Origin: Bacteroidales bacterium
Lineage (GTDB): Bacteria; Bacteroidota; Bacteroidia; Bacteroidales; WCHB1-69
Direction of reading: 5' to 3'
NCBI GenBank assembly: GCA_017438945.1
Contig: JAFRUI010000018.1
Coordinates: 16,049-80,048, forward strand
Length of the DNA: 64,000 bases
Shown: positions 1 through 64,000 of the stretch, piece by piece
How positions within the stretch are numbered: the first letter of the stretch is position 1
How the letters are laid out: each line of letters starts with the position of its first letter
The notes under the pieces: generated by a model
Database searches by the model: none
Told to the model about the DNA's origin: nothing
What the model saw: the letters and a program-made list of their open reading frames with translations, nothing else
Program-made: the position numbers and the translations under genes

Positions 1-238
1 CGCCATCTTCAACCAATTCCAGGAACAGTACCCCGAACACGAGAATGCCAAGCTCTGTTATTGGCAGCGGGCCATCGTCTATGACGACATCCTCGGTGAC
101 TGGCGCAGCGCCGAAAGTGAATACCGCGACTTCATCAACCGCTTCCCCAACGACTCCCTCACACCCGTCTTCCAACAATATCTCACCATTCTCGGAAAAT
201 CCGAATCGGAAATTTCCTCAATGTACAATGTACATTGA
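1..238 (+). CDS. C-terminal fragment of a TPR-like helical-repeat protein (5' end outside window)
   Basis: Frame 2 is open from the window edge to TGA at 236-238 (..NAKLCYWQRAIVYDDILGDWRSAESEYRDFINRFPNDSL..). The listed ORF 45..254 is a different, low-complexity frame. Confidence 0.4.
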   Translation, partial: AIFNQFQEQYPEHENAKLCYWQRAIVYDDILGDWRSAESEYRDFINRFPNDSLTPVFQQYLTILGKSESEISSMYNVH

Positions 239-289
239 AAATGTTCATAACTAATAATATCTTTTTTTGGAGAATCCCCGATAAGTGAT

Positions 290-297
290 TATTTTTG
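290..297 (+). promoter_or_regulatory. Bacteroidota-type -7 promoter box (TAnnTTTG) for prs
   Basis: TATTTTTG lies 46 nt upstream of the ATG at 343. Confidence 0.5.
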
Positions 298-342
298 TAT
301 ATCAAAATTTAAAAACATAAAAATATTTAATATCAATCACTT

Positions 343-1275
343 ATGGATCACGATTACGTATTGGTTGCCGGTCGGGCGAACCCTGAGTTGGCAAAAAAGA
401 TTGCAGATTGCCTGCACAAACCGTTGTTGTCAGTAGATATTCTACAGTTCAAGGATGGAGAAATCCAAGTCTATTACAACGAGAGCATTCGCGGGCGCGA
501 TGTGTTCATCATCCAGCCGACCTTCTCACCGGCGGACAACATCATCGAGCTGCTGATCGCCATTGATGCCGCCAAGCGCGCCTCCGCACGCAGCATCATC
601 GCAGTGGTTCCCTATTTCGGTTATGCACGCCAAGACCGCAAGGATAAGCCCCGCACCTCCATCGGTGCCAAGCTGATGTGCAATTTGCTCACCACCGCTG
701 GCGTAAGCCGGATCATCACCATGGACTTGCACGCCGACCAAATCCAAGGCTTTTTCGAAGTGCCTGTCGATCATTTGTTCGCCTCCAATGTCTTCATACC
801 GTTGGTGAAGAACTCCGGTTGGGAGAACATCAGCATCGCATCTCCTGACACGGGCGGTACCAAACGCGCCTCCACGTACGCCAAGGCCCTCAACTGCGAG
901 CTGGCTATCGGCTACAAGCAGCGTGAGAAACAGAACGAGGTGGCCTCCCTGCAGATCATCGGTGACGTGAAGGATAAAAACGTAATATTGGTCGATGACA
1001 TCATTGACACGGCAGGCACACTCTGCAAAGCTGCTGCCCGCATCAAGGAAATGGGTGCTCTCAGCGTCCGCGCCATGTGCGCCCACGGTCTCTTCTCCGG
1101 CGATGCCCTGGAGAAAATCGAGAACTCCGTACTTGATGAGGTCCTTGTCACCGACACCATCCCGTTGAAACGCCCCTGCCCCAAGGTCAAGGTCGTCTCC
1201 GTGGCCAAACTGCTGTCCGAAATCATCCTAAGCGTCGAAGACAACACGTCAATTTCTTCGCACTATTACGTATAA
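343..1275 (+). CDS. prs: ribose-phosphate pyrophosphokinase
   Basis: 310 aa. Family hallmarks VVPYFGYARQDRK and VILVDDIIDTAGTL (PRPP-binding loop) are present. Confidence 0.95.
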   Translation: MDHDYVLVAGRANPELAKKIADCLHKPLLSVDILQFKDGEIQVYYNESIRGRDVFIIQPTFSPADNIIELLIAIDAAKRASARSIIAVVPYFGYARQDRKDKPRTSIGAKLMCNLLTTAGVSRIITMDLHADQIQGFFEVPVDHLFASNVFIPLVKNSGWENISIASPDTGGTKRASTYAKALNCELAIGYKQREKQNEVASLQIIGDVKDKNVILVDDIIDTAGTLCKAAARIKEMGALSVRAMCAHGLFSGDALEKIENSVLDEVLVTDTIPLKRPCPKVKVVSVAKLLSEIILSVEDNTSISSHYYV

Positions 1276-1277
1276 CC

Positions 1278-1306
1278 GAAGAGACGTTTCCTGAAACGCC
1301 TCTTAC
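1278..1306. repeat. degenerate copy of the GTAGAGACG-type palindromic REP
   Basis: GAAGAGACGTTTCCTGAAACGCCTCTTAC resembles the copy at 50517 (GTAGAGACGTTTCATGAAACGTCTCTAC). Confidence 0.45.
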
Positions 1307-1313
1307 GACAAAA

Positions 1314-1349
1314 GAAACAGCCCCTCCTTCCGAAGGGGCTGTTTCTTTT
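1314..1349. terminator. bidirectional hairpin terminator between convergent prs and the CNNM gene
   Basis: GAAACAGCCCC / GGGGCTGTTTC form an 11-bp stem with a 10-nt loop, followed by TTTT. Confidence 0.6.
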
Positions 1350-1374
1350 GTTCCGATTTCCTCTGGTTGACAAA

Positions 1375-2448
1375 CTATTCCTTTTTTGAGGAATTGCTTT
1401 CCATAAATTGACGGTCAATGTGTCGTTTTTGCCGTTGTTGCCAACGTTCGCGCGCGTACTGCTGCATATCCGACACTTCGTCGCTCTCATCAATAATCTC
1501 CAATCCGAAAACCGTCTCGATGATGTCCTCCATAGTCAAAATACCCTGAAAACAGCCATACTCGTCAATAATCAAGGCGATTTGTGACTTCTGTTTAAGC
1601 ATAGAGTCCCAAATATCGCTTATGGATTTATCCTCGCTGAAGAAAGGCATTTCGCGCTTTATTTCACCCAATGTCATATTGAATTTGTCTTCGGCAAGGT
1701 TTTCAAGCGCATCATCGCGAAGCACATAACCGGTGATGTATTCCGGAGACTCGGCATAGACGGGGATACGGGAGAAGTGGTCGAACTTGTCGTCGTCATA
1801 ATATTCGCGAAGGGTCATGCTTTCCGGCGCAGTTGAGGCCACCACGCGGGGGGTCATCACCTCCTCGGCTTTCACATTATCCAACTTGATGATATTTTGG
1901 ATAATCTTGTTCTCATCCTTTTCAATGACGCCTTCCTCCTCGCCGACATTGGCAATGGCGAGCACTTCCTCACGGCTCACCACAGCATCCTGGTTTTTCT
2001 TGGTTATCAGATGGCTAATCAGCTCTATCAGTTTCACGAAAGGAAACATCAACACAATCAAAACACGAATCGTCTTGCTCGTGAACCCCATCAGGCTCTT
2101 CCAGCGCGTCGTCCCAATAGTCTTGGGAATGATTTCGGCGAAAATAAGGATAAGGATGGTCGTTATTGCCGACACAAGGCCGAACCATCTGCTTCCAAAC
2201 ACAAGCGTGGCCTGCTGGCCGACACCGGCCGCGCCGATGGTATTGGCAATTGTGTTCAACGACAAGATGGCCGCCAAAGGACGCTCCGTATCCGTCTTAT
2301 ACTGCTTGAACAACGTGGCGGGTTTGTAACCCTCCTCCTCACGCATCAAGATGTAAGAAATCGGGGTGGAAAGCAAACTCGACTCCAGTGTGGAGCAAAG
2401 AAAAGAGATGGCCATCGCACCCAATAAGAATATGAACAATAAGGTCAT
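1375..2448 (-). CDS. CNNM/DUF21 membrane protein with CBS pair (HlyC/CorC-type transporter family)
   Basis: 357 aa. It has an N-terminal multi-TM DUF21-like region followed by a CBS-like region (..VMTPRVV.., ..ALIIDEYGCFQGILTMEDIIE..). Confidence 0.8.
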   Translation of the reverse strand: MTLLFIFLLGAMAISFLCSTLESSLLSTPISYILMREEEGYKPATLFKQYKTDTERPLAAILSLNTIANTIGAAGVGQQATLVFGSRWFGLVSAITTILILIFAEIIPKTIGTTRWKSLMGFTSKTIRVLIVLMFPFVKLIELISHLITKKNQDAVVSREEVLAIANVGEEEGVIEKDENKIIQNIIKLDNVKAEEVMTPRVVASTAPESMTLREYYDDDKFDHFSRIPVYAESPEYITGYVLRDDALENLAEDKFNMTLGEIKREMPFFSEDKSISDIWDSMLKQKSQIALIIDEYGCFQGILTMEDIIETVFGLEIIDESDEVSDMQQYARERWQQRQKRHIDRQFMESNSSKKE

Positions 2449-2468
2449 TATGGTTTTAAAAAATCGTG

Positions 2469-2476
2469 CAAAAATA
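2469..2476 (-). promoter_or_regulatory. -7 promoter box for the CNNM gene
   Basis: TATTTTTG on the minus strand, 21 nt upstream of the ATG at 2448. Confidence 0.5.
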
Positions 2477-2551
2477 CGAAAAATGTATATAGAACAAGAT
2501 GTTCTGAAAAAAAAACACTCACAAATCGCTTTGCAAGTGCTTGAATTTTTG

Positions 2552-2625
2552 TGATTCCGCTGCGACTCGAACGCAGAACCTGCTGCTTAGAAGGCAGCTG
2601 CTCTATCCAGTTGAGCTACGGAACC
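2552..2625 (-). tRNA. tRNA-Arg (anticodon TCT)
   Basis: Hand-folded 74-nt cloverleaf: acceptor GGTTCCG/CGGAATC, anticodon stem GCTGC/GCAGC with loop CTTCTAA, T-arm CTGCG-TTCGAGT-CGCAG. Confidence 0.9.
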
Positions 2626-2640
2626 TCAGCTTTCGCCTCG

Positions 2641-2715
2641 TCGGGATAGCAAGATTCGAACTTGCGACCTCCTGCTCCCAAAGCAGGCGCGATAACCGGA
2701 CTACGCTATATCCCG
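2641..2715 (-). tRNA. tRNA-Pro (anticodon TGG)
   Basis: Hand-folded 75-nt cloverleaf: acceptor CGGGATA/TATCCCG, anticodon stem CCTGC/GCAGG with loop TTTGGGA, T-arm GCAAG-TTCGAAT-CTTGC. Confidence 0.9.
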
Positions 2716-2728
2716 TTTTTTGCGGCGG

Positions 2729-2736
2729 CAAAGATA
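2729..2736 (-). promoter_or_regulatory. -7 promoter box for the tRNA-Pro/tRNA-Arg pair
   Basis: TATCTTTG on the minus strand, 14 nt upstream of the tRNA-Pro 5' end. Confidence 0.55.
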
Positions 2737-2759
2737 CACTTTTTTTCAATACGCAGGAA

Positions 2760-3851
2760 TCAATTCCGTTTTATCTCGAAAATCTCGTGCGCGATGCCAT
2801 GCTCGCCCAATATCGCCCTCACTCGCGTCTCGTCAGTGTCGGAGATGAACACCTGCCCGAAATGCTCTCGCCCTACCATGTTCAACAGTTCCGTGATACG
2901 GGTACGGTCGAGTTTGTCGAAAATATCGTCCAACAGCAGGATCGGTTTGCGCTTGTTGAAGGCAAAAGCATAGTCGAACTGCGACAACCTTAACGCCAAG
3001 GAAAACGATTTCTGCTGCCCCTGAGACCCGAAATGCTTCACAGGCTGACCGTCAATGGTGAAGTCGTAATCATCCTTGTGTACGCCAAACGTCGTGAAAC
3101 CGCATTTGGAGTCCGCCGGAAAACTCTTCGCCAGACCATCTTCATAACGGGTTTCGGCAAGCTCGGACCGATATTGGATGTCCACCTCTTCCGATCCGTT
3201 TGAAAGCTGCCGGTAATGTTCCAAAAACATCGGACGGATGTTCTCGACAAACTGCCGCCGACGCTGATACAGCAAATCACCATCCTCTACAAGCTGCAAA
3301 TCGATTACCTGAAGCAACGAAAAATCCGCATGACCTGTCTCTTGCTGCTGGCGAAGCACGGCATTACGCTGCAAAAGCAATTTCTTGTAGTGAATAAGAT
3401 GCTGGAGATAAATTTTGTCAAACTGCGAGATAATCTTGTCGAAGAACTTGCGGCGCACCTCGTTGCCATCGTTGATGATGTCACTGTCGTAAGGCGACAC
3501 CATCACTACTGGGAACAGCCCCACGTGGTCGCTCAGTCGGTCGTATTCTTTCTTGTTGGCCTTTAACGATTTAGCTCCGTTTTTATACACACAACTCACC
3601 TGTGTGGTATTCCCAGATTCCTCATCCGAGAATTCCCCATGCAGTGCGAAAAAGTCTGTTCCCAAGCGTAGCGAACTCACGTCCTTCGCCGAAAAGCAAC
3701 TTTTCCCGAACGACAGGTAATGGATGGCATCCAGCAGGTTGGTCTTGCCGCTGCCGTTCGCCCCCACGATGCCGTTCACGTTGTCGTTGAACATGAAAGA
3801 GGCTTCGGTGTAGTTTTTGAAATTAGTGAGCTGAAGGGTTCGTAAGTACAT
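2760..3851 (-). CDS. recF: DNA replication and repair protein RecF
   Basis: 363 aa. MYLRTLQLTNFKNY.., Walker A GANGSGKTNLLDAI and Walker B-like LLLDDIFDKLD are present. Confidence 0.95.
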   Translation of the reverse strand: MYLRTLQLTNFKNYTEASFMFNDNVNGIVGANGSGKTNLLDAIHYLSFGKSCFSAKDVSSLRLGTDFFALHGEFSDEESGNTTQVSCVYKNGAKSLKANKKEYDRLSDHVGLFPVVMVSPYDSDIINDGNEVRRKFFDKIISQFDKIYLQHLIHYKKLLLQRNAVLRQQQETGHADFSLLQVIDLQLVEDGDLLYQRRRQFVENIRPMFLEHYRQLSNGSEEVDIQYRSELAETRYEDGLAKSFPADSKCGFTTFGVHKDDYDFTIDGQPVKHFGSQGQQKSFSLALRLSQFDYAFAFNKRKPILLLDDIFDKLDRTRITELLNMVGREHFGQVFISDTDETRVRAILGEHGIAHEIFEIKRN

Positions 3852-3860
3852 TCAAATTAT

Positions 3861-3941
3861 GAATTAAGAATTAAAAATTAAGAATTAAGAATCGAAATCC
3901 AATGGAAATCATTCTTAATTCTTAATTCTGAATTCTGAATT
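3861..3941. repeat. inverted tandem heptamer arrays (GAATTAA units) forming a long hairpin
   Basis: GAATTAAGAATTAAAAATTAAGAATTAAGAAT (3861-3892) pairs with ATTCTTAATTCTTAATTCTGAATTCTGAATT (3911-3941). It sits between the peptidase stop and the recF start. Confidence 0.7.
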
Positions 3942-5586
3942 ATTTGAGTCCTAAAACATCAAGTCCCTGGTTGAACCGGATATCTCTCGGGATGCCGGAT
4001 TTGTTGATACGGTCGAGATCCGCCTGCAGATCGGATTTGATAGTGCCATTGTCTTTGCTGTATTGGGAAGCAAACTCGAAATCACCTTCCGCTTGGGTTT
4101 TGAGAATCAATGCGATCCAACCTTCCATAGCCTTACGGGCCTTGTCGTAGTTAATGTGGTAGGTACCATTGCCGTTTCGGGTAAAAGCGCCATTCTCGAA
4201 GAGGTAGTTGTAGCACATCATGTTGGCGATTCCGTGAGCCTCGGACGCGCCGAAACGCACACTGCGCAATAAACCAACAATATACGTGGTAATAGCATCC
4301 TCCACGGAGATGTCGGTGATTTCACCCTTGTCGATGAGGTTGAGGACGAGGTTCAGCCCCACAATGTCAGCTTTTGCCTCTTCCCAACTGGAATTCTCGG
4401 TCTGCATCGCTTCATCCACACTGCCCTTACCGTTAATGGTCTGTTTCACGCCCAAACCATGAGCCACCTCATGGAACGTCACATTCCAGAAAAAAGCGTC
4501 GAAGGTGATATGATCTTGTTCAGACGGTTCGATGATGATTTCGCCGATGGGCTTCATGATTTTATCGAATTTGGCCTGCATGGCATTGCGAAGTTGGAAG
4601 CGGCGGGAACCTTTCTTGGCCTGAACTTTGTCATCGTTGGGCAGGTTGATGGCGATGGTCTTACCAGCGGCATTGCAGTCACCACCGTAGAACACCACAT
4701 CGTAAAGGTTCATATCGCAGGTGGTCCCGGGCACATACATCTTGTAGGCAGGGTCACAGGGCAGTTCACGTTGCAGCTGCGGGAGCATCTTCACAAACTT
4801 GTCAAGCTTGGTGCTCGCTTCCACATCTTTCACCAAAACGAATGCTTCCCAGGAGGTCTTCACAGAGTTCAAACCATCGTCATAATTCTCGATCGGACCG
4901 AACACAAAATCGATGTTGGAGTCTTTCAGGTCCATCCAGGCCATATCGCTGGGATAGTAGTCATTAGTTTGCAGGGATTTCTTGCGCTCCACCAGATATT
5001 TTTTCATCGTCGGGTTGTCGGCGATTTCAATGGCTTGGTCAAGGAGTTCGCACACACGGTCGAGTTTCTCCTTATAAGCCTCGTAGTAGCCGACAGTCTT
5101 CAGCTTGCCGTTCTCATCACGGGTGAGGATGGTGTAGTGGGAGGATTTCAACGGATCTTCAAAGGCACCATATTCGGCTTTGGTGATGTCCTGCGGGTAA
5201 TAATTGGCCATCACGGGACGCTCGCCGTAACCCGGCACAAAGGGTTTCTCAGCATCGAGACGGTCCCACGGGCCGTAGTTGATCATCGCATAATCCTTCA
5301 TCCACGGGTCGGAGATAGTGTCCATAAGCGACTTGTCACCGAAAGTCTGCTCCCAAAAGAGATCATCCATAATCTGCCCGATTTCAAAGAAGATAGGCAA
5401 GAGTTTCTTCTCGCTGTCGGTCAATTTGGACAGATCGGTGGTGAGGTCAAAGAAAGCATACTCTTCCACTTTCTGTTGGAGTTCGCTTTTCGACTCTTCA
5501 TTAGGGGTCTCGGATTTCTTATTTTTGCATGACGCAAACAAGGCGACACAAGCCAGTATCACCATCATTGTAGATATTTTTTTCAT
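3940..5586 (-). CDS. DPP3 (M49)-like zinc peptidase, lipoprotein
   Basis: Start re-set to MKKISTMMVILACVALFASC (lipobox). Contains HEVAHG plus a downstream EEAKAD zinc-binding pair similar to the M49 motifs. Confidence 0.6.
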   Translation of the reverse strand: MKKISTMMVILACVALFASCKNKKSETPNEESKSELQQKVEEYAFFDLTTDLSKLTDSEKKLLPIFFEIGQIMDDLFWEQTFGDKSLMDTISDPWMKDYAMINYGPWDRLDAEKPFVPGYGERPVMANYYPQDITKAEYGAFEDPLKSSHYTILTRDENGKLKTVGYYEAYKEKLDRVCELLDQAIEIADNPTMKKYLVERKKSLQTNDYYPSDMAWMDLKDSNIDFVFGPIENYDDGLNSVKTSWEAFVLVKDVEASTKLDKFVKMLPQLQRELPCDPAYKMYVPGTTCDMNLYDVVFYGGDCNAAGKTIAINLPNDDKVQAKKGSRRFQLRNAMQAKFDKIMKPIGEIIIEPSEQDHITFDAFFWNVTFHEVAHGLGVKQTINGKGSVDEAMQTENSSWEEAKADIVGLNLVLNLIDKGEITDISVEDAITTYIVGLLRSVRFGASEAHGIANMMCYNYLFENGAFTRNGNGTYHINYDKARKAMEGWIALILKTQAEGDFEFASQYSKDNGTIKSDLQADLDRINKSGIPRDIRFNQGLDVLGLK

Positions 5587-5626
5587 ATTCAAAAATTTAA
5601 GATTAATCATCCAAAAATCACGAGGG

Positions 5627-5634
5627 CAAAGATA
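5627..5634 (-). promoter_or_regulatory. -7 promoter box for the peptidase gene
   Basis: TATCTTTG on the minus strand, 41 nt upstream of the ATG at 5586. Confidence 0.55.
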
Positions 5635-5722
5635 CATTTTTTTTGTAAAAAAAATAAGCGGCGCTCGTTACACACCGCTTATTCCATAAGATAATTATTA
5701 CTAATATGATATATAGAAAGGT

Positions 5723-6796
5723 TTATGCGTAGAGTTCTTCGAAGATCTTGCGAAGCTCAGGGCTTTCGCGCAGCTCTTGAAGGGTGAACTCAGCATGTCC
5801 CTTAGTATATCCGTTACCCATGATCATGTTCACGTCGCTTCCGATACCCTCGGCACCGAGGCTGGCTTTGGTGAAGCTGGTGGCCATGGAGAAGAAATAA
5901 ACGATACCATCGTCTTTGGTGCAGAGCACGGCAGTCATCTCCTGGTCGGGAACATTGACGCAGTTGATGGTGACGTCGGCCATTTTGCCGTCAGTGAGTT
6001 TCTCGATGAGCTCATAGACCTGAACGGGAGTCATGCCTGCAGCGCTTTCCACGATGTCGCAGAAACCGAGGTCTTTGATACGTTGGGTGCTCTTTGGGCT
6101 GTTGGCGATGCCGATGACCTTACCGGTGACACCGACGCGCTTCTTGGCCTCATAGCAGCAGAGCATACCGCTCTTGCCACCGGCGCCGAGGATGACGACA
6201 GTCTGACCGTATTGGCACAGCTTGGCGGTCTGGGCGGGAGCACCAGCCACGTCGAGAGCGCTCAAAGCGAGTTTCTCAGGCATGTCGGTCGGGATCTTGG
6301 CATAGATGCCGCTCTCGAAAAGGATGGCCTTACCTTTGATATCGACTTGGTCAACATCAGGACGGATCTCGAGGATTTCGTCGATGCGCAGAGGAGTCAG
6401 CGAGAGGCTGACGAGGGTGGCGATGCGGTCGCCCTCCTTGAGGTCGATCTTGCCTTTGAGAGCGTCACCAATCTTCTCAACCTTGCCGAGCAACATTCCG
6501 CCAGAACCGGTGCGGCGGTTACGGTGCTTGCCCTGTAATTCAACGTTCAACAACATCTCTTTCTTCACCTCTTCCATGATTTTCTCTTCAGAAGCGCCAG
6601 GACCAGCTTGTTCCTTGGCATAGTTGTGGATGTCGGTGAATGAAGCGGAGTCAATGTTCAAGGTTTGGACGTCAATGAGGATTTCATTGTCCCAAATCTC
6701 GTCCATGTTATTGTCAAGCTTGTTTGCGGGCTGCGGGAGAACACCTTTGGGTTCAATCACGCGGTGCGTACCGTATTTGTTGCCTTTTTTCTGCAT
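5723..6796 (-). CDS. kdd: L-erythro-3,5-diaminohexanoate dehydrogenase-like NAD(P) dehydrogenase
   Basis: 357 aa. The N-terminus ..KYGTHRVIEPKGVLPQPANKLDNNM..ILIDVQTLNIDSASF.. matches my recollection of Kdd proteins. A Rossmann GAGGKSG motif is present. Confidence 0.55.
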   Translation of the reverse strand: MQKKGNKYGTHRVIEPKGVLPQPANKLDNNMDEIWDNEILIDVQTLNIDSASFTDIHNYAKEQAGPGASEEKIMEEVKKEMLLNVELQGKHRNRRTGSGGMLLGKVEKIGDALKGKIDLKEGDRIATLVSLSLTPLRIDEILEIRPDVDQVDIKGKAILFESGIYAKIPTDMPEKLALSALDVAGAPAQTAKLCQYGQTVVILGAGGKSGMLCCYEAKKRVGVTGKVIGIANSPKSTQRIKDLGFCDIVESAAGMTPVQVYELIEKLTDGKMADVTINCVNVPDQEMTAVLCTKDDGIVYFFSMATSFTKASLGAEGIGSDVNMIMGNGYTKGHAEFTLQELRESPELRKIFEELYA

Positions 6797-6852
6797 AATT
6801 TGAATGATTTTTAGAATGATACAAAACTTTTATGCCTCAAAATTTGAGGGTG

Positions 6853-6860
6853 CAAAGATA
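6853..6860 (-). promoter_or_regulatory. -7 promoter box for the kdd-like gene
   Basis: TATCTTTG on the minus strand, 57 nt upstream of the ATG at 6796. Confidence 0.5.
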
Positions 6861-6991
6861 TATTTTTTTGCGATATGCCAACCATTATCCTTTCATTTTG
6901 TGAAAAAATATTTTTTGGAAATTTGTTTTGGTAATAGTGAATAGTGATTTGTGATTTGAAATTAGATGACATAGTCATTTGTCTAAGTTAA

Positions 6992-7020
6992 AGTTATAGT
7001 TATAGTTATAGTCATAGTCA
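6992..7020. repeat. tandem hexamer array (AGTTAT/AGTCAT)
   Basis: AGTTATAGTTATAGTTATAGTCATAGTCA runs into the stop codon of the patatin gene. Confidence 0.7.
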
Positions 7021-9327
7021 GAAGTCATATCCTGCACTAAGATAGAACCCCACCCTGTTAAAAGCGCTGTTCCAGTGAAGGTTAGCTAACAGGGGACCGA
7101 ACTTTGAATTATACGCGAACTGGAGGGCGGCCGAATATACGGGATGTTTCGATTTCAGGTCTTTCAGATTGTCCCCGTCGTGCAGGGCAGCTCCAATGGC
7201 CGACAGATAGCACTTCTTTGCCACTTTAAAACGCAACTCGATATTCGCCACAGTCAGCAAATCTTTACGGTCGCTAACCGCATTATAACCTACAAAAGGA
7301 ATCTGCTGCTCATAATAGCGGCCAGGCATGACACTTCCTACATAGTTGCTCATAAACAGGTTGTTGACGGTATCACCAAAAATATAGCGACCGTTGGCGG
7401 AGGCCAGTATGGAAAAGAAACGGCAGACGGGGATAACGCCATGGATACCCAACGCCGCATAGTGGGTTTTATGGAAATCGTAGTCGTAAGCGGCTGTCAC
7501 ACGCAGACCGCGATCCGGGAAATAGCGTGCATTCTCATGATCGTAAGTAAACCGCATATAGGCGTATGCAGCATAATTCTTCCAATCCCACGGGGAATCA
7601 AAGTCGGAAAAAGCAGGGCTTATAAGCAAATAGTAGGGCATGTGTTCTATTCTCACGCCGGCGGACAAGCTGACCTGGCTCCACCTGGTGCTTGCAAGGT
7701 AAACCTTTGCCTCGTTGTGCCAAAGACGTTCGTAATAATGGAAATCGTAGTTGTGGTCCACTGTGCCGATCAGGGTACGATAGAGCGTCCTTGCGGAAAT
7801 CCCGAAATTGAGTCCCCTTTTCGGAAGGTAATACCAATCCACTTTCAGATACGGGGACATGGAGAGACGGAGGGTGACATCGCACAGGGAGCCGAAAATC
7901 TTGTTCCTGCCAAAACCGCCGTTGATGATGGCCGCAAACCAGTCTTGCGAATCCAAACGGAGGCCGATGCCGATGGAGTTTTGAGGCCGCTTCTCGCACT
8001 TGAACAGCAGTTTGTATCCATCGGCACCGTCGGGCACCAGACGGTAAGTAACCTGCGAGAAGGCCATGGTGCCGTAGATGATGGCCTGCGACAACTCAAA
8101 ATCGCGTTTGTCGTAATATTCGTTCAGTCTCAGACGCACTTTCCTGTTGATGTAGTCTTCCTCCTTACTTGAGAGCCCCTCGTATAGCACATCGGTGATT
8201 TTGACTTTCGTATCCGCTGTATTGATGGCTTTAGCGTTATGCTTGATACGTCCTCCCCTACCCACAATCCGCGCAATGCTGTCGATTTCACGCTCATGCT
8301 TGGCGGCTTCTGTGTAGCCGCGTCTTATCAGCGTGGCAATTTCCTCGGTGCCGAAGCTTAAAGTCCCGAACCCCGAAATGTCCGGTGTGATATAGACGGT
8401 CGTGTTCTTCACGTTACGGTTATGCGCCTCCAGACCGCCGGAATATTGGGCGGTCTGCATCAGGATGTCCGCGACATTGTTCACCTTCTGGTAATCCCTC
8501 GGCATGGTCAGCTCCACCCCGATGATGATGTCTGCTCCGGCGGCCTTCGCAACATCTGTCGGGAAGTTGTTCTTGGTACCGCCGTCAGAGAGAATCATCG
8601 AATCCACCCGTACCGGCATGAAATAGCCCGGAATGGACATAGTGGACCGCATGGCGTCCACCATCGAGCCCTCTGTCCAATGCTTCTCTTTCTGAGACAC
8701 GATCTCCGTGGCCACACAACAATACGGGGTGGGCAGGTCCAGGAAACTCATCTTCTGCTGGTACCCGACCGAAAGCGCACTTATCATGTTGTAAACGTTC
8801 AATCCGTACAAAATCCCAGACGGAAGGCTTTTCTTAAAATCCAACTTTGTGAAAGGGATGTCCAACACGTATGTCCCCTTGTACATTTTCCTGGTATAAG
8901 TATAGAAATCCAACGGGATATTGTCGCTCATCATCACATTCCAGTCGATGGAACGCACAATGGAGTCGATTTCGGTGGCGGAATAGCCCATGGCGTACAG
9001 ACCACCCACGAGGCCGCCCATACTGGTACCGGCCACAAAATCCACCGGAATCCCCTTTTCTTCGAGGTATTTCAGCACGCCAATATGGGAGGCGCCTTTC
9101 GCACCGCCACCCGCCAGCACCAACGCCACCGTGGGCCGTGATTTCCGTATTTCCGCCATCCGCTTCTGCATTTCGGCAAAAAAGGCGGAATCGCTCTTCG
9201 GATCATAACTAATGTTGACCAGATCGTATTTTTGAGCAGACAATGAAGCCGCTGAAAGCAACAAAACCAAACACATAAAGGCCTTCTCAAACCATTGTTG
9301 TATTCCTCTATTCCTGATTATACGCAT
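7018..9327 (-). CDS. patatin-like phospholipase fused to an Omp85/BamA-like beta-barrel
   Basis: GGGAKGASHIG (oxyanion hole) and GTSMG (GxSxG nucleophile) are present, with a long C-terminal beta-rich region ending ..SAGYDF. Start moved to the ATG at 9327, because the track start at 9351 is TTG and lies next to the -7 box. Confidence 0.85.
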   Translation of the reverse strand: MRIIRNRGIQQWFEKAFMCLVLLLSAASLSAQKYDLVNISYDPKSDSAFFAEMQKRMAEIRKSRPTVALVLAGGGAKGASHIGVLKYLEEKGIPVDFVAGTSMGGLVGGLYAMGYSATEIDSIVRSIDWNVMMSDNIPLDFYTYTRKMYKGTYVLDIPFTKLDFKKSLPSGILYGLNVYNMISALSVGYQQKMSFLDLPTPYCCVATEIVSQKEKHWTEGSMVDAMRSTMSIPGYFMPVRVDSMILSDGGTKNNFPTDVAKAAGADIIIGVELTMPRDYQKVNNVADILMQTAQYSGGLEAHNRNVKNTTVYITPDISGFGTLSFGTEEIATLIRRGYTEAAKHEREIDSIARIVGRGGRIKHNAKAINTADTKVKITDVLYEGLSSKEEDYINRKVRLRLNEYYDKRDFELSQAIIYGTMAFSQVTYRLVPDGADGYKLLFKCEKRPQNSIGIGLRLDSQDWFAAIINGGFGRNKIFGSLCDVTLRLSMSPYLKVDWYYLPKRGLNFGISARTLYRTLIGTVDHNYDFHYYERLWHNEAKVYLASTRWSQVSLSAGVRIEHMPYYLLISPAFSDFDSPWDWKNYAAYAYMRFTYDHENARYFPDRGLRVTAAYDYDFHKTHYAALGIHGVIPVCRFFSILASANGRYIFGDTVNNLFMSNYVGSVMPGRYYEQQIPFVGYNAVSDRKDLLTVANIELRFKVAKKCYLSAIGAALHDGDNLKDLKSKHPVYSAALQFAYNSKFGPLLANLHWNSAFNRVGFYLSAGYDF

Positions 9328-9355
9328 ACAATCTGAATGATGATATTTCAACTTG

Positions 9356-9363
9356 CAAAATTA
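9356..9363 (-). promoter_or_regulatory. -7 promoter box for the patatin gene
   Basis: TAATTTTG on the minus strand. Confidence 0.5.
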
Positions 9364-9494
9364 CATTTTTTTGTTTCAAAATCGCCATTCGACACAGAAA
9401 CGCCATAATTGTGCAAGTACAACGCTCGCAACCGCAAAGCGTAAATCGCAAACCGATTTTTTTTTCACAAAGGGTTGATTATTTAAAAAAAATG

Positions 9495-9502
9495 TATTTT
9501 TG
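9495..9502 (+). promoter_or_regulatory. -7 promoter box for the SPFH gene
   Basis: TATTTTTG lies 52 nt upstream of the ATG at 9554. Confidence 0.5.
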
Positions 9503-9553
9503 CCGTGATATTAAAATGATATTATTTTAATCACAAATTTAAATCTTAAAGTT

Positions 9554-10525
9554 ATGAATAACAAAGAGTTTAACAAACAATTATCTGCAGGAAACAACGG
9601 ATTCCTGCATTTGCTCATCAATCTTGCCTTGTTCGTGGTTTCCATTTGGATAGTGGTGAGATTAGCCAAACTCAACTGTATGTTGAATGCCGAAGGGGAG
9701 GTAACCCCTTGGATTCTGCTTCCCATTTGCATCGGTTTTCTGCTGCTTATCATCTGGATTCTTCACCTGTGCGGTTTCATGATCGTGCAACCCAACGAAT
9801 CACGGGTGCTCACCTTTTTCGGCAAGTACTCCGGCACGGCGAAACAGAACGGTTTTTTCTGGGTGAACCCATTCTACAGCAAAGAGAAGCTGTCGCTGAG
9901 AGCCAAAAATATGGACGTGGAGCCCATCAAGGTGAATGACAAGAACGGCAACCCCATCATGATCGGTCTGGTTTTGGTGTGGAAGATCAGCGACACCTAC
10001 AAAGCCTGTTTCGAAGTGGATTCCGACGTGCGCAGCACCATCACCGAAAACTCGATGAAGTCCGTCAAGAGCTTCGACTCGTTCGTGCGGGTGCAGAGCG
10101 ATGCCGCGCTGCGCAAGGTGGCGGGCATGTACGCATACGACAACATGGACCGCAACGACGAGGGTGTGACCCTGCGTTCCGGCGGCGAGGAAATCAACGA
10201 ACGTTTGGAATCCGAGCTGCGCAAACATCTGGAAATCGCGGGCATCGAGGTTGTGGAAGCCCGCATCAACTACTTGGCCTACGCCGCTGAAATCGCCAGC
10301 GTGATGCTGCGCCGCCAGCAAGCCGACGCCATCATCTCCGCCCGCGAAAAAATCGTGGAGGGTGCCGTCAGCATGGTCGATCTGGCCCTCAAGAAACTCT
10401 CCGCCGACAAAATCGTGGAACTTGACGAGGAACGCAAGGCTGCCATGGTCTCCAACCTCTTAGTCGTGCTCTGCGCCGACGAATCCGCTTCACCGGTCAT
10501 CAACACGGGAACACTGTATCAATAA
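9554..10525 (+). CDS. SPFH/band-7 domain membrane protein
   Basis: 323 aa. Two N-terminal TM helices are followed by a stomatin/prohibitin-like core (..FMIVQPNESRVLTFFGKY.., coiled-coil tail). Confidence 0.8.
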   Translation: MNNKEFNKQLSAGNNGFLHLLINLALFVVSIWIVVRLAKLNCMLNAEGEVTPWILLPICIGFLLLIIWILHLCGFMIVQPNESRVLTFFGKYSGTAKQNGFFWVNPFYSKEKLSLRAKNMDVEPIKVNDKNGNPIMIGLVLVWKISDTYKACFEVDSDVRSTITENSMKSVKSFDSFVRVQSDAALRKVAGMYAYDNMDRNDEGVTLRSGGEEINERLESELRKHLEIAGIEVVEARINYLAYAAEIASVMLRRQQADAIISAREKIVEGAVSMVDLALKKLSADKIVELDEERKAAMVSNLLVVLCADESASPVINTGTLYQ

Positions 10526-10545
10526 ACGAATACAATTCCCGTTTT

Positions 10546-10573
10546 GTAGAGACGCGCCATGGCACGTTTCTAC
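10546..10573. repeat. GTAGAGACG-type palindromic REP
   Basis: GTAGAGACGCGCCATGGCACGTTTCTAC is an imperfect palindrome. Related copies lie at 1278, 28107, 35069 and 50517. Confidence 0.75.
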
Positions 10574-10578
10574 AGGAC

Positions 10579-10785
10579 ATGAAAACATTGACCGTTATGA
10601 AAAAAAACTTCGCCTTACGAGTGGATTCAGAGATTTTCGAGGCCATCGAACGCTGGGCTGCGGACGAGTTCCGGAGCACCAACGGCCAGATTGAGTGGAT
10701 TCTCTCCACCGCGCTGAAGAAGGCCGGGCGGCTGCCGAAGAAGAAAAGTCCCTCCGACGGACAGAATCCAAATGAGAAAAAGTAG
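10579..10785 (+). CDS. Arc/MetJ-type ribbon-helix-helix DNA-binding protein
   Basis: 68 aa. ..KKNFALRVDSEIFEAIERWAADEFRSTNGQIEWIL.. fits the RHH pattern. An alternative start at 10597 is possible. Confidence 0.55.
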   Translation: MKTLTVMKKNFALRVDSEIFEAIERWAADEFRSTNGQIEWILSTALKKAGRLPKKKSPSDGQNPNEKK

Positions 10786-10852
10786 TTGGAAATAATCCGC
10801 AATATCCATTATTGCAAGCTAACAGTTTCGGGGTGTCATCGGCACCCCGTTT

Positions 10853-12808
10853 CTATTTCCCTTTATCTGACTTCATCGGCAGGAGGTCACCCTGTCCCAC
10901 GTGCGCGTAATACGACTGGAGCCGGGCTTTCAAGTCTCGTTCCAGCGACTTTTGCGCTGAACTGTTCTGGTCCAAAATATTGTGCTGTTGCAACGTGTCA
11001 TCGGCAGCATAGACAAACAGACGGCGCTCACCGTCGAAATAAAGACTCAACGAGTCGGTCAGTGCCTGGTAAGTCTGCTGCACACAATTAACCACAAGCG
11101 GTTTGCGTTCGGGTTCGTTGAAGACATCGCGTCCAAAAGCAAAGTAGGGCTTGTCGTATCCCATCAGTCCGAGCGTAGTGGGCATAATGTCAATCTGTTG
11201 GGTCACATGTTCATAGCGACCCTTAACAGAATGGTCCGGGGTGTACATGAAGTATATGATGGCGGTGCTGCCTTTGGCCGTTCGGGTCTCTTCCGCCGCC
11301 ATCTGCGGTGACACGTGATCGGCCACGAAGATGAACAGGGTGTTTTCGAACCACGGCATCTTGGAGGCGGTTTCGAAGAATTTGCGCAGTGACAGGTCGG
11401 TGTAGGCCACACAAGGCTGTACCAACGAGCCACCCTGCGGCATCTTGCCCGCATACTCTTCGGGAAGATCGTAAGGATGGTGGGAACTCAGGGTGAACAC
11501 GGACGTGAAGAACGGGGTCTGCTGCCGGTTGAGTTCCTCGGCCACATATTGCAGAAACGGCATGTCCCAGATACCCCACACGTTGGCATTCCCCTTCCCT
11601 GTATGCATTTTCTCAAAATCCTCCCGGTTATGGAAGTTCTCAATGCCGCACAGCGAGCCGAAAGCCTCGAAACCCATCTGGTTCCGGGAAGCGCCGCAGA
11701 AAAAGTGTGTACCGTAGCCCTGCCGCGCCAGAATGCGGGGCAACGCCTCCAAATCGGTCAGTGATTGGGGCATTAGCGCGAAAGGGGTGCGGTATGAAGG
11801 AATGGACGAGTAGACAGAAGGTAACGCCTCGATGGATTTCATACCGTTGGCGAAGGCATTCGTGAACACCAGTCCCTCACGCATCAGGGAATCCAGGAAG
11901 GGCGTGTAACCGCCGTTGGGATTCAGATGCGGGGCAAGATACTGCGAATGCTCCTTACTGAAGCTCTCCAGCACGAAGATCACCACATTCTTGCCCTTCG
12001 CCACAGGAGGTTGGACAAGATTCGGAAAATGATACGGGGAATACAGCTCCGCCAGATCATCATCGCCGAAATAGACGGGCGCATCCAGCTGTCGCATCCC
12101 GATGGTGCGGAACAAACAGAACGGGTTGCTCAAAATCAACGCTCCCTTCTGTGGCGACTGCGTATAATAGACCGCATTGCCGACCGACATGGGGAACGCC
12201 TTCTTGTCGGCCGAGCCCCGAATGCCGAGCACCCACAACGGGACCACAACGGCCAGTCCCAGCACTCCGACCCCATAATACAACCAATTGTTATCCAACT
12301 GCGTGGGGTGGTATTTGATTTTCTTATAGACGAAAAACAGAAAGAAAATCAACGCCGCACCGAGCAACACGAGGTACCAGTTCTCGCCCATCGCCTTGAA
12401 AAGGATGTCAAAGGTGTTGTCATTTTCGCGGAAGAAGTGCATCTCCTCAGAGGTAATCCGCTTGAAGGCATAACGGAAATAGACGACATCAGAGAGATTC
12501 AGCACCACCAAACCGATGGAATTGATGATGCCATAAATCCAAAACAGTGCCTTCTGGTAGCCACTTTTTTGGCGGAAGCGGAAAGGCAGCATCGACAGCA
12601 CAATGAAGGGGGCGTTCAAAAAGAAGATGGACGCGGTGGCAAACTTCAGCGATCCCGCAAGGAGCATGGGGATTTCCGACCAAGACAATGCGCCAAGCAG
12701 CATCCTGTTGTACAGGTAAAAAGCGACCTGCGTGACCAAAACGCAGCCATAGAGCGGCAGCAGTCTCAAAAGCAGCACCGTGAAATCATTCTGGAGAATC
12801 TTCTTCAT
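10853..12808 (-). CDS. LTA synthase / phosphoglycerol-transferase family sulfatase-fold membrane protein
   Basis: 651 aa. Five or so N-terminal TM helices are followed by a sulfatase-like domain (..VVIFVLESFSKE.., ..FIFVADH..). Confidence 0.8.
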   Translation of the reverse strand: MKKILQNDFTVLLLRLLPLYGCVLVTQVAFYLYNRMLLGALSWSEIPMLLAGSLKFATASIFFLNAPFIVLSMLPFRFRQKSGYQKALFWIYGIINSIGLVVLNLSDVVYFRYAFKRITSEEMHFFRENDNTFDILFKAMGENWYLVLLGAALIFFLFFVYKKIKYHPTQLDNNWLYYGVGVLGLAVVVPLWVLGIRGSADKKAFPMSVGNAVYYTQSPQKGALILSNPFCLFRTIGMRQLDAPVYFGDDDLAELYSPYHFPNLVQPPVAKGKNVVIFVLESFSKEHSQYLAPHLNPNGGYTPFLDSLMREGLVFTNAFANGMKSIEALPSVYSSIPSYRTPFALMPQSLTDLEALPRILARQGYGTHFFCGASRNQMGFEAFGSLCGIENFHNREDFEKMHTGKGNANVWGIWDMPFLQYVAEELNRQQTPFFTSVFTLSSHHPYDLPEEYAGKMPQGGSLVQPCVAYTDLSLRKFFETASKMPWFENTLFIFVADHVSPQMAAEETRTAKGSTAIIYFMYTPDHSVKGRYEHVTQQIDIMPTTLGLMGYDKPYFAFGRDVFNEPERKPLVVNCVQQTYQALTDSLSLYFDGERRLFVYAADDTLQQHNILDQNSSAQKSLERDLKARLQSYYAHVGQGDLLPMKSDKGK

Positions 12809-12810
12809 TA

Positions 12811-12836
12811 CTTAGACTTAGACTTAAACTTAGACT
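12811..12836. repeat. tandem hexamer array (CTTAGA)
   Basis: CTTAGACTTAGACTTAAACTTAGACT lies immediately upstream of the start codon at 12808. Confidence 0.7.
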
Positions 12837-12872
12837 ATAACTATTCCCTTGGCCCTTAACAATAAAAGCGGG

Positions 12873-12880
12873 CAAAAATA
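12873..12880 (-). promoter_or_regulatory. -7 promoter box for the LTA-synthase-family gene
   Basis: TATTTTTG on the minus strand, 65 nt upstream of the ATG. Confidence 0.5.
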
Positions 12881-12943
12881 TCATTTTTTTGGTTATTGGC
12901 TTTTAAACTTTGAACCTTGAGCCAAACATATCCGTTTTTTGTT

Positions 12944-12951
12944 TACCTTTG
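12944..12951 (+). promoter_or_regulatory. -7 promoter box for the lipid kinase gene
   Basis: TACCTTTG lies 28 nt upstream of the ATG at 12979. Confidence 0.5.
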
Positions 12952-12978
12952 CTGCCTTAAAAACAATCAGCGGAAATA

Positions 12979-13857
12979 ATGCCTAAAAGACGGATTCTCT
13001 TCATTGTCAACCCCATATCCGGACACCGCGACAAAAGCCAGTTTCGGGAGAAAGCGGCGGACGTGCTGAACGGTGAAGATTTTACGTATGAGATTGTGTT
13101 CACGGAACAAGCTGGCCACGCCACGGCATTGGCAGAAGAGGCTGTTGGCGTTTACGACATTGTGGCGGCAGTGGGCGGCGACGGCACCCTCAACGAGGTG
13201 GCGCGCGGGCTTATCGGCACGGAGACTGCCTTGGCCGTGATTCCCTGCGGTTCCGGCAACGGGCTCGCCCGCTGTATGAACATCCCGCTAAGCACTGACA
13301 AGGCGCTGCATCTCCTGACACAAGGCCACATCGAGCGCATCGACACCGGCTCCGTCAACGGGCGGCTCTTCCTGAGCGTGGCCGGCATCGGTCTCGACGC
13401 GCAAACCGCCCTAGACTTCGCCCAAGACCCACGGCGCGGCTTCCTGACCTACGCCCATTATGCCGTCAACAACTATTTCCACCCCAAGCAGGAAACAGTC
13501 AGCATCACCTTCGACGAAAAAGAAACGCTGACGTGCAGTCCGATGCTCATCACCTTCGCCAACTCCAATCAGTTCGGATACCACGCGGTCATCGCACCAC
13601 ACGCTTCCCTGCAGGACGGACTGCTCGACACATGCATCCTCGAACGACCACCCCTGGTGACCATTCCCGATGTTGTGGCAAAACTGATGGACGGACGGCT
13701 TGACAAATCCCGCTACCTCACGGAAAGGCAGGCGGCACATATCACGGTGGAACGCCCGGCCGCCGGTGTGGTGAACATCGACGGCGAGCCTGTGATAATG
13801 GACGCAAAGCTTGATGTCCGCATTGCGCCACAGAATCTTAAGATATTAGTTCCCTAA
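12979..13857 (+). CDS. diacylglycerol/lipid kinase family protein (YegS/BmrU-like)
   Basis: 292 aa. The AVGGDGTLNEV signature and a DAGK catalytic-domain layout are present. Confidence 0.85.
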   Translation: MPKRRILFIVNPISGHRDKSQFREKAADVLNGEDFTYEIVFTEQAGHATALAEEAVGVYDIVAAVGGDGTLNEVARGLIGTETALAVIPCGSGNGLARCMNIPLSTDKALHLLTQGHIERIDTGSVNGRLFLSVAGIGLDAQTALDFAQDPRRGFLTYAHYAVNNYFHPKQETVSITFDEKETLTCSPMLITFANSNQFGYHAVIAPHASLQDGLLDTCILERPPLVTIPDVVAKLMDGRLDKSRYLTERQAAHITVERPAAGVVNIDGEPVIMDAKLDVRIAPQNLKILVP

Positions 13858-13860
13858 CTT

Positions 13861-15390
13861 TCAGTGCTGATCTGGAACTTCTTCCATAATATTGTCCATA
13901 AACAACCCCACCCTATTCAGCACAATACACGCTCGGCTCTTGTCTATGACAATTCGCACCTTCTTCGTGGTGACGGTCTCCGTAAGCACAATCCGTTTGT
14001 GGCCGATGGTGGTCTCTTCGGCGATGGTGCGCCAGCTGCCGTTCTCATCCTCCACCTCTATATGAAACTTCTCCACACGTTGACCCAGCGGAATGTACTC
14101 CTGCAGCATGACGCGGTTGAAAGTCTTTGGCTGAGAAAACTGAATTTCCAGCCATGCAGTCGTCACTGAATCATCGGTAGCCCAATAAGTATCGTAGTCG
14201 TCGTCTATGACAGAAAAGCCACAACACGGTTCTATAAAAACCGTATTGCGCCACGAATAGCAATTACCCGTATGATCAAGTTCATAGACTCTGCGAAAAT
14301 TCGACACACAAATGTTTCTGATATTTTTCGCCAAATCATGCGCGAAGATGGTGTCCAGCGCAGCGCGGAACTCCATGAGGCGCAGCGAGTCCTCGGCAGG
14401 GATGAGGCCGCGGCTGTCGGGTGGCACGTTGAGCAGCAGCAACGAGTTGCGACCCACGCTATTGTAGTAGATCTTCAGCAGTTCCTGCACGCTCTTCGGG
14501 TGCTCGCTCCCGCGCCAGAACCAGCCCGGGCGGATGGAAACGTCCGTCTCGGCGGGAATCCAGCACGCGCCGTTGTAGTTGCCAACGTTGAGCGTGTCCT
14601 GCGACGGGGCGTTCTTACCCGATTCGCGCCCTTCTACATCGAGCCGAGACCAGCAGGTGCGCCCGCATTTTCCTTCCTCGTTGCCGACCCAGCGGCATCC
14701 AGGACCCACATCACTGAAAATCACCGCATTGGGTTGCAGCTTCTTCGTCTGCCCGTTGAACTTCTTCCAGTCATAGACCTGCTTCTTGCCGTTCGGACCC
14801 TCGCCGTTGGCCCCATCAAACCATTGCTCAAAGATAGAGCCGTAATGGGTGTGCGCATGTCGTAAAGTCTTGAGGAACACTTTGTTGTATGCATTCGTGC
14901 CGTAGGTGGGCGCGTTGCGGTCCCACGGGGAGATGTAGATCCCGAACTTCACGCCACCCTTCTTGCAGGCATCGGACAACTCGCGCAGCACGTCGCCTTT
15001 TCCGTTGCGCCACACGCTCTCGCGCACCGTGTGCGTGCTCTGCGGGTTAGGCCACAGGCAGAAGCCGTCGTGATGTTTGGCCGTGAGGATAATGCCTTGG
15101 AATCCTGCGTTTTTCGCCACAGATACCCACTGGTTGCAGTCGAGGGCGGTGGGGTTGAAGATGTCCTCCGCCTCCGTGCCCTCGCCCCACTCCAAACCGG
15201 TGAAGGTGTTGGGCCCGAAATGGCAGAACATATTCATCTCCATCCGTTGCCAAGCCACCTGCGCGGCAGTCGGCACGGGTCCGTATGGCTTCGGCAGATC
15301 AGCGGGTTTGGGCTGAGGAGCATACTTCTGCGCATTCAACCCAAAAACCAAAAGCAAAAAGCAAAAAGTAAAAAGTATCGTCTTTTTCAT
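13861..15390 (-). CDS. alpha-L-fucosidase (GH29) with C-terminal F5/8-type-C-like domain
   Basis: 509 aa. It has a signal peptide, the GH29-like block ..LTAKHHDGFCLWP.., and a C-terminal beta-sandwich. Confidence 0.8.
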   Translation of the reverse strand: MKKTILFTFCFLLLVFGLNAQKYAPQPKPADLPKPYGPVPTAAQVAWQRMEMNMFCHFGPNTFTGLEWGEGTEAEDIFNPTALDCNQWVSVAKNAGFQGIILTAKHHDGFCLWPNPQSTHTVRESVWRNGKGDVLRELSDACKKGGVKFGIYISPWDRNAPTYGTNAYNKVFLKTLRHAHTHYGSIFEQWFDGANGEGPNGKKQVYDWKKFNGQTKKLQPNAVIFSDVGPGCRWVGNEEGKCGRTCWSRLDVEGRESGKNAPSQDTLNVGNYNGACWIPAETDVSIRPGWFWRGSEHPKSVQELLKIYYNSVGRNSLLLLNVPPDSRGLIPAEDSLRLMEFRAALDTIFAHDLAKNIRNICVSNFRRVYELDHTGNCYSWRNTVFIEPCCGFSVIDDDYDTYWATDDSVTTAWLEIQFSQPKTFNRVMLQEYIPLGQRVEKFHIEVEDENGSWRTIAEETTIGHKRIVLTETVTTKKVRIVIDKSRACIVLNRVGLFMDNIMEEVPDQH

Positions 15391-15456
15391 CGTCTCATCG
15401 TCTCATCGTTTCATCGTTTCATCGTCATTCATCGCAAATCGCAAATCGCAAATCGT
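15388..15456. repeat. tandem octamer/heptamer arrays (CGTCTCAT x2, CGTTTCAT x2, CGCAAAT x3)
   Basis: Read directly. The array fills the whole spacer between the fucosidase start and the TonB-dependent receptor stop. Confidence 0.85.
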
Positions 15457-17870
15457 CAGAACTTAAACGTCCACATCACCGACGGGATAATCGGGAACAG
15501 ACTCATCTGATAAGCGTGGTTCTGCATGGAAAAGTCCGTGATGTTGCCCTCGCCAGTCTCGATCTTCGTTTCGAAAAAGACCAAGAACGGATTCTGGCGA
15601 TTATATACATTATAGACAGAAAAATTAAGCCCAGTCTCAAACTTGCTGGTTTTCTTGATGGTCCAGTCCACCGCAAGGTCAAGCCGGTGGTAGGGATTCA
15701 CGCGGTACTCGTTGCGACCGCTGTACTCGGTCACAACGGAGCCCATGTAAAGGTAGTAACCGAGTGGCACTGTCATGGTATTGCCCGACTGGAACACCCA
15801 CAAAGCGGAGACCGACAGCTTGTTGCGGAGAATCTCATACGACAAGCTGATGGAAACATCGTGGCGACGGTCATATTTCGCCCAGAAGGGTTTCCCTCCG
15901 TTCAGGTCGTCGAACTGCCGGCGGGTGAAAGCCAGCGTGTAACCGATGAAGCCAGTAAACCGCCCTTTCGACTTCTTCACGAAGAATTCCGCACCAGCGG
16001 CCCACCCTTTACCAAAAACATACAGCTGGTCCGGATTAATGGTTATAACGCTGAAATCCAAGCCGTCACGATATTCGGCGAGATTATACATCTGCTTGTA
16101 ATACAGGTCGATATACGTCTCGAACATATTCTGGCGGAAATTTTTGAACACGCCGAGGGAATACTGCACTACCATTTGCGGCTTCAGCAAATCGGTGGAG
16201 GGCATCCACACATCGGTAGGCAGGGAGATGCTCGCAATGGAAATCTGGTGCATGAACTGGTAATTCAGCGTCGCCGATGCCTTAATGGAGGTGGTGGAAT
16301 CGATGAGCCAGCGCAACGAAAGGCGCGGCTCCACACGATTGTATTGCGAGATAGGCTCCCCGCGTTTGTAGAGAACCGAATCCGTAACATGTCCCAATTC
16401 GTCCAAAACGTACCGCGTGAAAGGTCCCAAATGATGGAAATTGGTGTAGCGCAGACCTGCATTCAGTTTCCAATGTTTGGTGATGTCGTATTCGTCATGC
16501 GCATACAGGCTGAACTCATTGCCGACATAATGCTGGACGGGAGGGATGTCGAAATGGATTCCGGTGCCCGCCTCCACATCAAATTGTCCCGGAATGCAGT
16601 CGTGCACCACATTTTGCACCCCGAAACGGACATTATGTTTCGGAGTAGGCAACCAAGTAAGTTCGCTCTTCACGTTGTAATCACGCACCCCGGAGGTCAG
16701 CTTAAAGGAGTAAGGGCTAATCCCCATATCCGTTCCGAAATTATAGTAGCTGAAAGTTGCCGACGTATTGAGGAACAAGCGGTTAGCAATAATGAAATTC
16801 CAACGGGCGGACGCCGCCGCATTTCCCCACTTAAAAGCCATTTTCGTCTGTTGGGTCAACGACTTGAACCCATAGACATCGTGTCCATAATAAGCCCCGA
16901 AATAGAGCCGATGACGTGGGTTGATCACCACATTGAACTTTGCGTTGATATCATAGAAAAAGAAATCCGTGCCTTTCATCGGGGATTCCTTTTTCAAGAA
17001 AGGCTGGATGAGGACATCGGCGTAGGTGCGACGGGCAGCAATCAAAAACGACGCCTTGTTTTTCTTGATAGGTCCCTGTACGGTGAGATGAGAGAAGATC
17101 AGTCCTAGGCCACCCTCCACCTCATACCGTTTCAAGTTGCCCTCTTTCTGATAGACATTCAAGATAGATGCCGCACGTCCTCCAAAGTATGCCGGCATCC
17201 CCGACTTGATGAGTTCAATGCTTTTCACCGCATCAGCGTTGAATATGGAGAAGAAACCGAACAGGTGGTCAGGGTTGTAGATGGTGGCCTCGTCGAGAAG
17301 GACAAGGTTCTGGTCTGTACCGCTGCCACGGACATAGAATCCGCTGTTCCCTTCCCCACCCGACTGCACGCCCGGGAGGAGCTGCACCGACTTGATGATG
17401 TCGGCCTCGCCCATCAGCGCGGGCAGCGCCTTGATGGTCTGGATGCTCATCTCCATTCGGCCCACATCGCCGCTGGAGACATTGACATCCCCACGCTCGC
17501 CCTGAATCACCACCTCCGCACCTTCAATGGCCGACGGTTCCAACTCATAACGCCGCATCAGATTCTTGTTTAACGTGATTGTGTCTTCTAACGTCTTAAA
17601 TCCCAAATGGTTAATGGCAACCTTATAGGTGCCTGGAACTGACGATATGGAATAGTATCCGGCCTGGTTTGTGACACATCCTTGCACATTGGAGGCATTG
17701 TTCACATCCGTCATGATGACATACACCCCCATCATGGACTCACCGTTCGAAGCATCGCGCACCGTCCCCGACAAGGCAAACCGTCCCCCCTGCGCCATCA
17801 CAGCTCCTCCATGAGCCAAAAAGCACAAAACAACCAAAAATTCACAAATTATCATTATGTGTCTTAACAT
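15456..17870 (-). CDS. TonB-dependent receptor with CarboxypepD_reg N-terminal domain
   Basis: It has a signal peptide, ..SGTVRDASNGESMMGVYV.. (CarboxypepD_reg), plug and barrel regions, and a terminal ..WTFKF aromatic. Start set to the ATG at 17870, because the track start is TTG. Confidence 0.85.
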   Translation of the reverse strand: MLRHIMIICEFLVVLCFLAHGGAVMAQGGRFALSGTVRDASNGESMMGVYVIMTDVNNASNVQGCVTNQAGYYSISSVPGTYKVAINHLGFKTLEDTITLNKNLMRRYELEPSAIEGAEVVIQGERGDVNVSSGDVGRMEMSIQTIKALPALMGEADIIKSVQLLPGVQSGGEGNSGFYVRGSGTDQNLVLLDEATIYNPDHLFGFFSIFNADAVKSIELIKSGMPAYFGGRAASILNVYQKEGNLKRYEVEGGLGLIFSHLTVQGPIKKNKASFLIAARRTYADVLIQPFLKKESPMKGTDFFFYDINAKFNVVINPRHRLYFGAYYGHDVYGFKSLTQQTKMAFKWGNAAASARWNFIIANRLFLNTSATFSYYNFGTDMGISPYSFKLTSGVRDYNVKSELTWLPTPKHNVRFGVQNVVHDCIPGQFDVEAGTGIHFDIPPVQHYVGNEFSLYAHDEYDITKHWKLNAGLRYTNFHHLGPFTRYVLDELGHVTDSVLYKRGEPISQYNRVEPRLSLRWLIDSTTSIKASATLNYQFMHQISIASISLPTDVWMPSTDLLKPQMVVQYSLGVFKNFRQNMFETYIDLYYKQMYNLAEYRDGLDFSVITINPDQLYVFGKGWAAGAEFFVKKSKGRFTGFIGYTLAFTRRQFDDLNGGKPFWAKYDRRHDVSISLSYEILRNKLSVSALWVFQSGNTMTVPLGYYLYMGSVVTEYSGRNEYRVNPYHRLDLAVDWTIKKTSKFETGLNFSVYNVYNRQNPFLVFFETKIETGEGNITDFSMQNHAYQMSLFPIIPSVMWTFKF

Positions 17871-18027
17871 AATCCAATCATCCAATCATCCAATCCTCTA
17901 ATCATCACCTCATCGCATCATCGTCTCATCGTCTCATCTTCTCATCTTCTCATCGACTCATCGTCTCATCGCCTCATTGTCTCATCGCATCATCATTCCT
18001 TCATCGTCTCATCGTCCTCACCGTCAT
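17871..18027. repeat. ~150-bp array of 8-bp-periodic units (ATCCAATC.., ATCGTCTC, ATCTTCTC..)
   Basis: Read directly. About 18 octamer units fill the spacer and run into the last codons (..TVRTMRR*) of the DMT gene. Confidence 0.85.
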
Positions 18028-18906
18028 CTGGCTAAACGTCACGCCCGCGACAATCACCACAATCCCCCAAAATTTTGTCTGCGTGAAGATTTCCTGACCA
18101 ATGGCTGCCGCCGCGAGAAGGGTCACGATGGGAATCAGATTCGTGAAGATACTGGTCTTCGTAACCGTAAGTTGCTTTACCGCGTAGGAATACAGCATAT
18201 AGGCACCTGCGGAGCATAGCAAGGCAAGACACACCAGACTGAACACCGCGCTGGCGTCCCATGTCAGAGATCCCCAATGCCGGACATCAAAGATGAGGAC
18301 AAACGGCAAGAACATCGGGATGGCGATGAAGTTCTGCCAAGTGGTCACCGTGGCGGGACTATACTTCTTTAGCAGTCGGGTCAGCTGCACACTGTAACCG
18401 CTGGCCGCCAGCACTGCGACGCCAAGCAGCAGCGTCCCTTTCAGGTTGAATTCGATATGCCCGCTGGTGCTCATGGTCAGCATCAACACACCCACCACAG
18501 AGATCATAGTACCCACAACGAACTCCCAGCGGATGGGTGCATGTTCGTAGAAGTACATGGTGACAGAAATCACAATAGGGATAAGGGCGATGATGACGGC
18601 GGCAAAGCTGGCATCCACCTGTTGCAGTCCGAAGTCCTCCCCGATAAAATAGAGAAAAGGTTCAAAGAAAGCCAGCAAAAGAAAATCTTTGTAATCGGAA
18701 CGTTCAACTTTCTGTAATTTTTTTTGGATTCTGAGCAGCGTCACGAACACTGCGGAAGCCAACACCAACCGGATAAACACAATGGTGAACACCGGGAAAT
18801 TGTTGTTTAACAAGTGTTTTATCCATACGAAACTCAAGCCCCAGAACAACATGGCAAACATTATAGCCACATAGCCGAGCGCAAATTTATTGTCATTTTT
18901 TTTCAT
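18001..18906 (-). CDS. DMT superfamily (EamA-type) transporter
   Basis: About 10 TM helices in two EamA-like halves. Start re-set to MKKNDNKFALGYVAIMF. Confidence 0.8.
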   Translation of the reverse strand: MKKNDNKFALGYVAIMFAMLFWGLSFVWIKHLLNNNFPVFTIVFIRLVLASAVFVTLLRIQKKLQKVERSDYKDFLLLAFFEPFLYFIGEDFGLQQVDASFAAVIIALIPIVISVTMYFYEHAPIRWEFVVGTMISVVGVLMLTMSTSGHIEFNLKGTLLLGVAVLAASGYSVQLTRLLKKYSPATVTTWQNFIAIPMFLPFVLIFDVRHWGSLTWDASAVFSLVCLALLCSAGAYMLYSYAVKQLTVTKTSIFTNLIPIVTLLAAAAIGQEIFTQTKFWGIVVIVAGVTFSQMTVRTMRR

Positions 18907-18984
18907 GGCGGCAAAAATCCGATTTTTTTTCCAATAATGCAATATAAAACCATCCGATTCGTTATATTTCAAGAAAAAAAAGTT

Positions 18985-19923
18985 ATGAGAAGATATATTT
19001 ACTTGATTATAAGCTTATTGTTAATTTCCATTTGTACAAACTCCTGTAAGCGGAGGGATCTCACCCCCGCTTACATTTTGATAACCCCAGAAGATTTTGA
19101 GAATTGCATCAATGTCAGCAATTTCAATGAGACGCATGACCAAAATTTCGACCAAGACCAATTGACCGCCCTCACGAGGCACAAGTTCACGCATGTCAAT
19201 GTCTATGTGAACAATAAAAACCTTGGTTGCTGGGAGTTGCCTTGCAAGGTGCCCGTGCTTGATGTGAACAACAACGATTCCTGCACGCTGGTGCTGATTC
19301 CCGCCTTCCCTATGTCGGGCATGGGAAACACCATTTCAGGGTACCCGTTTCTCAACATTTGCCGGCAACGCGTTCTTTTACAGAAAGATCACGTCTATGA
19401 GGTGGCGCAAAACCGTCCCCAATACGTCTATAGCGAATACGCCCGGTTCCCCTATTTCGAAACTTTCTCCAACAGCACCTCTTTCAGTCCCGTGCCCTCG
19501 CCCACACAGACGGACCTGACCTTCCTGCCTGTCGCTTACGAAGACAAGAGCGTTGGTGAAATCGTCCTCAACGACAACGCTGGACTGCATTTCGATGTCC
19601 AGTCCACCCCTTTCGTTGTTCCTGTCGGCAGCTATCGGGTGGTGCTGGAAGTCCGCTACAAAACCGAAGGGAACATCGACATATCCGCGAAAATGTCCAA
19701 CTCCTACTACCCCTTCAGATGGTATTCTGTCGGCGGCATTAAAGCCTCGCCTGACGAATGGAAAACCATCCACTTCGATCTGACCAACACCATCAACAGC
19801 AACTACGGTTCCACCGGCAACTCGACCGATCTCACGCTTATGCTGACGGGCGTCGGCGAGGAAGGCAAGGAAACGCATTATTACATTGATGACGTTAAAG
19901 TAGTTTTCATCCGAACGGCTTAA
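18985..19923 (+). CDS. hypothetical lipoprotein with C-terminal beta-sandwich (CBM-like)
   Basis: Start re-set to MRRYIYLIISLLLISICTNSC (lipobox). I do not recognise the family. Confidence 0.55.
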   Translation: MRRYIYLIISLLLISICTNSCKRRDLTPAYILITPEDFENCINVSNFNETHDQNFDQDQLTALTRHKFTHVNVYVNNKNLGCWELPCKVPVLDVNNNDSCTLVLIPAFPMSGMGNTISGYPFLNICRQRVLLQKDHVYEVAQNRPQYVYSEYARFPYFETFSNSTSFSPVPSPTQTDLTFLPVAYEDKSVGEIVLNDNAGLHFDVQSTPFVVPVGSYRVVLEVRYKTEGNIDISAKMSNSYYPFRWYSVGGIKASPDEWKTIHFDLTNTINSNYGSTGNSTDLTLMLTGVGEEGKETHYYIDDVKVVFIRTA

Positions 19924-19925
19924 TC

Positions 19926-21350
19926 ATGATGAACAAAACCAAGTTAACCTTTTTATACATTCTCTTTGATATCCTTGCAGCCCTGATCACCTGGATTGGG
20001 CTGTACATCTACCGCAAGCACGTGGGTGAATCGGCAGATTTCCAGAGCATCATTGTTTCCATGCGCTCGGATTCCAAATTTTGGCTCGGGCTGGTGCTGT
20101 ACCCCGTATACTGGCTGTTTTTTCACGCTTTTTTCGGTTATTACAACAAAATTTACCGGAAATCGCGCCTTGACGAGTTGGTGACCACCTTCGGGGTGAC
20201 ACTTTTCGGATGTCTGGTCTTCTTTTTCGTCTTTATTCTTGATGACATCGTCACGTCTCCCAACGACTATGTGAAATATCTGCTGTTCCTCTTTTTCTTC
20301 CAATTTCTGGAGACCTATATACCCCGGCTTTCCATCACCTCCTATATCAACAAAAGGATTCATGACGGGAGAATCGGCTTCAACACGCTTATCGTGGGCA
20401 ACGACGAGATGGCGTTGAAGGCCTACGAGACCGTGCTGAAACAGAATCCGAGATCAGGACATCTTTTTGTCGGCTACATCCGTGTTGACGACCATCAACC
20501 CGACCGGCTGAAGGGTCATCTTTCCTGCGTCGGAAATATTTCTGACATCAGCAAAGTTGTTGAGGAACAGCATATTGAGGAGATTGTTGTAGCGCTGCAT
20601 AACGGACAACGGAAATATATCCAACAAGTGCTGTCGTTAGTGCGCCGTAACCACAACCTGACCATCAGTCTGGTGCCCCAGGAACAGGACATGCTCATCG
20701 GGTCCGTGAAAACTTCGTCCGTATTGGACGAGCCGTTCATCTCCATCACCCCTGAATACCTGCCCACCTGGCAGCGATACTTGAAAAGAGTTTGCGATAT
20801 CTTGCTTTCTTTGGTCGCCATTGTCCTGCTTACCCCCTTGTACATTTTCCTGGCCATTGGGGTGAAACGGTCGTCTCCGGGTCCGATTTTTTACCGGCAG
20901 GAGCGCATCGGTTATTTAGGCAAACCGTTCAATATCATAAAGTTCCGTTCCATGTGCGAAAATGCGGAAGCCGACGGGCCGATGCTTTCTTCACAGAACG
21001 ACAGCCGCATCACCCCGTTCGGGAAGTTCATGCGGCAGTACCGTCTTGACGAAACCCCTCAGTTTTTCAACGTGCTACGCGGCGACATGGCATTAGTGGG
21101 TCCCCGCCCCGAACGCCAGTTTTATATCGACCAGATTATGGAGCGCGCCCCCTACTACCAGCTGTTGCTCGGCATCAAGCCCGGCATCACCTCCTGGGGA
21201 CAGGTGCGTTTCGGCTATGCGGAAAATGTCGATGAGATGCTCGAACGCCTGCGCTGGGACCTCCTGTACATTGAGAATATGTCCCTCCTGATGGATATCA
21301 AAATCTTGATATACACGGTGTTAATTATCCTAAAACGCGAAGGAAAGTAA
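19926..21350 (+). CDS. polyprenyl glycosylphosphotransferase (WbaP/bacterial sugar transferase family)
   Basis: 474 aa. It has N-terminal TM helices and a C-terminal sugar-transferase domain (..FRSMCENAE.., ..DMALVGPRPE..). Confidence 0.9.
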   Translation: MMNKTKLTFLYILFDILAALITWIGLYIYRKHVGESADFQSIIVSMRSDSKFWLGLVLYPVYWLFFHAFFGYYNKIYRKSRLDELVTTFGVTLFGCLVFFFVFILDDIVTSPNDYVKYLLFLFFFQFLETYIPRLSITSYINKRIHDGRIGFNTLIVGNDEMALKAYETVLKQNPRSGHLFVGYIRVDDHQPDRLKGHLSCVGNISDISKVVEEQHIEEIVVALHNGQRKYIQQVLSLVRRNHNLTISLVPQEQDMLIGSVKTSSVLDEPFISITPEYLPTWQRYLKRVCDILLSLVAIVLLTPLYIFLAIGVKRSSPGPIFYRQERIGYLGKPFNIIKFRSMCENAEADGPMLSSQNDSRITPFGKFMRQYRLDETPQFFNVLRGDMALVGPRPERQFYIDQIMERAPYYQLLLGIKPGITSWGQVRFGYAENVDEMLERLRWDLLYIENMSLLMDIKILIYTVLIILKREGK

Positions 21351-21351
21351 G

Positions 21352-21386
21352 ATTGGCTATTGGCTGTTGGCTATTGGCTGTTGGCT
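21352..21386. repeat. tandem heptamer array ([AG]TTGGCT x5)
   Basis: ATTGGCTATTGGCTGTTGGCTATTGGCTGTTGGCT lies directly after the stop codon at 21350. Confidence 0.85.
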
Positions 21387-21430
21387 GCTGCGGCATAATT
21401 GGCAGCCCATCCGGCATAACAAAAAAATAC

Positions 21431-21438
21431 TATTTTTG
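21431..21438 (+). promoter_or_regulatory. -7 promoter box for the DUF4290 gene
   Basis: TATTTTTG lies 33 nt upstream of the ATG at 21471. Confidence 0.5.
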
Positions 21439-21470
21439 CACGTTTAAAAAGAAAACGCACTAATCATACT

Positions 21471-22145
21471 ATGATAGAATATAACACCAAACGTAACGGA
21501 CTTATAATCAGAGAGTACGGTCGAAATATCCAAAAATTGGTTGAGCAATGCGTAACGATAGAGGACAAAGAGGAACGCACGCGTACGGCATACGCCATAG
21601 TCAGGATAATGAGCGACATCGTCAACTCCAAAGAGAACAGTAACGAGAACAACCGCAATAACGACGATTTCTGGAACAAGCTGTGGGATCACCTTTTCAT
21701 GATGTCTAATTATCAGCTGGATGTGGATTCCCCCTACCCCAAACCATCGCCCGAGAAGAAAGACATCGTTTTTGAGAAACCGTCTTACAACAACAAAAAC
21801 AAAGTGAAATTCCGCACATACGGCGTCAACATGCAAAACCTCATCAAAAAGGTGGCCGAATATCCCGAGGATGTTCGGAAAAATTTCGCTCCCTCTTTGG
21901 CAAACCACCTGAAGATGATGTACTTGACCTACAACCGCAATTCTGTCAACGACCAACTGATCCAGCATCAGTTAGAGGAATTGTCTGGCGGAAAAATCAC
22001 CCTTCCCGAGAATTTCAACTTCATCAATACCAAAGAGTTGTTGAACATCGCCAATGCCAATGCCGCCTTCTATGTGGCTCCGCAATCCGGCTCCAAGAAA
22101 AAGAAAAAGAAGAAAAACAAGAAAAACAACACCCCTGCCGTATGA
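21471..22145 (+). CDS. DUF4290-family protein
   Basis: 224 aa. MIEYNTKRNGLIIREYGRNIQKLV.. matches my recollection of DUF4290. It has a lysine-rich tail. Confidence 0.55.
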   Translation: MIEYNTKRNGLIIREYGRNIQKLVEQCVTIEDKEERTRTAYAIVRIMSDIVNSKENSNENNRNNDDFWNKLWDHLFMMSNYQLDVDSPYPKPSPEKKDIVFEKPSYNNKNKVKFRTYGVNMQNLIKKVAEYPEDVRKNFAPSLANHLKMMYLTYNRNSVNDQLIQHQLEELSGGKITLPENFNFINTKELLNIANANAAFYVAPQSGSKKKKKKKNKKNNTPAV

Positions 22146-23083
22146 ATATAATTGACGTGCAACATGTCACGAAACGTTTTTCCGAACATGTTGCCCTTGA
22201 CGACATTTCCGTCTCCGTACCCCAAGGCTGCGTGTTCGGATTGCTGGGACCCAACGGCGCCGGCAAAACCACGCTGATCCGCATCCTGATGCGCATCTCC
22301 TTCCCCGACAAAGGGGAAATTTTCTTCAAAGGGCATCCCCTGTCGGAACAGGATATCTACGATATGGGATACCTTCCCGAAGAACGCGGTCTCTACAAAA
22401 AAATGAAAACTGGCGAGCAAGCCATGTATCTCGCTCAGCTCAAAGGACTTGACAAACAGGAGGCCTACAAACGGTTGCGGGCTAAATTCGAGCAGTTCAA
22501 CATCATGGAGTGGTGGAACAAACCTATCGAGGAACTCTCCAAGGGAATGCAGCAGAAAGTGCAGTTCATCACCACCATCCTGCACCGACCCTCGTTCCTG
22601 ATCCTCGATGAACCTTTCAGCGGCTTCGACCCCATCAACGCCAACCTGCTCAAAGACGAGATTGCCCAACTGAAGAAGGAAGGCGCCACCATCGTCCTCT
22701 CCACCCACAACATGGCTTCCGTGGAGGAGATTTGCGACCATATCGCTTTAATCAACCGTTCCCGCAAGATTTTGGACGGTGACATCTACGAGGTGAAAAA
22801 ACGCTTCAAGAAGAATTTATTCTCCATTCAAGTCTCCAATTGTCCAGACGATATTGTCCGAGAGCTTCAGACCCGTCAATACACCGTCTGCGACCAAAGC
22901 CAGAACGACTATTACACCCGTTTCGACATCAAACTGCCAGATGGGGAATCCCCCAACAAACTTCTGCAACTATTTGCACAAAATTGTGATATTCATTCCT
23001 TTAACGAAATAATGCCTACCATGAACGATATTTTCATCGAACAGGTGGAAAAAGCCAACCAACAGCCAAGCCATGAAGAATAA
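22142..23083 (+). CDS. ABC transporter ATP-binding protein (NatA-like)
   Basis: Walker A GPNGAGKTT, signature LSKGMQQK and Walker B FLILDEP are present. It overlaps the upstream stop by 4 nt. Confidence 0.9.
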   Translation: MNIIDVQHVTKRFSEHVALDDISVSVPQGCVFGLLGPNGAGKTTLIRILMRISFPDKGEIFFKGHPLSEQDIYDMGYLPEERGLYKKMKTGEQAMYLAQLKGLDKQEAYKRLRAKFEQFNIMEWWNKPIEELSKGMQQKVQFITTILHRPSFLILDEPFSGFDPINANLLKDEIAQLKKEGATIVLSTHNMASVEEICDHIALINRSRKILDGDIYEVKKRFKKNLFSIQVSNCPDDIVRELQTRQYTVCDQSQNDYYTRFDIKLPDGESPNKLLQLFAQNCDIHSFNEIMPTMNDIFIEQVEKANQQPSHEE

Positions 23084-24404
23084 AACACTCCTGATTATTT
23101 CGCGTGAATACCTGACACGCATCCAAAAGAAATCCTTCATCATCATCACCATCCTGATGCCGGTGCTGTTAGCGGCCATGATTGTGCTGCCCGTGTTGCT
23201 GGTTCAGCTCAGCGAGAGCAAAAAGTTCTCCAAAGTCCTCGTGGTCGATGAGAGCGAGATTTTCATCAACAACTTCACCGATGACAAGCACTACTCGTTC
23301 AGTTACCGTTCCGGCGACATCGAACAGATCAAGAAAGAGGCCTTCGACCAGGATTACGACGTGGTTCTGCAAATTTTGGCGAACACGCAATCCCTGAAAT
23401 CCAACATCTACTATAAAAAGAACCTGCCGTCAGGGCTGCAATCCGACATAGAAAGCCAGATGGACGACATCTTCTTCAACCAATTGTTGCGAGATTCGCT
23501 GCACATTGAGATGGCCCGTTTCGAAAACCTGCAGAACCTGGCCAAAGCGGAATCTGTCACCATCCAGATTGATGACAATGGGGTTGAGAAAGAGCACGAT
23601 GCGGAGGTCAACCAGATTTTCGGCATGATGTGCGGCATCATTATCTACTTCATCATCATCATGTTCGCCAGCCAGGTGCTGCGCGGCGTCTTGGAGGAGA
23701 AGTCGAACCGCATCGTGGAGGTGCTGATCTCCTCGGTGAAGCCCACCCAGCTGTTAGTCGGCAAGATCGTGGGCATCGCGTTGGTGGGGCTTACCCAATT
23801 GGCGATATGGGTTGTCCTTTCCGTCGGCATCCTGCTCGGCGTGCAGGTAGCCGCCCCCAACCTGTTCAGCCCCGACACCGTGGAGACTTTGTCGGAGACT
23901 CCCGGTGTCAACGTGCCCAACACGGCAACGATAGATATCGCGCCGGACAACATCTTCGAGATGATCCAGAACTACTTCTCCGTCTCATTCGGAACTATCA
24001 TCTTCGCATTCATTTTCTTCTTCGTGGTGGGCTACCTGATCTACTCAACCCTCTATGCGGCCACCGGTTCCGTTGTGGATAACGAATCGGATTCTCAGCA
24101 ATATACGATGCCCATCACCATCCCGTTGATACTGGCCATCGTATTTGTGCCGACCATCTCCACCAATCCCGACGGCGCATTAGCGTTCTGGCTCTCCATG
24201 ATTCCGCTCACCTCCCCCATCGCCATGATGGTGCGGCTTCCCTCCGGCGTCCAGGCCTGGGAGTTGATTCTCTCGATGGGACTTGCGCTCGCCTTCCTCG
24301 TGTTCTGCATCTGGTTCGCGGCCAAAGTCTATCGCATCGGCATCATGACCTACGGGAAGAAGCCGTCATGGGGCACGATTTTCAGGTGGCTGCGGGAGAA
24401 GTGA
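23073..24404 (+). CDS. ABC-2 type transporter permease (NatB-like)
   Basis: 443 aa. One N-terminal TM helix, a large loop and five C-terminal TM helices. It overlaps the ATPase gene by 11 nt. Confidence 0.8.
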   Translation: MKNKTLLIISREYLTRIQKKSFIIITILMPVLLAAMIVLPVLLVQLSESKKFSKVLVVDESEIFINNFTDDKHYSFSYRSGDIEQIKKEAFDQDYDVVLQILANTQSLKSNIYYKKNLPSGLQSDIESQMDDIFFNQLLRDSLHIEMARFENLQNLAKAESVTIQIDDNGVEKEHDAEVNQIFGMMCGIIIYFIIIMFASQVLRGVLEEKSNRIVEVLISSVKPTQLLVGKIVGIALVGLTQLAIWVVLSVGILLGVQVAAPNLFSPDTVETLSETPGVNVPNTATIDIAPDNIFEMIQNYFSVSFGTIIFAFIFFFVVGYLIYSTLYAATGSVVDNESDSQQYTMPITIPLILAIVFVPTISTNPDGALAFWLSMIPLTSPIAMMVRLPSGVQAWELILSMGLALAFLVFCIWFAAKVYRIGIMTYGKKPSWGTIFRWLREK

Positions 24405-24465
24405 GACGTGTGACGTAAGACGTGTGAGGATAAGAGGATAAGAGGATGAGAGGATGAGAGGATTG
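24405..24465. repeat. tandem arrays (GACGTGT-type heptamers, then GAGGATAA/GAGGATGA octamers x5)
   Basis: Read directly. The array begins at the base after the stop codon. Confidence 0.8.
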
Positions 24466-24491
24466 GGGGATTTCACGGTCGAAGGACCATT

Positions 24492-24524
24492 CCCCTTCTT
24501 TTTAAGAAGGGGTGCCCGAAGGGC
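24492..24524. repeat. REP-like double hairpin
   Basis: CCCCTTCTT-TTT-AAGAAGGGG is followed by GCCC-GAA-GGGC. Confidence 0.6.
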
Positions 24525-24616
24525 GGGGTAGTAATATGAACATATCCGGCGTAAGCCGACCTTTTTACAACAGCTGTCAGAAAGGCAGAACAGTTAAACC
24601 TTAAACTAAACGAGCA

Positions 24617-25960
24617 ATGGCTAACGAACAACGAGGTTTCACCTCGAACATAGGAGCGATTTTGGCGGCGGCGGGCGGTGCCGTCGGACTTGGCAACATC
24701 TGGCGTTACCCTTACATGTTGGGACAAAACGGCGGCGGGGCTTTCCTGATTGTCAATATGTTTTTCGTGCTGATGATCGGCATCCCGCTGATGATGACGG
24801 AGTTCGTCATCGGACGGCGCACGCAAAGCAATGTGGTCGGCGCGTACAAGAAACTGGAACGCAAGAAAGGATGGGCCACGATTGGCTACTTCAGCATACT
24901 GGGAGCCGTCCTTATCTATGCCTTCTACAGCGTGGTGGCCGGCTGGACGCTCAACTACATCGTCATGGCCTGTACCAACCAGCTGTCAGGGCTCACCCCC
25001 AATGAAGTTGCCGACGCTTTCGCCTCCTTCACCTCGCACTCTTTCTGGCCAGTGCTTTTCCAGTTGGCATTTCTGGCCCTGACCGCACTGGTGATTTCCT
25101 TCGGCGTACAGAAAGGCATCGAGAAAATCTCCAAGATTCTGATGCCGGTACTCTTTATCCTGCTGTTGCTGATGGTGGTCCGTTCTTTGACGTTGCCCGG
25201 CGCGAAAGAGGGGTTGCAATTCCTCTTCAAGCCCGATTTCAGCAAGCTGACCGGCGCGGGCGTGTTAGGCGCGTTAGGACAGTCGTTCTTCTCGCTCAGT
25301 CTTGGTATGGGCGCGATGGTGACCTACGGTTCCTACATCCGCAAGGAGGATTCGCTGTTCAAGACGAGCTTGTGGATTTCCGTGTGCGACCTCTTGGTGG
25401 CGATATTGGCGGGTGTGGTGATTTTCCCGGCGGTCTTCTCCTTCGGCATGGATCCCGCCGGCGGTCCGCAACTCGTCTATGTGGTGCTGCCCAACGTCTT
25501 CAACAGCATGCCGATGGGCGGATTGTTCGCAGCAGTCTTCTTCTTGTTATTAGGCATTGCCGCACTCACTTCCACCATTTCCCTGCAGGAAATCATCGTG
25601 GCCTTCTCCGTGGAAGAACTCCACTGGAGCCGCCGCAAAAGCTCGATCATCAGCATGATCAGCATCTTTGTCATCGGCATATTCTGCACCCTGTCGTTCG
25701 GCCCCATCAAGCACTGGACCCTTTTCGACCGCACCATCTTTGACCTTTTCGACCTCATCACCGCCTCCTACCTGATGCCTATCGGGGCGCTGGCAACGAC
25801 CATCTTCCTCGGCTGGTTCTACCCGAAAGTCGAAGTTAAAGACGAAATCACCAACGGCGGCGCACTGAAAGGGAAACTTTTCGAGCTTTACTACTTCATC
25901 CTGCGCTTCGTCGCCCCAATTGCCCTGATAGTGATTCTGGTGTCGGGAATAATTGGATAA
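24617..25960 (+). CDS. sodium-dependent transporter (NSS/SNF family)
   Basis: 447 aa. The GLGNIWRYPY hallmark is present, with about 11-12 TM helices. Confidence 0.9.
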   Translation: MANEQRGFTSNIGAILAAAGGAVGLGNIWRYPYMLGQNGGGAFLIVNMFFVLMIGIPLMMTEFVIGRRTQSNVVGAYKKLERKKGWATIGYFSILGAVLIYAFYSVVAGWTLNYIVMACTNQLSGLTPNEVADAFASFTSHSFWPVLFQLAFLALTALVISFGVQKGIEKISKILMPVLFILLLLMVVRSLTLPGAKEGLQFLFKPDFSKLTGAGVLGALGQSFFSLSLGMGAMVTYGSYIRKEDSLFKTSLWISVCDLLVAILAGVVIFPAVFSFGMDPAGGPQLVYVVLPNVFNSMPMGGLFAAVFFLLLGIAALTSTISLQEIIVAFSVEELHWSRRKSSIISMISIFVIGIFCTLSFGPIKHWTLFDRTIFDLFDLITASYLMPIGALATTIFLGWFYPKVEVKDEITNGGALKGKLFELYYFILRFVAPIALIVILVSGIIG

Positions 25961-25964
25961 TGTA

Positions 25965-25983
25965 GGGCGTATTCGATACGCCC
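25965..25983. repeat. REP-like hairpin between convergent genes
   Basis: GGGCGTAT-TCG-ATACGCCC. Confidence 0.6.
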
Positions 25984-25997
25984 CCACCATCAAATCA

Positions 25998-26867
25998 TCA
26001 TTCCGCACAGATGTCCTGCATCACCAATCCGGCGAGAGTGAAGCCGAAGATGGCGGTGATGTGGGAGGTGGTGCCGTTGATTTGTGCCTTGGAGGAGCAC
26101 CATTCGTGGTTGACGAGGTCGGGGTTGCCTGCCGCGATGATGGCTTTGGGACAGAGGCAGGCGTTGGTTCCACAGGTTGTCACGGTGCCTTTGTTGGGCA
26201 GCACTTCGGGAGAATAGACGCATGGGAACTTTTTGCGCGGGTACTCGCCTATCCGTTTGAACCGTTTGCGCAGGGCACGCGCCAGCGGGCATCCCTGCAC
26301 TTTCCAGAACTCAGTCACCGACACTTTCGTGGGGTCCATCTTGAGAGCGGCACCCATGGCGGAGTAAAACTTGCCCGGGCATTCGGTGGCGTGCAGAATC
26401 AGCCGTGCCTTGTGCTCCAAGCTGTCGATGGCGTCGATGATGTAGTCGTAGGTTTCCAGATGGAATTGCGCGGCGTTCTCGGCGGAGTAGATTTCCTGGA
26501 CGGCGTTGATTTCCGCCTGCGGGTTGATGTCGAGCAGCCGTTCCTTGAGCGTTTCGACCTTGACCTGTCCCACCGTCTTGGTGGTGGCCTGAAGCTGCCG
26601 GTTGACGTTGGTGACGCACACACGGTCGCTATCGACGATGGTGAGGTGGCGGATGCCGTTGCGCACCAAACTCTCGGCGCACCAGCTCCCGACGCCGCCC
26701 ACGCCAAAGACGATGACCCGTTGGTTGGCGATGCGGTCCATCGTCTCCTCCCCGACGAGCAAGGTCAAGCGGTTGAATATGGCGTTTTCTATGCCCATGC
26801 GATTTCGCGGACTCCTCTGTTTGCCGAACAATGGCTGCAGCGCCGCCATGCGGAGTCCGTTGAACAT
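25998..26867 (-). CDS. tcdA: tRNA threonylcarbamoyladenosine dehydratase (ThiF/E1-like)
   Basis: ..RVIVFGVGGVGSW.. is a Rossmann/ThiF motif. Start is the first ATG downstream of the -7 box, and the ORF-track start at 26900 lies upstream of that box. Confidence 0.8.
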   Translation of the reverse strand: MFNGLRMAALQPLFGKQRSPRNRMGIENAIFNRLTLLVGEETMDRIANQRVIVFGVGGVGSWCAESLVRNGIRHLTIVDSDRVCVTNVNRQLQATTKTVGQVKVETLKERLLDINPQAEINAVQEIYSAENAAQFHLETYDYIIDAIDSLEHKARLILHATECPGKFYSAMGAALKMDPTKVSVTEFWKVQGCPLARALRKRFKRIGEYPRKKFPCVYSPEVLPNKGTVTTCGTNACLCPKAIIAAGNPDLVNHEWCSSKAQINGTTSHITAIFGFTLAGLVMQDICAE

Positions 26868-26888
26868 GACCGGCCTGCAATCGCCGCG

Positions 26889-26896
26889 CAAAAATA
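26889..26896 (-). promoter_or_regulatory. -7 promoter box for tcdA
   Basis: TATTTTTG on the minus strand. Confidence 0.45.
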
Positions 26897-26974
26897 ACAT
26901 AATTTTCGATAATCGCGATGATGGCGTGAATGGGTTGTGGCGGGCACGTTCCGTTGCCCCCTTTGAACCCCGTC

Positions 26975-27050
26975 AGGGGTTCAATGTCTGTAGCCCGGTG
27001 CGGTTCCCCTCGATGTTCCGCAGAACCCCGTCATGGGTTCCCTGTCCGTA
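26975..27050. repeat. REP doublet (GAACCCCGTCAGGGGTTC .. GAACCCCGTCATGGGTTC)
   Basis: Two palindromic hairpins about 58 nt apart. The ~75-bp unit recurs at 27967-28037. Confidence 0.8.
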
Positions 27051-27199
27051 TGGGTTCCATCGATATTTTTAAATGCAACGAAACAAAACAACGCAGCATA
27101 TCGGAGATAAAATTTACAATTAATTGTAAATAAATATTTGATTATCAATATATTATAAAATTTTGTATTTTTGAGGCGAATTAAAAAAATAAAAAAAAT

Positions 27200-27661
27200 A
27201 TGGCAAATACATATTCTCAGATTTACCACCATTACATTTTCGCTGTACAACACAGACAGTGTCTTATCCAATCCGAATGGAAGGAAGAATTGTACAAATA
27301 CATGACGGGGTGCATCACCAATCACGGATGCAAACTGTTGAGCATTGGCGGGGTTGCAGATCATATCCATATTTTGACGGGTATGAACCCAGATGTTTCT
27401 TGTGCCACGTTGATGGCGGATGTGAAACGTAGTTCCACTTTGTGGATTAACAAGAAATTCTATCGCCCAGGTCGGTTTTCCTGGCAGAACGGGTACGGGG
27501 TTTTCAGCTACGCCAGATCCGCCATCCCGAATGTGGCGAAATATATTGAAAATCAGGTCCGGCATCACAAAAAGAAGACATTCCAGGAGGAATATGTCAA
27601 AATTCTAAATGATTTTGGCGTTGATTACGACGAACAATACATTTTCCATCCCGTGTTGTAA
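27200..27661 (+). CDS. Y1 (HUH) transposase, IS200-like / REP-associated tyrosine transposase (RAYT)
   Basis: 153 aa. The HUH motif (ADHIHIL) and catalytic-Tyr region (WQNGYGVFSY) are present, and the gene is flanked on both sides by REP hairpins. Confidence 0.8.
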   Translation: MANTYSQIYHHYIFAVQHRQCLIQSEWKEELYKYMTGCITNHGCKLLSIGGVADHIHILTGMNPDVSCATLMADVKRSSTLWINKKFYRPGRFSWQNGYGVFSYARSAIPNVAKYIENQVRHHKKKTFQEEYVKILNDFGVDYDEQYIFHPVL

Positions 27662-27704
27662 CAATCGGTCCTTCCTTACGGATTCGATTCGGCATATACA
27701 AATG

Positions 27705-28037
27705 CCCCGAATGGGGATGTGACGAACGACTGTTGGGATTCGTTTCCACGGGCATGCAACCCCCACCGGGGTTGTGGCGGACGCGATGTGCAACCCGTTG
27801 CTACATACATGTAACCCCTAACGGGGTTATGCGGGCGCGCCGACACGTATCCCGCTACAGAGATGGATCCCCTACGGGGATGATGGCGGATTCATTCGCC
27901 GGAACCGTTGCCACGGATATGGATTTCCCTACGGAGATAACGGCGGGTTCGTTCCGTCATTCCCATGAACCCCGTCAGGGGTTCCATGTCTGTAGTGCGG
28001 TCCCTCACGATGTTCCGCAGAACCCCGTTAAGGGTTC
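27705..28037. repeat. array of REP hairpins (xCCCC-loop-GGGGx) in ~45-55-bp diverged units
   Basis: Hairpins lie at 27705-27716, 27757-27774, 27812-27829, 27867-27881, 27967-27984 and 28020-28037. Confidence 0.8.
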
Positions 28038-28106
28038 CATCACCATTTCCCCACCACAACCGCCATCCCCGCCACGAAGAACGGCAGCAGGAAGAAGATG
28101 ACGGCG

Positions 28107-28134
28107 TGTAGAGACGTGCCATGGCGCGTCTCCT
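28107..28134. repeat. GTAGAGACG-type palindromic REP
   Basis: TGTAGAGACGTGCCATGGCGCGTCTC is identical over 26 nt to the copy at 35069. It overlaps the stop codon of the 83-aa gene. Confidence 0.8.
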
Positions 28135-28384
28135 ATAGGGCGTTGCCCACGCGGTTGTCAAAGAGTTGCACCCGCGATTTGGTCCAGAAGAGTTTCGGGG
28201 GAACGTCCAACGCCCAATTCGTGAACCCGAGGATGAACCCCGCGAGCGCGAGCCCGCCCGCGAGGACATAGACGTGCCTCCCGATGCCGATGTCGCCGTA
28301 GGCGATTTCCGAGAGCAGAACTAACAGCCCGAAGAGGTTGGTGATGGGCGCGATTTTTTGGATGAGCCAGAGGAGGGCGGTCAT
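28133..28384 (-). CDS. small membrane protein (2 predicted TM), unknown family
   Basis: 83 aa with two hydrophobic stretches. It is the last ORF of the same-strand cluster, 19 nt after the preceding gene. Confidence 0.5.
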   Translation of the reverse strand: MTALLWLIQKIAPITNLFGLLVLLSEIAYGDIGIGRHVYVLAGGLALAGFILGFTNWALDVPPKLFWTKSRVQLFDNRVGNAL

Positions 28385-28403
28385 AATAATTGGGAATTTA
28401 CCA

Positions 28404-28763
28404 TCATTTTGCAGTTTTCAACAGTTGCATCACCGTTTTGACCCCATCAATCGTCACTTTGTTTCCATCGACGGCGGCCAAAATAAAGATGTAGTCATCG
28501 TTTCTTTCGGCAAAGTCTTCGCAACAGGTGATTTCCACCACCTCGTAATCCCAACCCATGTCCTTCACCGCAATTTCCGCAACGGATCCGACCAACGACA
28601 ACGACAGCGGGACACCACCATCTTTGTCAAAGAGCGTGACGGCCCACGTCGTGAACTGTTCGTCTTCATCGATGCGAAATATCCCGCCATGCTTCTTCAA
28701 CAACTCCAGGAGCTGGACATTCAACTTGCCACACGGGCCGGTATTTTCAAGGATTGTACTCAT
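28404..28763 (-). CDS. hypothetical cytoplasmic protein, unknown family
   Basis: 119 aa with no motif I recognise. It starts 7 nt after the upstream gene. Confidence 0.55.
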   Translation of the reverse strand: MSTILENTGPCGKLNVQLLELLKKHGGIFRIDEDEQFTTWAVTLFDKDGGVPLSLSLVGSVAEIAVKDMGWDYEVVEITCCEDFAERNDDYIFILAAVDGNKVTIDGVKTVMQLLKTAK

Positions 28764-28770
28764 TGAAGTC

Positions 28771-29010
28771 TCATAATTGTTTTACCGTCCAACCGTTGGC
28801 ATTTGTGATTTTAGAAGGCCTGCTGAAGCCGCTTCTCCATTTACAACCAGTCTGCTTCAAGAAATCATCAGCGGAAATACCGTTTGATTCGTTTGATTCA
28901 ACCACAAAGCTCCATTCTTCACTGGAACTTCTGACGGTGCTCCCGTCGGGCTTTTCTATCCACTGCAATGCAGACAATCCCTTTCCTGTTACTAAAAGTT
29001 TATATCTCAT
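28771..29010 (-). CDS. hypothetical small protein, unknown family
   Basis: 79 aa, in a visibly AT-richer stretch. Confidence 0.45.
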   Translation of the reverse strand: MRYKLLVTGKGLSALQWIEKPDGSTVRSSSEEWSFVVESNESNGISADDFLKQTGCKWRSGFSRPSKITNANGWTVKQL

Positions 29011-29128
29011 GATAATACGATTTTAAGTTGCCTACTCTTTTATGGATTTTCGGCTTCCTCCTTGATACTTTTCAAATACAAGTATAAACTACAAACAGGA
29101 ATGTATGCCTTGTCGAATACTTAACCAA

Positions 29129-29728
29129 CTAAATTTCAATGATGTAATATTTAGCTGGTACAGACGTGATTGGATCTGCTGCTTTATCTCTGTCCCAAAA
29201 GTTTGTTGAATTCCAAATCGCATTATAAGAGTTTTTGATTGTAAGCTGTTTCGGCCCTTTGATCGTAGGATTAGAAATTACACCTTGGATTGAAGTTCCG
29301 ACACGGAAATAGCTATAAATACCTTTGGTTTTTAATCCTTGTTTGGTGCAAAAATTCATATTATCGACAAGAGAAACCGCACAACCGCCATTAAAACCGA
29401 TATTTTTCAACTGCTCAATAAAACAAATATCTTCAACGAATTGGAACATTCTTCTTGGATATGCACCATTACGTGGAAACTTTAGTTCAATGGCGAACTT
29501 TTCGTTCTTGTCAAACACCGCAATGTCAATCTCTTGTTTTACAGTGGCTGTATTTATTCCAAAGAAGTTAGTGTTTCTCTCAAATTGCACACTGTAATTG
29601 GGACATTTATTGCGTAAGAATATGCCAAGTTCGTGCTGCAATGAATATTCATTATAGAGTTCGATTTTATGGCTGTACGCGTAACTGAAAAAATCGCTGA
29701 TGTAAACAGATAAATCTTGTGATGTCAT
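29129..29728 (-). CDS. PD-(D/E)xK nuclease-fold candidate
   Basis: The motif order is E (SLQHELG) .. D (QEIDIAVF) .. ExK (AIELKF), with 12 residues between the D and the ExK. ATG at 29728 chosen; a GTG at 29800 abutting the upstream stop is an alternative. Confidence 0.55.
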   Translation of the reverse strand: MTSQDLSVYISDFFSYAYSHKIELYNEYSLQHELGIFLRNKCPNYSVQFERNTNFFGINTATVKQEIDIAVFDKNEKFAIELKFPRNGAYPRRMFQFVEDICFIEQLKNIGFNGGCAVSLVDNMNFCTKQGLKTKGIYSYFRVGTSIQGVISNPTIKGPKQLTIKNSYNAIWNSTNFWDRDKAADPITSVPAKYYIIEI

Positions 29729-29800
29729 AATGATTTGAATTAAATTGATGAAATATGAATAAATAGATGCGTTTCTGTGGGATGTGCCCAAAACGCGCAC

Positions 29801-30148
29801 TTATTGTTTCGCCCTTGCTATCCCATAGACAATCATAATGAAAGTCAACACCAACAAACCTACTACAATGACGAAGGCAGGCGGGGTGAATTGCACGAAG
29901 GCATACACGAAACAGCAGACGAGCATGATGAGGGTGAATGCGCCGCCCAGTGCGGCAATGTTGCCGGAAGTGCGGGATTGTTCGAACCGGACACCCAAGG
30001 CGGTGGCCAACGGGATGAAGGTGGCGATGCCACCACCAATGCCCAAAAGCAGTTCCTGCCCTTCGGTCTTACAAAGGGCATACAAGGCATAGCCAATCAA
30101 TGCGCTGATGGCTAATGCAATAATGGTGGGAATAAGGTTTATTTTCAT
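29801..30148 (-). CDS. 4-TM small membrane protein
   Basis: 115 aa with four hydrophobic helices. It starts 7 nt after the upstream GYF gene. Confidence 0.65.
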   Translation of the reverse strand: MKINLIPTIIALAISALIGYALYALCKTEGQELLLGIGGGIATFIPLATALGVRFEQSRTSGNIAALGGAFTLIMLVCCFVYAFVQFTPPAFVIVVGLLVLTFIMIVYGIARAKQ

Positions 30149-30155
30149 ACTCTCG

Positions 30156-30542
30156 TTATTTTGGCTGGTTAAACGCTGGCGGTGCCAACAAAACTAATTT
30201 CAAAACTTCTGGCGTGTTTTCCACTGTCTGCCATTCGCTCATACCCGGCTTCCAGACGTAAGTGTCTTTGGTGATCTGTTTGGAGGAAATGAGTTTCATT
30301 ACTTCGGTTTCGGACAAAGGCCCGACGGAATTGCCGTTAATGACGACATAGAAAACTTGTGGAAGAGGTTGTGGCATTGGCGCAGCTTGCGAAGGCTGTG
30401 CCTGTGTCATCGGGTTCATCGTCCCCGGGATGTACATGCTCTGCATCGTTTGGTTCATTGTCTGAACCATCTGCTGGGCAACGGCCATACTCATACCGAA
30501 CTCAATTAGCCGGTCGATGGAGAAGAAATTGTTATTGTCCAT
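30156..30542 (-). CDS. GYF_2 (DUF4339) domain protein with Met/Gln- and Pro-rich N-terminal half
   Basis: 128 aa. FYVVINGNSVGPLSETEVMKLISSKQITKDTYVWKPGMSEWQTVENTPEV fits the GYF_2 pattern. Confidence 0.7.
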   Translation of the reverse strand: MDNNNFFSIDRLIEFGMSMAVAQQMVQTMNQTMQSMYIPGTMNPMTQAQPSQAAPMPQPLPQVFYVVINGNSVGPLSETEVMKLISSKQITKDTYVWKPGMSEWQTVENTPEVLKLVLLAPPAFNQPK

Positions 30543-30563
30543 ATTTCACTATTTTATTAAATG

Positions 30564-31961
30564 TTACGGCATTGGAGGGGTTGGAGGCATAGGCGGCGGA
30601 ACGGCTCCAAACAGATTGGCGAGTTCCTGTACGTTACCTGCAAACTCCCAGTTGGGCATCCCTTGCTTCCAAACATACGTTTGTGCAGTAAGTTGTCCGT
30701 TCTGCACCAATTGTTGCAACTGTTGCATGTTGTAGGGACCGAATTGTTGTCCATTGACAGAAACCAGATAAGCCACATTCACGGCACCAGGCATGGGTGG
30801 AGGTGTCATCTGTGGCTGTGCTTGTTGCTGTGGCTGTTGCGGCATGCTCGCTTGTTGCATCTGCTGCCCCATTCGATTCATCATATTCCCCATTTGGCCT
30901 CCCATAGCGCCACCCATTGCCATTCCCATCATCATCCCGGCAGGATTCATTCCGCCTACATTGCCATTCTCCAAATTCACTTGGCTCATCTCACCGAGAT
31001 TCTGTGCAGCAGTTGAGAGTACTTCAGTCTGTTTGTCTATGCTGTGAGCGGCAATATTTGCATTCTCTGTCTGCAGACGTTGCGCACGCTGAGCTTCTTC
31101 ACGCTGGATACGGAGCGACTCCTCCATATTTTCAGCATTAATACGCTGCATTTCCTGCATGTTCTTGAGGTTGATTTCTGTTTGTGTTTCTATGGTCTTG
31201 GTTTGCTGACCAGCAGTTATTTTACGCAACTCAAGATAACCGTCACTTTCCTTGTCGGGCTCGATGGCTGCTATATCCACAGCTTTCATAAATACGCCAA
31301 AATCGGTTTCCAATCTGGGCTTAAGATATTGAGATACAATATCATTGATTTCTAATATTTTCCGTTCCATCTGCAATACGGGAATCCCGTTGTCTTGTGG
31401 AACGTTGGTCACCACACCTTTCACATATTTCACTACAGCATCTTTAATTTGCTTTTTGAAATCCTCCAATTCGAAATTAATGAGGCGGTGCAGCTTTATG
31501 AACGCCTTGTAGTCCTGTATGTTGAACGTTAGAGTCCCCCTTACTGCCATCGGCACAGGATAGTCTAAAAAACGCGGATCAAAGACATCAAAGTAAGGCA
31601 CAGCGAATTTGACTTGAACAACTCCTGCCAGATTGATGTAATAGACCTCTGCTTGGAAAGGGGATGAACCTCCAAACGCTAACCCCACTATCTTGGTAAG
31701 TATGGGGAAGTTTGCCGTTTTTATGGTGTCATCGTATGGCCCAACGATAAAGTCTTCCATTGTGCCGTTATTTTGTTTATAGACAAAAACGGCGACCTCT
31801 CCATCTTTCACTCTGAGGCTGCTGCCATAGCGGATGGAATTCTCCTTCTTGGTGCTATTAGCTTCCTGTCCGGCAGGACGCCATTTCCAAATTAAATATT
31901 CTGGTTCATCACAGCGGATGACATCCATCAATCCGCCTTCTTTTCTGTTAAATAGGCCCAT
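30564..31961 (-). CDS. SPFH (Band_7_1 / COG4260, YdjI-like) protein with C-terminal GYF_2 domain
   Basis: 465 aa. The N-terminus ..DVIRCDEPEYLIWKWRP..GSSLRVKDGEVAVFV.. is followed by a coiled coil, a Met/Gly/Gln-rich segment, then AYLVSVNGQQFGPYNMQQLQQLVQNGQLTAQTYVWKQGMPNWEFAGNVQEL and a PPPMPPTPPMP tail. Confidence 0.8.
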   Translation of the reverse strand: MGLFNRKEGGLMDVIRCDEPEYLIWKWRPAGQEANSTKKENSIRYGSSLRVKDGEVAVFVYKQNNGTMEDFIVGPYDDTIKTANFPILTKIVGLAFGGSSPFQAEVYYINLAGVVQVKFAVPYFDVFDPRFLDYPVPMAVRGTLTFNIQDYKAFIKLHRLINFELEDFKKQIKDAVVKYVKGVVTNVPQDNGIPVLQMERKILEINDIVSQYLKPRLETDFGVFMKAVDIAAIEPDKESDGYLELRKITAGQQTKTIETQTEINLKNMQEMQRINAENMEESLRIQREEAQRAQRLQTENANIAAHSIDKQTEVLSTAAQNLGEMSQVNLENGNVGGMNPAGMMMGMAMGGAMGGQMGNMMNRMGQQMQQASMPQQPQQQAQPQMTPPPMPGAVNVAYLVSVNGQQFGPYNMQQLQQLVQNGQLTAQTYVWKQGMPNWEFAGNVQELANLFGAVPPPMPPTPPMP

Positions 31962-32041
31962 AGTTTCCCTTTTTAGATGATTTTACTGCTTTTGTTAAAC
32001 CCATACATATCAATCAACTTAATTGTCGGATATTTTCACAA

Positions 32042-33265
32042 TCAATATGATTCTATAATGCTGGCAATTTCTTTGATGACTTTTTTAGGTTTCCCCAATT
32101 CATCGTTTTTTGTGATTTCATCTTTATGAATATTCAAAAAACGTTCAGCTTCTTCTTTCTTGCCGCCTTCGCATAGGGATACTACTACATCTTTAATGTA
32201 TTTTCCATTATATTTCTCGTGGAAGTAAGCAGTTTGACAAATGCCTTTCGCTTTTTCATACTCACCATGATTAATGCAATAATCGTAGAGTTTTGTGGAA
32301 ATTATATCATCGTATTTTGCTTCTACAGCAGATGCGACTCGCATGGCATTGTCAAGATTCTCTTCTGATAGACAAGCATCGACGATAGAACCTGCCAGTT
32401 TTTTGTCGGTTTCATCAGATGCCAAAAACAACTTCACGGCTTCTTGAGTGTCTCCCGTTTTTAAAGCAGTGGTGATTTCTTTCGAACTTTCACTTTTCAC
32501 CTTTGAATCTTTTGAAGAGTAAGACAGGGTTATTGGAAGAATAATAGCCAATAAGACAATCCAGATAGCTATACCTATAATCAGCATCTTAGTTCTTTGA
32601 GATTTTGATTTCCACCATCCCATTTTTTTATCTTCCTCAAGAAAGGGAGCGAGATCTTTGTCATGAGGAAACAGCATGCGGGCTTTATCGATACACTCTT
32701 TGTATTTTGTTCTATACGCATCCGCATAGAGGCTTTGATTATCGCTCATCTTGGTTTTCATGGTTATGATGAACTCCATCAAATCCGCTTTTGTATTCGG
32801 AACTGGGAAGTTTCTGATTGCTGCATGAATCCTGGTATCATTTCCTTTCCCAGTAAAAACCCCAGCGTAAGTTTGTGTGATTTTTTTTAAAGTAGATTTA
32901 TCCTCATCTTCCTTGGTCATTTTGTCAAGCATCTCAGAGAATCTCCGAGAAGAAGAATTTGCCTCAATGTTTTCAAAAGCATACCCACATTCCGGACATA
33001 TTCCTTGATAGCTTTGCACAATTGCCCCGCAGGCAGGACATTTTTTCACATCGCCAAACTTGTTGCTTTTTGGTGCGGAGGAAGCCGCTTTCTCTTCTTC
33101 GGCTTTCTTCAGCTTCACCAACCGTGCGTCCAGCACCATCTCAAATTCATCCAAGTCCACTCCCAGTGTCTGGGCTTTCTTGAAAAGTACCTGTTTTTCC
33201 TTTTCGGTCAGTTCACCATCCGCCAAAGCGGCATCAATCAATTGTTCTAATTGTTCGTTGTACAT
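32042..33265 (-). CDS. TerB-like N-terminal hairpin + zinc ribbon + single TM + helical C-terminal domain protein
   Basis: 407 aa. Contains LIDAALADGELTEKEKQVLFKKA, CPACGAIVQSYQGICPECGY and the TM helix MLIIGIAIWIVLLAIILPITL. The stretch is AT-rich. Confidence 0.7.
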   Translation of the reverse strand: MYNEQLEQLIDAALADGELTEKEKQVLFKKAQTLGVDLDEFEMVLDARLVKLKKAEEEKAASSAPKSNKFGDVKKCPACGAIVQSYQGICPECGYAFENIEANSSSRRFSEMLDKMTKEDEDKSTLKKITQTYAGVFTGKGNDTRIHAAIRNFPVPNTKADLMEFIITMKTKMSDNQSLYADAYRTKYKECIDKARMLFPHDKDLAPFLEEDKKMGWWKSKSQRTKMLIIGIAIWIVLLAIILPITLSYSSKDSKVKSESSKEITTALKTGDTQEAVKLFLASDETDKKLAGSIVDACLSEENLDNAMRVASAVEAKYDDIISTKLYDYCINHGEYEKAKGICQTAYFHEKYNGKYIKDVVVSLCEGGKKEEAERFLNIHKDEITKNDELGKPKKVIKEIASIIESY

Positions 33266-33539
33266 AATAAATGGCTATATTTGAAATTCAATTGAATATT
33301 ATCACCTTTCCAAATCCCTTTCTTTTCCATCTGCAAAATAAAAACTTTCCCGTCAAACCGCCATAACCCATTTTGACCCATTTTAACGGGCTGTGCGCTT
33401 CATGGGATGACGCTTTCTTTCCCGTTCTTATCAGGGGTCAAAAATATACAATATATAATTATGATTATCAGATGTTTAGCAAAGTATTGCTTGGCGGATT
33501 GCACAGAATTAATGGGCAGAAGCGGCGGGATGTTATGAA

Positions 33540-33626
33540 TTTGCAGTTTGAACTATAAAAATAGTGGAGATTTTTGCAGTTTAAAATATAAAAATCGTAT
33601 GCTTTTTTGCAGTTTAAATATAAATT
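33540..33626 (+). repeat. three direct repeats (iteron-like) with exact 33-bp phasing
   Basis: TTTGCAGTTTGAACTATAAAAAT (33540), TTTGCAGTTTAAAATATAAAAAT (33573) and TTTGCAGTTTAAATATAAATT (33606). Confidence 0.85.
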
Positions 33627-33698
33627 GCGCTTTTGACAGCTTCCTGGCTATGGCTCTTCTTCGTTGCACCTGTTGGCGTGTTCTCGTGATTTTCCAGA

Positions 33699-33890
33699 GG
33701 AGATTCCGCTCGCTCACTGCGTTCGCGGCGGAATGGTGCATACCTCCGTATGAGACCAAAGGGGAGAAGATGGGCGGCAGGGAAAAACTGCCGTTGCCTG
33801 ATGTTTCGCGATTGCCGCCCATCTTCTCCCCCATTTCCCAGTATGTGGCGCACCATTCCGCCAGTGACGATAGGAACTGGCGGAATCTCC
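33699..33890. repeat. nested ~190-bp imperfect palindrome
   Basis: Three nested arm pairs: 33699-33709/33880-33890 (11 bp), 33727-33739/33850-33862 (13 bp) and 33761-33779/33813-33831 (19 bp, perfect). Confidence 0.85.
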
Positions 33891-34028
33891 TACGTTCAAA
33901 GACAAATTTCCACAAAAAAGTATGAGTCTGACTTGCGAAACTTGAGCTTCTTAGCATTAACTGAATGGAAGTCGGCCACGGCAACCGCATCCCGCTCTGG
34001 CTGTTCGGACTGCTGTATTAACGGCGGA

Positions 34029-34077
34029 ATGGTAAAATATCGCAGTCTGAAAGTATGAAAAATGGTAAAATATCGCA
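34029..34077 (+). repeat. 16-bp direct repeat ATGGTAAAATATCGCA x2, 33-bp phasing
   Basis: Copies lie at 34029-34044 and 34062-34077, immediately 3' of the HTH gene. Confidence 0.85.
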
Positions 34078-34079
34078 CC

Positions 34080-34343
34080 TTAACTTTCCCCCATCCCGTT
34101 TATATATTCCCCAAGCTGCCCCTGCTGCTCGCGGTAGGAGCGGCTCAGGTCGGCGAAGAAGTCGTAGTCGAGGATTTGGGCGAGCTTCATCAGCGTGTTC
34201 GTGTCAATCCACTGGCGGGAGAAGATGAGATAGACGTTGTTGCGGTGGCAGCCTAACTGCTGCGCTAACCACGGCACCTTGATCCCCTTCCGGGTCACCA
34301 CCCGACGGATGACTTGCCCTATGTGCAGACCCTCTTCGCTCAT
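34080..34343 (-). CDS. small helix-turn-helix (XRE-like) DNA-binding protein
   Basis: 87 aa from MSEEGLHIGQVIRRVVTRKGIKVPWLAQQLGCHRNNVYLIFSRQ... The longer ORF-track N-terminus looks non-coding. Confidence 0.55.
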   Translation of the reverse strand: MSEEGLHIGQVIRRVVTRKGIKVPWLAQQLGCHRNNVYLIFSRQWIDTNTLMKLAQILDYDFFADLSRSYREQQGQLGEYINGMGES

Positions 34344-34620
34344 CGCTCTACCGTTTGTGACATACAAATGGCGTGGAATTTCGCTTGTCCGACTCTCGGG
34401 TTTCCACTCCCACACATCCGACAAGCACTCCACGCCGTTACAAACGGTCTGCGGAATCTGTCCTTGATGTGTGTTTGTCCCCTGTTTAACAGAGGAAGTG
34501 TGGAAAATGAGAGTCAAGGATAGCTGCAAACGCTATTTTATATGTTCGATTGTTTCTTTTCTGTTCTTTTTCTACTGTTTGTTTTGGTGACACTGACAAA
34601 CGGGACGAAATTCCGCCCGT

Positions 34621-34678
34621 CCATTTTGACCCGCAAAACTACAAATTTTTCGGATAGGATGGAATGGGTCAAAATGGG
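34621..34678. repeat. inverted pair of the GGGTCAAAATGG motif
   Basis: CCATTTTGACCC (34621-34632) and GGGTCAAAATGGG (34666-34678) are separated by 33 nt. Confidence 0.75.
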
Positions 34679-34756
34679 TTGTCGCTCAGTTACCTCAATT
34701 CGCGGGAAAGTTTGCATCACCAGCCAAAACAGAACGGTAAAAAAGTGCCTATACTC

Positions 34757-34799
34757 GGCGGAATCTATAAAATTTCAACACATTCCGCCAAGTATAAGG
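34757..34799. repeat. inverted pair of the GGCGGAAT motif
   Basis: GGCGGAAT (34757-34764) and ATTCCGCC (34792-34799). Confidence 0.75.
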
Positions 34800-34840
34800 A
34801 TGTTTTTCACTTGCTTGACCATCGTCACGCCTTACAAATC

Positions 34841-34887
34841 CTCTCATCGCCTCATCGTTAATTCGTCGCTTCGTCGCATCATCTTCC
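34841..34887. repeat. CTCATCG-family short tandem repeats
   Basis: CTCTCATCGCCTCATCGTTAATTCGTCGCTTCGTCGCATCATC belongs to the same unit family as 15391 and 17920-18020. Confidence 0.6.
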
Positions 34888-35017
34888 GATTTCCTGCAAA
34901 ATAACGACCCTTAAATTTACAATTACAAGACTAATAGTTAACGTAATATTGACAAAGTATTGATTCCAAGCGAGAAAGAAATTTCGCAAAACCCTTGACA
35001 AACGGGATGATTTGATG

Positions 35018-35025
35018 TATCTTTG
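35018..35025 (+). promoter_or_regulatory. -7 promoter box upstream of the Rpn-family gene
   Basis: TATCTTTG is preceded by TTGACAAACGGGA. The transcript would include the REP at 35069. Confidence 0.45.
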
Positions 35026-35068
35026 CCATTGGAAACACGGTTGGAAGAAGGACATGTTGTGCCGCTGT

Positions 35069-35097
35069 TGTAGAGACGTGCCATGGCGCGTCTCTAC
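35069..35097. repeat. GTAGAGACG-type palindromic REP
   Basis: TGTAGAGACGTGCCATGGCGCGTCTCTAC, which shares 26 identical nt with the copy at 28107. Confidence 0.8.
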
Positions 35098-35148
35098 GGA
35101 CAACCGTCTGACCGGAACGAACAAAATAACAAACCTAAACAAAAAACA

Positions 35149-36144
35149 ATGACGAAAAAGAAAACAAAAAGAAAGTCCAAAACAGAATCGTTGTTAGACG
35201 AGGTGAATAGCAGACGGATTGACCTGACTCCCGAACAGGTGGACACGATCATCACAGAGCGAGGACTCGTGTTTATAGACCCGCTCTCAGATTTCGGTTT
35301 CAAACGTCTGCTCGGAATGGAGCGGACCAAGGACATCACCATTCATCTCCTCAACACTTTCATGAGTGACGACACGGGGGTGATCACCGACATCACTTTC
35401 ATCTCGTCAGAGCAGGTCGGGCTGTTGCCGGGGAAAAAGAAGGTTCGCCTGGACATCCACTGCAAAACGCAGAACGGCGACCACATCATCATAGAGATGC
35501 AGCGTGAGCGGCAGATGTTCTTTGTCAGACGCCTTCGGGCATACCATAGCTATTCTACAATCAGCGAAGTGAAAATCGGCGACACGGTGTATGCGACCGT
35601 ACCTAAAGTGTTCTCCATAAGTTTCATGGAGAAAGACATGCCCGAATTCAAGGGCAAAAGCAGGTTTCTTTGGAAAGTTTATCCCAAAGATGACGACAAT
35701 GAGATTTTTTCTAAAGAAAATGTTTGGTATTTTGTAGAATTGTGTAAATTTGCCGCGCAGTTGGAAACGCTGGATCTGACCGATGGGAAGAACCACTGGC
35801 TCTACATGCTTACCCATGTGGCGGACATCAGCGAGGATGAAGTTCAACGTATGGATCCGGTTTACCAACGGTTTTACGAAGAGTGCCGAATATCAAACCT
35901 TAATGAAATGGAAAAGAAAGAATACGTGACGAGTGTGTTAGAGTACGACGATGTACGGGAGTCGATGATGTGCGAACGCGAAGTAGGGAGAGAGGAAGGA
36001 CGTGAAGAAGGACGTGAAGAGGGTCGTCAAGAAGAAAGGCGCCAACTCGCAGTGAATATGCTGTCAAAAGGTTTCGATTCAGCCGTAATCGCTGAAATCA
36101 CCAGCTTGTCGGAAAATGAGGTTCTCGCTTTGGTGGAAAGATAA
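35149..36144 (+). CDS. Rpn-family recombination-promoting nuclease / PD-(D/E)xK putative transposase
   Basis: ..FIDPLSDFGFKRLLG.., ..RLDIHCKTQNGDHIIIEMQ.. (D..ExQ core) and a C-terminal EGREEGREEGREEGR repeat. Start set to MTKKKTKRK. Confidence 0.8.
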   Translation: MTKKKTKRKSKTESLLDEVNSRRIDLTPEQVDTIITERGLVFIDPLSDFGFKRLLGMERTKDITIHLLNTFMSDDTGVITDITFISSEQVGLLPGKKKVRLDIHCKTQNGDHIIIEMQRERQMFFVRRLRAYHSYSTISEVKIGDTVYATVPKVFSISFMEKDMPEFKGKSRFLWKVYPKDDDNEIFSKENVWYFVELCKFAAQLETLDLTDGKNHWLYMLTHVADISEDEVQRMDPVYQRFYEECRISNLNEMEKKEYVTSVLEYDDVRESMMCEREVGREEGREEGREEGRQEERRQLAVNMLSKGFDSAVIAEITSLSENEVLALVER

Positions 36145-36442
36145 ATGTAAGGATTGATGGTCAAGGGAAGAGGCTGAGAATCAAGGTAGCCTGCCGGTGC
36201 AGGGACTAACGATCAACAGCGAAACCCGTCAGCGCAAACATTAACGAATAACAAATGCATCATTCCGTTTGGCCTCCATCCCCTACCGAAAAAAACACGC
36301 TTTCCCCACAAGCACCGCTCTAACTCTAATGGAAAAAAGGATAGGCTGACCGTCCAAACGGAACCTCCACACCGCAAGGGCAAAAACCTCCCATCCTCTC
36401 AAATGGGTCAAAATGGGAAGCACTGACAAACTGCAAAATGTT

Positions 36443-36450
36443 TACTTTTG
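36443..36450 (+). promoter_or_regulatory. -7 promoter box for the gene at 36472
   Basis: TACTTTTG lies 22 nt upstream of the ATG and is preceded by GGGTCAAAATGGG and TGACAAAC motifs. Confidence 0.5.
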
Positions 36451-36471
36451 CCGCCGAAAATCAGATTATAC

Positions 36472-37053
36472 ATGGACGACAACGACAAAATCTATATCGA
36501 ACACCTGAAAACCCTTCTTTGCGAGGCCTTGGAACGGCAGATGAACCGCTCCTCCGACTTCGTGTTCCTGCAGGCCTACATCTTCGAGCGCACCCGCGAG
36601 AACATCGGCCTCAACACGCTGAAACGGATCTGGAACTATGGAAACACGCCCGTAGCCCCACGTATCTTCACGCTGGATGTTCTGTCCAAAGCCCTCGGCT
36701 ACCGCAATTTCGAGGACATGAAACGCTTCTACGGCGATGAAGGTACAGACTCTTCCGACAAGGTGCTCGGCAAGGTGGTGAGCAGTCAGGATTTGCGCCC
36801 GGGCGACCGCGTGACGCTCTGCTGGGATCCCGGCCGCCGCTGCACCGTGGAATACCTCGGCAGCAACGCCTACCGCGTAGTCAGCAGCGAACGCACCAAG
36901 CTGAAACCCGGCAACACCTTCCAGACCGCCTTCTTCGCCACCGGCTCCCCCCTCATCCTCTCCAACCTCGTCCAAGACGACTCCTTCGCCACCCTCTACG
37001 AAATCGGCCGCAAATCCGGCGTGACACAATTGACGGTGGAAACCGCGAAATAA
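36472..37053 (+). CDS. hypothetical protein (helical N-terminal half, beta-rich GC-rich C-terminal half)
   Basis: 193 aa from the ATG at 36472 (the track start at 36448 is TTG). No family recognised. Confidence 0.6.
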   Translation: MDDNDKIYIEHLKTLLCEALERQMNRSSDFVFLQAYIFERTRENIGLNTLKRIWNYGNTPVAPRIFTLDVLSKALGYRNFEDMKRFYGDEGTDSSDKVLGKVVSSQDLRPGDRVTLCWDPGRRCTVEYLGSNAYRVVSSERTKLKPGNTFQTAFFATGSPLILSNLVQDDSFATLYEIGRKSGVTQLTVETAK

Positions 37054-37140
37054 CCTCCATCGTAATCCAAACGCTACCGAGCTCTTGCCCCTGCCGGGGC
37101 TGCTCAAGGAAGATGCTTCACCCCCCTGCCCTGCGGGCAT

Positions 37141-37156
37141 CCCCCCTAAAGGGGGG
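37141..37156. repeat. REP-like hairpin CCCCCC-TAAA-GGGGGG
   Basis: Read directly. A related CCCCCCTTTAGGGGGG lies at about 42552-42567. Confidence 0.6.
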
Positions 37157-37176
37157 AATTGGGGTTTTTCGAAACT

Positions 37177-37211
37177 GCTAACTACTAACTACTAACTGCT
37201 AACTGTTAATC
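37177..37211. repeat. tandem heptamer array ([AG]CTAACT)
   Basis: GCTAACTACTAACTACTAACTGCTAACTGTTAATC overlaps the kinase stop codon at 37199-37201. Confidence 0.8.
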
Positions 37212-38986
37212 GCTTCTATCCTCTTGAACTTTCCCCACACATCGTGTTTCCGGTACTTCTCCACCGACTGGGCGGGCACGTACAGCACCGCGCTGTCGGG
37301 TATGCCGTACAGGGAGTTCGGCAGCATGGTGGGCGGCTCCACACATCGGACAATCATGGTTTCCAGCGATTTGTTGTCGTTGAAGGCGTAGCTCTCAATG
37401 TGCTTCACACCACTGCCAATGTCCACATCTCGTAAATAATTGCAATATGAAAAACTGTACGAACCGATGAGTTCTGTGTGGTCAGGTATGACAATATGCT
37501 CAAGGCGGCTTGCATAGAAGGCCCCGTGGGAAATCTTTCGCAATGAATCGGGGAAATGAAAGTCTCGGAGATTGTATGAATAGACCGCAAATTCGTGGGG
37601 CAGTTCCCGTATATGGTTTGGGAGTTCAATTTCTTCCAGCCACTCCATATCGATGAACAAGCGTGGCGGCAAAACATAGACCGAATCATCCACGATGGCT
37701 TTTTTTAAGGAATTGCATCGATAGAAAAACTGGTTGCCCAGATTGGAAAGAGGGCCCGTCGTGCAGTCAAGTGCTTTCCAAACGAGGACAGCCAGAGAAT
37801 GACAGTCATTGAAAGCATTGGACTCCAAAACTTTAAGAGATCGCGGAATGACTAAAGTGTCTGATAACATATTGCAACATGAAAATGCCCCACATCCGAT
37901 TCGTTCAAGACCTTCAGAAAAAACAATATGCGTAAGGTTGGAACAATTGTCGAAGGCGTTGGAATCCAGTTCGGTGACACGATAGCTGACTCCTCGGCAT
38001 CGGATTCGCGAAGGGATGACCATATCGCCAGAAGGGGCGTTGGGGATATCGTGCCAGCTTCTCGCATTGCTGGGACATACGAAGGCCACCGTGCGGTGCC
38101 AGTGCGACAGCACCTTGGCATAGACCGTCTGCCCGGAGTCTAACGTGACAGGGAATTTCTTGCCGTTCGGGTGCATCCACCAGCAGAAGAGACCGACTAT
38201 GACCACGGGCAGCAACCACAACCACCATCGCGGTCGCATCAGCTTTGCCAAAGCCGCCACCGACTGCGGACGTTTGTTGGGGTCGGGGCGTTGCGCACGG
38301 CGGACGGCTCGACCGTAACGGTACGGGAACATCCGCTTCAGCAGGCCCCCCAAGGCGTAGATGTCGCTGCGGTGGTCGGCGACCTGCCCAGCCAGTTGCT
38401 CGGGCGCGGCGTACTTGCGCGTGCCGCCTGTCTGCCGGAAGGCGAAGCCGCTGTTGTCGGAAAGCCCGAAGTCGATGATCTTGGCAGTCAGCCCGTCTTT
38501 GGTAATCAGAATGTTGGAAGGTTTCAGGTCAAGATGCCAGATCTGCCGTTCGTGGCAGTAGGCCATGGCGTCCAGAATCTGCCGGAAGATCCGTTTGCGG
38601 GCAGCAGCGGACGGTCGCGTGGCCAGCCATTCGTCAAGACTTTGGCCATCCACGTACTCCATCACAATGCAGAGCCCAACCTTAGTATCCTCCTCCAAGC
38701 TGTTCACCCGCACGATGTGGGGGTGGTCGAGCTGCACCCCGATCTGGTACTCCTTGGAGAGATACTCGCGCATAGCGGGATCGTCGCGATACTCGGGCGC
38801 AAGACCTTTCAGCACGTAGTAACGGCCGAAACGACGGGCACGGTAGAGTACATTGCCCGGCTGCCGGCTCCGCACAGGCAACTTCTCGTAACCGGAGAAC
38901 TCCGCCGAAAGAGCATCCAAGGAACCCGAAATGGCCCCTGAAGCATAATAATACTCCTCGCGCACGTTTTTATCTGTATCTTTCAT
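37199..38986 (-). CDS. Hanks-type Ser/Thr protein kinase - TM - BspA-type leucine-rich-repeat ectodomain
   Basis: Contains HLDLKPSNIL, IIDFGLS and YAAPEQ, then the TM helix WWLWLLPVVIVGLFCWW, then repeated ..F..C..L..I.IP..V..I...AF.. units. Confidence 0.85.
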   Translation of the reverse strand: MKDTDKNVREEYYYASGAISGSLDALSAEFSGYEKLPVRSRQPGNVLYRARRFGRYYVLKGLAPEYRDDPAMREYLSKEYQIGVQLDHPHIVRVNSLEEDTKVGLCIVMEYVDGQSLDEWLATRPSAAARKRIFRQILDAMAYCHERQIWHLDLKPSNILITKDGLTAKIIDFGLSDNSGFAFRQTGGTRKYAAPEQLAGQVADHRSDIYALGGLLKRMFPYRYGRAVRRAQRPDPNKRPQSVAALAKLMRPRWWLWLLPVVIVGLFCWWMHPNGKKFPVTLDSGQTVYAKVLSHWHRTVAFVCPSNARSWHDIPNAPSGDMVIPSRIRCRGVSYRVTELDSNAFDNCSNLTHIVFSEGLERIGCGAFSCCNMLSDTLVIPRSLKVLESNAFNDCHSLAVLVWKALDCTTGPLSNLGNQFFYRCNSLKKAIVDDSVYVLPPRLFIDMEWLEEIELPNHIRELPHEFAVYSYNLRDFHFPDSLRKISHGAFYASRLEHIVIPDHTELIGSYSFSYCNYLRDVDIGSGVKHIESYAFNDNKSLETMIVRCVEPPTMLPNSLYGIPDSAVLYVPAQSVEKYRKHDVWGKFKRIEAINS

Positions 38987-38994
38987 AGAAGAGG

Positions 38995-39002
38995 CAAAAG
39001 TA
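38995..39002 (-). promoter_or_regulatory. -7 promoter box for the kinase gene (near-leaderless)
   Basis: TACTTTTG on the minus strand, 9 nt upstream of the ATG at 38986. Confidence 0.4.
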
Positions 39003-39041
39003 CACATTTTTCAATAACACGAGACCAATCCCTATTTTTTG

Positions 39042-39049
39042 TATTTTTG
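39042..39049 (+). promoter_or_regulatory. -7 promoter box about 190 nt upstream of prfB
   Basis: TATTTTTG. The leader would contain the (AATTGATA)10 array. Confidence 0.4.
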
Positions 39050-39062
39050 CGGCCTGCGTACT

Positions 39063-39142
39063 AATTGATAATTGATAATTGATAATTGATAATTGATAAT
39101 TGATAATTGATAATTGATAATTGATAATTGATAATTGATAAT
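39063..39142. repeat. perfect tandem octamer array (AATTGATA) x10
   Basis: Ten identical contiguous units counted from 39063 to 39142. Confidence 0.95.
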
Positions 39143-39168
39143 GAAGTGGCAAGTACATACTAATTTCC

Positions 39169-39231
39169 TAATCACTAATCACTATTCACTATTCACCAGC
39201 TTCAATAACCAATAACCCATAACCAATAACC
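39169..39231. repeat. tandem heptamer arrays (TAATCAC x2, TATTCAC x2; AATAACC/CATAACC x4)
   Basis: Read directly. The array ends 8 nt before the prfB ATG. Confidence 0.8.
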
Positions 39232-39238
39232 ATTCAAA

Positions 39239-40322
39239 ATGACAACCACCGACCAGATCAAAGCGGTTCAAACGAGGCTCAGTGAGCTAAGGAGGTATCT
39301 TTGACGTAGATGCCAAAGAACAAGAAATTAAAGACAAAGAACAAAGAACCCAACAAGACGGCTTTTGGGACGACCCGAAGGCCGCCGAGAAGTTGCTGAA
39401 GGAGATCAGCGGCATCAAGGCGTGGGTGGCCGACTACTACAAGGCCGCCGAACTGAATGATGAGCTGCTGGTAGTCAGCGAGTTCCAGCAGTCGGGCGAC
39501 GCCACCGAGGCGGAACTCGACGAGGCCTACGCCAAGACGATGGAGGCCGTGGAGAAGCTGGAGTTCAAGAACATGATGCGCGACGAGGAGGACTCCTTCG
39601 ACGCGATCCTGAACATCAACTCCGGCGCGGGCGGCACCGAAAGCTGCGACTGGGCCGAGATGCTCCTGCGTATGTACATGCGCTGGGCCGAGCGCCACAA
39701 CTTCTCCGTGAAACTCATCGACCGTCAGGAAGGTGACGTGGCCGGCATCAAGTCCGCGTCCATCGAAATCGAGGGCTCCTACGCTTACGGCTTCCTCAAG
39801 AGCGAGAACGGCGTGCACCGGTTGGTGCGCATCTCGCCGTTCGACTCCGCGGCACGACGCCACACCTCGTTCGCCTCCGTCTTCGCCTATCCCATCATCA
39901 ACGACGACATCGAGATCGAGGTCAGTCCGGCGGACATCTCGTGGGACACCTACCGCAGCAGCGGCCCCGGCGGACAGAACGTCAACAAGGTGGAGACGGC
40001 CGTGCGCCTGCACCACCACCCCACCGGCATCATCATCGAGTGCCAAGTGACCCGCTCGCAGTCGCAGAACCGCGAGAAGGCCATGCAGATGCTGAAATCG
40101 CAGCTCTACCAAATTGAGTTGGAGAAGAAGCGCGCGAAGCTCAACGAAATCGAGAGTTCCAAGAAACGCATCGAATGGGGCAGCCAGATCCGCAGCTACG
40201 TGATGCAACCTTACAAGTTGGTGAAGGATCTGCGCACGCAGTACGAAGTCGGCAACGTGAACGCGGTGATGGACGGCGACATAGACGGCTTCATCAAGGC
40301 GTACCTGATGCAATTCCATTGA
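39239..40322 (+). CDS. prfB: peptide chain release factor 2, two frames joined by programmed +1 frameshift (39239..39301, 39303..40322)
   Basis: Frame 0 runs ATG..AGG AGG TAT CTT TGA C, and the downstream frame carries SPF (RISPFDS) and GGQ (SGPGGQ). Confidence 0.95.
39291..39305 (+). promoter_or_regulatory. RF2 +1 frameshift recoding site
   Basis: An SD-like AGGAGG lies 3 nt before the CTT TGA C slippery/stop context. Confidence 0.9.
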
Positions 40323-40356
40323 TAATTCATAATGCATAATGCATAATTCATAATTA
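40323..40356. repeat. tandem heptamer array (CATAAT[GT])
   Basis: TAATTCATAATGCATAATGCATAATTCATAATTA. An inverted partner lies at 41612-41642. Confidence 0.8.
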
Positions 40357-40358
40357 AC

Positions 40359-41582
40359 ATGAAATCGCATTCCCTCTTTTGGACGGTGTTTTGCCTGCTG
40401 TGTCCCGCTACACTGCTTGCGCAAACGGGCAGCCGTTATGCCGACCCCGTGTTTGAGAACACTGCGACAACATCTGGGATTCCTTTCAGCAGTGCTGTGA
40501 GAGAAGGTCAAACCTCGCCCACCACTCTTTATCTCGATTTCTACGAGCCTTCGGGCGACACACTTTCTGCCCGTCCGTTGGTGATTACCGTTTTCGGGGG
40601 TGCATTTGTGGCTGGCAGCCGAGACTGGTGTGATATGGTGGAGTACTGCACTCGTTTTGCCAAACACGGTTATGCAGCGGCCTCCATTGATTACCGCCTG
40701 CTGCCGCTGATGTCCATCAACGCGAGTTCGCTTATCCGGAGCGCCTACATGGCTGCGCAGGATGTGAATTCCGCCATTCGCTTTTTCAAAGCACATTGTC
40801 TCGAATATCGTATCGACACGAACAACATATTCCTTCTGGGCAACTCCGCCGGTTCCATTGCCATCCTCAACGAAATCTTTTTGTCAAACGAGGAAAGACC
40901 CTCTGAGACATCCGTTTCACCTGATTTAGGAGCGATGAACAGCTCCGGATATGACGAGTACTCTGGTCTTTCACCCAAAGTGGCCGGGGCGGTGGCACAA
41001 TGGGGAGGCGTGCTTGATGTTGAAGTCATAGACCTTGATGAATATGTCCCCCTTTGTATGATTCATGGCACTGAGGACCAAGTGGTGCCCTTCGACTCCG
41101 GATATTGCTATTCCTATTTGCCGTTACCCTTTTTCCCGTATATGTACGGGTCGCACGCTATCGCAAACCACCTCGCTGATCTCGGCATTGAAGACTACGA
41201 ATTTCACCCATTCGACGGGGAGGAACATAGTTTCTATATCTCGATGTACACCAATCTTTTAGAGGATAAATTTGACACCTGTTTCCATATCGCCCGCGAT
41301 TTTTTGTATAACCATCTGGACATTCACTCAACGAGTCATGTCTCACAGTATGTCGCCGACAATGTCAGGATATACCCTAATCCTGCTTCTGACATTCTGA
41401 TTGTTGAGCTGAAAGGAGATAAGAAGATAGCGAATATCACGCTTTGTGATATGCAAGGGCGAATCGTGGAAGAAAGCAATGCTTCACCCGTTTTTCTCGG
41501 TCACTTGCCCTCGGGCGTGTATGTTGTGCATGTAACAGATTCTGACGGCAGAAAATACATCCAAAAAATGGTCGTCAAATAG
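40359..41582 (+). CDS. secreted alpha/beta-hydrolase (esterase) with T9SS C-terminal sorting domain
   Basis: It has a signal peptide, the GNSAG nucleophile elbow, and the C-terminus ..IYPNPASDILIVEL...GVYVVHV... Confidence 0.75.
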   Translation: MKSHSLFWTVFCLLCPATLLAQTGSRYADPVFENTATTSGIPFSSAVREGQTSPTTLYLDFYEPSGDTLSARPLVITVFGGAFVAGSRDWCDMVEYCTRFAKHGYAAASIDYRLLPLMSINASSLIRSAYMAAQDVNSAIRFFKAHCLEYRIDTNNIFLLGNSAGSIAILNEIFLSNEERPSETSVSPDLGAMNSSGYDEYSGLSPKVAGAVAQWGGVLDVEVIDLDEYVPLCMIHGTEDQVVPFDSGYCYSYLPLPFFPYMYGSHAIANHLADLGIEDYEFHPFDGEEHSFYISMYTNLLEDKFDTCFHIARDFLYNHLDIHSTSHVSQYVADNVRIYPNPASDILIVELKGDKKIANITLCDMQGRIVEESNASPVFLGHLPSGVYVVHVTDSDGRKYIQKMVVK

Positions 41583-41611
41583 CCCCCCTACCCCCCCACA
41601 GAGCACACAAC

Positions 41612-41642
41612 AATTATGCATTATGAATTATGCATTATGAAT
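41612..41642. repeat. tandem heptamer array (reverse complement of the CATAAT[GT] family)
   Basis: AATTATGCATTATGAATTATGCATTATGAAT. Confidence 0.8.
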
Positions 41643-42427
41643 CAATATAATTCCGTCAAGTACTTCCGGTACCGCCGCGGCATGTCCTGAAGCTGTTTCC
41701 GAGGGTTCAGTCGCTCGCGGATGCATATTGCCTTGAAATAGGTGCGCCATAGATCCTGCAGGAGTTGGTCGTCGTCGCTCAGAACCTCGTCGTTCAGACG
41801 GCCGTTGGCGAGGTTGAACGTCACCGATGACTCGTCGGCGAAGGTGATGCGCACCGGCTCCCCCGTCCCGTCGTAGTAGAACCCGTAATGGCGCTTGGCG
41901 TCGTAGATGAGCCACGGCTGGTCGTTGAAACGGTCTGCGAAATGGTCGATGACGAGCGGCAATACGTTATGGTCCGGCGAGATGACGGCGAGGTAGGTGC
42001 CGTCCTTGGCCTTCTGGAAACGGATGAACTGCTTCATACGATGCTGCTCGTGGTTCACCTTGCGGGCGATATTGGTCACGGCCAGGATATCAGGATCGGC
42101 GAAATTGCGTTCGATTCCCTCGATTCCTTCTGGCTGCCGGAACACCTTGCAGATGTATTGAAACAGCGGGTTGTTAAGTTCGTGCATTTCCGACAAAAAG
42201 CTGACAGCGAGCATTTTGACCACATTTTTCGGGAGCCGTTTCTCCAACCCCTTCCACACACGGCCGGCCTTCTCTGTATCGGTGGGAACGGCATACAACC
42301 GATCGCAGAACAAGGGCACGGGGTCGCCTTCCGACAACAGCATTTCCGGCTGTTCGTGCAAGGCGAACGCCTCGAAAACGGCGGTGAGGAGACCGTCCAA
42401 GGTGTTGTCGAAGGAGTAGCAAGTCAT
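41642..42427 (-). CDS. TIGR03915/DUF4130-family putative DNA metabolism protein
   Basis: 261 aa. MTCYSFDNTLDGLLTAVFEAF.. is the typical N-terminus of the partner of the TIGR03916 radical SAM protein. Confidence 0.7.
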   Translation of the reverse strand: MTCYSFDNTLDGLLTAVFEAFALHEQPEMLLSEGDPVPLFCDRLYAVPTDTEKAGRVWKGLEKRLPKNVVKMLAVSFLSEMHELNNPLFQYICKVFRQPEGIEGIERNFADPDILAVTNIARKVNHEQHRMKQFIRFQKAKDGTYLAVISPDHNVLPLVIDHFADRFNDQPWLIYDAKRHYGFYYDGTGEPVRITFADESSVTFNLANGRLNDEVLSDDDQLLQDLWRTYFKAICIRERLNPRKQLQDMPRRYRKYLTELY

Positions 42428-42435
42428 TTTTTAAT

Positions 42436-42523
42436 GGTTATGGGTTATGGGTTATGGGTTATTGAAGGTTAGTGTTAAAGGCTCAATGGTTAAAGGTTAA
42501 GGTTCAAAGGTTTCAAGGTTTCA
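42436..42523. repeat. tandem arrays (GGTTATG x3-4, then AAGGTT-type units)
   Basis: The GGTTATG units are the reverse complement of the CATAACC units at 39204 and 45255. Confidence 0.8.
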
Positions 42524-42543
42524 CGATAATCGTTTATGGGGAG

Positions 42544-43860
42544 TTACTCTCCCCCCTTTAGGGGGGCTGGGAGAGGGTCAAACTCCAACGACAATTGCGC
42601 CTCCTTCGCGGCTAGTTTCTGTTCGGCCTTGGAGACCAGCAGCGGGCGCAACCGCTCGGGCGTCAGTTCGTTGATGCCGAGGAGGGGCTGCAGGTTGGAG
42701 GCACCGAGCTCGTGACAGGTGATGAAGTACTTCGCTTTCTTCATCACCACGCCCATCTTCTTGAGATCGAAGGTGGTTAACCGATTGAAGCGGCGGGAGT
42801 TGACGATGAGCCACGCCGACTTGGCACCGAGTCCGGGCACACGCAGCAACATCTCGTAATCTGCCGTGTTGATATCGACGGGGAAGGCCTCGGGGTGTCG
42901 CAAAGCCCAGGCCAACTTGGGATCAATCTCCAGATCTAGGTTCGGATGCAGGTCATCGACAATTTCATCCACCTTGAAGTGGTAGAAACGCAGCAGCCAA
43001 TCGGCCTGGTAGAGGCGGTTCTCGCGGACAAGCGGCGGCTGCTTGAGTACCGGCAGGCGCGAGTCGAACGTGTTGACGCTCACGTAGCCCGAATAATAGA
43101 CGCGGCGCATCGAGGGCTGGCCGTAAAGCATCGACGACATGTTAAGGATGTCGCGATCGGAGTCCTTGGTCGCGCCCACAATCATCTGGGTGGATTGTCC
43201 GGCGGGCACGAACCTCGGCACGTGACGGTAGTGTTTGCGGTCCTCCTTGTTCTCGAGCACACCCTGCTGGATGAGATTCATCGGCTGGAAAACGCTGCGG
43301 TGATCCTTCTCCGGAGCCAGCATCTTCAGTGACTCCTCTTTGGGGATTTCGATGTTCACGCTCATACGGTCGGCGTAACGGCCCGCCTCGTTGAGCAGCT
43401 CCTGCGACGCACCGGGAATGGCCTTCAGGTGGATGTAGCCGTTGAAGCGGTGGATGAGCCGCAGGTCGCGGACAATGGCGGTGAGCCGCTCCATAGTATA
43501 GTCGGGGTTCCGCACCACCCCACTCGACAGGAACAATCCCTCAATGTAATTGCGGCGGTAGAACTCCATCGTGATCGTCTCAATCTCCGACACGGAGAGC
43601 GTGGCGCGATTGATGTCGTTAGAACGGCGATTGACGCAGTAGGCGCAGTCGAACATGCAGTGATTGGTCAGCATCACCTTGAGCAGGGAGATGCAACGGC
43701 CGTCATCCGCGAAAGAATGGCAGATGCCGACACCGCCCACGGTGTTGCCCACCATCCCCTTCTTGCCGCCGCGCACAGTGCCGCTCGACGAGCACGACAC
43801 ATCGTACTTCGCCGACTCCGCCAGAATGCGCAACTTCTCCAATGTCCTTTCCGTCAACAT
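42544..43860 (-). CDS. putative DNA modification/repair radical SAM protein (TIGR03916-like)
   Basis: 438 aa. Contains CMFDCAYC (CX3CX2C) and a C-terminal helix-hairpin-helix-like region. The last codons (..PLKGGE*) lie in a REP hairpin. Confidence 0.8.
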   Translation of the reverse strand: MLTERTLEKLRILAESAKYDVSCSSSGTVRGGKKGMVGNTVGGVGICHSFADDGRCISLLKVMLTNHCMFDCAYCVNRRSNDINRATLSVSEIETITMEFYRRNYIEGLFLSSGVVRNPDYTMERLTAIVRDLRLIHRFNGYIHLKAIPGASQELLNEAGRYADRMSVNIEIPKEESLKMLAPEKDHRSVFQPMNLIQQGVLENKEDRKHYRHVPRFVPAGQSTQMIVGATKDSDRDILNMSSMLYGQPSMRRVYYSGYVSVNTFDSRLPVLKQPPLVRENRLYQADWLLRFYHFKVDEIVDDLHPNLDLEIDPKLAWALRHPEAFPVDINTADYEMLLRVPGLGAKSAWLIVNSRRFNRLTTFDLKKMGVVMKKAKYFITCHELGASNLQPLLGINELTPERLRPLLVSKAEQKLAAKEAQLSLEFDPLPAPLKGGE

Positions 43861-43907
43861 ACGCTGGATGGAATTTTATATTTTACTGTTTTTCAATAAT
43901 TTGACTG

Positions 43908-43934
43908 TTGGCTTTTGGCTGTTAGCTTTTGGCC
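43908..43934. repeat. TTGGCT-family heptamer array
   Basis: TTGGCTTTTGGCTGTTAGCTTTTGGCC. Confidence 0.7.
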
Positions 43935-43981
43935 GCTAAACCTTGGCAAAGGTATAATATTTTAGGTTGCAAAAAAAATCG

Positions 43982-43989
43982 TATCTTTG
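43982..43989 (+). promoter_or_regulatory. -7 promoter box for ribBA
   Basis: TATCTTTG lies 29 nt upstream of the ATG at 44018. Confidence 0.55.
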
Positions 43990-44017
43990 CAAATTTCTGA
44001 AAATAGCGATATTAGAT

Positions 44018-45229
44018 ATGCAAGAATCTAAATTACAATCAATTGAACAGGCCATTGAAGATTTAAAGGCCGGGAAATTCGTCATTCTGGTGGATGACGA
44101 GGAACGTGAGAATGAGGGCGATTTCATCATCGCCGCCCAACATATAGATGCCGACAAGGTGAACTTCATGCTTTCACGCGGCCGTGGCGTGCTCTGCGTG
44201 CCCATGACCGCCGAACGCTGCCGCGAACTGGACCTCGAAATGCAGGTCTCCAACAACACTTCCATACACGAGACCCCTTTCACCGTCACCGTTGACCTTT
44301 TGGGTCACGGTTGCACGACGGGCGTCTCCATGCACGACCGCGCCGCTTCCATCAACGCATTGGCGGATAAGACGATGAAGGCCACCGACTTCGGTCGCCC
44401 GGGACACGTGAACCCGTTGCGCGCCCGTGACGGCGGCGTGCTCGTCCGCGCCGGCCACACCGAAGGCACGGTCGATCTGCTGAAGCTCGCAGGTTTGGAG
44501 CCCGTGGGCGCCCTCATCGAAATCATCAACCCCGACGGCACGATGGCACGTCTGCCCGAGCTACTGGAAGTGGCTGAACAATACGGAATTACGATTACCA
44601 GCATCGAAAAGCTGATTGCCTACCGTTTGGAAAAGGAAACCCTTATCCGCCGTGAGCAGGAGGTCAACTTGCCGACGCAATGGGGTGATTTCCGTCTGAT
44701 TGCCTACACGCAGCTCAACAACGGCGCCACCCACCTCGCCCTCAAGAAAGGCGACTGGGAGGACGGCGAGCCGGTGATGGTGCGCGTACACTCCTCCTGC
44801 GCCACCGGCGACATCTTCGGATCCTGCAAGTGCGACTGCGGCGAGCAGCTGCACCGCGCCATGGAGATGGTCGATAAGGAGGGCAAAGGCCTGGTGCTCT
44901 ACATGAGTCAGGAAGGCCGTGGCATCGGACTCATCAACAAGCTGAGGGCCTACCACTTGCAGGAACTCGGCCGCGACACCGTGGAGGCCAACCTCGAACT
45001 CGGCTTCAAGGCCGACGAGCGCGACTACGGCGTGGGGGCGCAGATCCTACGTGACCTCAAAGCCACCAACGTCCGCCTCATCACCAACAACCCCGCCAAA
45101 CGCGTCGGTCTCTCCGCCCACGGCATCACCATTTCCGAAACCCTCCCCATCATCGTCAAACCCAACAAAATCAACGAGAATTATCTGAAGACCAAACAGG
45201 CGAAAATGGGACACAAACTTGGCCTTTAG
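44018..45229 (+). CDS. ribBA: bifunctional 3,4-dihydroxy-2-butanone-4-phosphate synthase / GTP cyclohydrolase II
   Basis: The DHBPS half carries ..[12 protein letters not shown].. and the GCHII half carries ..[11 protein letters not shown].. Start re-set to MQESKLQS, downstream of the -7 box. Confidence 0.95.
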
Positions 45230-45285
45230 CTTTTAGCTATTGGCTATTGGCTTCAATAACCTATAACCAATAACCCATAACCATT
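45227..45285. repeat. partly self-complementary heptamer arrays (ATTGGCT units, then [AC]ATAACC units)
   Basis: TAGCTTTTAGCTATTGGCTATTGGCTTCAATAACCTATAACCAATAACCCATAACC fills the ribBA-lepA spacer. Confidence 0.8.
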
Positions 45286-45288
45286 ATA

Positions 45289-47076
45289 ATGAACCATATC
45301 CGGAACTTCTGCATCATCGCCCACATCGACCACGGAAAGAGCACATTGGCTGACCGTTTGTTGCAATTCACCAAAACGGTGAATGATCGCGACTTCCAGA
45401 ACCAGGTGCTCGACGACATGGACTTGGAGCGTGAGCGCGGCATCACCATCAAAAGCCACGCCATCCAGATGGATTACATGTACAAGGGTGAGAAATACAT
45501 TCTCAACCTGATCGACACTCCAGGCCACGTGGATTTCTCCTACGAGGTTTCCCGTTCCATCGCCGCGTGCGAGGGCGCGCTGCTGCTCGTGGATGCCACG
45601 CAAGGCGTTCAGGCACAGACCATTTCCAACCTCTATCAGGCCATCGACAACGATTTGGAGATTATCCCCGTCATTAACAAGATGGACATGCCCGCCGCCA
45701 TGCCCGAAGAGGTCAAGGATCAGATTGTGGATTTGATTGGCTGTGATGTTGAGGACATCATCGAGGCGAGCGGTAAGACAGGACAAGGCGTGGAGCAGAT
45801 TTTGGAGGCCATCATCGAGCGCATCCCCGCTCCCAAGGGTGATCCCGAGGCACCGCTGCAGGCGTTGATCTTCGACTCCATCTTCAACTCCTTCCGTGGC
45901 ATCATCGCCTACTTCCGCATCTTCAACGGCACTATCCGTACGCACGATTTGGTGAAGTTCTTCTCCACCAATCACGAATATGATGCCGACGAAATCGGCA
46001 TTCTCAAGATGGACCGTGTGCCCAAGGATGTGCTTTCCGCCGGCGACGTGGGTTACCTCATCACCGGCATCAAGACCTCCACGGAGGTGAAGGTCGGCGA
46101 TACCATCACGCACGTCGAAAACCCTTGCGGAACCGCCATCGAGGGCTTCCAGGAGGTGAAACCGATGCTGTTTGCCGGCATCTACCCCACCGAGGCCGAT
46201 CAATACGAGGAGTTGCGTGCCTCCCTCGAAAAGCTGCAGCTCAACGATGCTTCCCTGACCTTCGTTCCCGAGTCATCACTGGCTTTGGGTTTCGGTTTCC
46301 GTTGCGGCTTCCTCGGACTGCTGCACATGGAGATCATCCAGGAGCGTCTGGACCGCGAGTTCGACCAGGATGTGATTGCCACGGTGCCGAACGTATCGTA
46401 TAAAGTGTTGACTACCAAGAAACAATGGTTGGACGTTTATAACCCGTCGGGAATGCCCGCGCCCAACGAAATCGACCATGTGGAAGAACCTTATATCCGT
46501 GCCCAGATCATCACCAAGGACGATTACATCGGTCCGGTCATCAAGCTCTGCATCGACAAGCGCGGCACACTAATCAACCAAATGTACGTGGCTGCTAACC
46601 GTGTGGAGCTGACTTTCGATCTGCCGCTGGGCGAAATCGTTTTCGATTTCTACGACAAGCTGAAGAGCATTTCCAAGGGTTACGCCTCCTTCGACTACCA
46701 CATCACCGACTACAAGCCCGCGCATCTCGTCAAGTTGGACATTCTGCTCAACGGCGATTCCGTGGATGCCTTGTCTGCTTTGATTCACGTCGATAACGCC
46801 TATCCGTTCGGTCGTCGTATCTGCGAGAAGCTCAAGGAGTTGATTCCGCGTCAGCAGTTCGACATCGCCATCCAGGCGGCCATCGGCACCAAAATCATCG
46901 CCCGTGAAACCGTCAAGCAGGTACGCAAAGATGTGACAGCCAAATGCTACGGCGGTGACATCACCCGTAAGCGCAAGCTGTTGGAGAAACAGAAGAAGGG
47001 CAAGAAGCGTATGCGCCAAATCGGCAACGTGGAGGTGCCGCAATCGGCCTTCCTCGCCGTGCTGAAATTAGACTAA
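45289..47076 (+). CDS. lepA: elongation factor 4
   Basis: 595 aa. [25 protein letters not shown].. and a conserved LepA C-terminus are present. Confidence 0.97.
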
Positions 47077-47099
47077 TCGTTGCGGTTGCGCCAAATGTT

Positions 47100-47127
47100 G
47101 TAGGGGCGAATGATTATTCTCCCCTAC
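47100..47127. repeat. REP-like hairpin
   Basis: GTAGGGG-CGAATGATTATTCT-CCCCTAC lies between convergent genes. Confidence 0.6.
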
Positions 47128-47957
47128 TAATTCTTCACACACCTCACGGCACAAAAATGGAGATCCGCCAACGAACTGATTGAAGGGTCAGAATGGATAT
47201 TCATCTCGAAAATATAGGGTTGCGGATAGATGGAGTCGGGCCAGCCATAATTCCACGCAGGGTACGGATCCGGACTAATGTTGGCAGTATCAATGACCGG
47301 TGCCGGTTTCGGATAATCGTTGTTGAAGTCGGCACACCAATAGATGGCACTCTCGTGTTCTTTCCAATGTTCCCATAGGCCACCGGCATGTAGTGGATAG
47401 TCATGGACAAAGCCCGTGGGAAGGGCTGAAAAACCTGTTTGGTTGAAATGTTCGGGCTCGTTGCCCAAATTCTCGCCCTCGACACGCCAGCTTTTGTCGG
47501 CCAATGCCTTGCTGACTGAACCGGAAGTGTCCCAAAGGGAGGGATGGTTGGCAAGATAGCTGACGAGTGTCTGCCACTCTTTTGAGGTGGGCAGGTGCCA
47601 ACCGTCGGGGCATATTCCTTGCGTGGTCGTGCCAGTCTCAAAAGTGCCGTTTTGCGCGGCAGCGGCGTTGTAATACACTTTGCCGGAAAAGGTTAAATAC
47701 GCGGGCTTTTGAAGAAGAATGTCGTATGTACTCAGATCCGAACCGTCAGGGAGGTGCGTGACCTTAAGATCCTGGCTCATCCAGACCTGGTCTCCGATTT
47801 TCACGGTGCTATATTGGTTGCCGTCCACATCCGTGAGGGGACCGTCGGGTTTGCGTTCGCAGGCGGCAAATAGTGCGAAAGCCACTAATACCGCAATGCA
47901 GAGCATGCCGCATAAACGCCCGCAACTTTTCTCTGTTTGTGTCTTGATCTTTTTCAT
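47127..47957 (-). CDS. lipoprotein with Fibrobacter succinogenes major paralogous domain (TIGR02145-like)
   Basis: Contains ..DVDGNQYSTVKIGDQVWMSQDLKV.., ..GICPDGWHLPTSKEWQTL.. and the lipobox LFAAC. Confidence 0.7.
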   Translation of the reverse strand: MKKIKTQTEKSCGRLCGMLCIAVLVAFALFAACERKPDGPLTDVDGNQYSTVKIGDQVWMSQDLKVTHLPDGSDLSTYDILLQKPAYLTFSGKVYYNAAAAQNGTFETGTTTQGICPDGWHLPTSKEWQTLVSYLANHPSLWDTSGSVSKALADKSWRVEGENLGNEPEHFNQTGFSALPTGFVHDYPLHAGGLWEHWKEHESAIYWCADFNNDYPKPAPVIDTANISPDPYPAWNYGWPDSIYPQPYIFEMNIHSDPSISSLADLHFCAVRCVKN

Positions 47958-47989
47958 TGTTGTGAATTTTGGGTTATGAATTTGTTTGG

Positions 47990-47997
47990 CAAAAATA
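47990..47997 (-). promoter_or_regulatory. proximal -7 promoter box for the gene at 47957
   Basis: TATTTTTG on the minus strand, 33 nt upstream of the ATG. Confidence 0.45.
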
Positions 47998-48000
47998 CGG

Positions 48001-48089
48001 GGATCTCTATTTTTAACTTTTTCTCGTCATACCTCCAGACCTCGCGAGGTCCGTTGAACAAAATCTGAAAATATGACGCTGCAAATCTA
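48001..48089 (-). promoter_or_regulatory. conserved promoter/leader element, copy 1
   Basis: TAGATTTGCAGCGTCATAT..GTTC..GGACCTCGCGAGGTC..GAGG.. is homologous to 50392-50475. Confidence 0.5.
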
Positions 48090-48139
48090 CATAAATATTC
48101 TTTTAGTTCGGTCTGTTTTTTGAATTTTTCTACTTTTTA

Positions 48140-49454
48140 GGGGGGGTATATTTCTGATTATCAATTGGTTATCTTATTTAGTTCATTCCAAGTCGCATGA
48201 CTTGCTCGTACCGGCACAGGTTGTAGACCAGGTTTGTCAGGGTGTTGTAGGCCGCGTTCCGCGCAAAGCCGACCTCTCGGCTGGACATTCCGTGAAGGCA
48301 CTCTTCCATGTATCCGAGAACACATGTTCCACCCTCACGCGCAGCTTCGAGTTCTACCTGTTGATGGTCTCCTGCCATTTGCTGATTTTCTTGCCTCGGG
48401 TGTTCCGCTTGATCACCTTGTCCTTCATCCCGAACTTCCGCATCACCCTCTTCACCCCTTTGCCGATGTAGGCACTGTCAGCGAGCAAATCCTCACCCCT
48501 GTCATTCTCATCCACAAGCTCTTTCACCGGCTTGGAGTCGTGGTCGGAAGCAGTCGTGGTCACCACTTTCTTGATGAACTTGCTCCCCTTGTCCACTTTT
48601 GCATGGTTCTTGTAGCCGTAATGTTTTTCGCCGCCCTTCTTCACCCATCGGGCATCCGTGTCCTTCTGCCTCTTCTTGTTGGCCTTGCGCTTCTTCTCCT
48701 CCTCGGTGTCGCCCTCTTCGGGATTCCACAACTCGCCGCCCTTGCCTTCCTTGATTTGTTTGTTCTCCTCACGCGTGTTACGCTGGCGCGGCACCTCCAC
48801 GAAGCTCCCGTCTATCATGGTGCCCTCATGCATGATCAGGTTGTTCTCGTCCAAAAAGGCGTAAAATTTATTGAACAATTGCTCGAAAAGACCTTTCTTT
48901 GTCAATTCCTCCTTGAAAGCCCATATCGTTTTCTCGTCGGGCACCTTGTCGCCGCTGGCCAATCCGAGGAAGTCGCGGAACGAGAGCCTGTCGCGAATCT
49001 GGTATTCTGTCTGCGGATCGCTAAGATGATACATCCGCTGTAGAACCACTATCTTGAACATCAGCACGTAGTCGTACGGCTTCGCGCCAACGTTGGTGAA
49101 CTTCTCCTTGTAAAGACCTTTCTCCAACGTGTCTCTAAACATTTCAAAATCAATCGCTTCCTGAAGTTTGGCCAAGGGGTTGCCCATCTTGTTCAGTCGT
49201 TCCAATGTCTCGTCGTTATCGAAAAGCCCGACGTTGCCTTGCTGCTTGTATGTTGGTTTGGTCTGATTCATTGCTCATTCAAATTCGTTGCAAATATACA
49301 AATAATTCCTTGAATGACAATGGGTTGCGAAAGATTTTTGTCATAAAAAGTTCATTTGTGGCGAATTGGCTCAAACGGGAATTTCGGGTGCCGTTTTCAG
49401 CGGATTTTAGCTCATAAGAAGCTGTTAATCAGGAAGAAATAATTAGAAGTCCCC
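48140..49454 (-). mobile_element. IS5-family insertion sequence (boundaries approximate)
   Basis: The transposase remnant is flanked by imperfect inverted ends, GGGGGGGTATATTTCTGATTATCAA and (reverse complement) GGGGACTTCTAATTATTTCTTCCTGATTAACAG. Confidence 0.5.
48178..49271 (-). pseudogene. IS5-family (DUF772 + DDE_Tnp_1) transposase, disrupted
   Basis: The 305-aa ORF ends ..KWQETINR at an in-frame TAG. RVRVEHVF continues in the same frame, then the remainder (GYMEE..LTNLVYNLCRYEQ) shifts to another frame (track ORF 48178..48378). Confidence 0.7.
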
Positions 49455-49479
49455 ATAAAGAAAAACACCTTTTTCATAT

Positions 49480-50364
49480 CTATCGCTTTATAAATTTGGC
49501 ACTCTGATTAAATTTGGACGCATCATAACAACGTACTACATATTGTCCAGCAGGCAGTGCGGATATGTTAATTTGTTTTTGAGTGCCGCAGGAAAACACA
49601 TCTTTCTTTACCAGATTTCCATGAATATCAACAATATCGCAGTTTATTTTCTCTGAAGTGACCTTTTCGGGCAAAAATAAGTTCAACACATTTGATGCAG
49701 GATTGGGATACAGTAGCACCTCCCCTTTTTCATATTCTGTGACACTGCTCACGTCACATCCTGTGTAATCCGGATTCATCCAAGCAAGACTGTTGTCCTG
49801 AAAGAAACATGTGAGGTCACACTTTTGTTGTGCTTCCGCTTCCAACAAGCGAAATCGGGTAGGGAACAAAAAACCATGAACACTTCCTACATCCTCAATC
49901 CAACTTTCTCTAATTAACCTGAAAACAGCATCTGAAATAGGCTTGAAAACAAGTACTTTTTTACTTTCCCCATCAACCTGGGTTGTGGCAACACTGTCAA
50001 CTATCAAATACTGCTCCTCATCCCCAAGAGTTTCCTCTATTGGAATCCAAAAAGCCGTGTCTCCGGGTTGCAACCCATAGTCATAGAGAAGTGTGGTATT
50101 CCCAAGCGTATCCACAAAAAAACATTTGTCGTCATTAGTAAAATATGCTCCGACATAATTACCGTTTTCATAAAGTTGAGAGGCAAGAGTTTCGTTTATG
50201 GTTGTGTCAGGTCCAGTGGAGATAACGGAATAGGTATATTGCCCGTAGTTGTATTCAACAATATTCCACTCCATGTTTTGGGAAGTAGGTGTTTCCTGTC
50301 CCCACGCCACATCGGCGCACAAAAGCAAGACAATAACAGCTGCAATAAAGGATGTGCGTTTCAT
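49480..50364 (-). CDS. secreted protein with T9SS C-terminal sorting domain
   Basis: It has a signal peptide and the C-terminus ..LLYPNPASNVLNLFL..LPAGQYVVRCYD... Confidence 0.7.
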   Translation of the reverse strand: MKRTSFIAAVIVLLLCADVAWGQETPTSQNMEWNIVEYNYGQYTYSVISTGPDTTINETLASQLYENGNYVGAYFTNDDKCFFVDTLGNTTLLYDYGLQPGDTAFWIPIEETLGDEEQYLIVDSVATTQVDGESKKVLVFKPISDAVFRLIRESWIEDVGSVHGFLFPTRFRLLEAEAQQKCDLTCFFQDNSLAWMNPDYTGCDVSSVTEYEKGEVLLYPNPASNVLNLFLPEKVTSEKINCDIVDIHGNLVKKDVFSCGTQKQINISALPAGQYVVRCYDASKFNQSAKFIKR

Positions 50365-50391
50365 AATATTGGGTATTTAAAAAACATTAGT

Positions 50392-50475
50392 GGACCTCTC
50401 TTATTTACTTTTCCGCCCCCTCTGAACCCTGCGAGGCCCGAGAACAGAATTCGGGGATATGACGCTGCGAAATTA
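50392..50475 (-). promoter_or_regulatory. conserved promoter/leader element, copy 2
   Basis: TAATTTCGCAGCGTCATAT..GTTC..GGGCCTCGCAGGGTTC..GAGG.. Confidence 0.5.
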
Positions 50476-50516
50476 CACTTTTTTGACTTGTGACTTGTGA
50501 TGTGGTGCGGGGCTTT

Positions 50517-50579
50517 GTAGAGACGTTTCATGAAACGTCTCTACGGTGCCGCCGCAGGCAGACTCTTACGGCGGCACCG
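50517..50579. repeat. GTAGAGACG-type REP plus an adjacent second hairpin
   Basis: GTAGAGACGTTTCATGAAACGTCTCTAC is followed by CGGTGCCGCCG..CGGCGGCACCG. Confidence 0.75.
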
Positions 50580-50635
50580 TCCTTATCCGAACTTGCGATA
50601 TATCCAGTTGTTGCACAGGGTTTTCATCTGATCTG

Positions 50636-51130
50636 TTAATACAACGGACTGCTGGTAAAACTCAGCCCCGTGAACGTGAATTGCTGCGTGATACTATCGC
50701 GAAAGAGGAGTTGCCCAGGAATATTCAGAAAAATGCGGTTGTTATGCTCGTCCGTGTAGTTCAACGAGCGAGCTGGCATCAGGAAGAAGTTCTCCGAGGT
50801 CAGTCCGAACGTGTCCGTGGTGGTGGCGGTGACGGCGGTAGCGACTTGGTTTAAAGAGACCGCCGTGGCAACACGACATGCGGTGCCATTGCCCTGACAA
50901 TCGACATGAACATATTTCCCATGGAATAATATGCAACCTGGACAGCCTTTGGCATCATGTCCCAAGCTGACCATGAACATACATTCGTTAGCTGTTTTTT
51001 CACCTGTCTGCACAGGTATTACTCTGTTGCCATTGTCAATGACCGATTCTGCCTCATGCCGACATGAGAAACTGCCAAGCATTACTGCACAGCAGACTAA
51101 AATCAAACTTATTGTCTTTACTTCTTTCAT
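50636..51130 (-). CDS. Cys-rich hypothetical lipoprotein
   Basis: Start re-set to MKEVKTISLILVCCAVMLGSFSC. No family recognised. Confidence 0.55.
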   Translation of the reverse strand: MKEVKTISLILVCCAVMLGSFSCRHEAESVIDNGNRVIPVQTGEKTANECMFMVSLGHDAKGCPGCILFHGKYVHVDCQGNGTACRVATAVSLNQVATAVTATTTDTFGLTSENFFLMPARSLNYTDEHNNRIFLNIPGQLLFRDSITQQFTFTGLSFTSSPLY

Positions 51131-51377
51131 GATACTATTTTTAATAATTGTTTTCAAAAATACATTTTTTTCCATAGAAAATCATTTTCTTTCGTCCTTT
51201 TCCTGCCACATAGGACGAACCCTGCTTATGAATGGATAAAACGAATGTTTAAATTTGAAATATAACAATGTAATACGAACACAATCAGGTATATACAACA
51301 TACTTGTTTTTTATCCTAAAAAAACTTTTTATCCTTTCACTATGACGAATGATTCTTTTTTGAATGGATAAAATAAT

Positions 51378-51385
51378 TATCTTTG
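51378..51385 (+). promoter_or_regulatory. -7 promoter box for the LytTR gene
   Basis: TATCTTTG lies 15 nt upstream of the ATG at 51400. Confidence 0.5.
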
Positions 51386-51399
51386 CACAAAAAACAATT

Positions 51400-52488
51400 A
51401 TGAAAAGCCTTGAAATTTCTACAAGATGGATTTATCTTGCACAACTGGTGATCTGCTTGTTATTTCTGTATTGGTTCTGTAATAACTCCTTGTTGCGCCC
51501 AAGTCCCGGAAACGTCCACTTCAAAGAGTTTATTATTGGGGGGCTGCTGTTGATTATCTGCTACTTAAACGCTTTTGTATTGCATCCGACTCTTTTCCAA
51601 CGGAATAAAGCTGCTTATGTGATGAGTTCCGTTATCAGTGTGCTTGTCGCCCTTCTTGTGGAATTTTCGTGGCTTTATAACGACATCATGTCTTGCCTCC
51701 TTAGGTCTTTTACGCCAACGGAAGCCCATGCCTACTACTGGAACTGTGTGTTTTATGCTTTTTTGAGAGATTTAGGATTAGTTTCGTTCACATTCCTCAT
51801 TTGTGAACTGAAAAGCAACAGGGTTCAGAAAAATACGACAGAAATCCTTTTGATGAAAACAGACAACAAAATAGAGGTCAAGGATTTTTCAGGAAACAAT
51901 ATCCTTCTGAATTATAAGCAGATACGTTTTTGCGAACAAGAACGAAACCAAACCAAAATATATGCAAACGAAGAGGATATATTTTTCCGATATGGCTCCT
52001 TGGCGAACATCAAAAATATTGTTGGTAATGAATACTTCTTACAAATAAACCGAAACACTCTGGTTGCAAGAAAATATATTGAACGATATTCGGACGGGCA
52101 ATTATGGCTGCTTGATGAAAAGAATCCGTTTGAAGTGTCTTCCAAATTTAAAAATCAAAAGGAGTTTCAGACATTGAATCAAAAGTCTGACAATTCTCAA
52201 CAAAATGAAGAAAAAAGTAAGAAGAAAGCAGCACCAAACAATGAAAAAACAAAGATGCTCTATCAGCTAATAGCCAAAAATCCAGATATTCCTGCAATCA
52301 AGCTGTCTAAGATGACAGGCATGTCCCCGTCCACCATAAACCGTAATCTCAAGCAGCTCAAGGACAAAGGTCTCATCGAGTACTCCGGCAGCAAGAAGAC
52401 GGGCGGGTACCGGGTGAAAGAAGTCGCAACGAAAACGCCAACTTCAAACAAGAAAGTCAAGAAACGGGAGAGCACCCAACCACTATAG
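51400..52488 (+). CDS. membrane-anchored LytTR DNA-binding protein with extra C-terminal winged-HTH
   Basis: Four or five TM helices are followed by a LytTR-like core (..IRFCEQERNQTKIY..FLQINRNTLVARKYIERY) and ..IPAIKLSKMTGMSPSTINRNLKQLKDKGLIEY... Confidence 0.65.
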   Translation: MKSLEISTRWIYLAQLVICLLFLYWFCNNSLLRPSPGNVHFKEFIIGGLLLIICYLNAFVLHPTLFQRNKAAYVMSSVISVLVALLVEFSWLYNDIMSCLLRSFTPTEAHAYYWNCVFYAFLRDLGLVSFTFLICELKSNRVQKNTTEILLMKTDNKIEVKDFSGNNILLNYKQIRFCEQERNQTKIYANEEDIFFRYGSLANIKNIVGNEYFLQINRNTLVARKYIERYSDGQLWLLDEKNPFEVSSKFKNQKEFQTLNQKSDNSQQNEEKSKKKAAPNNEKTKMLYQLIAKNPDIPAIKLSKMTGMSPSTINRNLKQLKDKGLIEYSGSKKTGGYRVKEVATKTPTSNKKVKKRESTQPL

Positions 52489-55137
52489 CGTGTCTCCCGT
52501 CTCGCTCTCGCCCTCCTGAACCTTCTTCTCCAACTCCATCTTACCGAAACGCAGCGTGATACCCGCCGACACATATCGGCTGTTCATCATCTTGTTGGTG
52601 CTGTTGTTCAAGAAATAAGGGTTGGTGTTGACCGAACCGGAACCGAAGCGGGCACCCCAGTTGAAGATGTCCTGCACGTTGACGAAAATCGACAGTTTGC
52701 GCTTGAACAGGTCGCTGCGAAGACCGAAATTCAGCCAGTAACGCGCCTTGCGCTCACTCATCAAGCTGAGGGTCGGGGATGTGTAGTTACCCGCCACGGT
52801 GAACTGCAGCCAGTCGAAGGCCTTCGCCCAGAAATTCAGTCGCACGCTCCACGACCACTTGTCGCGCTGGTCGAGTTGATGCACGCCGTCGCGGTCATAT
52901 TCCATCTTGTAACCATAGTCATAGACGTTGGCATAGAGTCGCAAATTGACGAAGCCCGTCGGGCGGTAGGTCGCGTTCAACGAAGCACCGTAACGCCACG
53001 AAGTTCCCATATTGTAGGGCATCGAGTAACTGACCATGCGATCCAGATACTGGTCGTACTCGGAGTCGGTCAGCGAACTGATTTCGTTGGTGCTCAACCG
53101 GCCGTACATCTCCACGCCCACATTGCCGAACTTGTTGAAATACTTCTGCCATCCGGCCTCCAGACTGTGTGTGAAGCTGCTCTTCAACCCATTGGGATTT
53201 CCGGTGGAATAGCTGTTGTCACCATAACGGCGGTAGCAGCTCAAGTCCTCCTCATCCGGGTGAGACATGCGCATGGAGTAGTTGAGCTTGATATTGTGCA
53301 TACTTTTTGTACGGTATGTGAGATGGATGGACGGGCGGGCGGAGAAGAACAGCGGGGCCGCCTTGTCAGCGAACGGCATATCGCTGATATAGTCGTAGGC
53401 ATCACGCAACAGCCCGACCCCCAAACCTGTGCTGAGGGTGAAACCGCCCCAGCGGTGCGTCCAGTTCACGTCAGCGTTCACGTTGGTCGAGCCCCCGTTG
53501 AAATGGTACGTGCGCAGGGTGTCTATCAGCGTGCCTTCCAAGTCGTTGTAACGCTTGTAGTCGTTGCTCATCTGGAAATGGCTGGTTCGCAGACCGTAAC
53601 TCATCTCCCCGTTTTCGCTATAGGGCCGGTTGTAACGAGCGTCCAAATCGGCACCGTAGCGATAGCTGCGGGTGAGCAAGTAACGATGCTCGTCCAAATC
53701 GTAATAGGTGTCGTAGAAACGATTGTACCACTGGTCGCTGGCGTTGTGCGAGAACCGCCCGTTGAGGCCGATTCGCAGATTGTGCCCGTTCTTGTCGAAC
53801 TTTTTGGTGTAATCAACCCCAGCATGGGACATCACCGACCACCCCTGAGTCTTGCTCAAAGAGGTATCAATATATTCCAATGAGAAAGGCGGCATTGAAT
53901 CCAAGTAGAAATAGGACTGATCACGCGATGCTGCATAACGGCTGTTTGTGTTGTTGTAAAATCCGCCCGCATCGAAAGCAATCTCGCTGGTGGAGTCAAT
54001 CTCGTAGTTGATGCCGAGGAAGAAGTTGGCGCTGCCGTTGCGGTTGGTGTCCCGCTGGGCGACGATGCTCGACCAAGTGGTGTCGTATTCTCCGGCGATG
54101 GCCGCGTCACGGCGCTGGTAGGAGCTAGATTCCGTGGCGTTGCGACGTGCACTGTACCGTCCTGAAAGGAACAGGTTGACGCTCAGTTTCTCCTTCGTCC
54201 ACATGTAACTGACCCACGGGGAGATGAACGGCTGGGAAGAGCCATTGATACCGAAGCTGACAAACTGGTTACTCTTGACGTGCGCCGACGTGACGATGTT
54301 GATGACCGCCTCGGCGTCGGTGGCGTATTTCGCCGACGGATTGGTGATGGCCTCGATACGGTCCAAGGCGTTGGCAGGCAAGGTCTGCAAATACGTTTTC
54401 AGATTCTCCTCCGTAAGTTTGGAGGGTTTGTCGTTGATCCAGATCTCCACGCTCGACACGCCACGCAGGGTGATGTTACCCTCCACATCGACCTCCACGC
54501 CGGGTGCGTTCTGCAAAGCATCCTCAGTGGTTCCTGTCTGGATGGAGGCATCCTCGCTGACGTTATAGACGAGCTTCTCGCCGTCCATGGCGTAAATCGG
54601 CTTCTCCCCCTGGATGGTCACCTCACCCAATGTAGTGGAGATCGGCATCAGCCGGATGACATCCAGATTGGTATTGTTTTTCACTGTGAAGGGAATGTGT
54701 CTCGGGGTGTAATTGAACGTCCAGATACGCAGAATGCACTCGCCTTGCGGGATTCCTTCTATTTCGAAATAGCCGTTAGCATTGGCTGAAGTACCCTTGA
54801 TGAGCGTAGAGTCTTCGGCATCAAGCACGGCCACATTGGCGTAAGCCAGGGGTGTTCCCGCGATGGAGTCGCGCAGAAGACCCACCACCTTAAAAGTAGA
54901 GCCAGAGCGCACTTTCTTGGGTTTTACCGTCGGACTCTGCTGTTGTTGCTGTTGGTTCCAGCCGCCACGGTCGCCGCCCATCGGGGGACGGCCGGGATAA
55001 CCTCCGGGAGGTCTTCCGCCGGGGTATCCGCCACCGGGGGGTTGCGCCATTACACAAAAAGCCGACAACAGCATCACCATTGTCAGCAAAAACATCTTGG
55101 AAACCGTTATTTTTCTTGAAAACATCGTAAAAGTCAT
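52483..55137 (-). CDS. outer-membrane beta-barrel / TonB-dependent-receptor-like protein with CarboxypepD_reg domain
   Basis: 884 aa. It has a signal peptide, a Gly/Pro-rich linker, ..FKVVGLLRDSIAGTPLAYANVAV.., and a long beta-barrel region. Confidence 0.8.
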   Translation of the reverse strand: MTFTMFSRKITVSKMFLLTMVMLLSAFCVMAQPPGGGYPGGRPPGGYPGRPPMGGDRGGWNQQQQQQSPTVKPKKVRSGSTFKVVGLLRDSIAGTPLAYANVAVLDAEDSTLIKGTSANANGYFEIEGIPQGECILRIWTFNYTPRHIPFTVKNNTNLDVIRLMPISTTLGEVTIQGEKPIYAMDGEKLVYNVSEDASIQTGTTEDALQNAPGVEVDVEGNITLRGVSSVEIWINDKPSKLTEENLKTYLQTLPANALDRIEAITNPSAKYATDAEAVINIVTSAHVKSNQFVSFGINGSSQPFISPWVSYMWTKEKLSVNLFLSGRYSARRNATESSSYQRRDAAIAGEYDTTWSSIVAQRDTNRNGSANFFLGINYEIDSTSEIAFDAGGFYNNTNSRYAASRDQSYFYLDSMPPFSLEYIDTSLSKTQGWSVMSHAGVDYTKKFDKNGHNLRIGLNGRFSHNASDQWYNRFYDTYYDLDEHRYLLTRSYRYGADLDARYNRPYSENGEMSYGLRTSHFQMSNDYKRYNDLEGTLIDTLRTYHFNGGSTNVNADVNWTHRWGGFTLSTGLGVGLLRDAYDYISDMPFADKAAPLFFSARPSIHLTYRTKSMHNIKLNYSMRMSHPDEEDLSCYRRYGDNSYSTGNPNGLKSSFTHSLEAGWQKYFNKFGNVGVEMYGRLSTNEISSLTDSEYDQYLDRMVSYSMPYNMGTSWRYGASLNATYRPTGFVNLRLYANVYDYGYKMEYDRDGVHQLDQRDKWSWSVRLNFWAKAFDWLQFTVAGNYTSPTLSLMSERKARYWLNFGLRSDLFKRKLSIFVNVQDIFNWGARFGSGSVNTNPYFLNNSTNKMMNSRYVSAGITLRFGKMELEKKVQEGESETGDTL

Positions 55138-55255
55138 ATTATTTATGGAAAAATCGACTAAAATTGACAGAACAACCCTGATCGGGTTTAAAAATCAAGC
55201 CGCGAAAATACGATTTTTTTCAATACTTTAATTTATCATGTATTAGATTTTTATG

Positions 55256-55263
55256 TATCTTTG
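55256..55263 (+). promoter_or_regulatory. -7 promoter box for rnfB
   Basis: TATCTTTG lies 24 nt upstream of the ATG at 55287. Confidence 0.55.
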
Positions 55264-55286
55264 CGGTTTGAAAAAACAAAGAGCTT

Positions 55287-56162
55287 ATGGCAACGACAAC
55301 CATTCTGTATGCGGCTATAACAGTGGGACTTACAGGTCTTATCGCCGCAGTGATTTTGTACTTCGTGTCTAAATTTTTCCATGTGGAGGAGGACCCTCGC
55401 ATCGATTTGGTGCAGGCATGCCTTCCGAACGCCAACTGCGGCGGCTGCGGTTTCGCGGGCTGCCGTGCCATGGCCGAGGCCATCGTCAAGAACAACGACC
55501 TCAACGTGGCCTACTGTCCCGGCAGTGACACGGATAAGATTGCAGAGATCATGCACCTGAATGCGGTGCTGCACGAGCCTCAGGTTTCGGTGGTGCGCTG
55601 CAACGGCACCTGTGAGCATGCGCCGATGAAGTCTTTCTATGACTCCGCGCTCACTTGCGCCTTCGCCAACACCCTGTTCGCCGGCGAAAAAGCCTGTCCT
55701 TACGGCTGCCTTGGCTGCGGCGACTGCGTGAAGGCTTGCCAGTTCGACGCCATTCACCTCAACCCGGAAACACACCTGCCCGAGGTCATCGAGGAACTCT
55801 GCGTGGGTTGCAAGGCTTGCGCCAACGCATGTCCGCGCGGTGTGCTCGAAATCCGCGACAAGGGCAAGAACCACCGTCGCGTCTATGTGGCCTGCAACAA
55901 CAAAGAAAAGGGCGCTGTGGCCAAGAAGAACTGCTCTTCCGCCTGCATCGGCTGCGGAAAATGCGCCAAAGTGTGCCCGTTCGAAGCCATCACCGTGGAG
56001 AACAACCTTGCCTATATCGATTACCACAAGTGCAAGGCATGTCGCAAATGCGTTGACGAGTGCCCGTCCGGTGCCATCCTCACCGTAGGCTTCCCGCCCA
56101 AGAAAGAGGCCCCGAAGCCCGAAACAGTGGCAGAACCTGTCGCCGAGCCCGCTCAAGCATAA
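55287..56162 (+). CDS. rnfB: Rnf electron-transport complex subunit B
   Basis: It has an N-terminal TM helix, CGGCGFAGC, and several CxxCxxCxxxCP ferredoxin motifs. Confidence 0.9.
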   Translation: MATTTILYAAITVGLTGLIAAVILYFVSKFFHVEEDPRIDLVQACLPNANCGGCGFAGCRAMAEAIVKNNDLNVAYCPGSDTDKIAEIMHLNAVLHEPQVSVVRCNGTCEHAPMKSFYDSALTCAFANTLFAGEKACPYGCLGCGDCVKACQFDAIHLNPETHLPEVIEELCVGCKACANACPRGVLEIRDKGKNHRRVYVACNNKEKGAVAKKNCSSACIGCGKCAKVCPFEAITVENNLAYIDYHKCKACRKCVDECPSGAILTVGFPPKKEAPKPETVAEPVAEPAQA

Positions 56163-56186
56163 CTCTCACCCTTTAAAATTACCGTC

Positions 56187-57608
56187 ATGAGTGAAAATAC
56201 AGTCGCAACCCTCGAACAGAGAATCGAAGACAATATCAAAGAAAGCGCCAAGCAAATCAAAAAGCTGAGCCGCAAGACCTTCCACATGGGCGGTGTGCAC
56301 CCTGATGCCAACAAGTTCGCCCACTCGGCCCCCGTGGAGACCTTCCCGCTGCCTGACGAGGCGGTCGTCTATATGACCCAGCACCTCGGCTCGCCCGCCA
56401 CCCCAATCGTCCAAAAAGGCGACAAGGTGAAGGTGGGGCAGCTCATCGGAAAAGCGGAGTCGTTTGTCTGCGCCAACATCCACGCCCCCATCTCCGGCAC
56501 CGTGGTCAAAGTAGATATGGTGGCCGACATCACCGGCTACAAGAAACCGGCCATTGTCATCAAACGTGAAGGCGACGAATGGGACGAGAGCATCGACACC
56601 TCGCTGGACATCATCCCGGACATCAAGCTGAAGACCAAAGAGGAGATCATCGAGCGCATGAAGGACCGCGGTATTGTAGGTCTGGGTGGAGCCTGCTTCC
56701 CGACACATATCAAATATATGTTGAAGCCCGAGCAGAAATGCGAATACCTGATCATCAACGCCGCAGAATGCGAACCTTATATTTCCACCGACAACCGCGT
56801 GATTCTGGAACGTTGCGAACAATGCATGATCGGCATCGAGATCGCGCTCATCGCATCAGGCGCACCCAAAGCCATCATCGGCATTGAGGACAACAAACCC
56901 CGTGCTATCGCCAAGCTGATGGAAGCCGCCAAGCGCTACCCCAACATTGAAGTGCAGCCGCTGAACATCAAATACCCGCAAGGTGCCGAAAAACAACTCA
57001 TCAAGGCTATCACCGGCCGAAGTGTGCCGAACGGCGCCCTGCCGATTTCCGTGGGTTGCATCGTCAACAACATCACCACGATGTACACCATCTACTTGGC
57101 CGTGCAGAAAAACAAACCCATTGTGCAGACTTACACGACGGTTTCCGGCCGTTCCTTGCGCCCCGACCAATGCAAGAACTACCGCTTGCGTATCGGCACC
57201 CCAATTCTGAGTGTGCTGCAGTCCGTGGGCATCCCCGAAGACACCGGCAAGATCATCTCCGGAGGTCCGATGATGGGCAAGGCCATCGCTAACCTCAACG
57301 CTTATACCGCCAAAGGCATGTCCAGCCTGCTGTTCATGAACGATGCGGAAAGCGTACGCGGCGAAGTGCATCCGTGTCTGCGCTGCGGCAAGTGCGTGAG
57401 CGTCTGCCCCATGGGATTAGAGCCCTACATGTTACAGACCCTCACCGAATTGAAACGTTGGGACGACACTGAGAAGTACGGCATCATGAACTGCATCGAA
57501 TGCGGCTCATGCTCGTTCATTTGCCCGTCCAACCGCCCGATCCTCGACATGATCCGGGTCGGCAAAGCCAAAACCGGCGGCATCATCCGGGCAAGAAACA
57601 GCAAGTAA
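56187..57608 (+). CDS. rnfC: Rnf electron-transport complex subunit C
   Basis: Contains ..GGVHPD.., ..GIVGLGGACFPTH.., CLRCGKCVSVCP and CIECGSCSFICP. The N-terminal ~30 aa may be an over-extension. Confidence 0.9.
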   Translation: MSENTVATLEQRIEDNIKESAKQIKKLSRKTFHMGGVHPDANKFAHSAPVETFPLPDEAVVYMTQHLGSPATPIVQKGDKVKVGQLIGKAESFVCANIHAPISGTVVKVDMVADITGYKKPAIVIKREGDEWDESIDTSLDIIPDIKLKTKEEIIERMKDRGIVGLGGACFPTHIKYMLKPEQKCEYLIINAAECEPYISTDNRVILERCEQCMIGIEIALIASGAPKAIIGIEDNKPRAIAKLMEAAKRYPNIEVQPLNIKYPQGAEKQLIKAITGRSVPNGALPISVGCIVNNITTMYTIYLAVQKNKPIVQTYTTVSGRSLRPDQCKNYRLRIGTPILSVLQSVGIPEDTGKIISGGPMMGKAIANLNAYTAKGMSSLLFMNDAESVRGEVHPCLRCGKCVSVCPMGLEPYMLQTLTELKRWDDTEKYGIMNCIECGSCSFICPSNRPILDMIRVGKAKTGGIIRARNSK

Positions 57609-57614
57609 TTCCAG

Positions 57615-57622
57615 TATCTTTG
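57615..57622 (+). promoter_or_regulatory. -7 promoter box for ftsY
   Basis: TATCTTTG lies 17 nt upstream of the ATG at 57639. Confidence 0.55.
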
Positions 57623-57638
57623 CAGCAAATTCATCATT

Positions 57639-58622
57639 ATGGGTTTCTTTTCATTTTTCAACAAAGACAAGAAAAAGGAGATAAACGAGGAGCAAAAGAA
57701 GGAATTGAACGAGGGGTTGCAGAAATCCAAGGAGAATTTCTTCAAAAAGCTAGCCAAATCCATTGCAGGCAAGTCCAAAGTCGATGATGACGTCCTCGAC
57801 AACCTGGAAGAGGTGCTGGTCACCTCGGATGTTGGCATCGAAACAACCCTCAAGATCATCGACCGCATTGAAAAACGGGTATCCAAAGACAAATACCTGG
57901 GTACCAACCAGGTGAACATGATTCTTAAAGAGGAAATCGCGGGACTTCTCCTTGAAAACGACCTTGAGAAGGAAAACGATTTCGTGATTCCCGAGATGGA
58001 CACACCCTACATCATTCTCGTGGTGGGTGTGAACGGTGTGGGCAAGACCACTACCATCGGGAAACTGGCTTACCAATTCAAGCAACGCGGATATTCGGTG
58101 ACACTTGGTGCCGCCGACACATTCCGTGCCGCCGCCATTGACCAGCTCACCGAATGGGCGCACCGCTGCGAAGTGCCCATCGTGGCTCAGAAGATGGGCT
58201 CTGACCCAGCTGCCGTGGCCTATGACACCGTGAAGTCCGCTATCGCCAACAAAAGCCAGGTGGTCATCATCGATACCGCCGGCCGACTCCATAACAAAGT
58301 CAACCTCATGAACGAGTTGGTGAAGATCAAGAATGTCATCCGCAAACTCGTCCCTGATGGCCCTCACGAGGTGCTCCTCGTCCTCGACGGCTCTACTGGC
58401 CAGAACGCCTTCGAACAGGCCAAGCAGTTCACTGCCGCTACCGAAGTCAACGCCTTGGCTATCACAAAACTGGACGGCACCGCAAAAGGCGGTGTGGTCA
58501 TCGGAATCTCCGACCAGTTCCAGATCCCTATCAAATACATCGGTGTGGGTGAGAAAATCCACCAACTCCAAATCTTCAACCGCGTGGAATTTGTCGATTC
58601 CCTGTTCCCCGACAACTGGTAG
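57639..58622 (+). CDS. ftsY: signal recognition particle receptor FtsY
   Basis: Contains GVNGVGKTTTIGK and DTAGR, with an acidic/lysine-rich N-terminus. Confidence 0.95.
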   Translation: MGFFSFFNKDKKKEINEEQKKELNEGLQKSKENFFKKLAKSIAGKSKVDDDVLDNLEEVLVTSDVGIETTLKIIDRIEKRVSKDKYLGTNQVNMILKEEIAGLLLENDLEKENDFVIPEMDTPYIILVVGVNGVGKTTTIGKLAYQFKQRGYSVTLGAADTFRAAAIDQLTEWAHRCEVPIVAQKMGSDPAAVAYDTVKSAIANKSQVVIIDTAGRLHNKVNLMNELVKIKNVIRKLVPDGPHEVLLVLDGSTGQNAFEQAKQFTAATEVNALAITKLDGTAKGGVVIGISDQFQIPIKYIGVGEKIHQLQIFNRVEFVDSLFPDNW

Positions 58623-58624
58623 CC

Positions 58625-59494
58625 ATGCCCAAAAAGATTGTCGTTGACCAAAACTCCGGATTCTGCTTCGGCGTCATTAACGCCATCCGAACAGCAGAAA
58701 AGTACCTCATGGAACACCAAACCCTCTACTGTCTCGGCGATATAGTCCACAACAGTGAAGAGGTACAACGACTGTCGGGCATGGGACTGAAAATCATCGA
58801 CTACGACCAGTTCAAATCCCTTCAAGACACCACTGTACTCATCCGGGCCCACGGAGAGCCACCCGAAACATACCGCATCGCCGAGAAAAACAATATCCGT
58901 CTGATTGACGCCACCTGTCCTGTCGTCCTAAAGCTTCAAAAACGCATCCTGGGCGAATATCAGGAAAACAAATCCGAAAAACAGATCCTTATTTACGGCA
59001 AAAAAGGACATGCGGAGGTTGTCGGATTGCTGGGGCAAACCAACAACACGGGAATTGTCATCTCCACCCCCGAAGATGTTGATTGTATCGACTTCAACCG
59101 TCCGTCAATCCTCTATTCCCAAACCACGCAAAGCCTGGAACAATACCAGCAATTGATCAGTACCATCCAAGAGCGTTATCAGTCGGCAGGTCATGCCGAT
59201 TGGTTCGAGTACAAGGATACCATCTGCGGGAAAGTCTCTTCCCGCGCCAAACAAATCGCCGACTTCGCCTCCAGCTTTGACGTCATCCTGTTCGTCTCTG
59301 GCGAAAAAAGCTCCAATGGATTGTATCTATATAATATATGTAAGGATTTCAACCCACGCAGCTTCTTCCTGACCAATGTTGAGCAACTGCGCCTTATCGA
59401 TTTGTCACAAGCCGAGAGCATCGGTATATGCGGGGCGACATCAACTCCCATGTGGCTGATGCAGCAACTTGCCGATGAATGCGCCAAATTATGA
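58625..59494 (+). CDS. ispH: 4-hydroxy-3-methylbut-2-enyl diphosphate reductase
   Basis: 289 aa. ..GFCFGV..AI.., ..LGDIVHN.., ..DATCPVV.. and the C-terminal ..ICGATSTP.. are present. Confidence 0.93.
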   Translation: MPKKIVVDQNSGFCFGVINAIRTAEKYLMEHQTLYCLGDIVHNSEEVQRLSGMGLKIIDYDQFKSLQDTTVLIRAHGEPPETYRIAEKNNIRLIDATCPVVLKLQKRILGEYQENKSEKQILIYGKKGHAEVVGLLGQTNNTGIVISTPEDVDCIDFNRPSILYSQTTQSLEQYQQLISTIQERYQSAGHADWFEYKDTICGKVSSRAKQIADFASSFDVILFVSGEKSSNGLYLYNICKDFNPRSFFLTNVEQLRLIDLSQAESIGICGATSTPMWLMQQLADECAKL

Positions 59495-59682
59495 CATTTC
59501 CTGCCATTTGACGCTCCCCCGAAGTATTTTCTTTACTTTTTTTTCTTAATGCCAATTGTATTTTTAACTAATTATAGTTAAAATACACAATATCAATATT
59601 TTTTATCTACTTATTTTTCAAATAAATAAACAAAATCAATATTTAAAATCATAAATATATATTGACTTTTAATTAAATAATA

Positions 59683-59690
59683 TATATTTG
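59683..59690 (+). promoter_or_regulatory. -7 promoter box for the gene at 59735
   Basis: TATATTTG lies 45 nt upstream of the ATG. Confidence 0.5.
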
Positions 59691-59734
59691 CCATGGTTTT
59701 GATTATTGAATTATTCATTTGAAAAAAAGAAGAT

Positions 59735-61285
59735 ATGAAGCAGAAAATCACACGCATCAAAACAGGAATAGCGGCAATGCTGCTGTTATCCGCAGCCACA
59801 TCGAAAGTGACAGGACAAAACATCCTGTATGAGGAGAACTTCGGGAATCCGTCCTACAACACTCTCGTCCAAGACTACGATGGTTGGCAGGACACATCCG
59901 TCCTGTATCTCGGCAACGGCACCTGCGACATACGGTCGTCAAGTGCGTCAACCGGATACGGAGGTGCCTCCGGCGGCGGAAACGTCATGATCAATGACAC
60001 GGTCAAATGGTTTCAGGTATCAGGAATCAACACCTCGTCTGCCACAAACATCACCGTAAAGCTGTACTGTGGATTCCGGAAGTCCACTGCGGAGAACGGG
60101 GAGCATCTCCTGGTGGAGTTTTCCACGGACAGTATCGTTTGGACAAGCCTGCCGATGGAGGACACGCTGCCCACCGGGAGCGGCACGTCCGGATGGTATC
60201 GCGTGTGTTTCCCGAATCTTCCCGTTCACCCGCACTTGCATCTCCGGTTTTCCAATACCACCAACACAGACCTTCGCATTGACGACATCCGCATCACTGA
60301 CGGCGACGAAATCGTTTTGGAGACCGTGGCCACACCGACGTGTACGCCCGGAGGTGGAACCTATTATGAACCGCAAACCGTATTGCTAGAATGCACCACG
60401 CACGGGGCAACCATCCGATACACCCTGGACGGCACGGTCCCGAATGAAAATTCAACCCCCTACTCCGAACCCATAACCATCGACACCACCTGCACCCTGA
60501 AGGCATCAGCGGAAATGGAAGGCATGTATAACAGCGCGATTCTCACCGCGCATTACACCTTGATCGACACCAATGCCCTCGTGGCGCTACCGTTCAACAT
60601 CTCCCAGAACAGCGAATCGGAGAAAGTTGAGTTGAAGACCATGCCAGGGTTCAGAAGCAGCAAGCTAGGCGCATCATACGCAGACGGAGCCGCCAAATTC
60701 GAGGCGAAAAACGCGGGACTTGCAACGCTGATTGCCCACCTGGACAGCGAACCGGAGAGCCTTCTGTTCGATGTAAAAGGTACTAAAGGCGGCAACCCTT
60801 CCAGCTACAGCGGAATACTTTTTGTTGTTAGCGAATCCGCTGACGGCACTCACTGGTCAACCGTGGCCACGTTGAACGAAAATGACATACATACGGAATC
60901 ATACACCCATCAAGGAAGTTTTGCACTTTCACAAGACACCCGATACATCCGCTGGTTGCTTGCCGCGGCCAACAGCGGAAACACACAACTGAACAACATC
61001 GTCATCAACAAACACCAGGCCAGTGATGATTCCGGAATAGACGAGCCCGGCACAGGTCCGGATCCGGACCCCTACCCCAACCCTGCGGAGACGTCCTTCC
61101 GATGGAACATCTGTGACTACGCGATGGAAGTACTTCTTTATGATATGAATGGGAATTTTATAAAAGCTTGGACGGAGGTCAACCCAGGGGATCTTCTGGA
61201 TATTGAATCGATTGCGCCGGGATGCTATTTGCTCAAAGCTGTCACGCAGATTGGCCGTATAACAAAGAAACTGATCATCAAGTAA
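59735..61285 (+). CDS. secreted protein with chitobiase/FN3-associated-like domain and T9SS C-terminal sorting domain
   Basis: Contains ..TCTPGGGTYYEPQTVLLECTTHGATIRYTLDG.. and the C-terminus ..PYPNPAETSF....APGCYLLKAV... Confidence 0.65.
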   Translation: MKQKITRIKTGIAAMLLLSAATSKVTGQNILYEENFGNPSYNTLVQDYDGWQDTSVLYLGNGTCDIRSSSASTGYGGASGGGNVMINDTVKWFQVSGINTSSATNITVKLYCGFRKSTAENGEHLLVEFSTDSIVWTSLPMEDTLPTGSGTSGWYRVCFPNLPVHPHLHLRFSNTTNTDLRIDDIRITDGDEIVLETVATPTCTPGGGTYYEPQTVLLECTTHGATIRYTLDGTVPNENSTPYSEPITIDTTCTLKASAEMEGMYNSAILTAHYTLIDTNALVALPFNISQNSESEKVELKTMPGFRSSKLGASYADGAAKFEAKNAGLATLIAHLDSEPESLLFDVKGTKGGNPSSYSGILFVVSESADGTHWSTVATLNENDIHTESYTHQGSFALSQDTRYIRWLLAAANSGNTQLNNIVINKHQASDDSGIDEPGTGPDPDPYPNPAETSFRWNICDYAMEVLLYDMNGNFIKAWTEVNPGDLLDIESIAPGCYLLKAVTQIGRITKKLIIK

Positions 61286-61478
61286 CCTGAAGAAAGGAGG
61301 TATATCAATATAGAGAAAAGGAAATAATCGGCACCGACTTCTTTAATGTTTAAAAAGGTAATCTGAAAAGCCGGCCTGGACAAGGAGGGGAATGTGTGGT
61401 TGTATGAAAGAACCTCTGATGGTTTGCAGTTCCATTTCATTATTGTTTTTCATAGATAACCAAAATCGTTTCACGATT

Positions 61479-62141
61479 TCATACAATCAGCACAAACTCC
61501 CCCTTTACGGGCTGGTTTTCAAAGTATTGTACAGCCTCGGAAAGGGTGCCTCTAAAGGTAAAGGCATGGATCTTGGTCAGTTCTTTGGCCACGGCAACAG
61601 GATGGTCGCCACCCATGATTTCCACCATTTTGGCGAGTGTCTTCAGCAGGCGGTGCGGTGATTCATAGAACACGACCGTCTCCTCCATTTCGGCAAATCG
61701 CTTTAGCAGCGTCTCTTTTCCCTTTTTGTGGGGCAGGAATCCGTAAAAATAGAAACTGCTGCACGGAAATCCAGACTGGATGAGGGCAGGGACGAAGGCG
61801 GTGGCACCGGGAAGACATTCCACCTCCACCTCCTGTTTCAGTGCCTCTCGCACCAACAGATAACCTGGATCAGAGATACCGGGGGTTCCCGCATCACTCA
61901 CCAGTGCCGCAACCCCGACTTGTTGAATCATGCGGATGTAGTTTCCTACCTGCTCATGTTCGTTAAAGATGTGATAGGCCATACAACGTTTCCCCTCAAT
62001 TTCATAGTGCTGGAGCAGGTTTTTGGTGGTACGGGTATCTTCACAGAGAATCAAATCCGCTTCTTTCAGGACATTAAGAGCGCGGATGGTAATATCTTCC
62101 AGATTGCCGATCGGGGTCGGGACGATGAACAGTTTGGCCAT
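61479..62141 (-). CDS. rsmI: 16S rRNA (cytidine1402-2'-O)-methyltransferase
   Basis: Start re-set to MAKLFIVPTPIGNLEDITIRAL..LCEDTR... Confidence 0.9.
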   Translation of the reverse strand: MAKLFIVPTPIGNLEDITIRALNVLKEADLILCEDTRTTKNLLQHYEIEGKRCMAYHIFNEHEQVGNYIRMIQQVGVAALVSDAGTPGISDPGYLLVREALKQEVEVECLPGATAFVPALIQSGFPCSSFYFYGFLPHKKGKETLLKRFAEMEETVVFYESPHRLLKTLAKMVEIMGGDHPVAVAKELTKIHAFTFRGTLSEAVQYFENQPVKGEFVLIV

Positions 62142-62154
62142 AATGACAGATTCT

Positions 62155-62189
62155 AAAACAATGAAAGACGGCCGTTTCAACCGTCTTTC
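62155..62189 (-). terminator. hairpin terminator after tRNA-Leu
   Basis: GAAAGACGG / CCGTCTTTC stem with a 9-nt loop, followed on the minus strand by ATTGTTTT. Confidence 0.5.
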
Positions 62190-62196
62190 CTTTGAG

Positions 62197-62279
62197 TGCC
62201 CAGAACAAGAGTCGAACTTGCACATCCGTTCGGATACTACACCCTGAATGTAGCGCGTCTACCATTCCGCCACCTGGGC
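62197..62279 (-). tRNA. tRNA-Leu (anticodon CAG), long variable arm
   Basis: Hand-folded 83 nt: acceptor GCCCAGG/TCTGGGC, anticodon stem CTACA/TGTAG with loop TTCAGGG, T-arm GCAAG-TTCGACT-CTTGT. Confidence 0.9.
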
Positions 62280-63245
62280 TCAATAAATACCCTCCTTGAT
62301 GATGTCGTGAATATGAATCACGCCCAAATACTGGTTATCATCGTTCACCACAAAGATGTTGGTGATCTGATGATCTTTCATCATCTGCAACGCATCCACG
62401 GCGAGGGTGTTCTCATGGATGGTTTTAGGTTTCCGGGTCATAATGTCGGCTGCTTTGAGCGACATGATTTCCTGATGATGTTGGATGGCTCGGCGCAAAT
62501 CACCGTCTGTGATCGCACCGACCACCTTACCATCTTCGACGACTGCCGTCACGCCCAAACGCTTGCCGGAGATTTCCAAAATAACCTCCTGCATGTTGGC
62601 ATCCTCTTTTACTGAAGGCACCTCGTTCATTTTGTAGAGGTCATCGACTTTCAGTCGGGTTCTTCTTCCGAGGATTCCACCGGGATGCACTTTCGCGAAG
62701 TCTTCCGTCGTGAAACCGCGCATCTTGATAAGCGTTGAAGCGAGGGCGTCGCCTATGGCCAACTGAGCCATCGCGCTGCTGGTCGGAGCCAGGTTGTTGG
62801 GGCTTGCCTCGCGCGACACCGTGCAGTTCAGCACGTAGTGCGCTTCCTTAGCCAGAAGGGACTCCATGGAGCCAACAATGGCGATGAGGATGTTCCCATT
62901 AGCCTTCAAAAACGGTATCAAGACGGAAATCTCCGGCGTGTTCCCGCTTTTGGAGAGGCAGACCACAATGTCATCTTTCTGGATGATTCCCAGATCACCG
63001 TGGACGGCGTCGGCGGCGTGCATGAACACGGCCGGCGTTCCTGTCGAGTTGAACGTACCGACAATCTTCTGACCGATGATAGCGCTCTTCCCGATGCCCG
63101 TCACAATGACTCGACCTTTGCACTTGATAATCTCCTGAACGGCTTTCACAAAATTTTCATCTAAATAACCGGTGAGTTTTGACACTGCATCGGCCTCTTC
63201 CTGCAACACTTTCGTGGCATATTGGATTATTTCTTGTGGTTCCAT
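62280..63245 (-). CDS. kdsD: KpsF/GutQ-family arabinose-5-phosphate isomerase (SIS + 2 CBS)
   Basis: 321 aa from the ATG at 63245. Contains ..GRVIVTGIGKSAIIGQK.., ..VCLSKSGNTPE.. and CBS pairs at the C-terminus. Confidence 0.9.
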   Translation of the reverse strand: MEPQEIIQYATKVLQEEADAVSKLTGYLDENFVKAVQEIIKCKGRVIVTGIGKSAIIGQKIVGTFNSTGTPAVFMHAADAVHGDLGIIQKDDIVVCLSKSGNTPEISVLIPFLKANGNILIAIVGSMESLLAKEAHYVLNCTVSREASPNNLAPTSSAMAQLAIGDALASTLIKMRGFTTEDFAKVHPGGILGRRTRLKVDDLYKMNEVPSVKEDANMQEVILEISGKRLGVTAVVEDGKVVGAITDGDLRRAIQHHQEIMSLKAADIMTRKPKTIHENTLAVDALQMMKDHQITNIFVVNDDNQYLGVIHIHDIIKEGIY

Positions 63246-64000
63246 TCTACAAAGATGCTCTTGTTGCCTTTTTGCTTCTATCAAAGAACGAAATCTTGCA
63301 TACTTCCTTCTCAGAATCGAAGTATCCGAAAAATAATGCTTGAAATCCGATTCACTCAGTGTTTCCAAGTCATCATTTTTGAGCGGCAAAAATAAGGATT
63401 TTTTTGATACGTTCAACGGGTTTGCAATTTTTTTCTTATTCCAGGGGCAAACTTCCTGACAGATGTCACAGCCAAACGTATATTTCTGCAACGCCAACTC
63501 ATTGTAATTCGGACATTTGTCCTCAGTATTATGATAAGATATGCACCTCCTCGCATCCACTTGGAATGGGATTTCCAAGGCGTTCACAGGACAACTTTTC
63601 ACACAGATTTCACAACTCCCGCAATCCGATTTTGGAAAAGATTTGTCATAAATGTCGCAAAACTGATCCACCAAAAGGACTCCTATGACAAAAAAAGAGC
63701 CATGTTGATTATGGATCAATCCATTCTTGCCCATACGCCCCACACCCGCCTCCATCGCCCAGCGTTTTTCAGAAATAGCGGAGCTGTCAACCGTTGTCCT
63801 GTATTTAACTGTCGGATAATCTTTTAAAATATCTTCAGCCAACTGTTCCAAAAGATTCTTCACGAGGATATGATAATCTTGAATCCAAGTGTAGCGGGCC
63901 GTATGATATTTGTCGGATTCCGGTTCCGAATCCGTCAAATAATTGTATGTCACCACAACAACCGACTTGCAATTTGGAAGCAGCGACTCGGGATTGAAAC
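63246..64000 (-). CDS. queG: epoxyqueuosine reductase, N-terminus outside window; reading frame continues into kdsD without a stop
   Basis: Contains CGSCEICVKSCPVNAL and FGCDICQEVCPWNK. The frame is open to the window edge (..FNPESLLPNCKSVVVVTYNY..). Confidence 0.85.

Follow-up and report, generated by a model that had tools for sequence, protein, structure and literature searches.

The eight genes at positions 28133-33265 of the analysed 64,000-nucleotide stretch of a Bacteroidales genome (hereafter the window) probably represent three independent units: an SPFH-scaffold operon of genes A, B, C and D, the solo gene E, and a cassette of the small genes F, G and H. The operon, A-B-(C)-D, is conserved and common in Bacteroidota. 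Genes E to H are located next to it in two of 45 genomic loci (L011 and L012). The initial annotation considered the eight genes to be one system; since E-H are missing at the other 43 related loci, the cluster splits in three.

Layout and surroundings of the cluster

All eight open reading frames are on the minus strand, ordered from A to H, and their close spacing agrees with the initial description. The intergenic gaps are 80 nt (A-B), 21 nt (B-C), 7 nt (C-D), 118 nt (E-F), 7 nt (F-G) and 19 nt (G-H). Every homologue of E opens with an MTSQDL-like sequence, which identifies the ATG at 29728 as the true start of E and sets the D-E gap to 72 nt, instead of the 0 nt that follows from the alternative start. 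Genes A, E and F, previously described as AT-rich, have GC contents of 35-43%, in contrast to 55-60% in the flanking genes. The cluster is accompanied by the following elements:

33439-33446, minus strand: candidate Bacteroidetes-type -7 box TATTTTTG, 174 nt upstream of A, with a putative promoter function
28107-28132, no strand assigned: REP-like 26-nt palindrome, directly after the stop codon of H
35069-35094, no strand assigned: identical second copy of the 26-nt palindrome, 1.8 kb upstream of A

Apart from this -7 box, no canonical TAnnTTTG lies on the minus strand ahead of the cluster; the motif is enriched in the window, with 63 occurrences against 31 expected. As this lone box precedes A, transcription may read through into E-H. 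The two palindromes are identical, as noticed initially. The right one is 1.8 kb past A, and a near-identical third copy is present at 10545-10574. We therefore rejected the palindromes as a pair of element ends and regard them as a dispersed REP-like element. The upstream flank is an insertion hotspot that includes AbiE genes, and one neighbor, a Ser/Thr kinase of 602 residues that contains LRR repeats, is encoded at 37199-39007. The combination of a divergent A with an insertion-prone upstream flank is a pattern also known at conflict loci.

The A-B-(C)-D operon

The core operon contains the following genes and domains:

32042-33265, minus strand: gene A, 407 aa, putative anchor or sensor (open reading frame, profiles, AF2, hydropathy)
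33077-33265, minus strand: TerB-like N-terminal helices of A (aa 1-63)
32966-33049, minus strand: zinc ribbon of A, CxxC-x10-CxxC (aa 73-100)
32519-32599, minus strand: transmembrane (TM) helix of A (aa 223-249), preceded by a helical linker
32048-32491, minus strand: TPR-like C-terminal domain of A (aa 259-406)
30564-31961, minus strand: gene B, 465 aa, soluble SPFH protein (Pfam, hydropathy)
31260-31847, minus strand: Band_7_1 SPFH domain of B (aa 39-234)
30621-30770, minus strand: GYF_2 domain of B (aa 398-447)
30156-30542, minus strand: gene C, 128 aa, GYF_2-only protein (GYF at aa 65-112, nt 30207-30350)
29801-30148, minus strand: gene D, 115 aa, small membrane protein with four hydrophobic segments (4-TM), last gene of the core operon

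Most of the domains assigned initially were recovered (Band_7_1, GYF_2, the 4-TM D, the 2-TM H and the PD-(D/E)xK fold of E); the Zn_ribbon_3 (1.6e-5) and TerB (3e-4) matches of A itself are both under the Pfam gathering scores. The profiles nevertheless recur among 113 representatives of the A family, with Zn_ribbon_3 in 73, DUF533 in 44 and TerB in 20 (best match 1.3e-9). AF2 and hydropathy agree on a single TM helix, spanning residues ~223-249 or 227-245, respectively, and the C-terminal domain is helical and TPR-like. The initial 105 residues are nearly invariant in the family. The K+R count drops from 4.9 on the N-terminal side of the TM helix to 2.6 on its other side, suggesting a cytoplasmic N-terminus. 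Between close relatives, A is only 48% identical, while B is 94% identical.

The B protein is composed of the SPFH domain, a helical or coiled-coil region, a Met/Gly/Gln-rich linker, a proline-rich stretch, the GYF_2 domain, and a proline-rich tail. The Band_7_1 (E=2.7e-22) and GYF_2 (E=1.6e-18) matches of B and the GYF_2 match of C (E=5e-16) confirm the earlier assignments of both proteins. Hydropathy analysis found no TM segment in B. The GYF domain of B resembles the solved GYF of GltJ (7z3c; E=1.6e-4). C is a paralogue of the C-terminal part of B. For D, none of the Pfam families passed the threshold. Purifying selection on B, C and D is strong, with dN/dS of 0.05-0.15 (0.05 for both B and C).

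We surveyed 45 genomic loci encoding a B protein at least 39% identical, using tblastn and ORF clustering. B is present in all 45, D in 38, A in 36, and C, an optional member of the operon, in 21; no gene beyond these four is conserved across the loci. When contig ends are allowed for, 35 of the 38 assessable loci contain A, and 37 of 43 contain D. At the three loci that lack an A-family gene, the position directly upstream of B is taken by a different protein with an N-terminal zinc ribbon (ZnR), which either has TM segments of its own or is followed by a small TM protein. Conversely, each of three independently picked A-family proteins is encoded directly upstream of Band_7_1-GYF_2, GYF_2 and 114/115-residue genes. 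Some loci of distant Band_7_1-GYF_2 proteins (25-28% identity) have the order ZnR protein, B, 4-TM protein; in others, B is followed by a YdjG-like double-ZnR protein of ~360 residues with a C-terminal TM helix. The operon occurs in Bacteroidales of the gut and rumen, in Treponema and in Firmicutes-like contigs. Of the A-B-C-D(-E) order proposed earlier, A-B-(C)-D is conserved, and E is not.

Genes E to H

The downstream part of the cluster comprises:

29129-29728, minus strand: gene E, 199 aa, stand-alone protein with a PD-(D/E)xK fold (family, motif, fold)
29029-29063, minus strand: DUF805b RNA motif (Rfam RF02914, cis-regulatory), ending 18 nt before the ATG of F
28771-29010, minus strand: gene F, 79 aa, no known family, dN/dS 0.08
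28404-28763, minus strand: gene G, 119 aa, no known family, dN/dS 0.06-0.12
28133-28384, minus strand: gene H, 83 aa, two hydrophobic segments, no known family, dN/dS 0.15-0.32

E is not part of the conserved operon, as it adjoins the operon only in the closest relatives. Its homologues elsewhere are solo genes amid housekeeping genes, they were not found in the phage and plasmid collections, and the small family (about 256 clusters) has no conserved partner gene. The nuclease fold proposed initially is supported by structure prediction, which gives a PD-(D/E)xK fold (AF2 pLDDT 96), and by the invariant motif residues E33, D68, E81 and K83. E has a GC content of 35% and a dN/dS of 0.26-0.67. 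The decayed locus L093 has lost most of A, B and C but still carries E, G and H beside a D with a frameshift; the linkage of E-H with D thus persists in this lineage. E is probably a fast-evolving solo gene that moves separately from the operon and that landed downstream of D in this lineage.

The small genes F, G and H are genuine and specific to this lineage, and H has the two hydrophobic segments expected from its initial description. F occurs only in L011 and in contigs of the same species. The DUF805b RNA in the E-F gap, which the initial annotation overlooked, scores 52.4 bits (gathering score 35.6), and the motif also precedes small genes in L011, L012, L013, L037 and L093. F-G-H probably form a lineage-specific cassette that is regulated separately from the operon, behind this RNA leader.

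Proposed role and comparison with known systems

By analogy, A-B-(C)-D is best read as a PspA-less Bacteroidota counterpart of Bacillus subtilis YdjG/YdjH/YdjI (SamGHI), in which A and D would recruit B. In B. subtilis, the TM-less YdjI is brought to the membrane by YdjG and YdjH (PMC8581546; bioRxiv 10.64898/2026.02.06.704340). We infer contacts, topology and a physiological role for the A-B-C-D proteins as follows. The operon would encode a membrane-attached SPFH scaffold. B probably oligomerizes via its helical region, as do other SPFH proteins. The single-pass A, with its N-terminus inside, and the 4-TM D probably keep B at the cytoplasmic face of the inner membrane. The likely docking site is formed by the nearly invariant TerB-like helices and zinc ribbon of A. 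Bacterial GYF domains bind proline-rich sequences, and 44% of bacterial GYF proteins have a ZnR next to the GYF (PMC11135422). In B and C, the probable ligands of the GYF_2 domains are the proline-rich stretches that flank them, and this binding would cross-link or gate the assembly. The variable periplasmic TPR-like domain of A may couple the scaffold to the envelope. We hypothesize a role in envelope stress or membrane organization, without a linked pspA.

It is possible, albeit doubtful, that A-B-(C)-D is a Psp-type module whose PspA/IM30 (ESCRT-III-like) is encoded elsewhere, with B as a YdjI-like adaptor recruiting PspA/IM30 to damaged membrane. The clear Band_7_1 match of B fits this arrangement; however, pspA is absent from the cluster and from the recurrent neighbors of the 45 loci, and the developmental role of SamGHI in B. 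subtilis is PspA-independent (bioRxiv 10.64898/2026.02.06.704340).

The initial annotation raised the possibility of a defense or abortive-infection locus, which we consider improbable. In such a system, phage-induced envelope damage would be detected by the SPFH/TerB/GYF membrane complex, which would release or activate the nuclease E; F-H would serve as accessory or immunity proteins. The intact catalytic motif and predicted fold of E, its evolution faster than that of its neighbors (dN/dS up to 0.67), the AT-rich composition of E and A, the exchange of A between close relatives, and a strain-variable upstream flank holding AbiEi/AbiEii, AAA_14 and a PDDEXK_2 gene are all consistent with it. 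Nevertheless, 43 of the 45 operon loci lack E-H, no effector domain is encoded in the conserved core, a separate RNA leader precedes F-H, and the solo setting of E homologues and their absence from phage and plasmid collections also argue against it. None of the eight proteins is matched by a PADLOC-DB model; the top hit covers only part of a model, over 49 residues at 1.2e-4. The flanks hold no consistent defense island, and 140 immediate operon neighbors scanned in other genomes are heterogeneous, without recurrent defense content (six AAA_14, four kinases, four ion channels and at least one AbiEi).

A Bacteroidota motility or secretion machine with a ZnR/GYF switch is very improbable: the GYF domain of B matches 7z3c, ZnR and GYF cooperate in GltJ (PMC11135422), and the GYF domains of B and C weakly match NCBIfam gliding_GltJ, but these matches are limited to the GYF domain (22-28 bits; cutoff 450), the operon is spread over gut/rumen Bacteroidales, Treponema and Firmicutes-like contigs, and no recurrent gliding or T9SS genes lie beside it.

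The likeness of the scaffold operon to ydjG-ydjH-ydjI, noticed initially, holds for three components in conserved order without pspA: a membrane protein with a ZnR, a small membrane protein, and a Band_7_1 protein that lacks TM segments. As in the B. subtilis pspA-ydjG-ydjH-ydjI (samGHI) operon, the gene for the TM-less Band_7_1 SPFH protein adjoins those for a single-pass zinc-ribbon protein and a second membrane protein, and the SPFH protein combines a low-complexity linker with a small adaptor domain at its C-terminus. However, there is no pspA here, and B ends in GYF_2, whereas YdjI is a Band-7 protein with a C-terminal ZnR (PMC11237479). A has one ribbon, preceded by the TerB-like module and followed by the presumed periplasmic TPR-like domain, whereas YdjG has two ribbons, a TM helix (PMC11237479) and an NTF2-like domain. 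The 115-residue 4-TM D is not homologous to YdjH, a TPM-domain protein, and the additional GYF-only C is often present. Since D and YdjH are not homologous, and A and YdjG share only the zinc ribbon, the likeness is architectural.

SPFH-NfeD operons (stomatin/QmcA-YbbJ, FloT-YuaF) also co-transcribe an SPFH protein with a small multi-pass membrane protein. D, however, has neither an NfeD match nor a soluble OB-fold domain, and B is of the Band_7_1 type without its own membrane anchor. The Myxococcus Agl-Glt protein GltJ (PMC11135422) may be comparable in combining a bacterial-type GYF and a zinc ribbon on the cytoplasmic side of a membrane complex, with proline-rich ligands available; in GltJ, both domains are in one polypeptide without an SPFH domain, and its partners MglA and AglZ have no counterpart here. 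E shares the core alpha-beta fold and E...D...ExK motif of PD-(D/E)xK nucleases such as archaeal Hjc, RecU and AF1548, but no Pfam, PDB or PADLOC entry is detectably similar to it in sequence, and it adds a beta-rich C-terminal half (aa about 145-198).

The SPFH+GYF architecture of B is not novel, as SPFH+GYF and ZnR+GYF+TPR architectures, with proline-rich flanks and TM-protein neighbors, were recorded in 2007 (Balaji and Aravind, PMC2034487). B corresponds to the former in all these features. ZnR, GYF and TPR are all present in the operon, but here ZnR and TPR are on the separate membrane protein A. New relative to that description are the four-gene order A-B-(C)-D, the A family and the D family.

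Layout of the gene cluster

The cluster is composed of eight open reading frames on the minus strand, present at the coordinates given by the initial annotation and with gaps that agree with them. The gap of 118 nt between E and F holds an RNA motif.

A: 32042-33265, minus strand, 407 aa, TerB-like module, zinc ribbon, transmembrane (TM) helix and TPR-like domain
B: 30564-31961, minus strand, 465 aa, Band_7_1 SPFH protein with GYF_2 domain
C: 30156-30542, minus strand, 128 aa, GYF_2-only protein
D: 29801-30148, minus strand, 115 aa, 4-TM protein
E: 29129-29800 (GTG start, 223 aa) or 29129-29728 (ATG start, 199 aa), minus strand, PD-(D/E)xK-like protein
DUF805b cis-regulatory RNA (Rfam RF02914): 29029-29063, minus strand, 52.4 bits against a gathering threshold of 35.6, a 5' leader of its own for F-H, ending 18 nt upstream of the F ATG
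F: 28771-29010, minus strand, 79 aa, small protein
G: 28404-28763, minus strand, 119 aa, small protein
H: 28133-28384, minus strand, 83 aa, small protein with two hydrophobic segments (hydropathy)

The ATG-equivalent start is present in all E homologues, which makes E 199 aa long and leaves 72 nt between D and E. The GC content is 35-43% in A, about 35% in E, 42-51% in B-D and 53-59% in H, and it reaches 55-60% in the neighboring genes. An identical 26-nt palindrome, TGTAGAGACGTGCCATGGCGCGTCTC, is located at 28107-28132 and 35069-35094, and the window scan found a near-identical third copy at 10545-10574; the palindrome is a dispersed REP-like element. The possibility that the 3' end of H is repeat DNA was rejected, as the sole repeat at this end in the window is the REP palindrome past the H stop codon, and the H gene evolves under purifying selection. 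Just downstream of the cluster (27200-27661, plus strand) lies a Y1_Tnp (IS200/RAYT-like) gene. It is positioned between repeats of approximately 100 nt (26939-27057 and 27942-28054) with GAACCCC-GTCAGGGGTTC hairpins, which are distinct from the 26-nt palindrome.

A scan for sigma-70 promoters and terminators gave no excess over shuffled sequences; the sigma-70 model is unsuited to Bacteroidota, and the TAnnTTTG box was taken in its place. Upstream of A, between A and a divergent HTH_26 gene (34080-34529), three direct repeats spaced by 33 nt span 33540-33620, each with AAACTGCAAA on the minus strand. These repeats may be operator sites. AAACTGCAAAA is also present at the G-H junction (about 28405-28416).

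The conserved A-B-(C)-D operon

Genes A-H were located by tblastn in 80 genomic loci that encode a B relative; for the 45 loci in which B is at least 39% identical, all flanking open reading frames were clustered as well. Only four families recur in the 45 loci: B (45), D (38), A (36) and C (21). The core genes are invariably arranged as A-B-(C)-D on one strand, and E lies outside this conserved unit. When contig ends are allowed for, 38 loci can be assessed for A and 43 for D, of which 35 and 37, respectively, carry the gene. Three loci have no A-family gene; in each, a different protein with an N-terminal zinc ribbon is encoded immediately upstream of B, and it either contains TM segments or has a small TM protein after it. 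Of the loci lacking D, one has an unrelated 116-residue 4-TM gene in the D position. Starting from A, three of three family members chosen independently in the protein search are encoded immediately upstream of a Band_7_1-GYF_2 gene, a GYF_2 gene and a 114- or 115-residue gene.

The arrangement extends to distant Band_7_1-GYF_2 proteins (25-28% identity) from Alistipes and an Ignavibacteriaceae metagenome-assembled genome, where a zinc-ribbon protein, B and a 4-TM protein are encoded in that order. The gene after B in Maribacter, Tenacibaculum and Parachryseolinea encodes a double-zinc-ribbon protein of approximately 360 residues with a C-terminal TM helix, which resembles YdjG of Bacillus subtilis. 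In a protein search, Band_7_1-GYF_2 proteins form, at the least, more than 8000 clusters at 90% identity. The single B match in the phage collection, MT835670, is an unverified contig encoding a zinc-ribbon protein, B and a second zinc-ribbon protein. It was discounted as a phage case; its open reading frames look like those for an ABC transporter and for a response regulator, as judged from their sequences without a family search.

Two additional genes accompany the operon in some genomes. A same-strand gene for approximately 190-270 residues is inserted between A and B in several genomes (L015, 7363-7992; L099, 1016-1702; L017, L022, L029, L035, L050 and L051); it has no counterpart in the window, and neither Pfam nor PADLOC gave a match for its L015 copy. 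In four of the 45 loci (L030, 3081-3875; L013, L021 and L051), the gene after D, on the D strand, encodes a voltage-gated-type Ion_trans channel.

The B protein contains a Band_7_1 domain (PF13421; 79.9 bits, 2.7e-22, cutoff 24; Pfam profile search) and is devoid of hydrophobic segments according to hydropathy, and is thus a TM-less SPFH protein. GYF_2 domains (PF14237, cutoff 25.8) are present in B (66.6 bits, 1.6e-18) and C (58.6 bits, 5e-16), and residues 397-460 of B match the solved GYF structure of GltJ (7z3c, 1.6e-4). The B sequence ends in GYF_2 and includes no CxxC pair, so that it has no C-terminal zinc ribbon. The proline-rich stretches QMTPPPMPGA and AVPPPMPPTPPMP flank the B GYF domain.

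The zinc-ribbon and TerB matches of A fall below Pfam thresholds in the window's protein alone and hold at the family level. The N-terminus of A covers positions 78-114 of the approximately 118-position TerB profile (PF05099; 21.5 bits, cutoff 24.4). The first 115 residues by themselves recovered 2480 representative clusters; among 113 of them, Zn_ribbon_3 is found in 73, DUF533 in 44 and TerB in 20, with a best TerB value of 1.3e-9. "TerB-like bihelical module" is the safe description of the N-terminus. In the family alignment, the first approximately 105 residues are almost invariant and the remainder falls to 40-50% identity; short forms of about 240-270 residues can lack the C-terminal domain. 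In the AF2 model of A (pLDDT 84.7 overall, above 93 in the C-terminal domain), the N-terminus forms three helices, followed by the ribbon and a helical linker; past the TM helix (223-249) lies a helical-repeat domain, for which the Foldseek matches are TPR proteins, although weak. The Lys/Arg excess before the TM helix (4.9 versus 2.6 after it) suggests that the N-terminus is cytoplasmic and the TPR-like domain periplasmic.

The D protein has four hydrophobic segments (hydropathy). It does not match TPM_phosphatase, and its sole Pfam match is a weak one to DUF4126 (1e-3). Homology of the D family to the 4-TM proteins encoded beside distant B homologs was rejected after a profile comparison found none. 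The 4-TM position near B is conserved, but the common descent of its occupants is unsupported. The dN/dS values of B, C and D (0.05-0.15) indicate tight constraint.

The E-H genes, the flanks and the question of defense

The E protein has no sequence match in Pfam, PADLOC, PHROGs, NCBIfam or the PDB, and its family comprises about 256 clusters. Residues E33, D68, E81 and K83 are invariant in 38 family sequences. The AF2 model (pLDDT 96.4) places D68 in strand 66-72 and E81 and K83 in strand 77-83. E thus combines the two hallmarks of the PD-(D/E)xK superfamily, namely an upstream acidic residue with a D...(D/E)xK motif, and a predicted restriction-endonuclease-like alpha-beta-beta-beta-alpha-beta fold. 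PD-(D/E)xK proteins make up nearly all of the named top Foldseek matches in the PDB and BFVD; these matches are weak and limited to the N-terminal 90-120 residues or so. In the PDB they include AF1548, Hjc, RecU, MGME1 and McrC (E-values 0.008-0.1), and the best BFVD match is a haloviral PD-(D/E)XK nuclease (1.4e-3, probability 1.00, TM 0.55). The invariant motif, predicted fold and structural matches support the nuclease-fold assignment of the initial annotation.

The E, F, G and H genes are confined, among the 45 operon loci, to the two closest genomes, L011 and L012 (B 94% identical), and F or G can be missing even there. Other E homologs are single genes amid housekeeping genes, and E was not found in phage or plasmid collections. 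E evolves faster (dN/dS 0.26-0.67) than F, G and H, which are real genes as judged from their dN/dS of 0.06-0.32. A decayed copy of the locus is present in a related metagenomic organism (L093, 3508-5651; also L094). Of A, B and C, L093 has kept only the first 16 codons of A and the last approximately 24 of C, and its D is frameshifted; the E (60%), G (82%) and H (76%) genes, by contrast, are preserved intact. Therefore, E-H can persist without an intact core within the lineage.

The DUF805b motif follows E in L011 (10905-10939) and L012 (10902-10936) and is positioned 21-22 nt ahead of other genes in L037 (11022-11056) and L093 (2814-2848). It occurs twice in L013 (9849-9885 and 10414-10449), between B and C, where it precedes small genes; of the three small genes inserted in this interval, one is lipoprotein-like and two have hydrophobic stretches, as judged from their sequences. 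No DUF805 protein was found among the downstream products scanned (F, G, H and that of the L037 DUF6591 gene). As the motif precedes small genes in relatives, it marks small-gene cassettes inserted in and around the operon, and looks like a portable leader for such cassettes in these Bacteroidales.

This distribution does not support the proposal that all eight genes form one defense system. None of the eight proteins matches a defense-system model of PADLOC-DB v2.0, and the PADLOC, NCBIfam and PHROGs scans gave nothing significant for any of them. The best PADLOC-DB matches are partial: PDC-S48 over 49 residues of A (1.2e-4) and LeoBC on the coiled coil of B (1.7e-3); C to H have none.

The 140 nearest operon neighbors from 44 genomes are heterogeneous, the commonest families being AAA_14/DUF4143 (6), Ser/Thr kinases (4) and ion channels (4). 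An AbiEi gene is near the operon in L011, with a 96%-identical copy in L012. Upstream of A, strains of the window's own species differ from one another: some have HTH and PDDEXK_2 genes, and others AAA_14, with or without AbiEii. A is 48% identical between genomes sharing a 94%-identical B. The variable upstream flank and the divergence of A point to local flux around A, without a consistent defense island around the operon.

In L001 (4561-8075) and L007, a 3.5-kb same-strand insertion separates the putative promoter from the A start codon, at a point between window positions 33284 and 33323. It encodes a 214-residue lipoprotein and a 940-residue protein with an N-terminal signal-like hydrophobic segment. 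A link of these genes to the system was considered and not borne out by any Pfam or PADLOC match, the only one being a weak match of the lipoprotein to LPAM_1, a lipid-attachment-site family. A Ser/Thr kinase gene, here a BspA-type LRR fusion (37199-39007, minus strand), recurs no more than a few kilobases from the operon, as does a gene for a protein of approximately 190-200 residues of no known family (36448-37053, plus strand). They recur in L011-L015, L017, L022, L031, L051, L098 and L100, with B identities of 56-94%, and their position and strand vary between genomes. The recurrence could be synteny or a functional link.

We consider it very improbable that A-B-(C)-D is a general envelope-damage sensor that recruits lineage-specific cargo, here E and F-G-H, and so serves as a modular abortive-infection or defense platform with exchangeable periplasmic A sensors. 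In such a platform, the invariant cytoplasmic docking module and the GYF/proline-rich adaptors would do the recruiting. For annotation, this negative result is the useful one: here, neither an AT-rich setting nor a membrane scaffold nearby turns a nuclease-fold gene and orphan small genes into a defense system.

A putative membrane assembly and its relation to known systems

We propose that B is tethered to the inner membrane face by A and D. Docking would take place on the invariant TerB-like/zinc-ribbon module of A, the adjacent proline-rich stretches may be engaged by the GYF domains of B and C, and the variable periplasmic TPR-like domain of A would link the assembly to the envelope. Tandem A paralogs, present in some loci, fit exchangeable sensors with one common docking module. 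We infer these contacts from the literature on YdjGHI, on bacterial GYF domains and on the architectures described in 2007. Proline-rich sequences are ligands of bacterial GYF domains, and an adjacent zinc ribbon is present in 44% of bacterial GYF proteins (PMC11135422). SPFH+GYF and zinc-ribbon+GYF+TPR architectures, proline-rich flanks and neighboring TM proteins have been on record since 2007 (PMC2034487).

This uncharacterized operon is very widespread among Bacteroidota of the gut and rumen, and no earlier account of it was found in the literature searched. New here are the A and D protein families, the conserved gene order and the optional GYF-only C, while the parts and logic of the operon were already known. 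It offers a natural PspA-free version of YdjGHI/SamGHI, and thus a handle on the solo role of an anchored SPFH scaffold, as well as a way to study the cooperation between zinc ribbons and bacterial GYF domains.

The TM-less Band_7_1 protein YdjI of B. subtilis reaches the membrane via YdjG and YdjH and then recruits PspA (PMC8581546); SamGHI also acts without dependence on PspA (bioRxiv 10.64898/2026.02.06.704340). YdjG combines a pair of zinc ribbons with a TM helix, YdjH contains a TPM domain, and YdjI has a C-terminal zinc ribbon (PMC11237479). The likeness to ydjG-ydjH-ydjI drawn by the initial annotation holds for B, which is a Band_7_1 SPFH protein without a TM segment, and fails for the other features. 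B ends in GYF_2 instead of the COG4260-type C-terminal zinc ribbon. A has a single ribbon after the TerB-like module, followed by a TM helix and a TPR-like domain, whereas YdjG has a double ribbon, an NTF2-like domain and a TM helix; YdjG-like double-ribbon partners do, however, adjoin distant B homologs. D is not a YdjH-like TPM-domain membrane protein. The cluster has no pspA, and pspA is absent from the 25 most frequent neighbor families of the 45 loci, a list that single-locus families may escape. The cluster also differs from SPFH-NfeD operons, as the Pfam search matched neither D nor any other cluster protein to the NfeD family of membrane partners. By analogy, the operon would work like YdjGHI, yet it misses most of the features of membership. 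A Bacteroidota variant of the zinc-ribbon-anchored Band_7_1 module is the most fitting description of it.

Follow-up and report, generated by a model that had tools for sequence, protein, structure and literature searches.

Evidence for a structured leader RNA upstream of a small XRE regulator gene in a repeat-rich, probably mosaic locus of a rumen Bacteroidales bacterium

Introduction

What is a 1.9-kb stretch of DNA for when it holds a single 87-codon gene amid a dense array of repeats and palindromes? The question is raised by positions 33266-35148 of the window, which is the whole stretch of 64,000 nucleotides of Bacteroidales DNA that was analysed. The repeats and palindromes listed in the preliminary description are all present at their coordinates and lie above chance level, and their density had suggested a cis-acting hub such as a replication or transfer origin, recombination sites of a degraded integrative element, a multi-operator region or structured RNA. 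To address this question, the stretch was compared by blastn with 30, then 77, related loci of rumen Bacteroidales (given here as L numbers), and conserved blocks were separated from variable ones. The anatomy, conservation, covariation and strand of the pieces, and their piece-by-piece presence or absence among relatives, are directly established. The 77 loci yield a mosaic in place of the single hub, and 33266-35148 is very likely pieced together from the remains of genes, a small mobile palindrome and a cassette that was inserted, with no single device behind it. Taken as a whole, the explanation that we lean towards is a mosaic that carries an XRE regulator with an attenuator leader RNA among debris and cargo. 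The sole working unit of the stretch would then be the small regulator gene with its leader of ~290 nt, and the rest would be debris and cargo in the form of repeats from lost ATPase genes, a MITE-like repeat and a PDDEXK_2 cassette.

Setting of the locus

The host is a rumen Bacteroidales bacterium, and the 1.9 kb probably sits in a variable hotspot of its chromosome that resembles a defence island. The hotspot is flanked by chromosomal housekeeping genes, for instance ribBA, lepA and ABC transporter genes, and the adjoining variable island contains PDC-S01 ATPases, a PD-T4-6-like kinase, and TerB, SPFH, GYF and OmpA-type genes. Near the left end lies an intergenic module (33314..33539) with 84-96% identity across the 13 loci in which it was detected (L001-L009, L030, L034, L037 and L032); a GGGTCAAAATGGG motif (33368-33380, minus strand) lies inside it, as does a second, inverted and incomplete copy at 33432-33443. 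To the left of this module variable cargo begins, with a gene of 407 aa here, 522 aa in L001 and 241 aa in L006.

The only intact gene of the stretch, as had been described, is the 87-aa XRE-family HTH gene on the minus strand (34080..34343). Its reading frame has a Pfam match, 72 homologues and gene-like codon usage (+0.45 bits/codon, where genes average +0.40), and no other reading frame shares these properties: all others in the stretch score at or below 0, and a Pfam search with them, mirror-image frames included, gave no match. A missed protein gene had also been considered. No hidden intact gene was found, only the 3' end of a decayed DUF4143 ATPase gene at 33968-34021 (plus strand), discussed below.

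The XRE-family regulator

The product of 34080-34343 is an XRE (Cro/C1-type) HTH regulator, as it passes the Pfam cut-off for HTH_26 (25.2 bits with a cut-off of 22, E=2e-5) and has a five-helix fold. The 72 homologues have an invariant core, CHRNNVYLIFSRxWIDT, and the AlphaFold model (pLDDT 87) places the helices at residues 8-19, 23-30, 34-42, 48-58 and 62-85. The best PDB matches found with Foldseek are the controller (C) proteins of restriction-modification (R-M) systems, HipB, SinR and CapH. With the C proteins, HipB, the N-domain of SinR and CapH the model shares a five-helix XRE fold of ~80 aa (TM about 0.55-0.65), and as with the C proteins the gene sits among defence-rich neighbours. 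It differs from all four in that identity is just 15-29% and in that no operator has been identified for the HTH protein. The family is practically absent from the viral contigs of IMG/VR, where one weak match of 26 residues was found.

Relics of lost ATPase genes

Between the conserved module and the HTH gene lie two sets of phased repeats, both on the plus strand. The first comprises three 33-bp tandem repeats (33540, 33573 and 33606) followed by a mutated -7 box (33540..33638). The same repeats stand directly before TAT(C/T)TTTG and the ATPase start codon in L002, L004, L006 and L008, and an intact c9-type gene fills the slot in these four loci and in L034 and L036. In the window the c9-type AAA_14/DUF4143 ATPase is reduced to a 3' remnant of 18 codons (EVGHGNRIPLWLFGLLY*, 33968..34021, plus strand), which was located by tblastn with the intact L006 protein. 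The second set (34012..34077) consists of two repeats spaced by 33 bp that share a perfect 17-bp core, AATGGTAAAATATCGCA (34028 and 34061). Three copies of a repeat with this core precede the promoter of the c11-type DUF4143 ATPase gene in L007 and L009, and L031 retains an intact c11 gene between these repeats and the HTH gene. Each ATPase subtype examined has its own tandem repeats at the same position with a subtype-specific sequence. The intact c9-type gene matches PADLOC type PDC-S01, a defence candidate, and both lost genes are of this type. There is thus little doubt that the phased 33-bp repeats and the 17-bp repeats are the upstream repeats of two lost DUF4143 ATPase genes.

Could these repeats still work as operators? 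In a multi-operator region, the XRE protein or the DNA-binding domains of the ATPases would bind the 33-bp repeats and GGGTCAAAATGGG and control the flanking cargo, a role that is compatible with the mosaic explanation. Tandem repeats do lie directly upstream of the promoter in every DUF4143 ATPase gene examined, and GGGTCAAAATGGG occurs at the putative start of the HTH leader and again ~25 nt upstream of the -7 box of a 201-aa gene. R-M controller proteins, which the HTH fold resembles, bind tandem operators. However, the ATPase genes that the repeats served are gone from the window, and the repeats are therefore relics here. The recognition helix of the HTH protein is also invariant across loci while the repeats and GGGTCAAAATGGG are not conserved outside the clade of window-like loci, and GGGTCAAAATGGG has no fixed position relative to promoters. 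On this evidence we consider an operator function doubtful.

An inserted cassette at a 16-bp repeat

To the right of the HTH gene and its leader, positions 34679-36401 (plus strand) are an inserted PDDEXK_2 cassette, the site of which carries no insert or other cassettes in relatives. Only the first 470 nt of the cassette fall within the 1.9 kb. These include a terminator-like palindrome (34739-34807, with the inverted pair 34739/34782), a -7 box, TATCTTTG (35018-35025), and a 28-bp GTAG palindrome (35070-35097), and they lead into a PDDEXK_2/Rpn-family gene (35140-36144, plus strand) that matches Pfam PDDEXK_2 and TIGR01784. The cassette is flanked by a 16-bp direct repeat, AATGGGTCAAAATGGG, with its left copy at 34663-34678 and its right copy at 36402..36417 (plus strand); the right copy is followed by TACTTTTG, the promoter of the conserved 201-aa gene. 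An inverted pair of GGGTCAAAATGG (34621..34678) abuts the left end, with one member on the minus strand (34621-34632) and the other on the plus strand (34666-34677). The same cassette is found in L044 and is absent from L005, L007, L032 and L041. An AbiEii/AbiEi-like pair takes its place in L003 and L006, another insert of ~0.8 kb does so in L001 and L008, and the insert of L036 begins and ends like the AbiE inserts of L003 and L006.

Such a pattern raises the possibility that AATGGGTCAAAATGGG is the core of an att- or integron-like site-specific recombination site at which cassettes are exchanged, with the region as a scar-rich array, a reading that is likewise compatible with the mosaic. Empty sites have one copy of AATGGGTCAAAATGGG and filled sites have two direct copies around at least three different inserts (PDDEXK_2, the AbiE pair and the 0.8-kb insert). 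One copy when empty and two when filled is the pattern left by Campbell-type integration. As at integron and att sites, a short direct repeat surrounds alternative cargo at one chromosomal site that is empty in relatives. In contrast to those systems, the 16-bp site comes without an integrase and without an attC-like imperfect palindrome at the cassette ends, and the cassettes have their own promoters. The search for an integrase or other recombinase in the cassettes and the annotated parts of the window found none, the 16-bp motif also occurs singly and in other orientations near promoters, and recombination at short homologies over evolutionary time could give the same picture. We therefore regard a dedicated recombination site as unlikely, and an integron cassette array in particular was rejected, since no integrase was found and the cassettes carry their own -7 boxes. 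The degraded integrative or recombination sites proposed in the preliminary description are thus borne out in part only: the two decayed ATPase cassettes, the MITE-like repeat and the cassette bounded by a 16-bp direct repeat are in keeping with them.

A conserved RNA upstream of the regulator gene

Directly upstream of the HTH gene on the minus strand lies a conserved structured leader RNA of ~180 nt (34359..34540). A covariance model (CM) matches it with 161.6 bits (E=3e-32) and matches nothing else in the window. The RNA is present in about 50 loci and falls into four sequence types (A-D), and about a quarter of the HTH homologues are without it. Full-length CM matches are all on the HTH strand and upstream of the HTH gene, one per locus, and they adjoin that gene directly except in L060, L014 and L016.

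Two folds can be drawn. Fold A is a long rod that consists of Hy, PK, Ha, Hz and Hb and from which H0 branches off. On the minus strand, the helices outside the terminator fold are H-1 (34536-34532/34524-34520), Hy (34515-34509/34397-34391), PK (34506-34500/34407-34401), H0 (34495-34490/34484-34479), Ha (34472-34466/34418-34412) and Hb (34447-34444/34438-34435). Fold B consists of Hx (34519-34514/34467-34462) and a long terminator stem that is built from Hc (34436-34429/34377-34370), Hd (34426-34420/34389-34383) and He (34411-34409/34400-34398). The two folds are mutually exclusive and both are conserved; the 5' strands of Hc and Hd pair with Hb and Hz in fold A.

Compensatory change supports both folds. 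In 18 type-A sequences 94.9% of the fold A cells are paired, double-change cells number 65 against 23 when shuffled (0/500), and the covariation score is 0.263 against 0.116 (slid controls ≤0.080). With types B and D included (27 sequences), 95.7% are paired against 76.4%, the score rises to 0.470 against 0.147, and 32 of the 42 pairs show compensatory changes. RNAalifold, run independently, recovers Hy, PK, Ha and Hb. For fold B, 94.1% are paired, with 16 compensatory pairs against 8.5 and a score of 0.246 against 0.128; the terminator stem shows little covariation within type A and draws its support mainly from comparison between types. Care must be taken with the alignments, as pair counts from the model-fitted A7 and A8 are inflated by the fitting, and the mutual MAFFT alignment of types B, C and D is too poor for pair counting, so that CM-based alignments and a scripted helix table were used. 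In this table, which covers 14 representatives of the four types, every helix is kept with differing sequence, although for type C (L010, L027 and L029), which CM R1 missed, the table is the one source. It contains 758 Watson-Crick pairs, 35 G-U pairs and 2 A-C pairs, and the excess of G-U over A-C places the RNA on the HTH-sense strand.

That the structured RNA at 34359-34540 is real is highly probable. The covariation analysis that the preliminary description had proposed thus reveals heavy compensatory change in the RNA upstream of the HTH gene, and the structured RNA offered there as one option exists; its location, in the 180 nt upstream of the HTH gene, had not been singled out. The proposed Rfam scan matched no family: at gathering thresholds Rfam 15 found nothing in 33266-35148, and permissive scans of the region and of its type-A and type-B homologues gave chance hairpin or miRNA-like matches only, far below threshold. 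We found no description of the motif in the literature. The leader RNA appears to be a new family, without an Rfam counterpart, and it is the novel part of the stretch.

Two folds and a possible switch

The 5' part of the leader (34541..34641, minus strand) holds a -7 box, TAGTTTTG (34641-34634). It also has a putative start near 34627, together with a small hairpin and an A-rich spacer. TAGTTTTG appears to be a -7 box of the Bacteroidetes type, and across all types most loci have a TAnnTTTG box that precedes the RNA element by 70-110 nt. At the other end, Hc, Hd and a U tract are found in all four sequence types, though the U tract of the window itself is weak (CAUUUGUAUG). An ATG or GTG directly past the U tract is conserved. 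Here it opens a 7-codon uORF, MSQTVER (34340..34363, minus strand), which begins right past the U tract and whose stop overlaps the HTH start (ATGA); in other loci either the HTH gene itself or a short uORF starts at this codon. A simple terminator scan of the window found nothing at the leader, and such scans, like those for sigma-70, are uninformative for Bacteroidetes signals.

With these elements in place, the chances that the leader is a riboswitch-like attenuator are about even; we infer transcription, the start site, termination, switching and the direction of regulation from sequence. Fold A, as an antiterminator rod, would lock up the 5' strand of the terminator. By default it would form first, and RNA polymerase would read into the HTH gene. 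By disturbing Hy/PK or by stabilising Hx, an effector such as a metabolite, a protein or an RNA may then favour fold B, which would lead to termination or to occlusion of the start codon. The leader resembles riboswitches and attenuation leaders in being a sense-strand 5' UTR element directly before an ORF, in its multi-helix fold with long-range pairing, in its two exclusive conserved conformations with common strands, and in its terminator stem followed by a U tract. It departs from them in having no Rfam match, in an antiterminator fold that is a rod of ~45 bp and far stabler than the terminator, in a terminator hairpin that is unusually long (about 60-75 nt enclosed), and in that the gene regulated would be a small XRE regulator and not a metabolic or transport gene. 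We know of no R-M C protein with a structured leader RNA.

The stability of fold A also invites a different reading, in which the 180-nt element is a stand-alone stable sRNA or protein-binding platform that ends at its own terminator, and the HTH gene is read through or independently expressed with no ligand-type switching. Fold A is the unconstrained minimum-energy structure in 10 of 10 representatives, 5-15 kcal/mol below the terminator fold, and so the element could be merely a stable rod-shaped RNA with another role. In addition, the element of L060 lies ~365 nt away from the HTH start, and L014 and L016 have a further 170-180 nt between the two. In most loci, however, the HTH start follows the U tract at a distance of just 0-45 nt, too short to accommodate a separate HTH promoter, and in several the start codon past the U tract is the HTH start itself. 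Hx forms unaided once Hc is imposed, and the covariation of the fold-B-specific helices Hx and Hc would be difficult to account for if the RNA had one functional conformation only. A stand-alone RNA is for these reasons improbable, and the attenuator remains our preferred reading of the leader.

The MITE-like palindrome and short motifs

A further component holds the nested palindrome. This palindrome of ~190 bp (33698-33891), with an inner perfect 19-bp stem (33761-33779/33813-33831), folds at -62 kcal/mol against -31 +/- 3 when shuffled (z = -9.4). It lies within a dispersed repeat of ~297 bp (33653..33949), the left terminal repeat of which is missing here. A homology search with a 145-aa ORF returned only spurious ORFs over copies of the palindromic repeat and thereby revealed its dispersal. 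Copies occur at 88% identity in an unrelated context in L072-L076 and at 75%, with a different central hairpin, in L077; the segment is also present in L031, L033 and, in part, L005, and one dispersed copy lies on another contig of the MAG that holds L006. Three contexts are thus represented: the HTH hotspot (the window, L005, L031 and L033), an intergenic position between a hydrolase gene and a 319-aa gene (L072-L076), and a position beside a PDDEXK_2 gene (L077), an adjacency that may be coincidence. The element is an imperfect palindrome over its full length of about 297-325 bp, and its ORFs are non-coding by codon usage and Pfam. Its terminal inverted repeats are intact in L072 (CTCAAGTTTCGCAAG/CTTGCGAAACTTGAG), with no clear target-site duplication at the ends there, and the copies at the HTH locus are too similar to one another for covariation counting. 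Being short, non-coding, bounded by terminal inverted repeats and found in several unrelated contexts, the 297-bp element is MITE-like. In these properties, and in its palindromic form and dispersed copies of ~300 bp, it resembles ERIC, Correia and RUP elements; no cognate transposase was identified. In the window it probably replaced one of the two lost ATPase genes.

An origin of replication or transfer, or some other hub that acts at the DNA level through the palindrome and iteron-like repeats, can be dismissed as very improbable: its appeal lies in form only (phased direct repeats beside a long palindrome and an HTH gene), while blastn of the 1.9 kb against 72,556 plasmids and 50,697 phages found no match, no rep, relaxase, mobilisation or integrase genes were found nearby, the HTH family is practically missing from IMG/VR, the flanks are chromosomal, the palindrome is a dispersed repeat in unrelated places, and palindrome and repeats vary among close relatives, which keep their neighbours without them.

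Several shorter motifs were also considered. Inverted motif pairs lie at 33368/33432, 34621/34666, 34350/34437 and 34739/34782, and GGGTCAAAATGG has four exact copies in the 64 kb, all of them within 33368-36416. The window has 13 occurrences of GGCGGAAT where 3.2 would be expected, and seven of them lie within 33727-34789. GGCGGAAT was set aside as an independent operator because three of the seven belong to the MITE-like repeat and two to the terminator-like hairpin of the cassette, and because the leader-hairpin copy lacks conservation. GGGTCAAAATGGG was rejected as a promoter element, its position relative to -7 boxes not being constant. A 23-nt inverted repeat at 33360/34663 could be taken for the ends of an inverton, which was rejected because every aligning relative has the same orientation; no invertase was found.

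Implications

Cassette turnover can leave behind wreckage that looks like a dense array of repeats and palindromes. This stretch is a worked example, in which operator-like repeats outlive lost genes, a MITE moves into the space and cassettes are exchanged at a 16-bp site. In a survey of human microbiomes, HTH-XRE genes ranked among the most frequent neighbours of newly proposed structured RNAs, with 100 candidates (Fremin and Bhatt 2021, PMC8040213). The candidates of that survey are 30-219 bp long and come from human samples (PMC8040213), whereas the leader RNA described here comes from rumen MAGs, the comparison being one of descriptions and not of sequences. The complexity of the leader is like that of riboswitches: seven or eight helices, pairing over long distances, perhaps a kissing loop, and two alternative folds that are both conserved. 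It could be imagined as a new class of riboswitch, or of protein- or RNA-sensing riboregulator, in rumen and gut Bacteroidales that senses a signal of phage attack or envelope stress and sets the expression of the variable island through a C-protein-like XRE controller; we offer this as speculation that may well prove wrong.

To our knowledge very few regulatory RNAs have been described in Bacteroidales, the transcription and translation signals of which differ from those of model bacteria. The leader RNA is a well-supported family missing from Rfam, in uncultured rumen Bacteroidales, and is proposed to control a regulator rather than an enzyme. Should the RNA prove to respond to an infection signal or a small molecule, it would offer a handle on the switching of a defence or stress island.

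Gene content and repeats of the stretch

The roughly 1.9 kb at window 33266-35148 had been described as holding only one 87-aa gene, and this description stands. The 87-aa ORF (34080..34343, minus strand) is a genuine XRE gene, with gene-like codon usage (+0.45 bits/codon vs a gene mean of +0.40), a Pfam match to HTH_26 and 72 homologues in which the core is invariant; the remaining ORFs of the stretch match nothing in Pfam and have the codon usage of non-coding sequence. The XRE-like HTH identity is also upheld by an AlphaFold model (pLDDT 87), whose closest folds are R-M controller C proteins, HipB, the SinR N-domain and CapH. Searches with the protein matched no model in PADLOC, NCBIfam or PHROGs, and the family is practically absent from viral contigs.

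The reported repeats and palindromes could all be found at the stretch and exceed chance in folding energy and motif counts. Three phased 33-bp repeats start at 33540, 33573 and 33606, a nested palindrome with a perfect 19-bp inner stem spans 33698-33891, a perfect 17-bp direct repeat lies at 34028 and 34061 (spacing 33 bp), and inverted motif pairs are found at 33368/33432, 34621/34666, 34350/34437 and 34739/34782. The palindrome folds at -62 kcal/mol vs -31 +/- 3 for shuffles (z = -9.4). The motif GGCGGAAT occurs 13 times in the window vs 3.2 expected, with 7 of the 13 copies clustered within 1.1 kb, and the four exact copies of GGGTCAAAATGG in the 64 kb all fall within 33368-36416.

A conserved leader RNA upstream of the HTH gene

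When the 420 nt upstream of the HTH start were aligned across related loci, a block of about 180 nt proved to be conserved far outside the window-like clade, in four sequence types (A-D) with obvious compensatory changes. Its first fold, an antiterminator rod (fold A), is made up of helices H-1, Hy, PK, H0, Ha and Hb. Across 18 type-A sequences the pairing holds for 94.9% of cells, double-change cells number 65 vs 23 in shuffles (0/500), and the covariation score is 0.263 vs 0.116, falling to 0.080 or less when the structures are slid by 1-3 columns as a control. RNAalifold independently predicted Hy, PK, Ha and Hb. The alignment was turned into a covariance model, which has exactly one match in the window, at 34359-34540 on the minus strand (161.6 bits, E = 3e-32). 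Each related locus also gives a single match, in every case upstream of the HTH gene and on its strand; type-B elements score 45-49 bits and one type-D element 25 bits. In a 27-sequence alignment fitted to this model, a procedure that favours the structure, 95.7% of cells are paired vs 76.4% in shuffles and 32 of 42 pairs show compensatory change; Hy and PK are paired throughout (100%), with changes on both sides in each of their pairs. A scripted helix table of 14 representatives from types A-D retains all helices with differing sequences. Its pairs comprise 758 Watson-Crick, 35 G-U and 2 A-C; the excess of G-U over A-C therefore assigns the structure to the HTH-sense strand, as would be expected of an RNA. 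The fourth sequence type can be seen in locus L060 (2467-2636; PK CTAGCAAA/TTTGCTAG, Hy GTTAAAG/CTTTAAC), where the leader, instead of directly preceding the HTH gene, is about 365 nt away on its upstream side.

A second fold and a predicted switch

In the terminator fold (fold B), the 3' end of the leader forms a long stem of Hc and Hd with He as its cap, and a U tract comes next. This stem covaries between types, with Hc variants GCGTGGAA/TTCCACGC, CGTGAGC/GCTCACG, CCGTGGGCT/AGTTCGCGG, GGCGTGAA/TTCACGCC and GGCGC/GCGCC. In the fold-B model alignment 94.1% is paired, with 16 compensatory pairs vs 8.5 in shuffles and a score of 0.246 vs 0.128. The two folds share strands: the terminator 5' strand has alternative partners Hb and Hz in fold A, and the Hy 5' strand has an alternative partner in fold B, Hx, which itself covaries between types. 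Folded without constraints, 10 of 10 representatives adopt the fold-A rod as their minimum-energy structure, which is 5-15 kcal/mol lower than fold B; imposing Hc alone lets Hx and He form by themselves. PK may pair as a kissing loop, provided that He and the type-B/C/D hairpin H0' form, or may be a mere extension of Hy.

Most loci have a canonical -7 box at a distance of 70-110 nt upstream of the element. In the window this box is TAGTTTTG at 34641-34634, which would place the transcription start near 34627. An ATG or GTG directly after the U tract is the start of either the HTH gene or a short uORF; in the window it opens a uORF of 7 codons, the stop of which overlaps the ATG of the HTH gene. 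The U tract in the window is a weak one, and a simple terminator scan was negative there. During synthesis fold A would form first and sequester the terminator 5' strand, so that read-through into the HTH gene would be the default state. This strand would be released, and termination would follow, if an effector prevented Hy or PK from forming or stabilised Hx. Because the start codon abuts the stem, the terminator stem could also occlude the translation start.

Variable cassettes between conserved blocks

HTH homologues and their flanks were collected from 30 loci in GTDB species genomes and 40 in metagenomes, all from uncultured rumen or gut Bacteroidales, and aligned against window 29000-39500. 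The window-like clade has three conserved blocks: 33314-33592, 34062-34678 (the HTH gene and its upstream region) and 36399 onward (a 201-aa gene followed by a kinase). Between and beside them, the content differs among genomes. The cargo gene to the left of 33314 encodes 407 aa in the window, a 522-aa PDC-S31-like protein in L001 and 241 aa in L006. The interval 33592-34062 has four states: empty with an 11-bp junction (L001, L003), an intact 401-aa AAA_14/DUF4143 ATPase (L002, L004, L006, L008, L034, L036), a 427-aa ATPase of another subtype (L007, L009, L031), or a palindrome-bearing segment as in the window (L033, L031, part of L005). At 34678-36402 the window carries a PDDEXK_2 (Rpn-family) gene cassette; relatives are empty (L005, L007, L032, L041), hold an AbiEii/AbiEi-like pair (L003, L006; the L036 insert has the same kind of beginning and end) or carry another ~0.8 kb (L001, L008). 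Empty sites have one copy of AATGGGTCAAAATGGG and filled sites have it on both flanks. At the left edge of the PDDEXK_2 cassette sits a hairpin with 26-nt arms (34739-34807) that bears an inverted GGCGGAAT pair; flanked by an A run and, on the opposite side, by a T run, it resembles a bidirectional terminator.

The HTH gene of L023 and similar loci stands directly at the head of a cluster of TerB-like, zinc-ribbon, SPFH and GYF genes, the same cluster that lies left of the stretch in the window. The HTH gene and leader therefore travel with the neighbouring cluster, and the space between them and the cluster is a site of cassette turnover. Defence candidates are abundant nearby (PDC-S01 ATPases, a PD-T4-6-like kinase-LRR protein, AbiE, PDC-S31). 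The kinase-LRR protein, 602 aa (37199-39007, minus strand), is a Ser/Thr kinase fused to BspA-type leucine-rich repeats; it matches the PADLOC models PD-T4-6 and mad6, and the window-like clade keeps its gene beside the hotspot. The annotated parts of the window contain no integrase. The sole classical transposase gene found apart from a RAYT gene (DUF772 + DDE_Tnp_1; 48354-49271, minus strand) is about 13 kb from the stretch.

Traces of lost ATPase genes and a MITE-like element

Every DUF4143 ATPase gene examined has a Bacteroidetes -7 box (TAnnTTTG) upstream, and before that box come 2-4 tandem direct repeats with a sequence particular to the subtype. For instance, L007, L009, L013, L017, L018, L026 and L028 each show their subtype's own repeats, with a period of ~24-33 nt, abutting a canonical -7 box. 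Judged by sequence, these repeats resemble operator arrays specific to each subtype, through which the ATPase may regulate its own gene by means of its DNA-binding domain. The 33-bp repeats of the window (33540-33638) are those of subtype c9 and are followed by a mutated -7 box (TGCGCTTTTGAC instead of TGTATTTTTGCA), and the 17-bp repeats at 34028 and 34061 are those of subtype c11; L031 retains an intact c11 ATPase between its c11 repeats and the HTH gene. The c9 gene persists in the window only as its last 17 codons and stop codon (33968-34021). Two ATPase genes convergent with the HTH gene have thus been lost, leaving their operator-like upstream repeats behind. A second HTH homologue (63% identity) at ~7593 in L028, 1.6 kb from the first, sits among three DUF4143 ATPase genes with no leader element in front.

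The palindrome has a separate history. A protein-level search with the spurious 145-aa ORF overlying it returned 12 clusters of similar ORFs, whose contigs carry copies in other, unrelated surroundings. Window 33653-33949 is matched at 88% identity by a copy that has a hydrolase gene on one side and a 319-aa gene on the other (L072-L076; L072 and L006 are from one MAG), and a 75% copy adjoining a PDDEXK_2 gene (L077) has a different hairpin in place of the central one. The L072 copy is bounded by inverted repeats CTCAAGTTTCGCAAG and CTTGCGAAACTTGAG; the window copy is without the left one. By its sequence the repeat is a probable MITE-like element occupying the former c9 gene position, and it contributes 3 of the 7 clustered GGCGGAAT copies.

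Other repeat families and motifs were also observed. At 26946-28054 an IS200-like Y1 transposase gene (27200-27661, Pfam Y1_Tnp) has short hairpin repeat arrays on both flanks (GAACCCCGTCAGGGGTTC and variants), a layout that by analogy is that of a REP-associated tyrosine transposase (RAYT) with REP clusters. A 28-bp palindrome starting GTAG (GTAGAGACGTGCCATGGCGCGTCTCTAC) occurs three times in the window vs 0 expected, at 10546-10573, at 28108-28135 beside the RAYT array and at 35070-35097 in the PDDEXK_2 gene 5' UTR, with a related copy in L067. HTH homologues without leader RNA (L046, L047, L050) have tandem 11-mers, e.g. AAATGGACCAA AAATGGACCAA, ~25 nt upstream of a -7 box that is itself followed by CCGCC; GGGTCAAAATGGG before the 201-aa gene of the window (36405-36448) has the same layout, which hints at a shared class of putative protein-binding site. 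A 79-aa ORF (28771-29010) has an Rfam DUF805b RNA motif just upstream (29029-29063, minus strand; 52.4 bits, above gathering).

Nature of the stretch

The preliminary description had left four options. A structured ncRNA is the correct one for 34359-34540, where covariation analysis, which it had suggested, puts both folds beyond shuffles and the covariance model finds its match. Degraded integrative or recombination sites fit the rest, namely the lost ATPases, the MITE-like element and the AATGGGTCAAAATGGG-flanked cassette. A multi-operator array is possible. A replication or transfer origin can be rejected, given that the DNA of the stretch has no match in plasmids or phages, BLASTN having been another suggestion, and that its neighbourhood (ribBA, lepA, ABC transporter genes) is chromosomal.

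The Rfam scan also suggested there, run against Rfam 15 with all leader types, matched no family, and literature searches turned up no description of the leader RNA. HTH-XRE genes are described as frequent neighbours of unclassified structured-RNA candidates from human microbiomes (PMC8040213); compared by description, those candidates and the leader share this proximity to HTH-XRE genes. On comparative sequence grounds, the element is a new putative cis-regulatory leader RNA, with regulation predicted.
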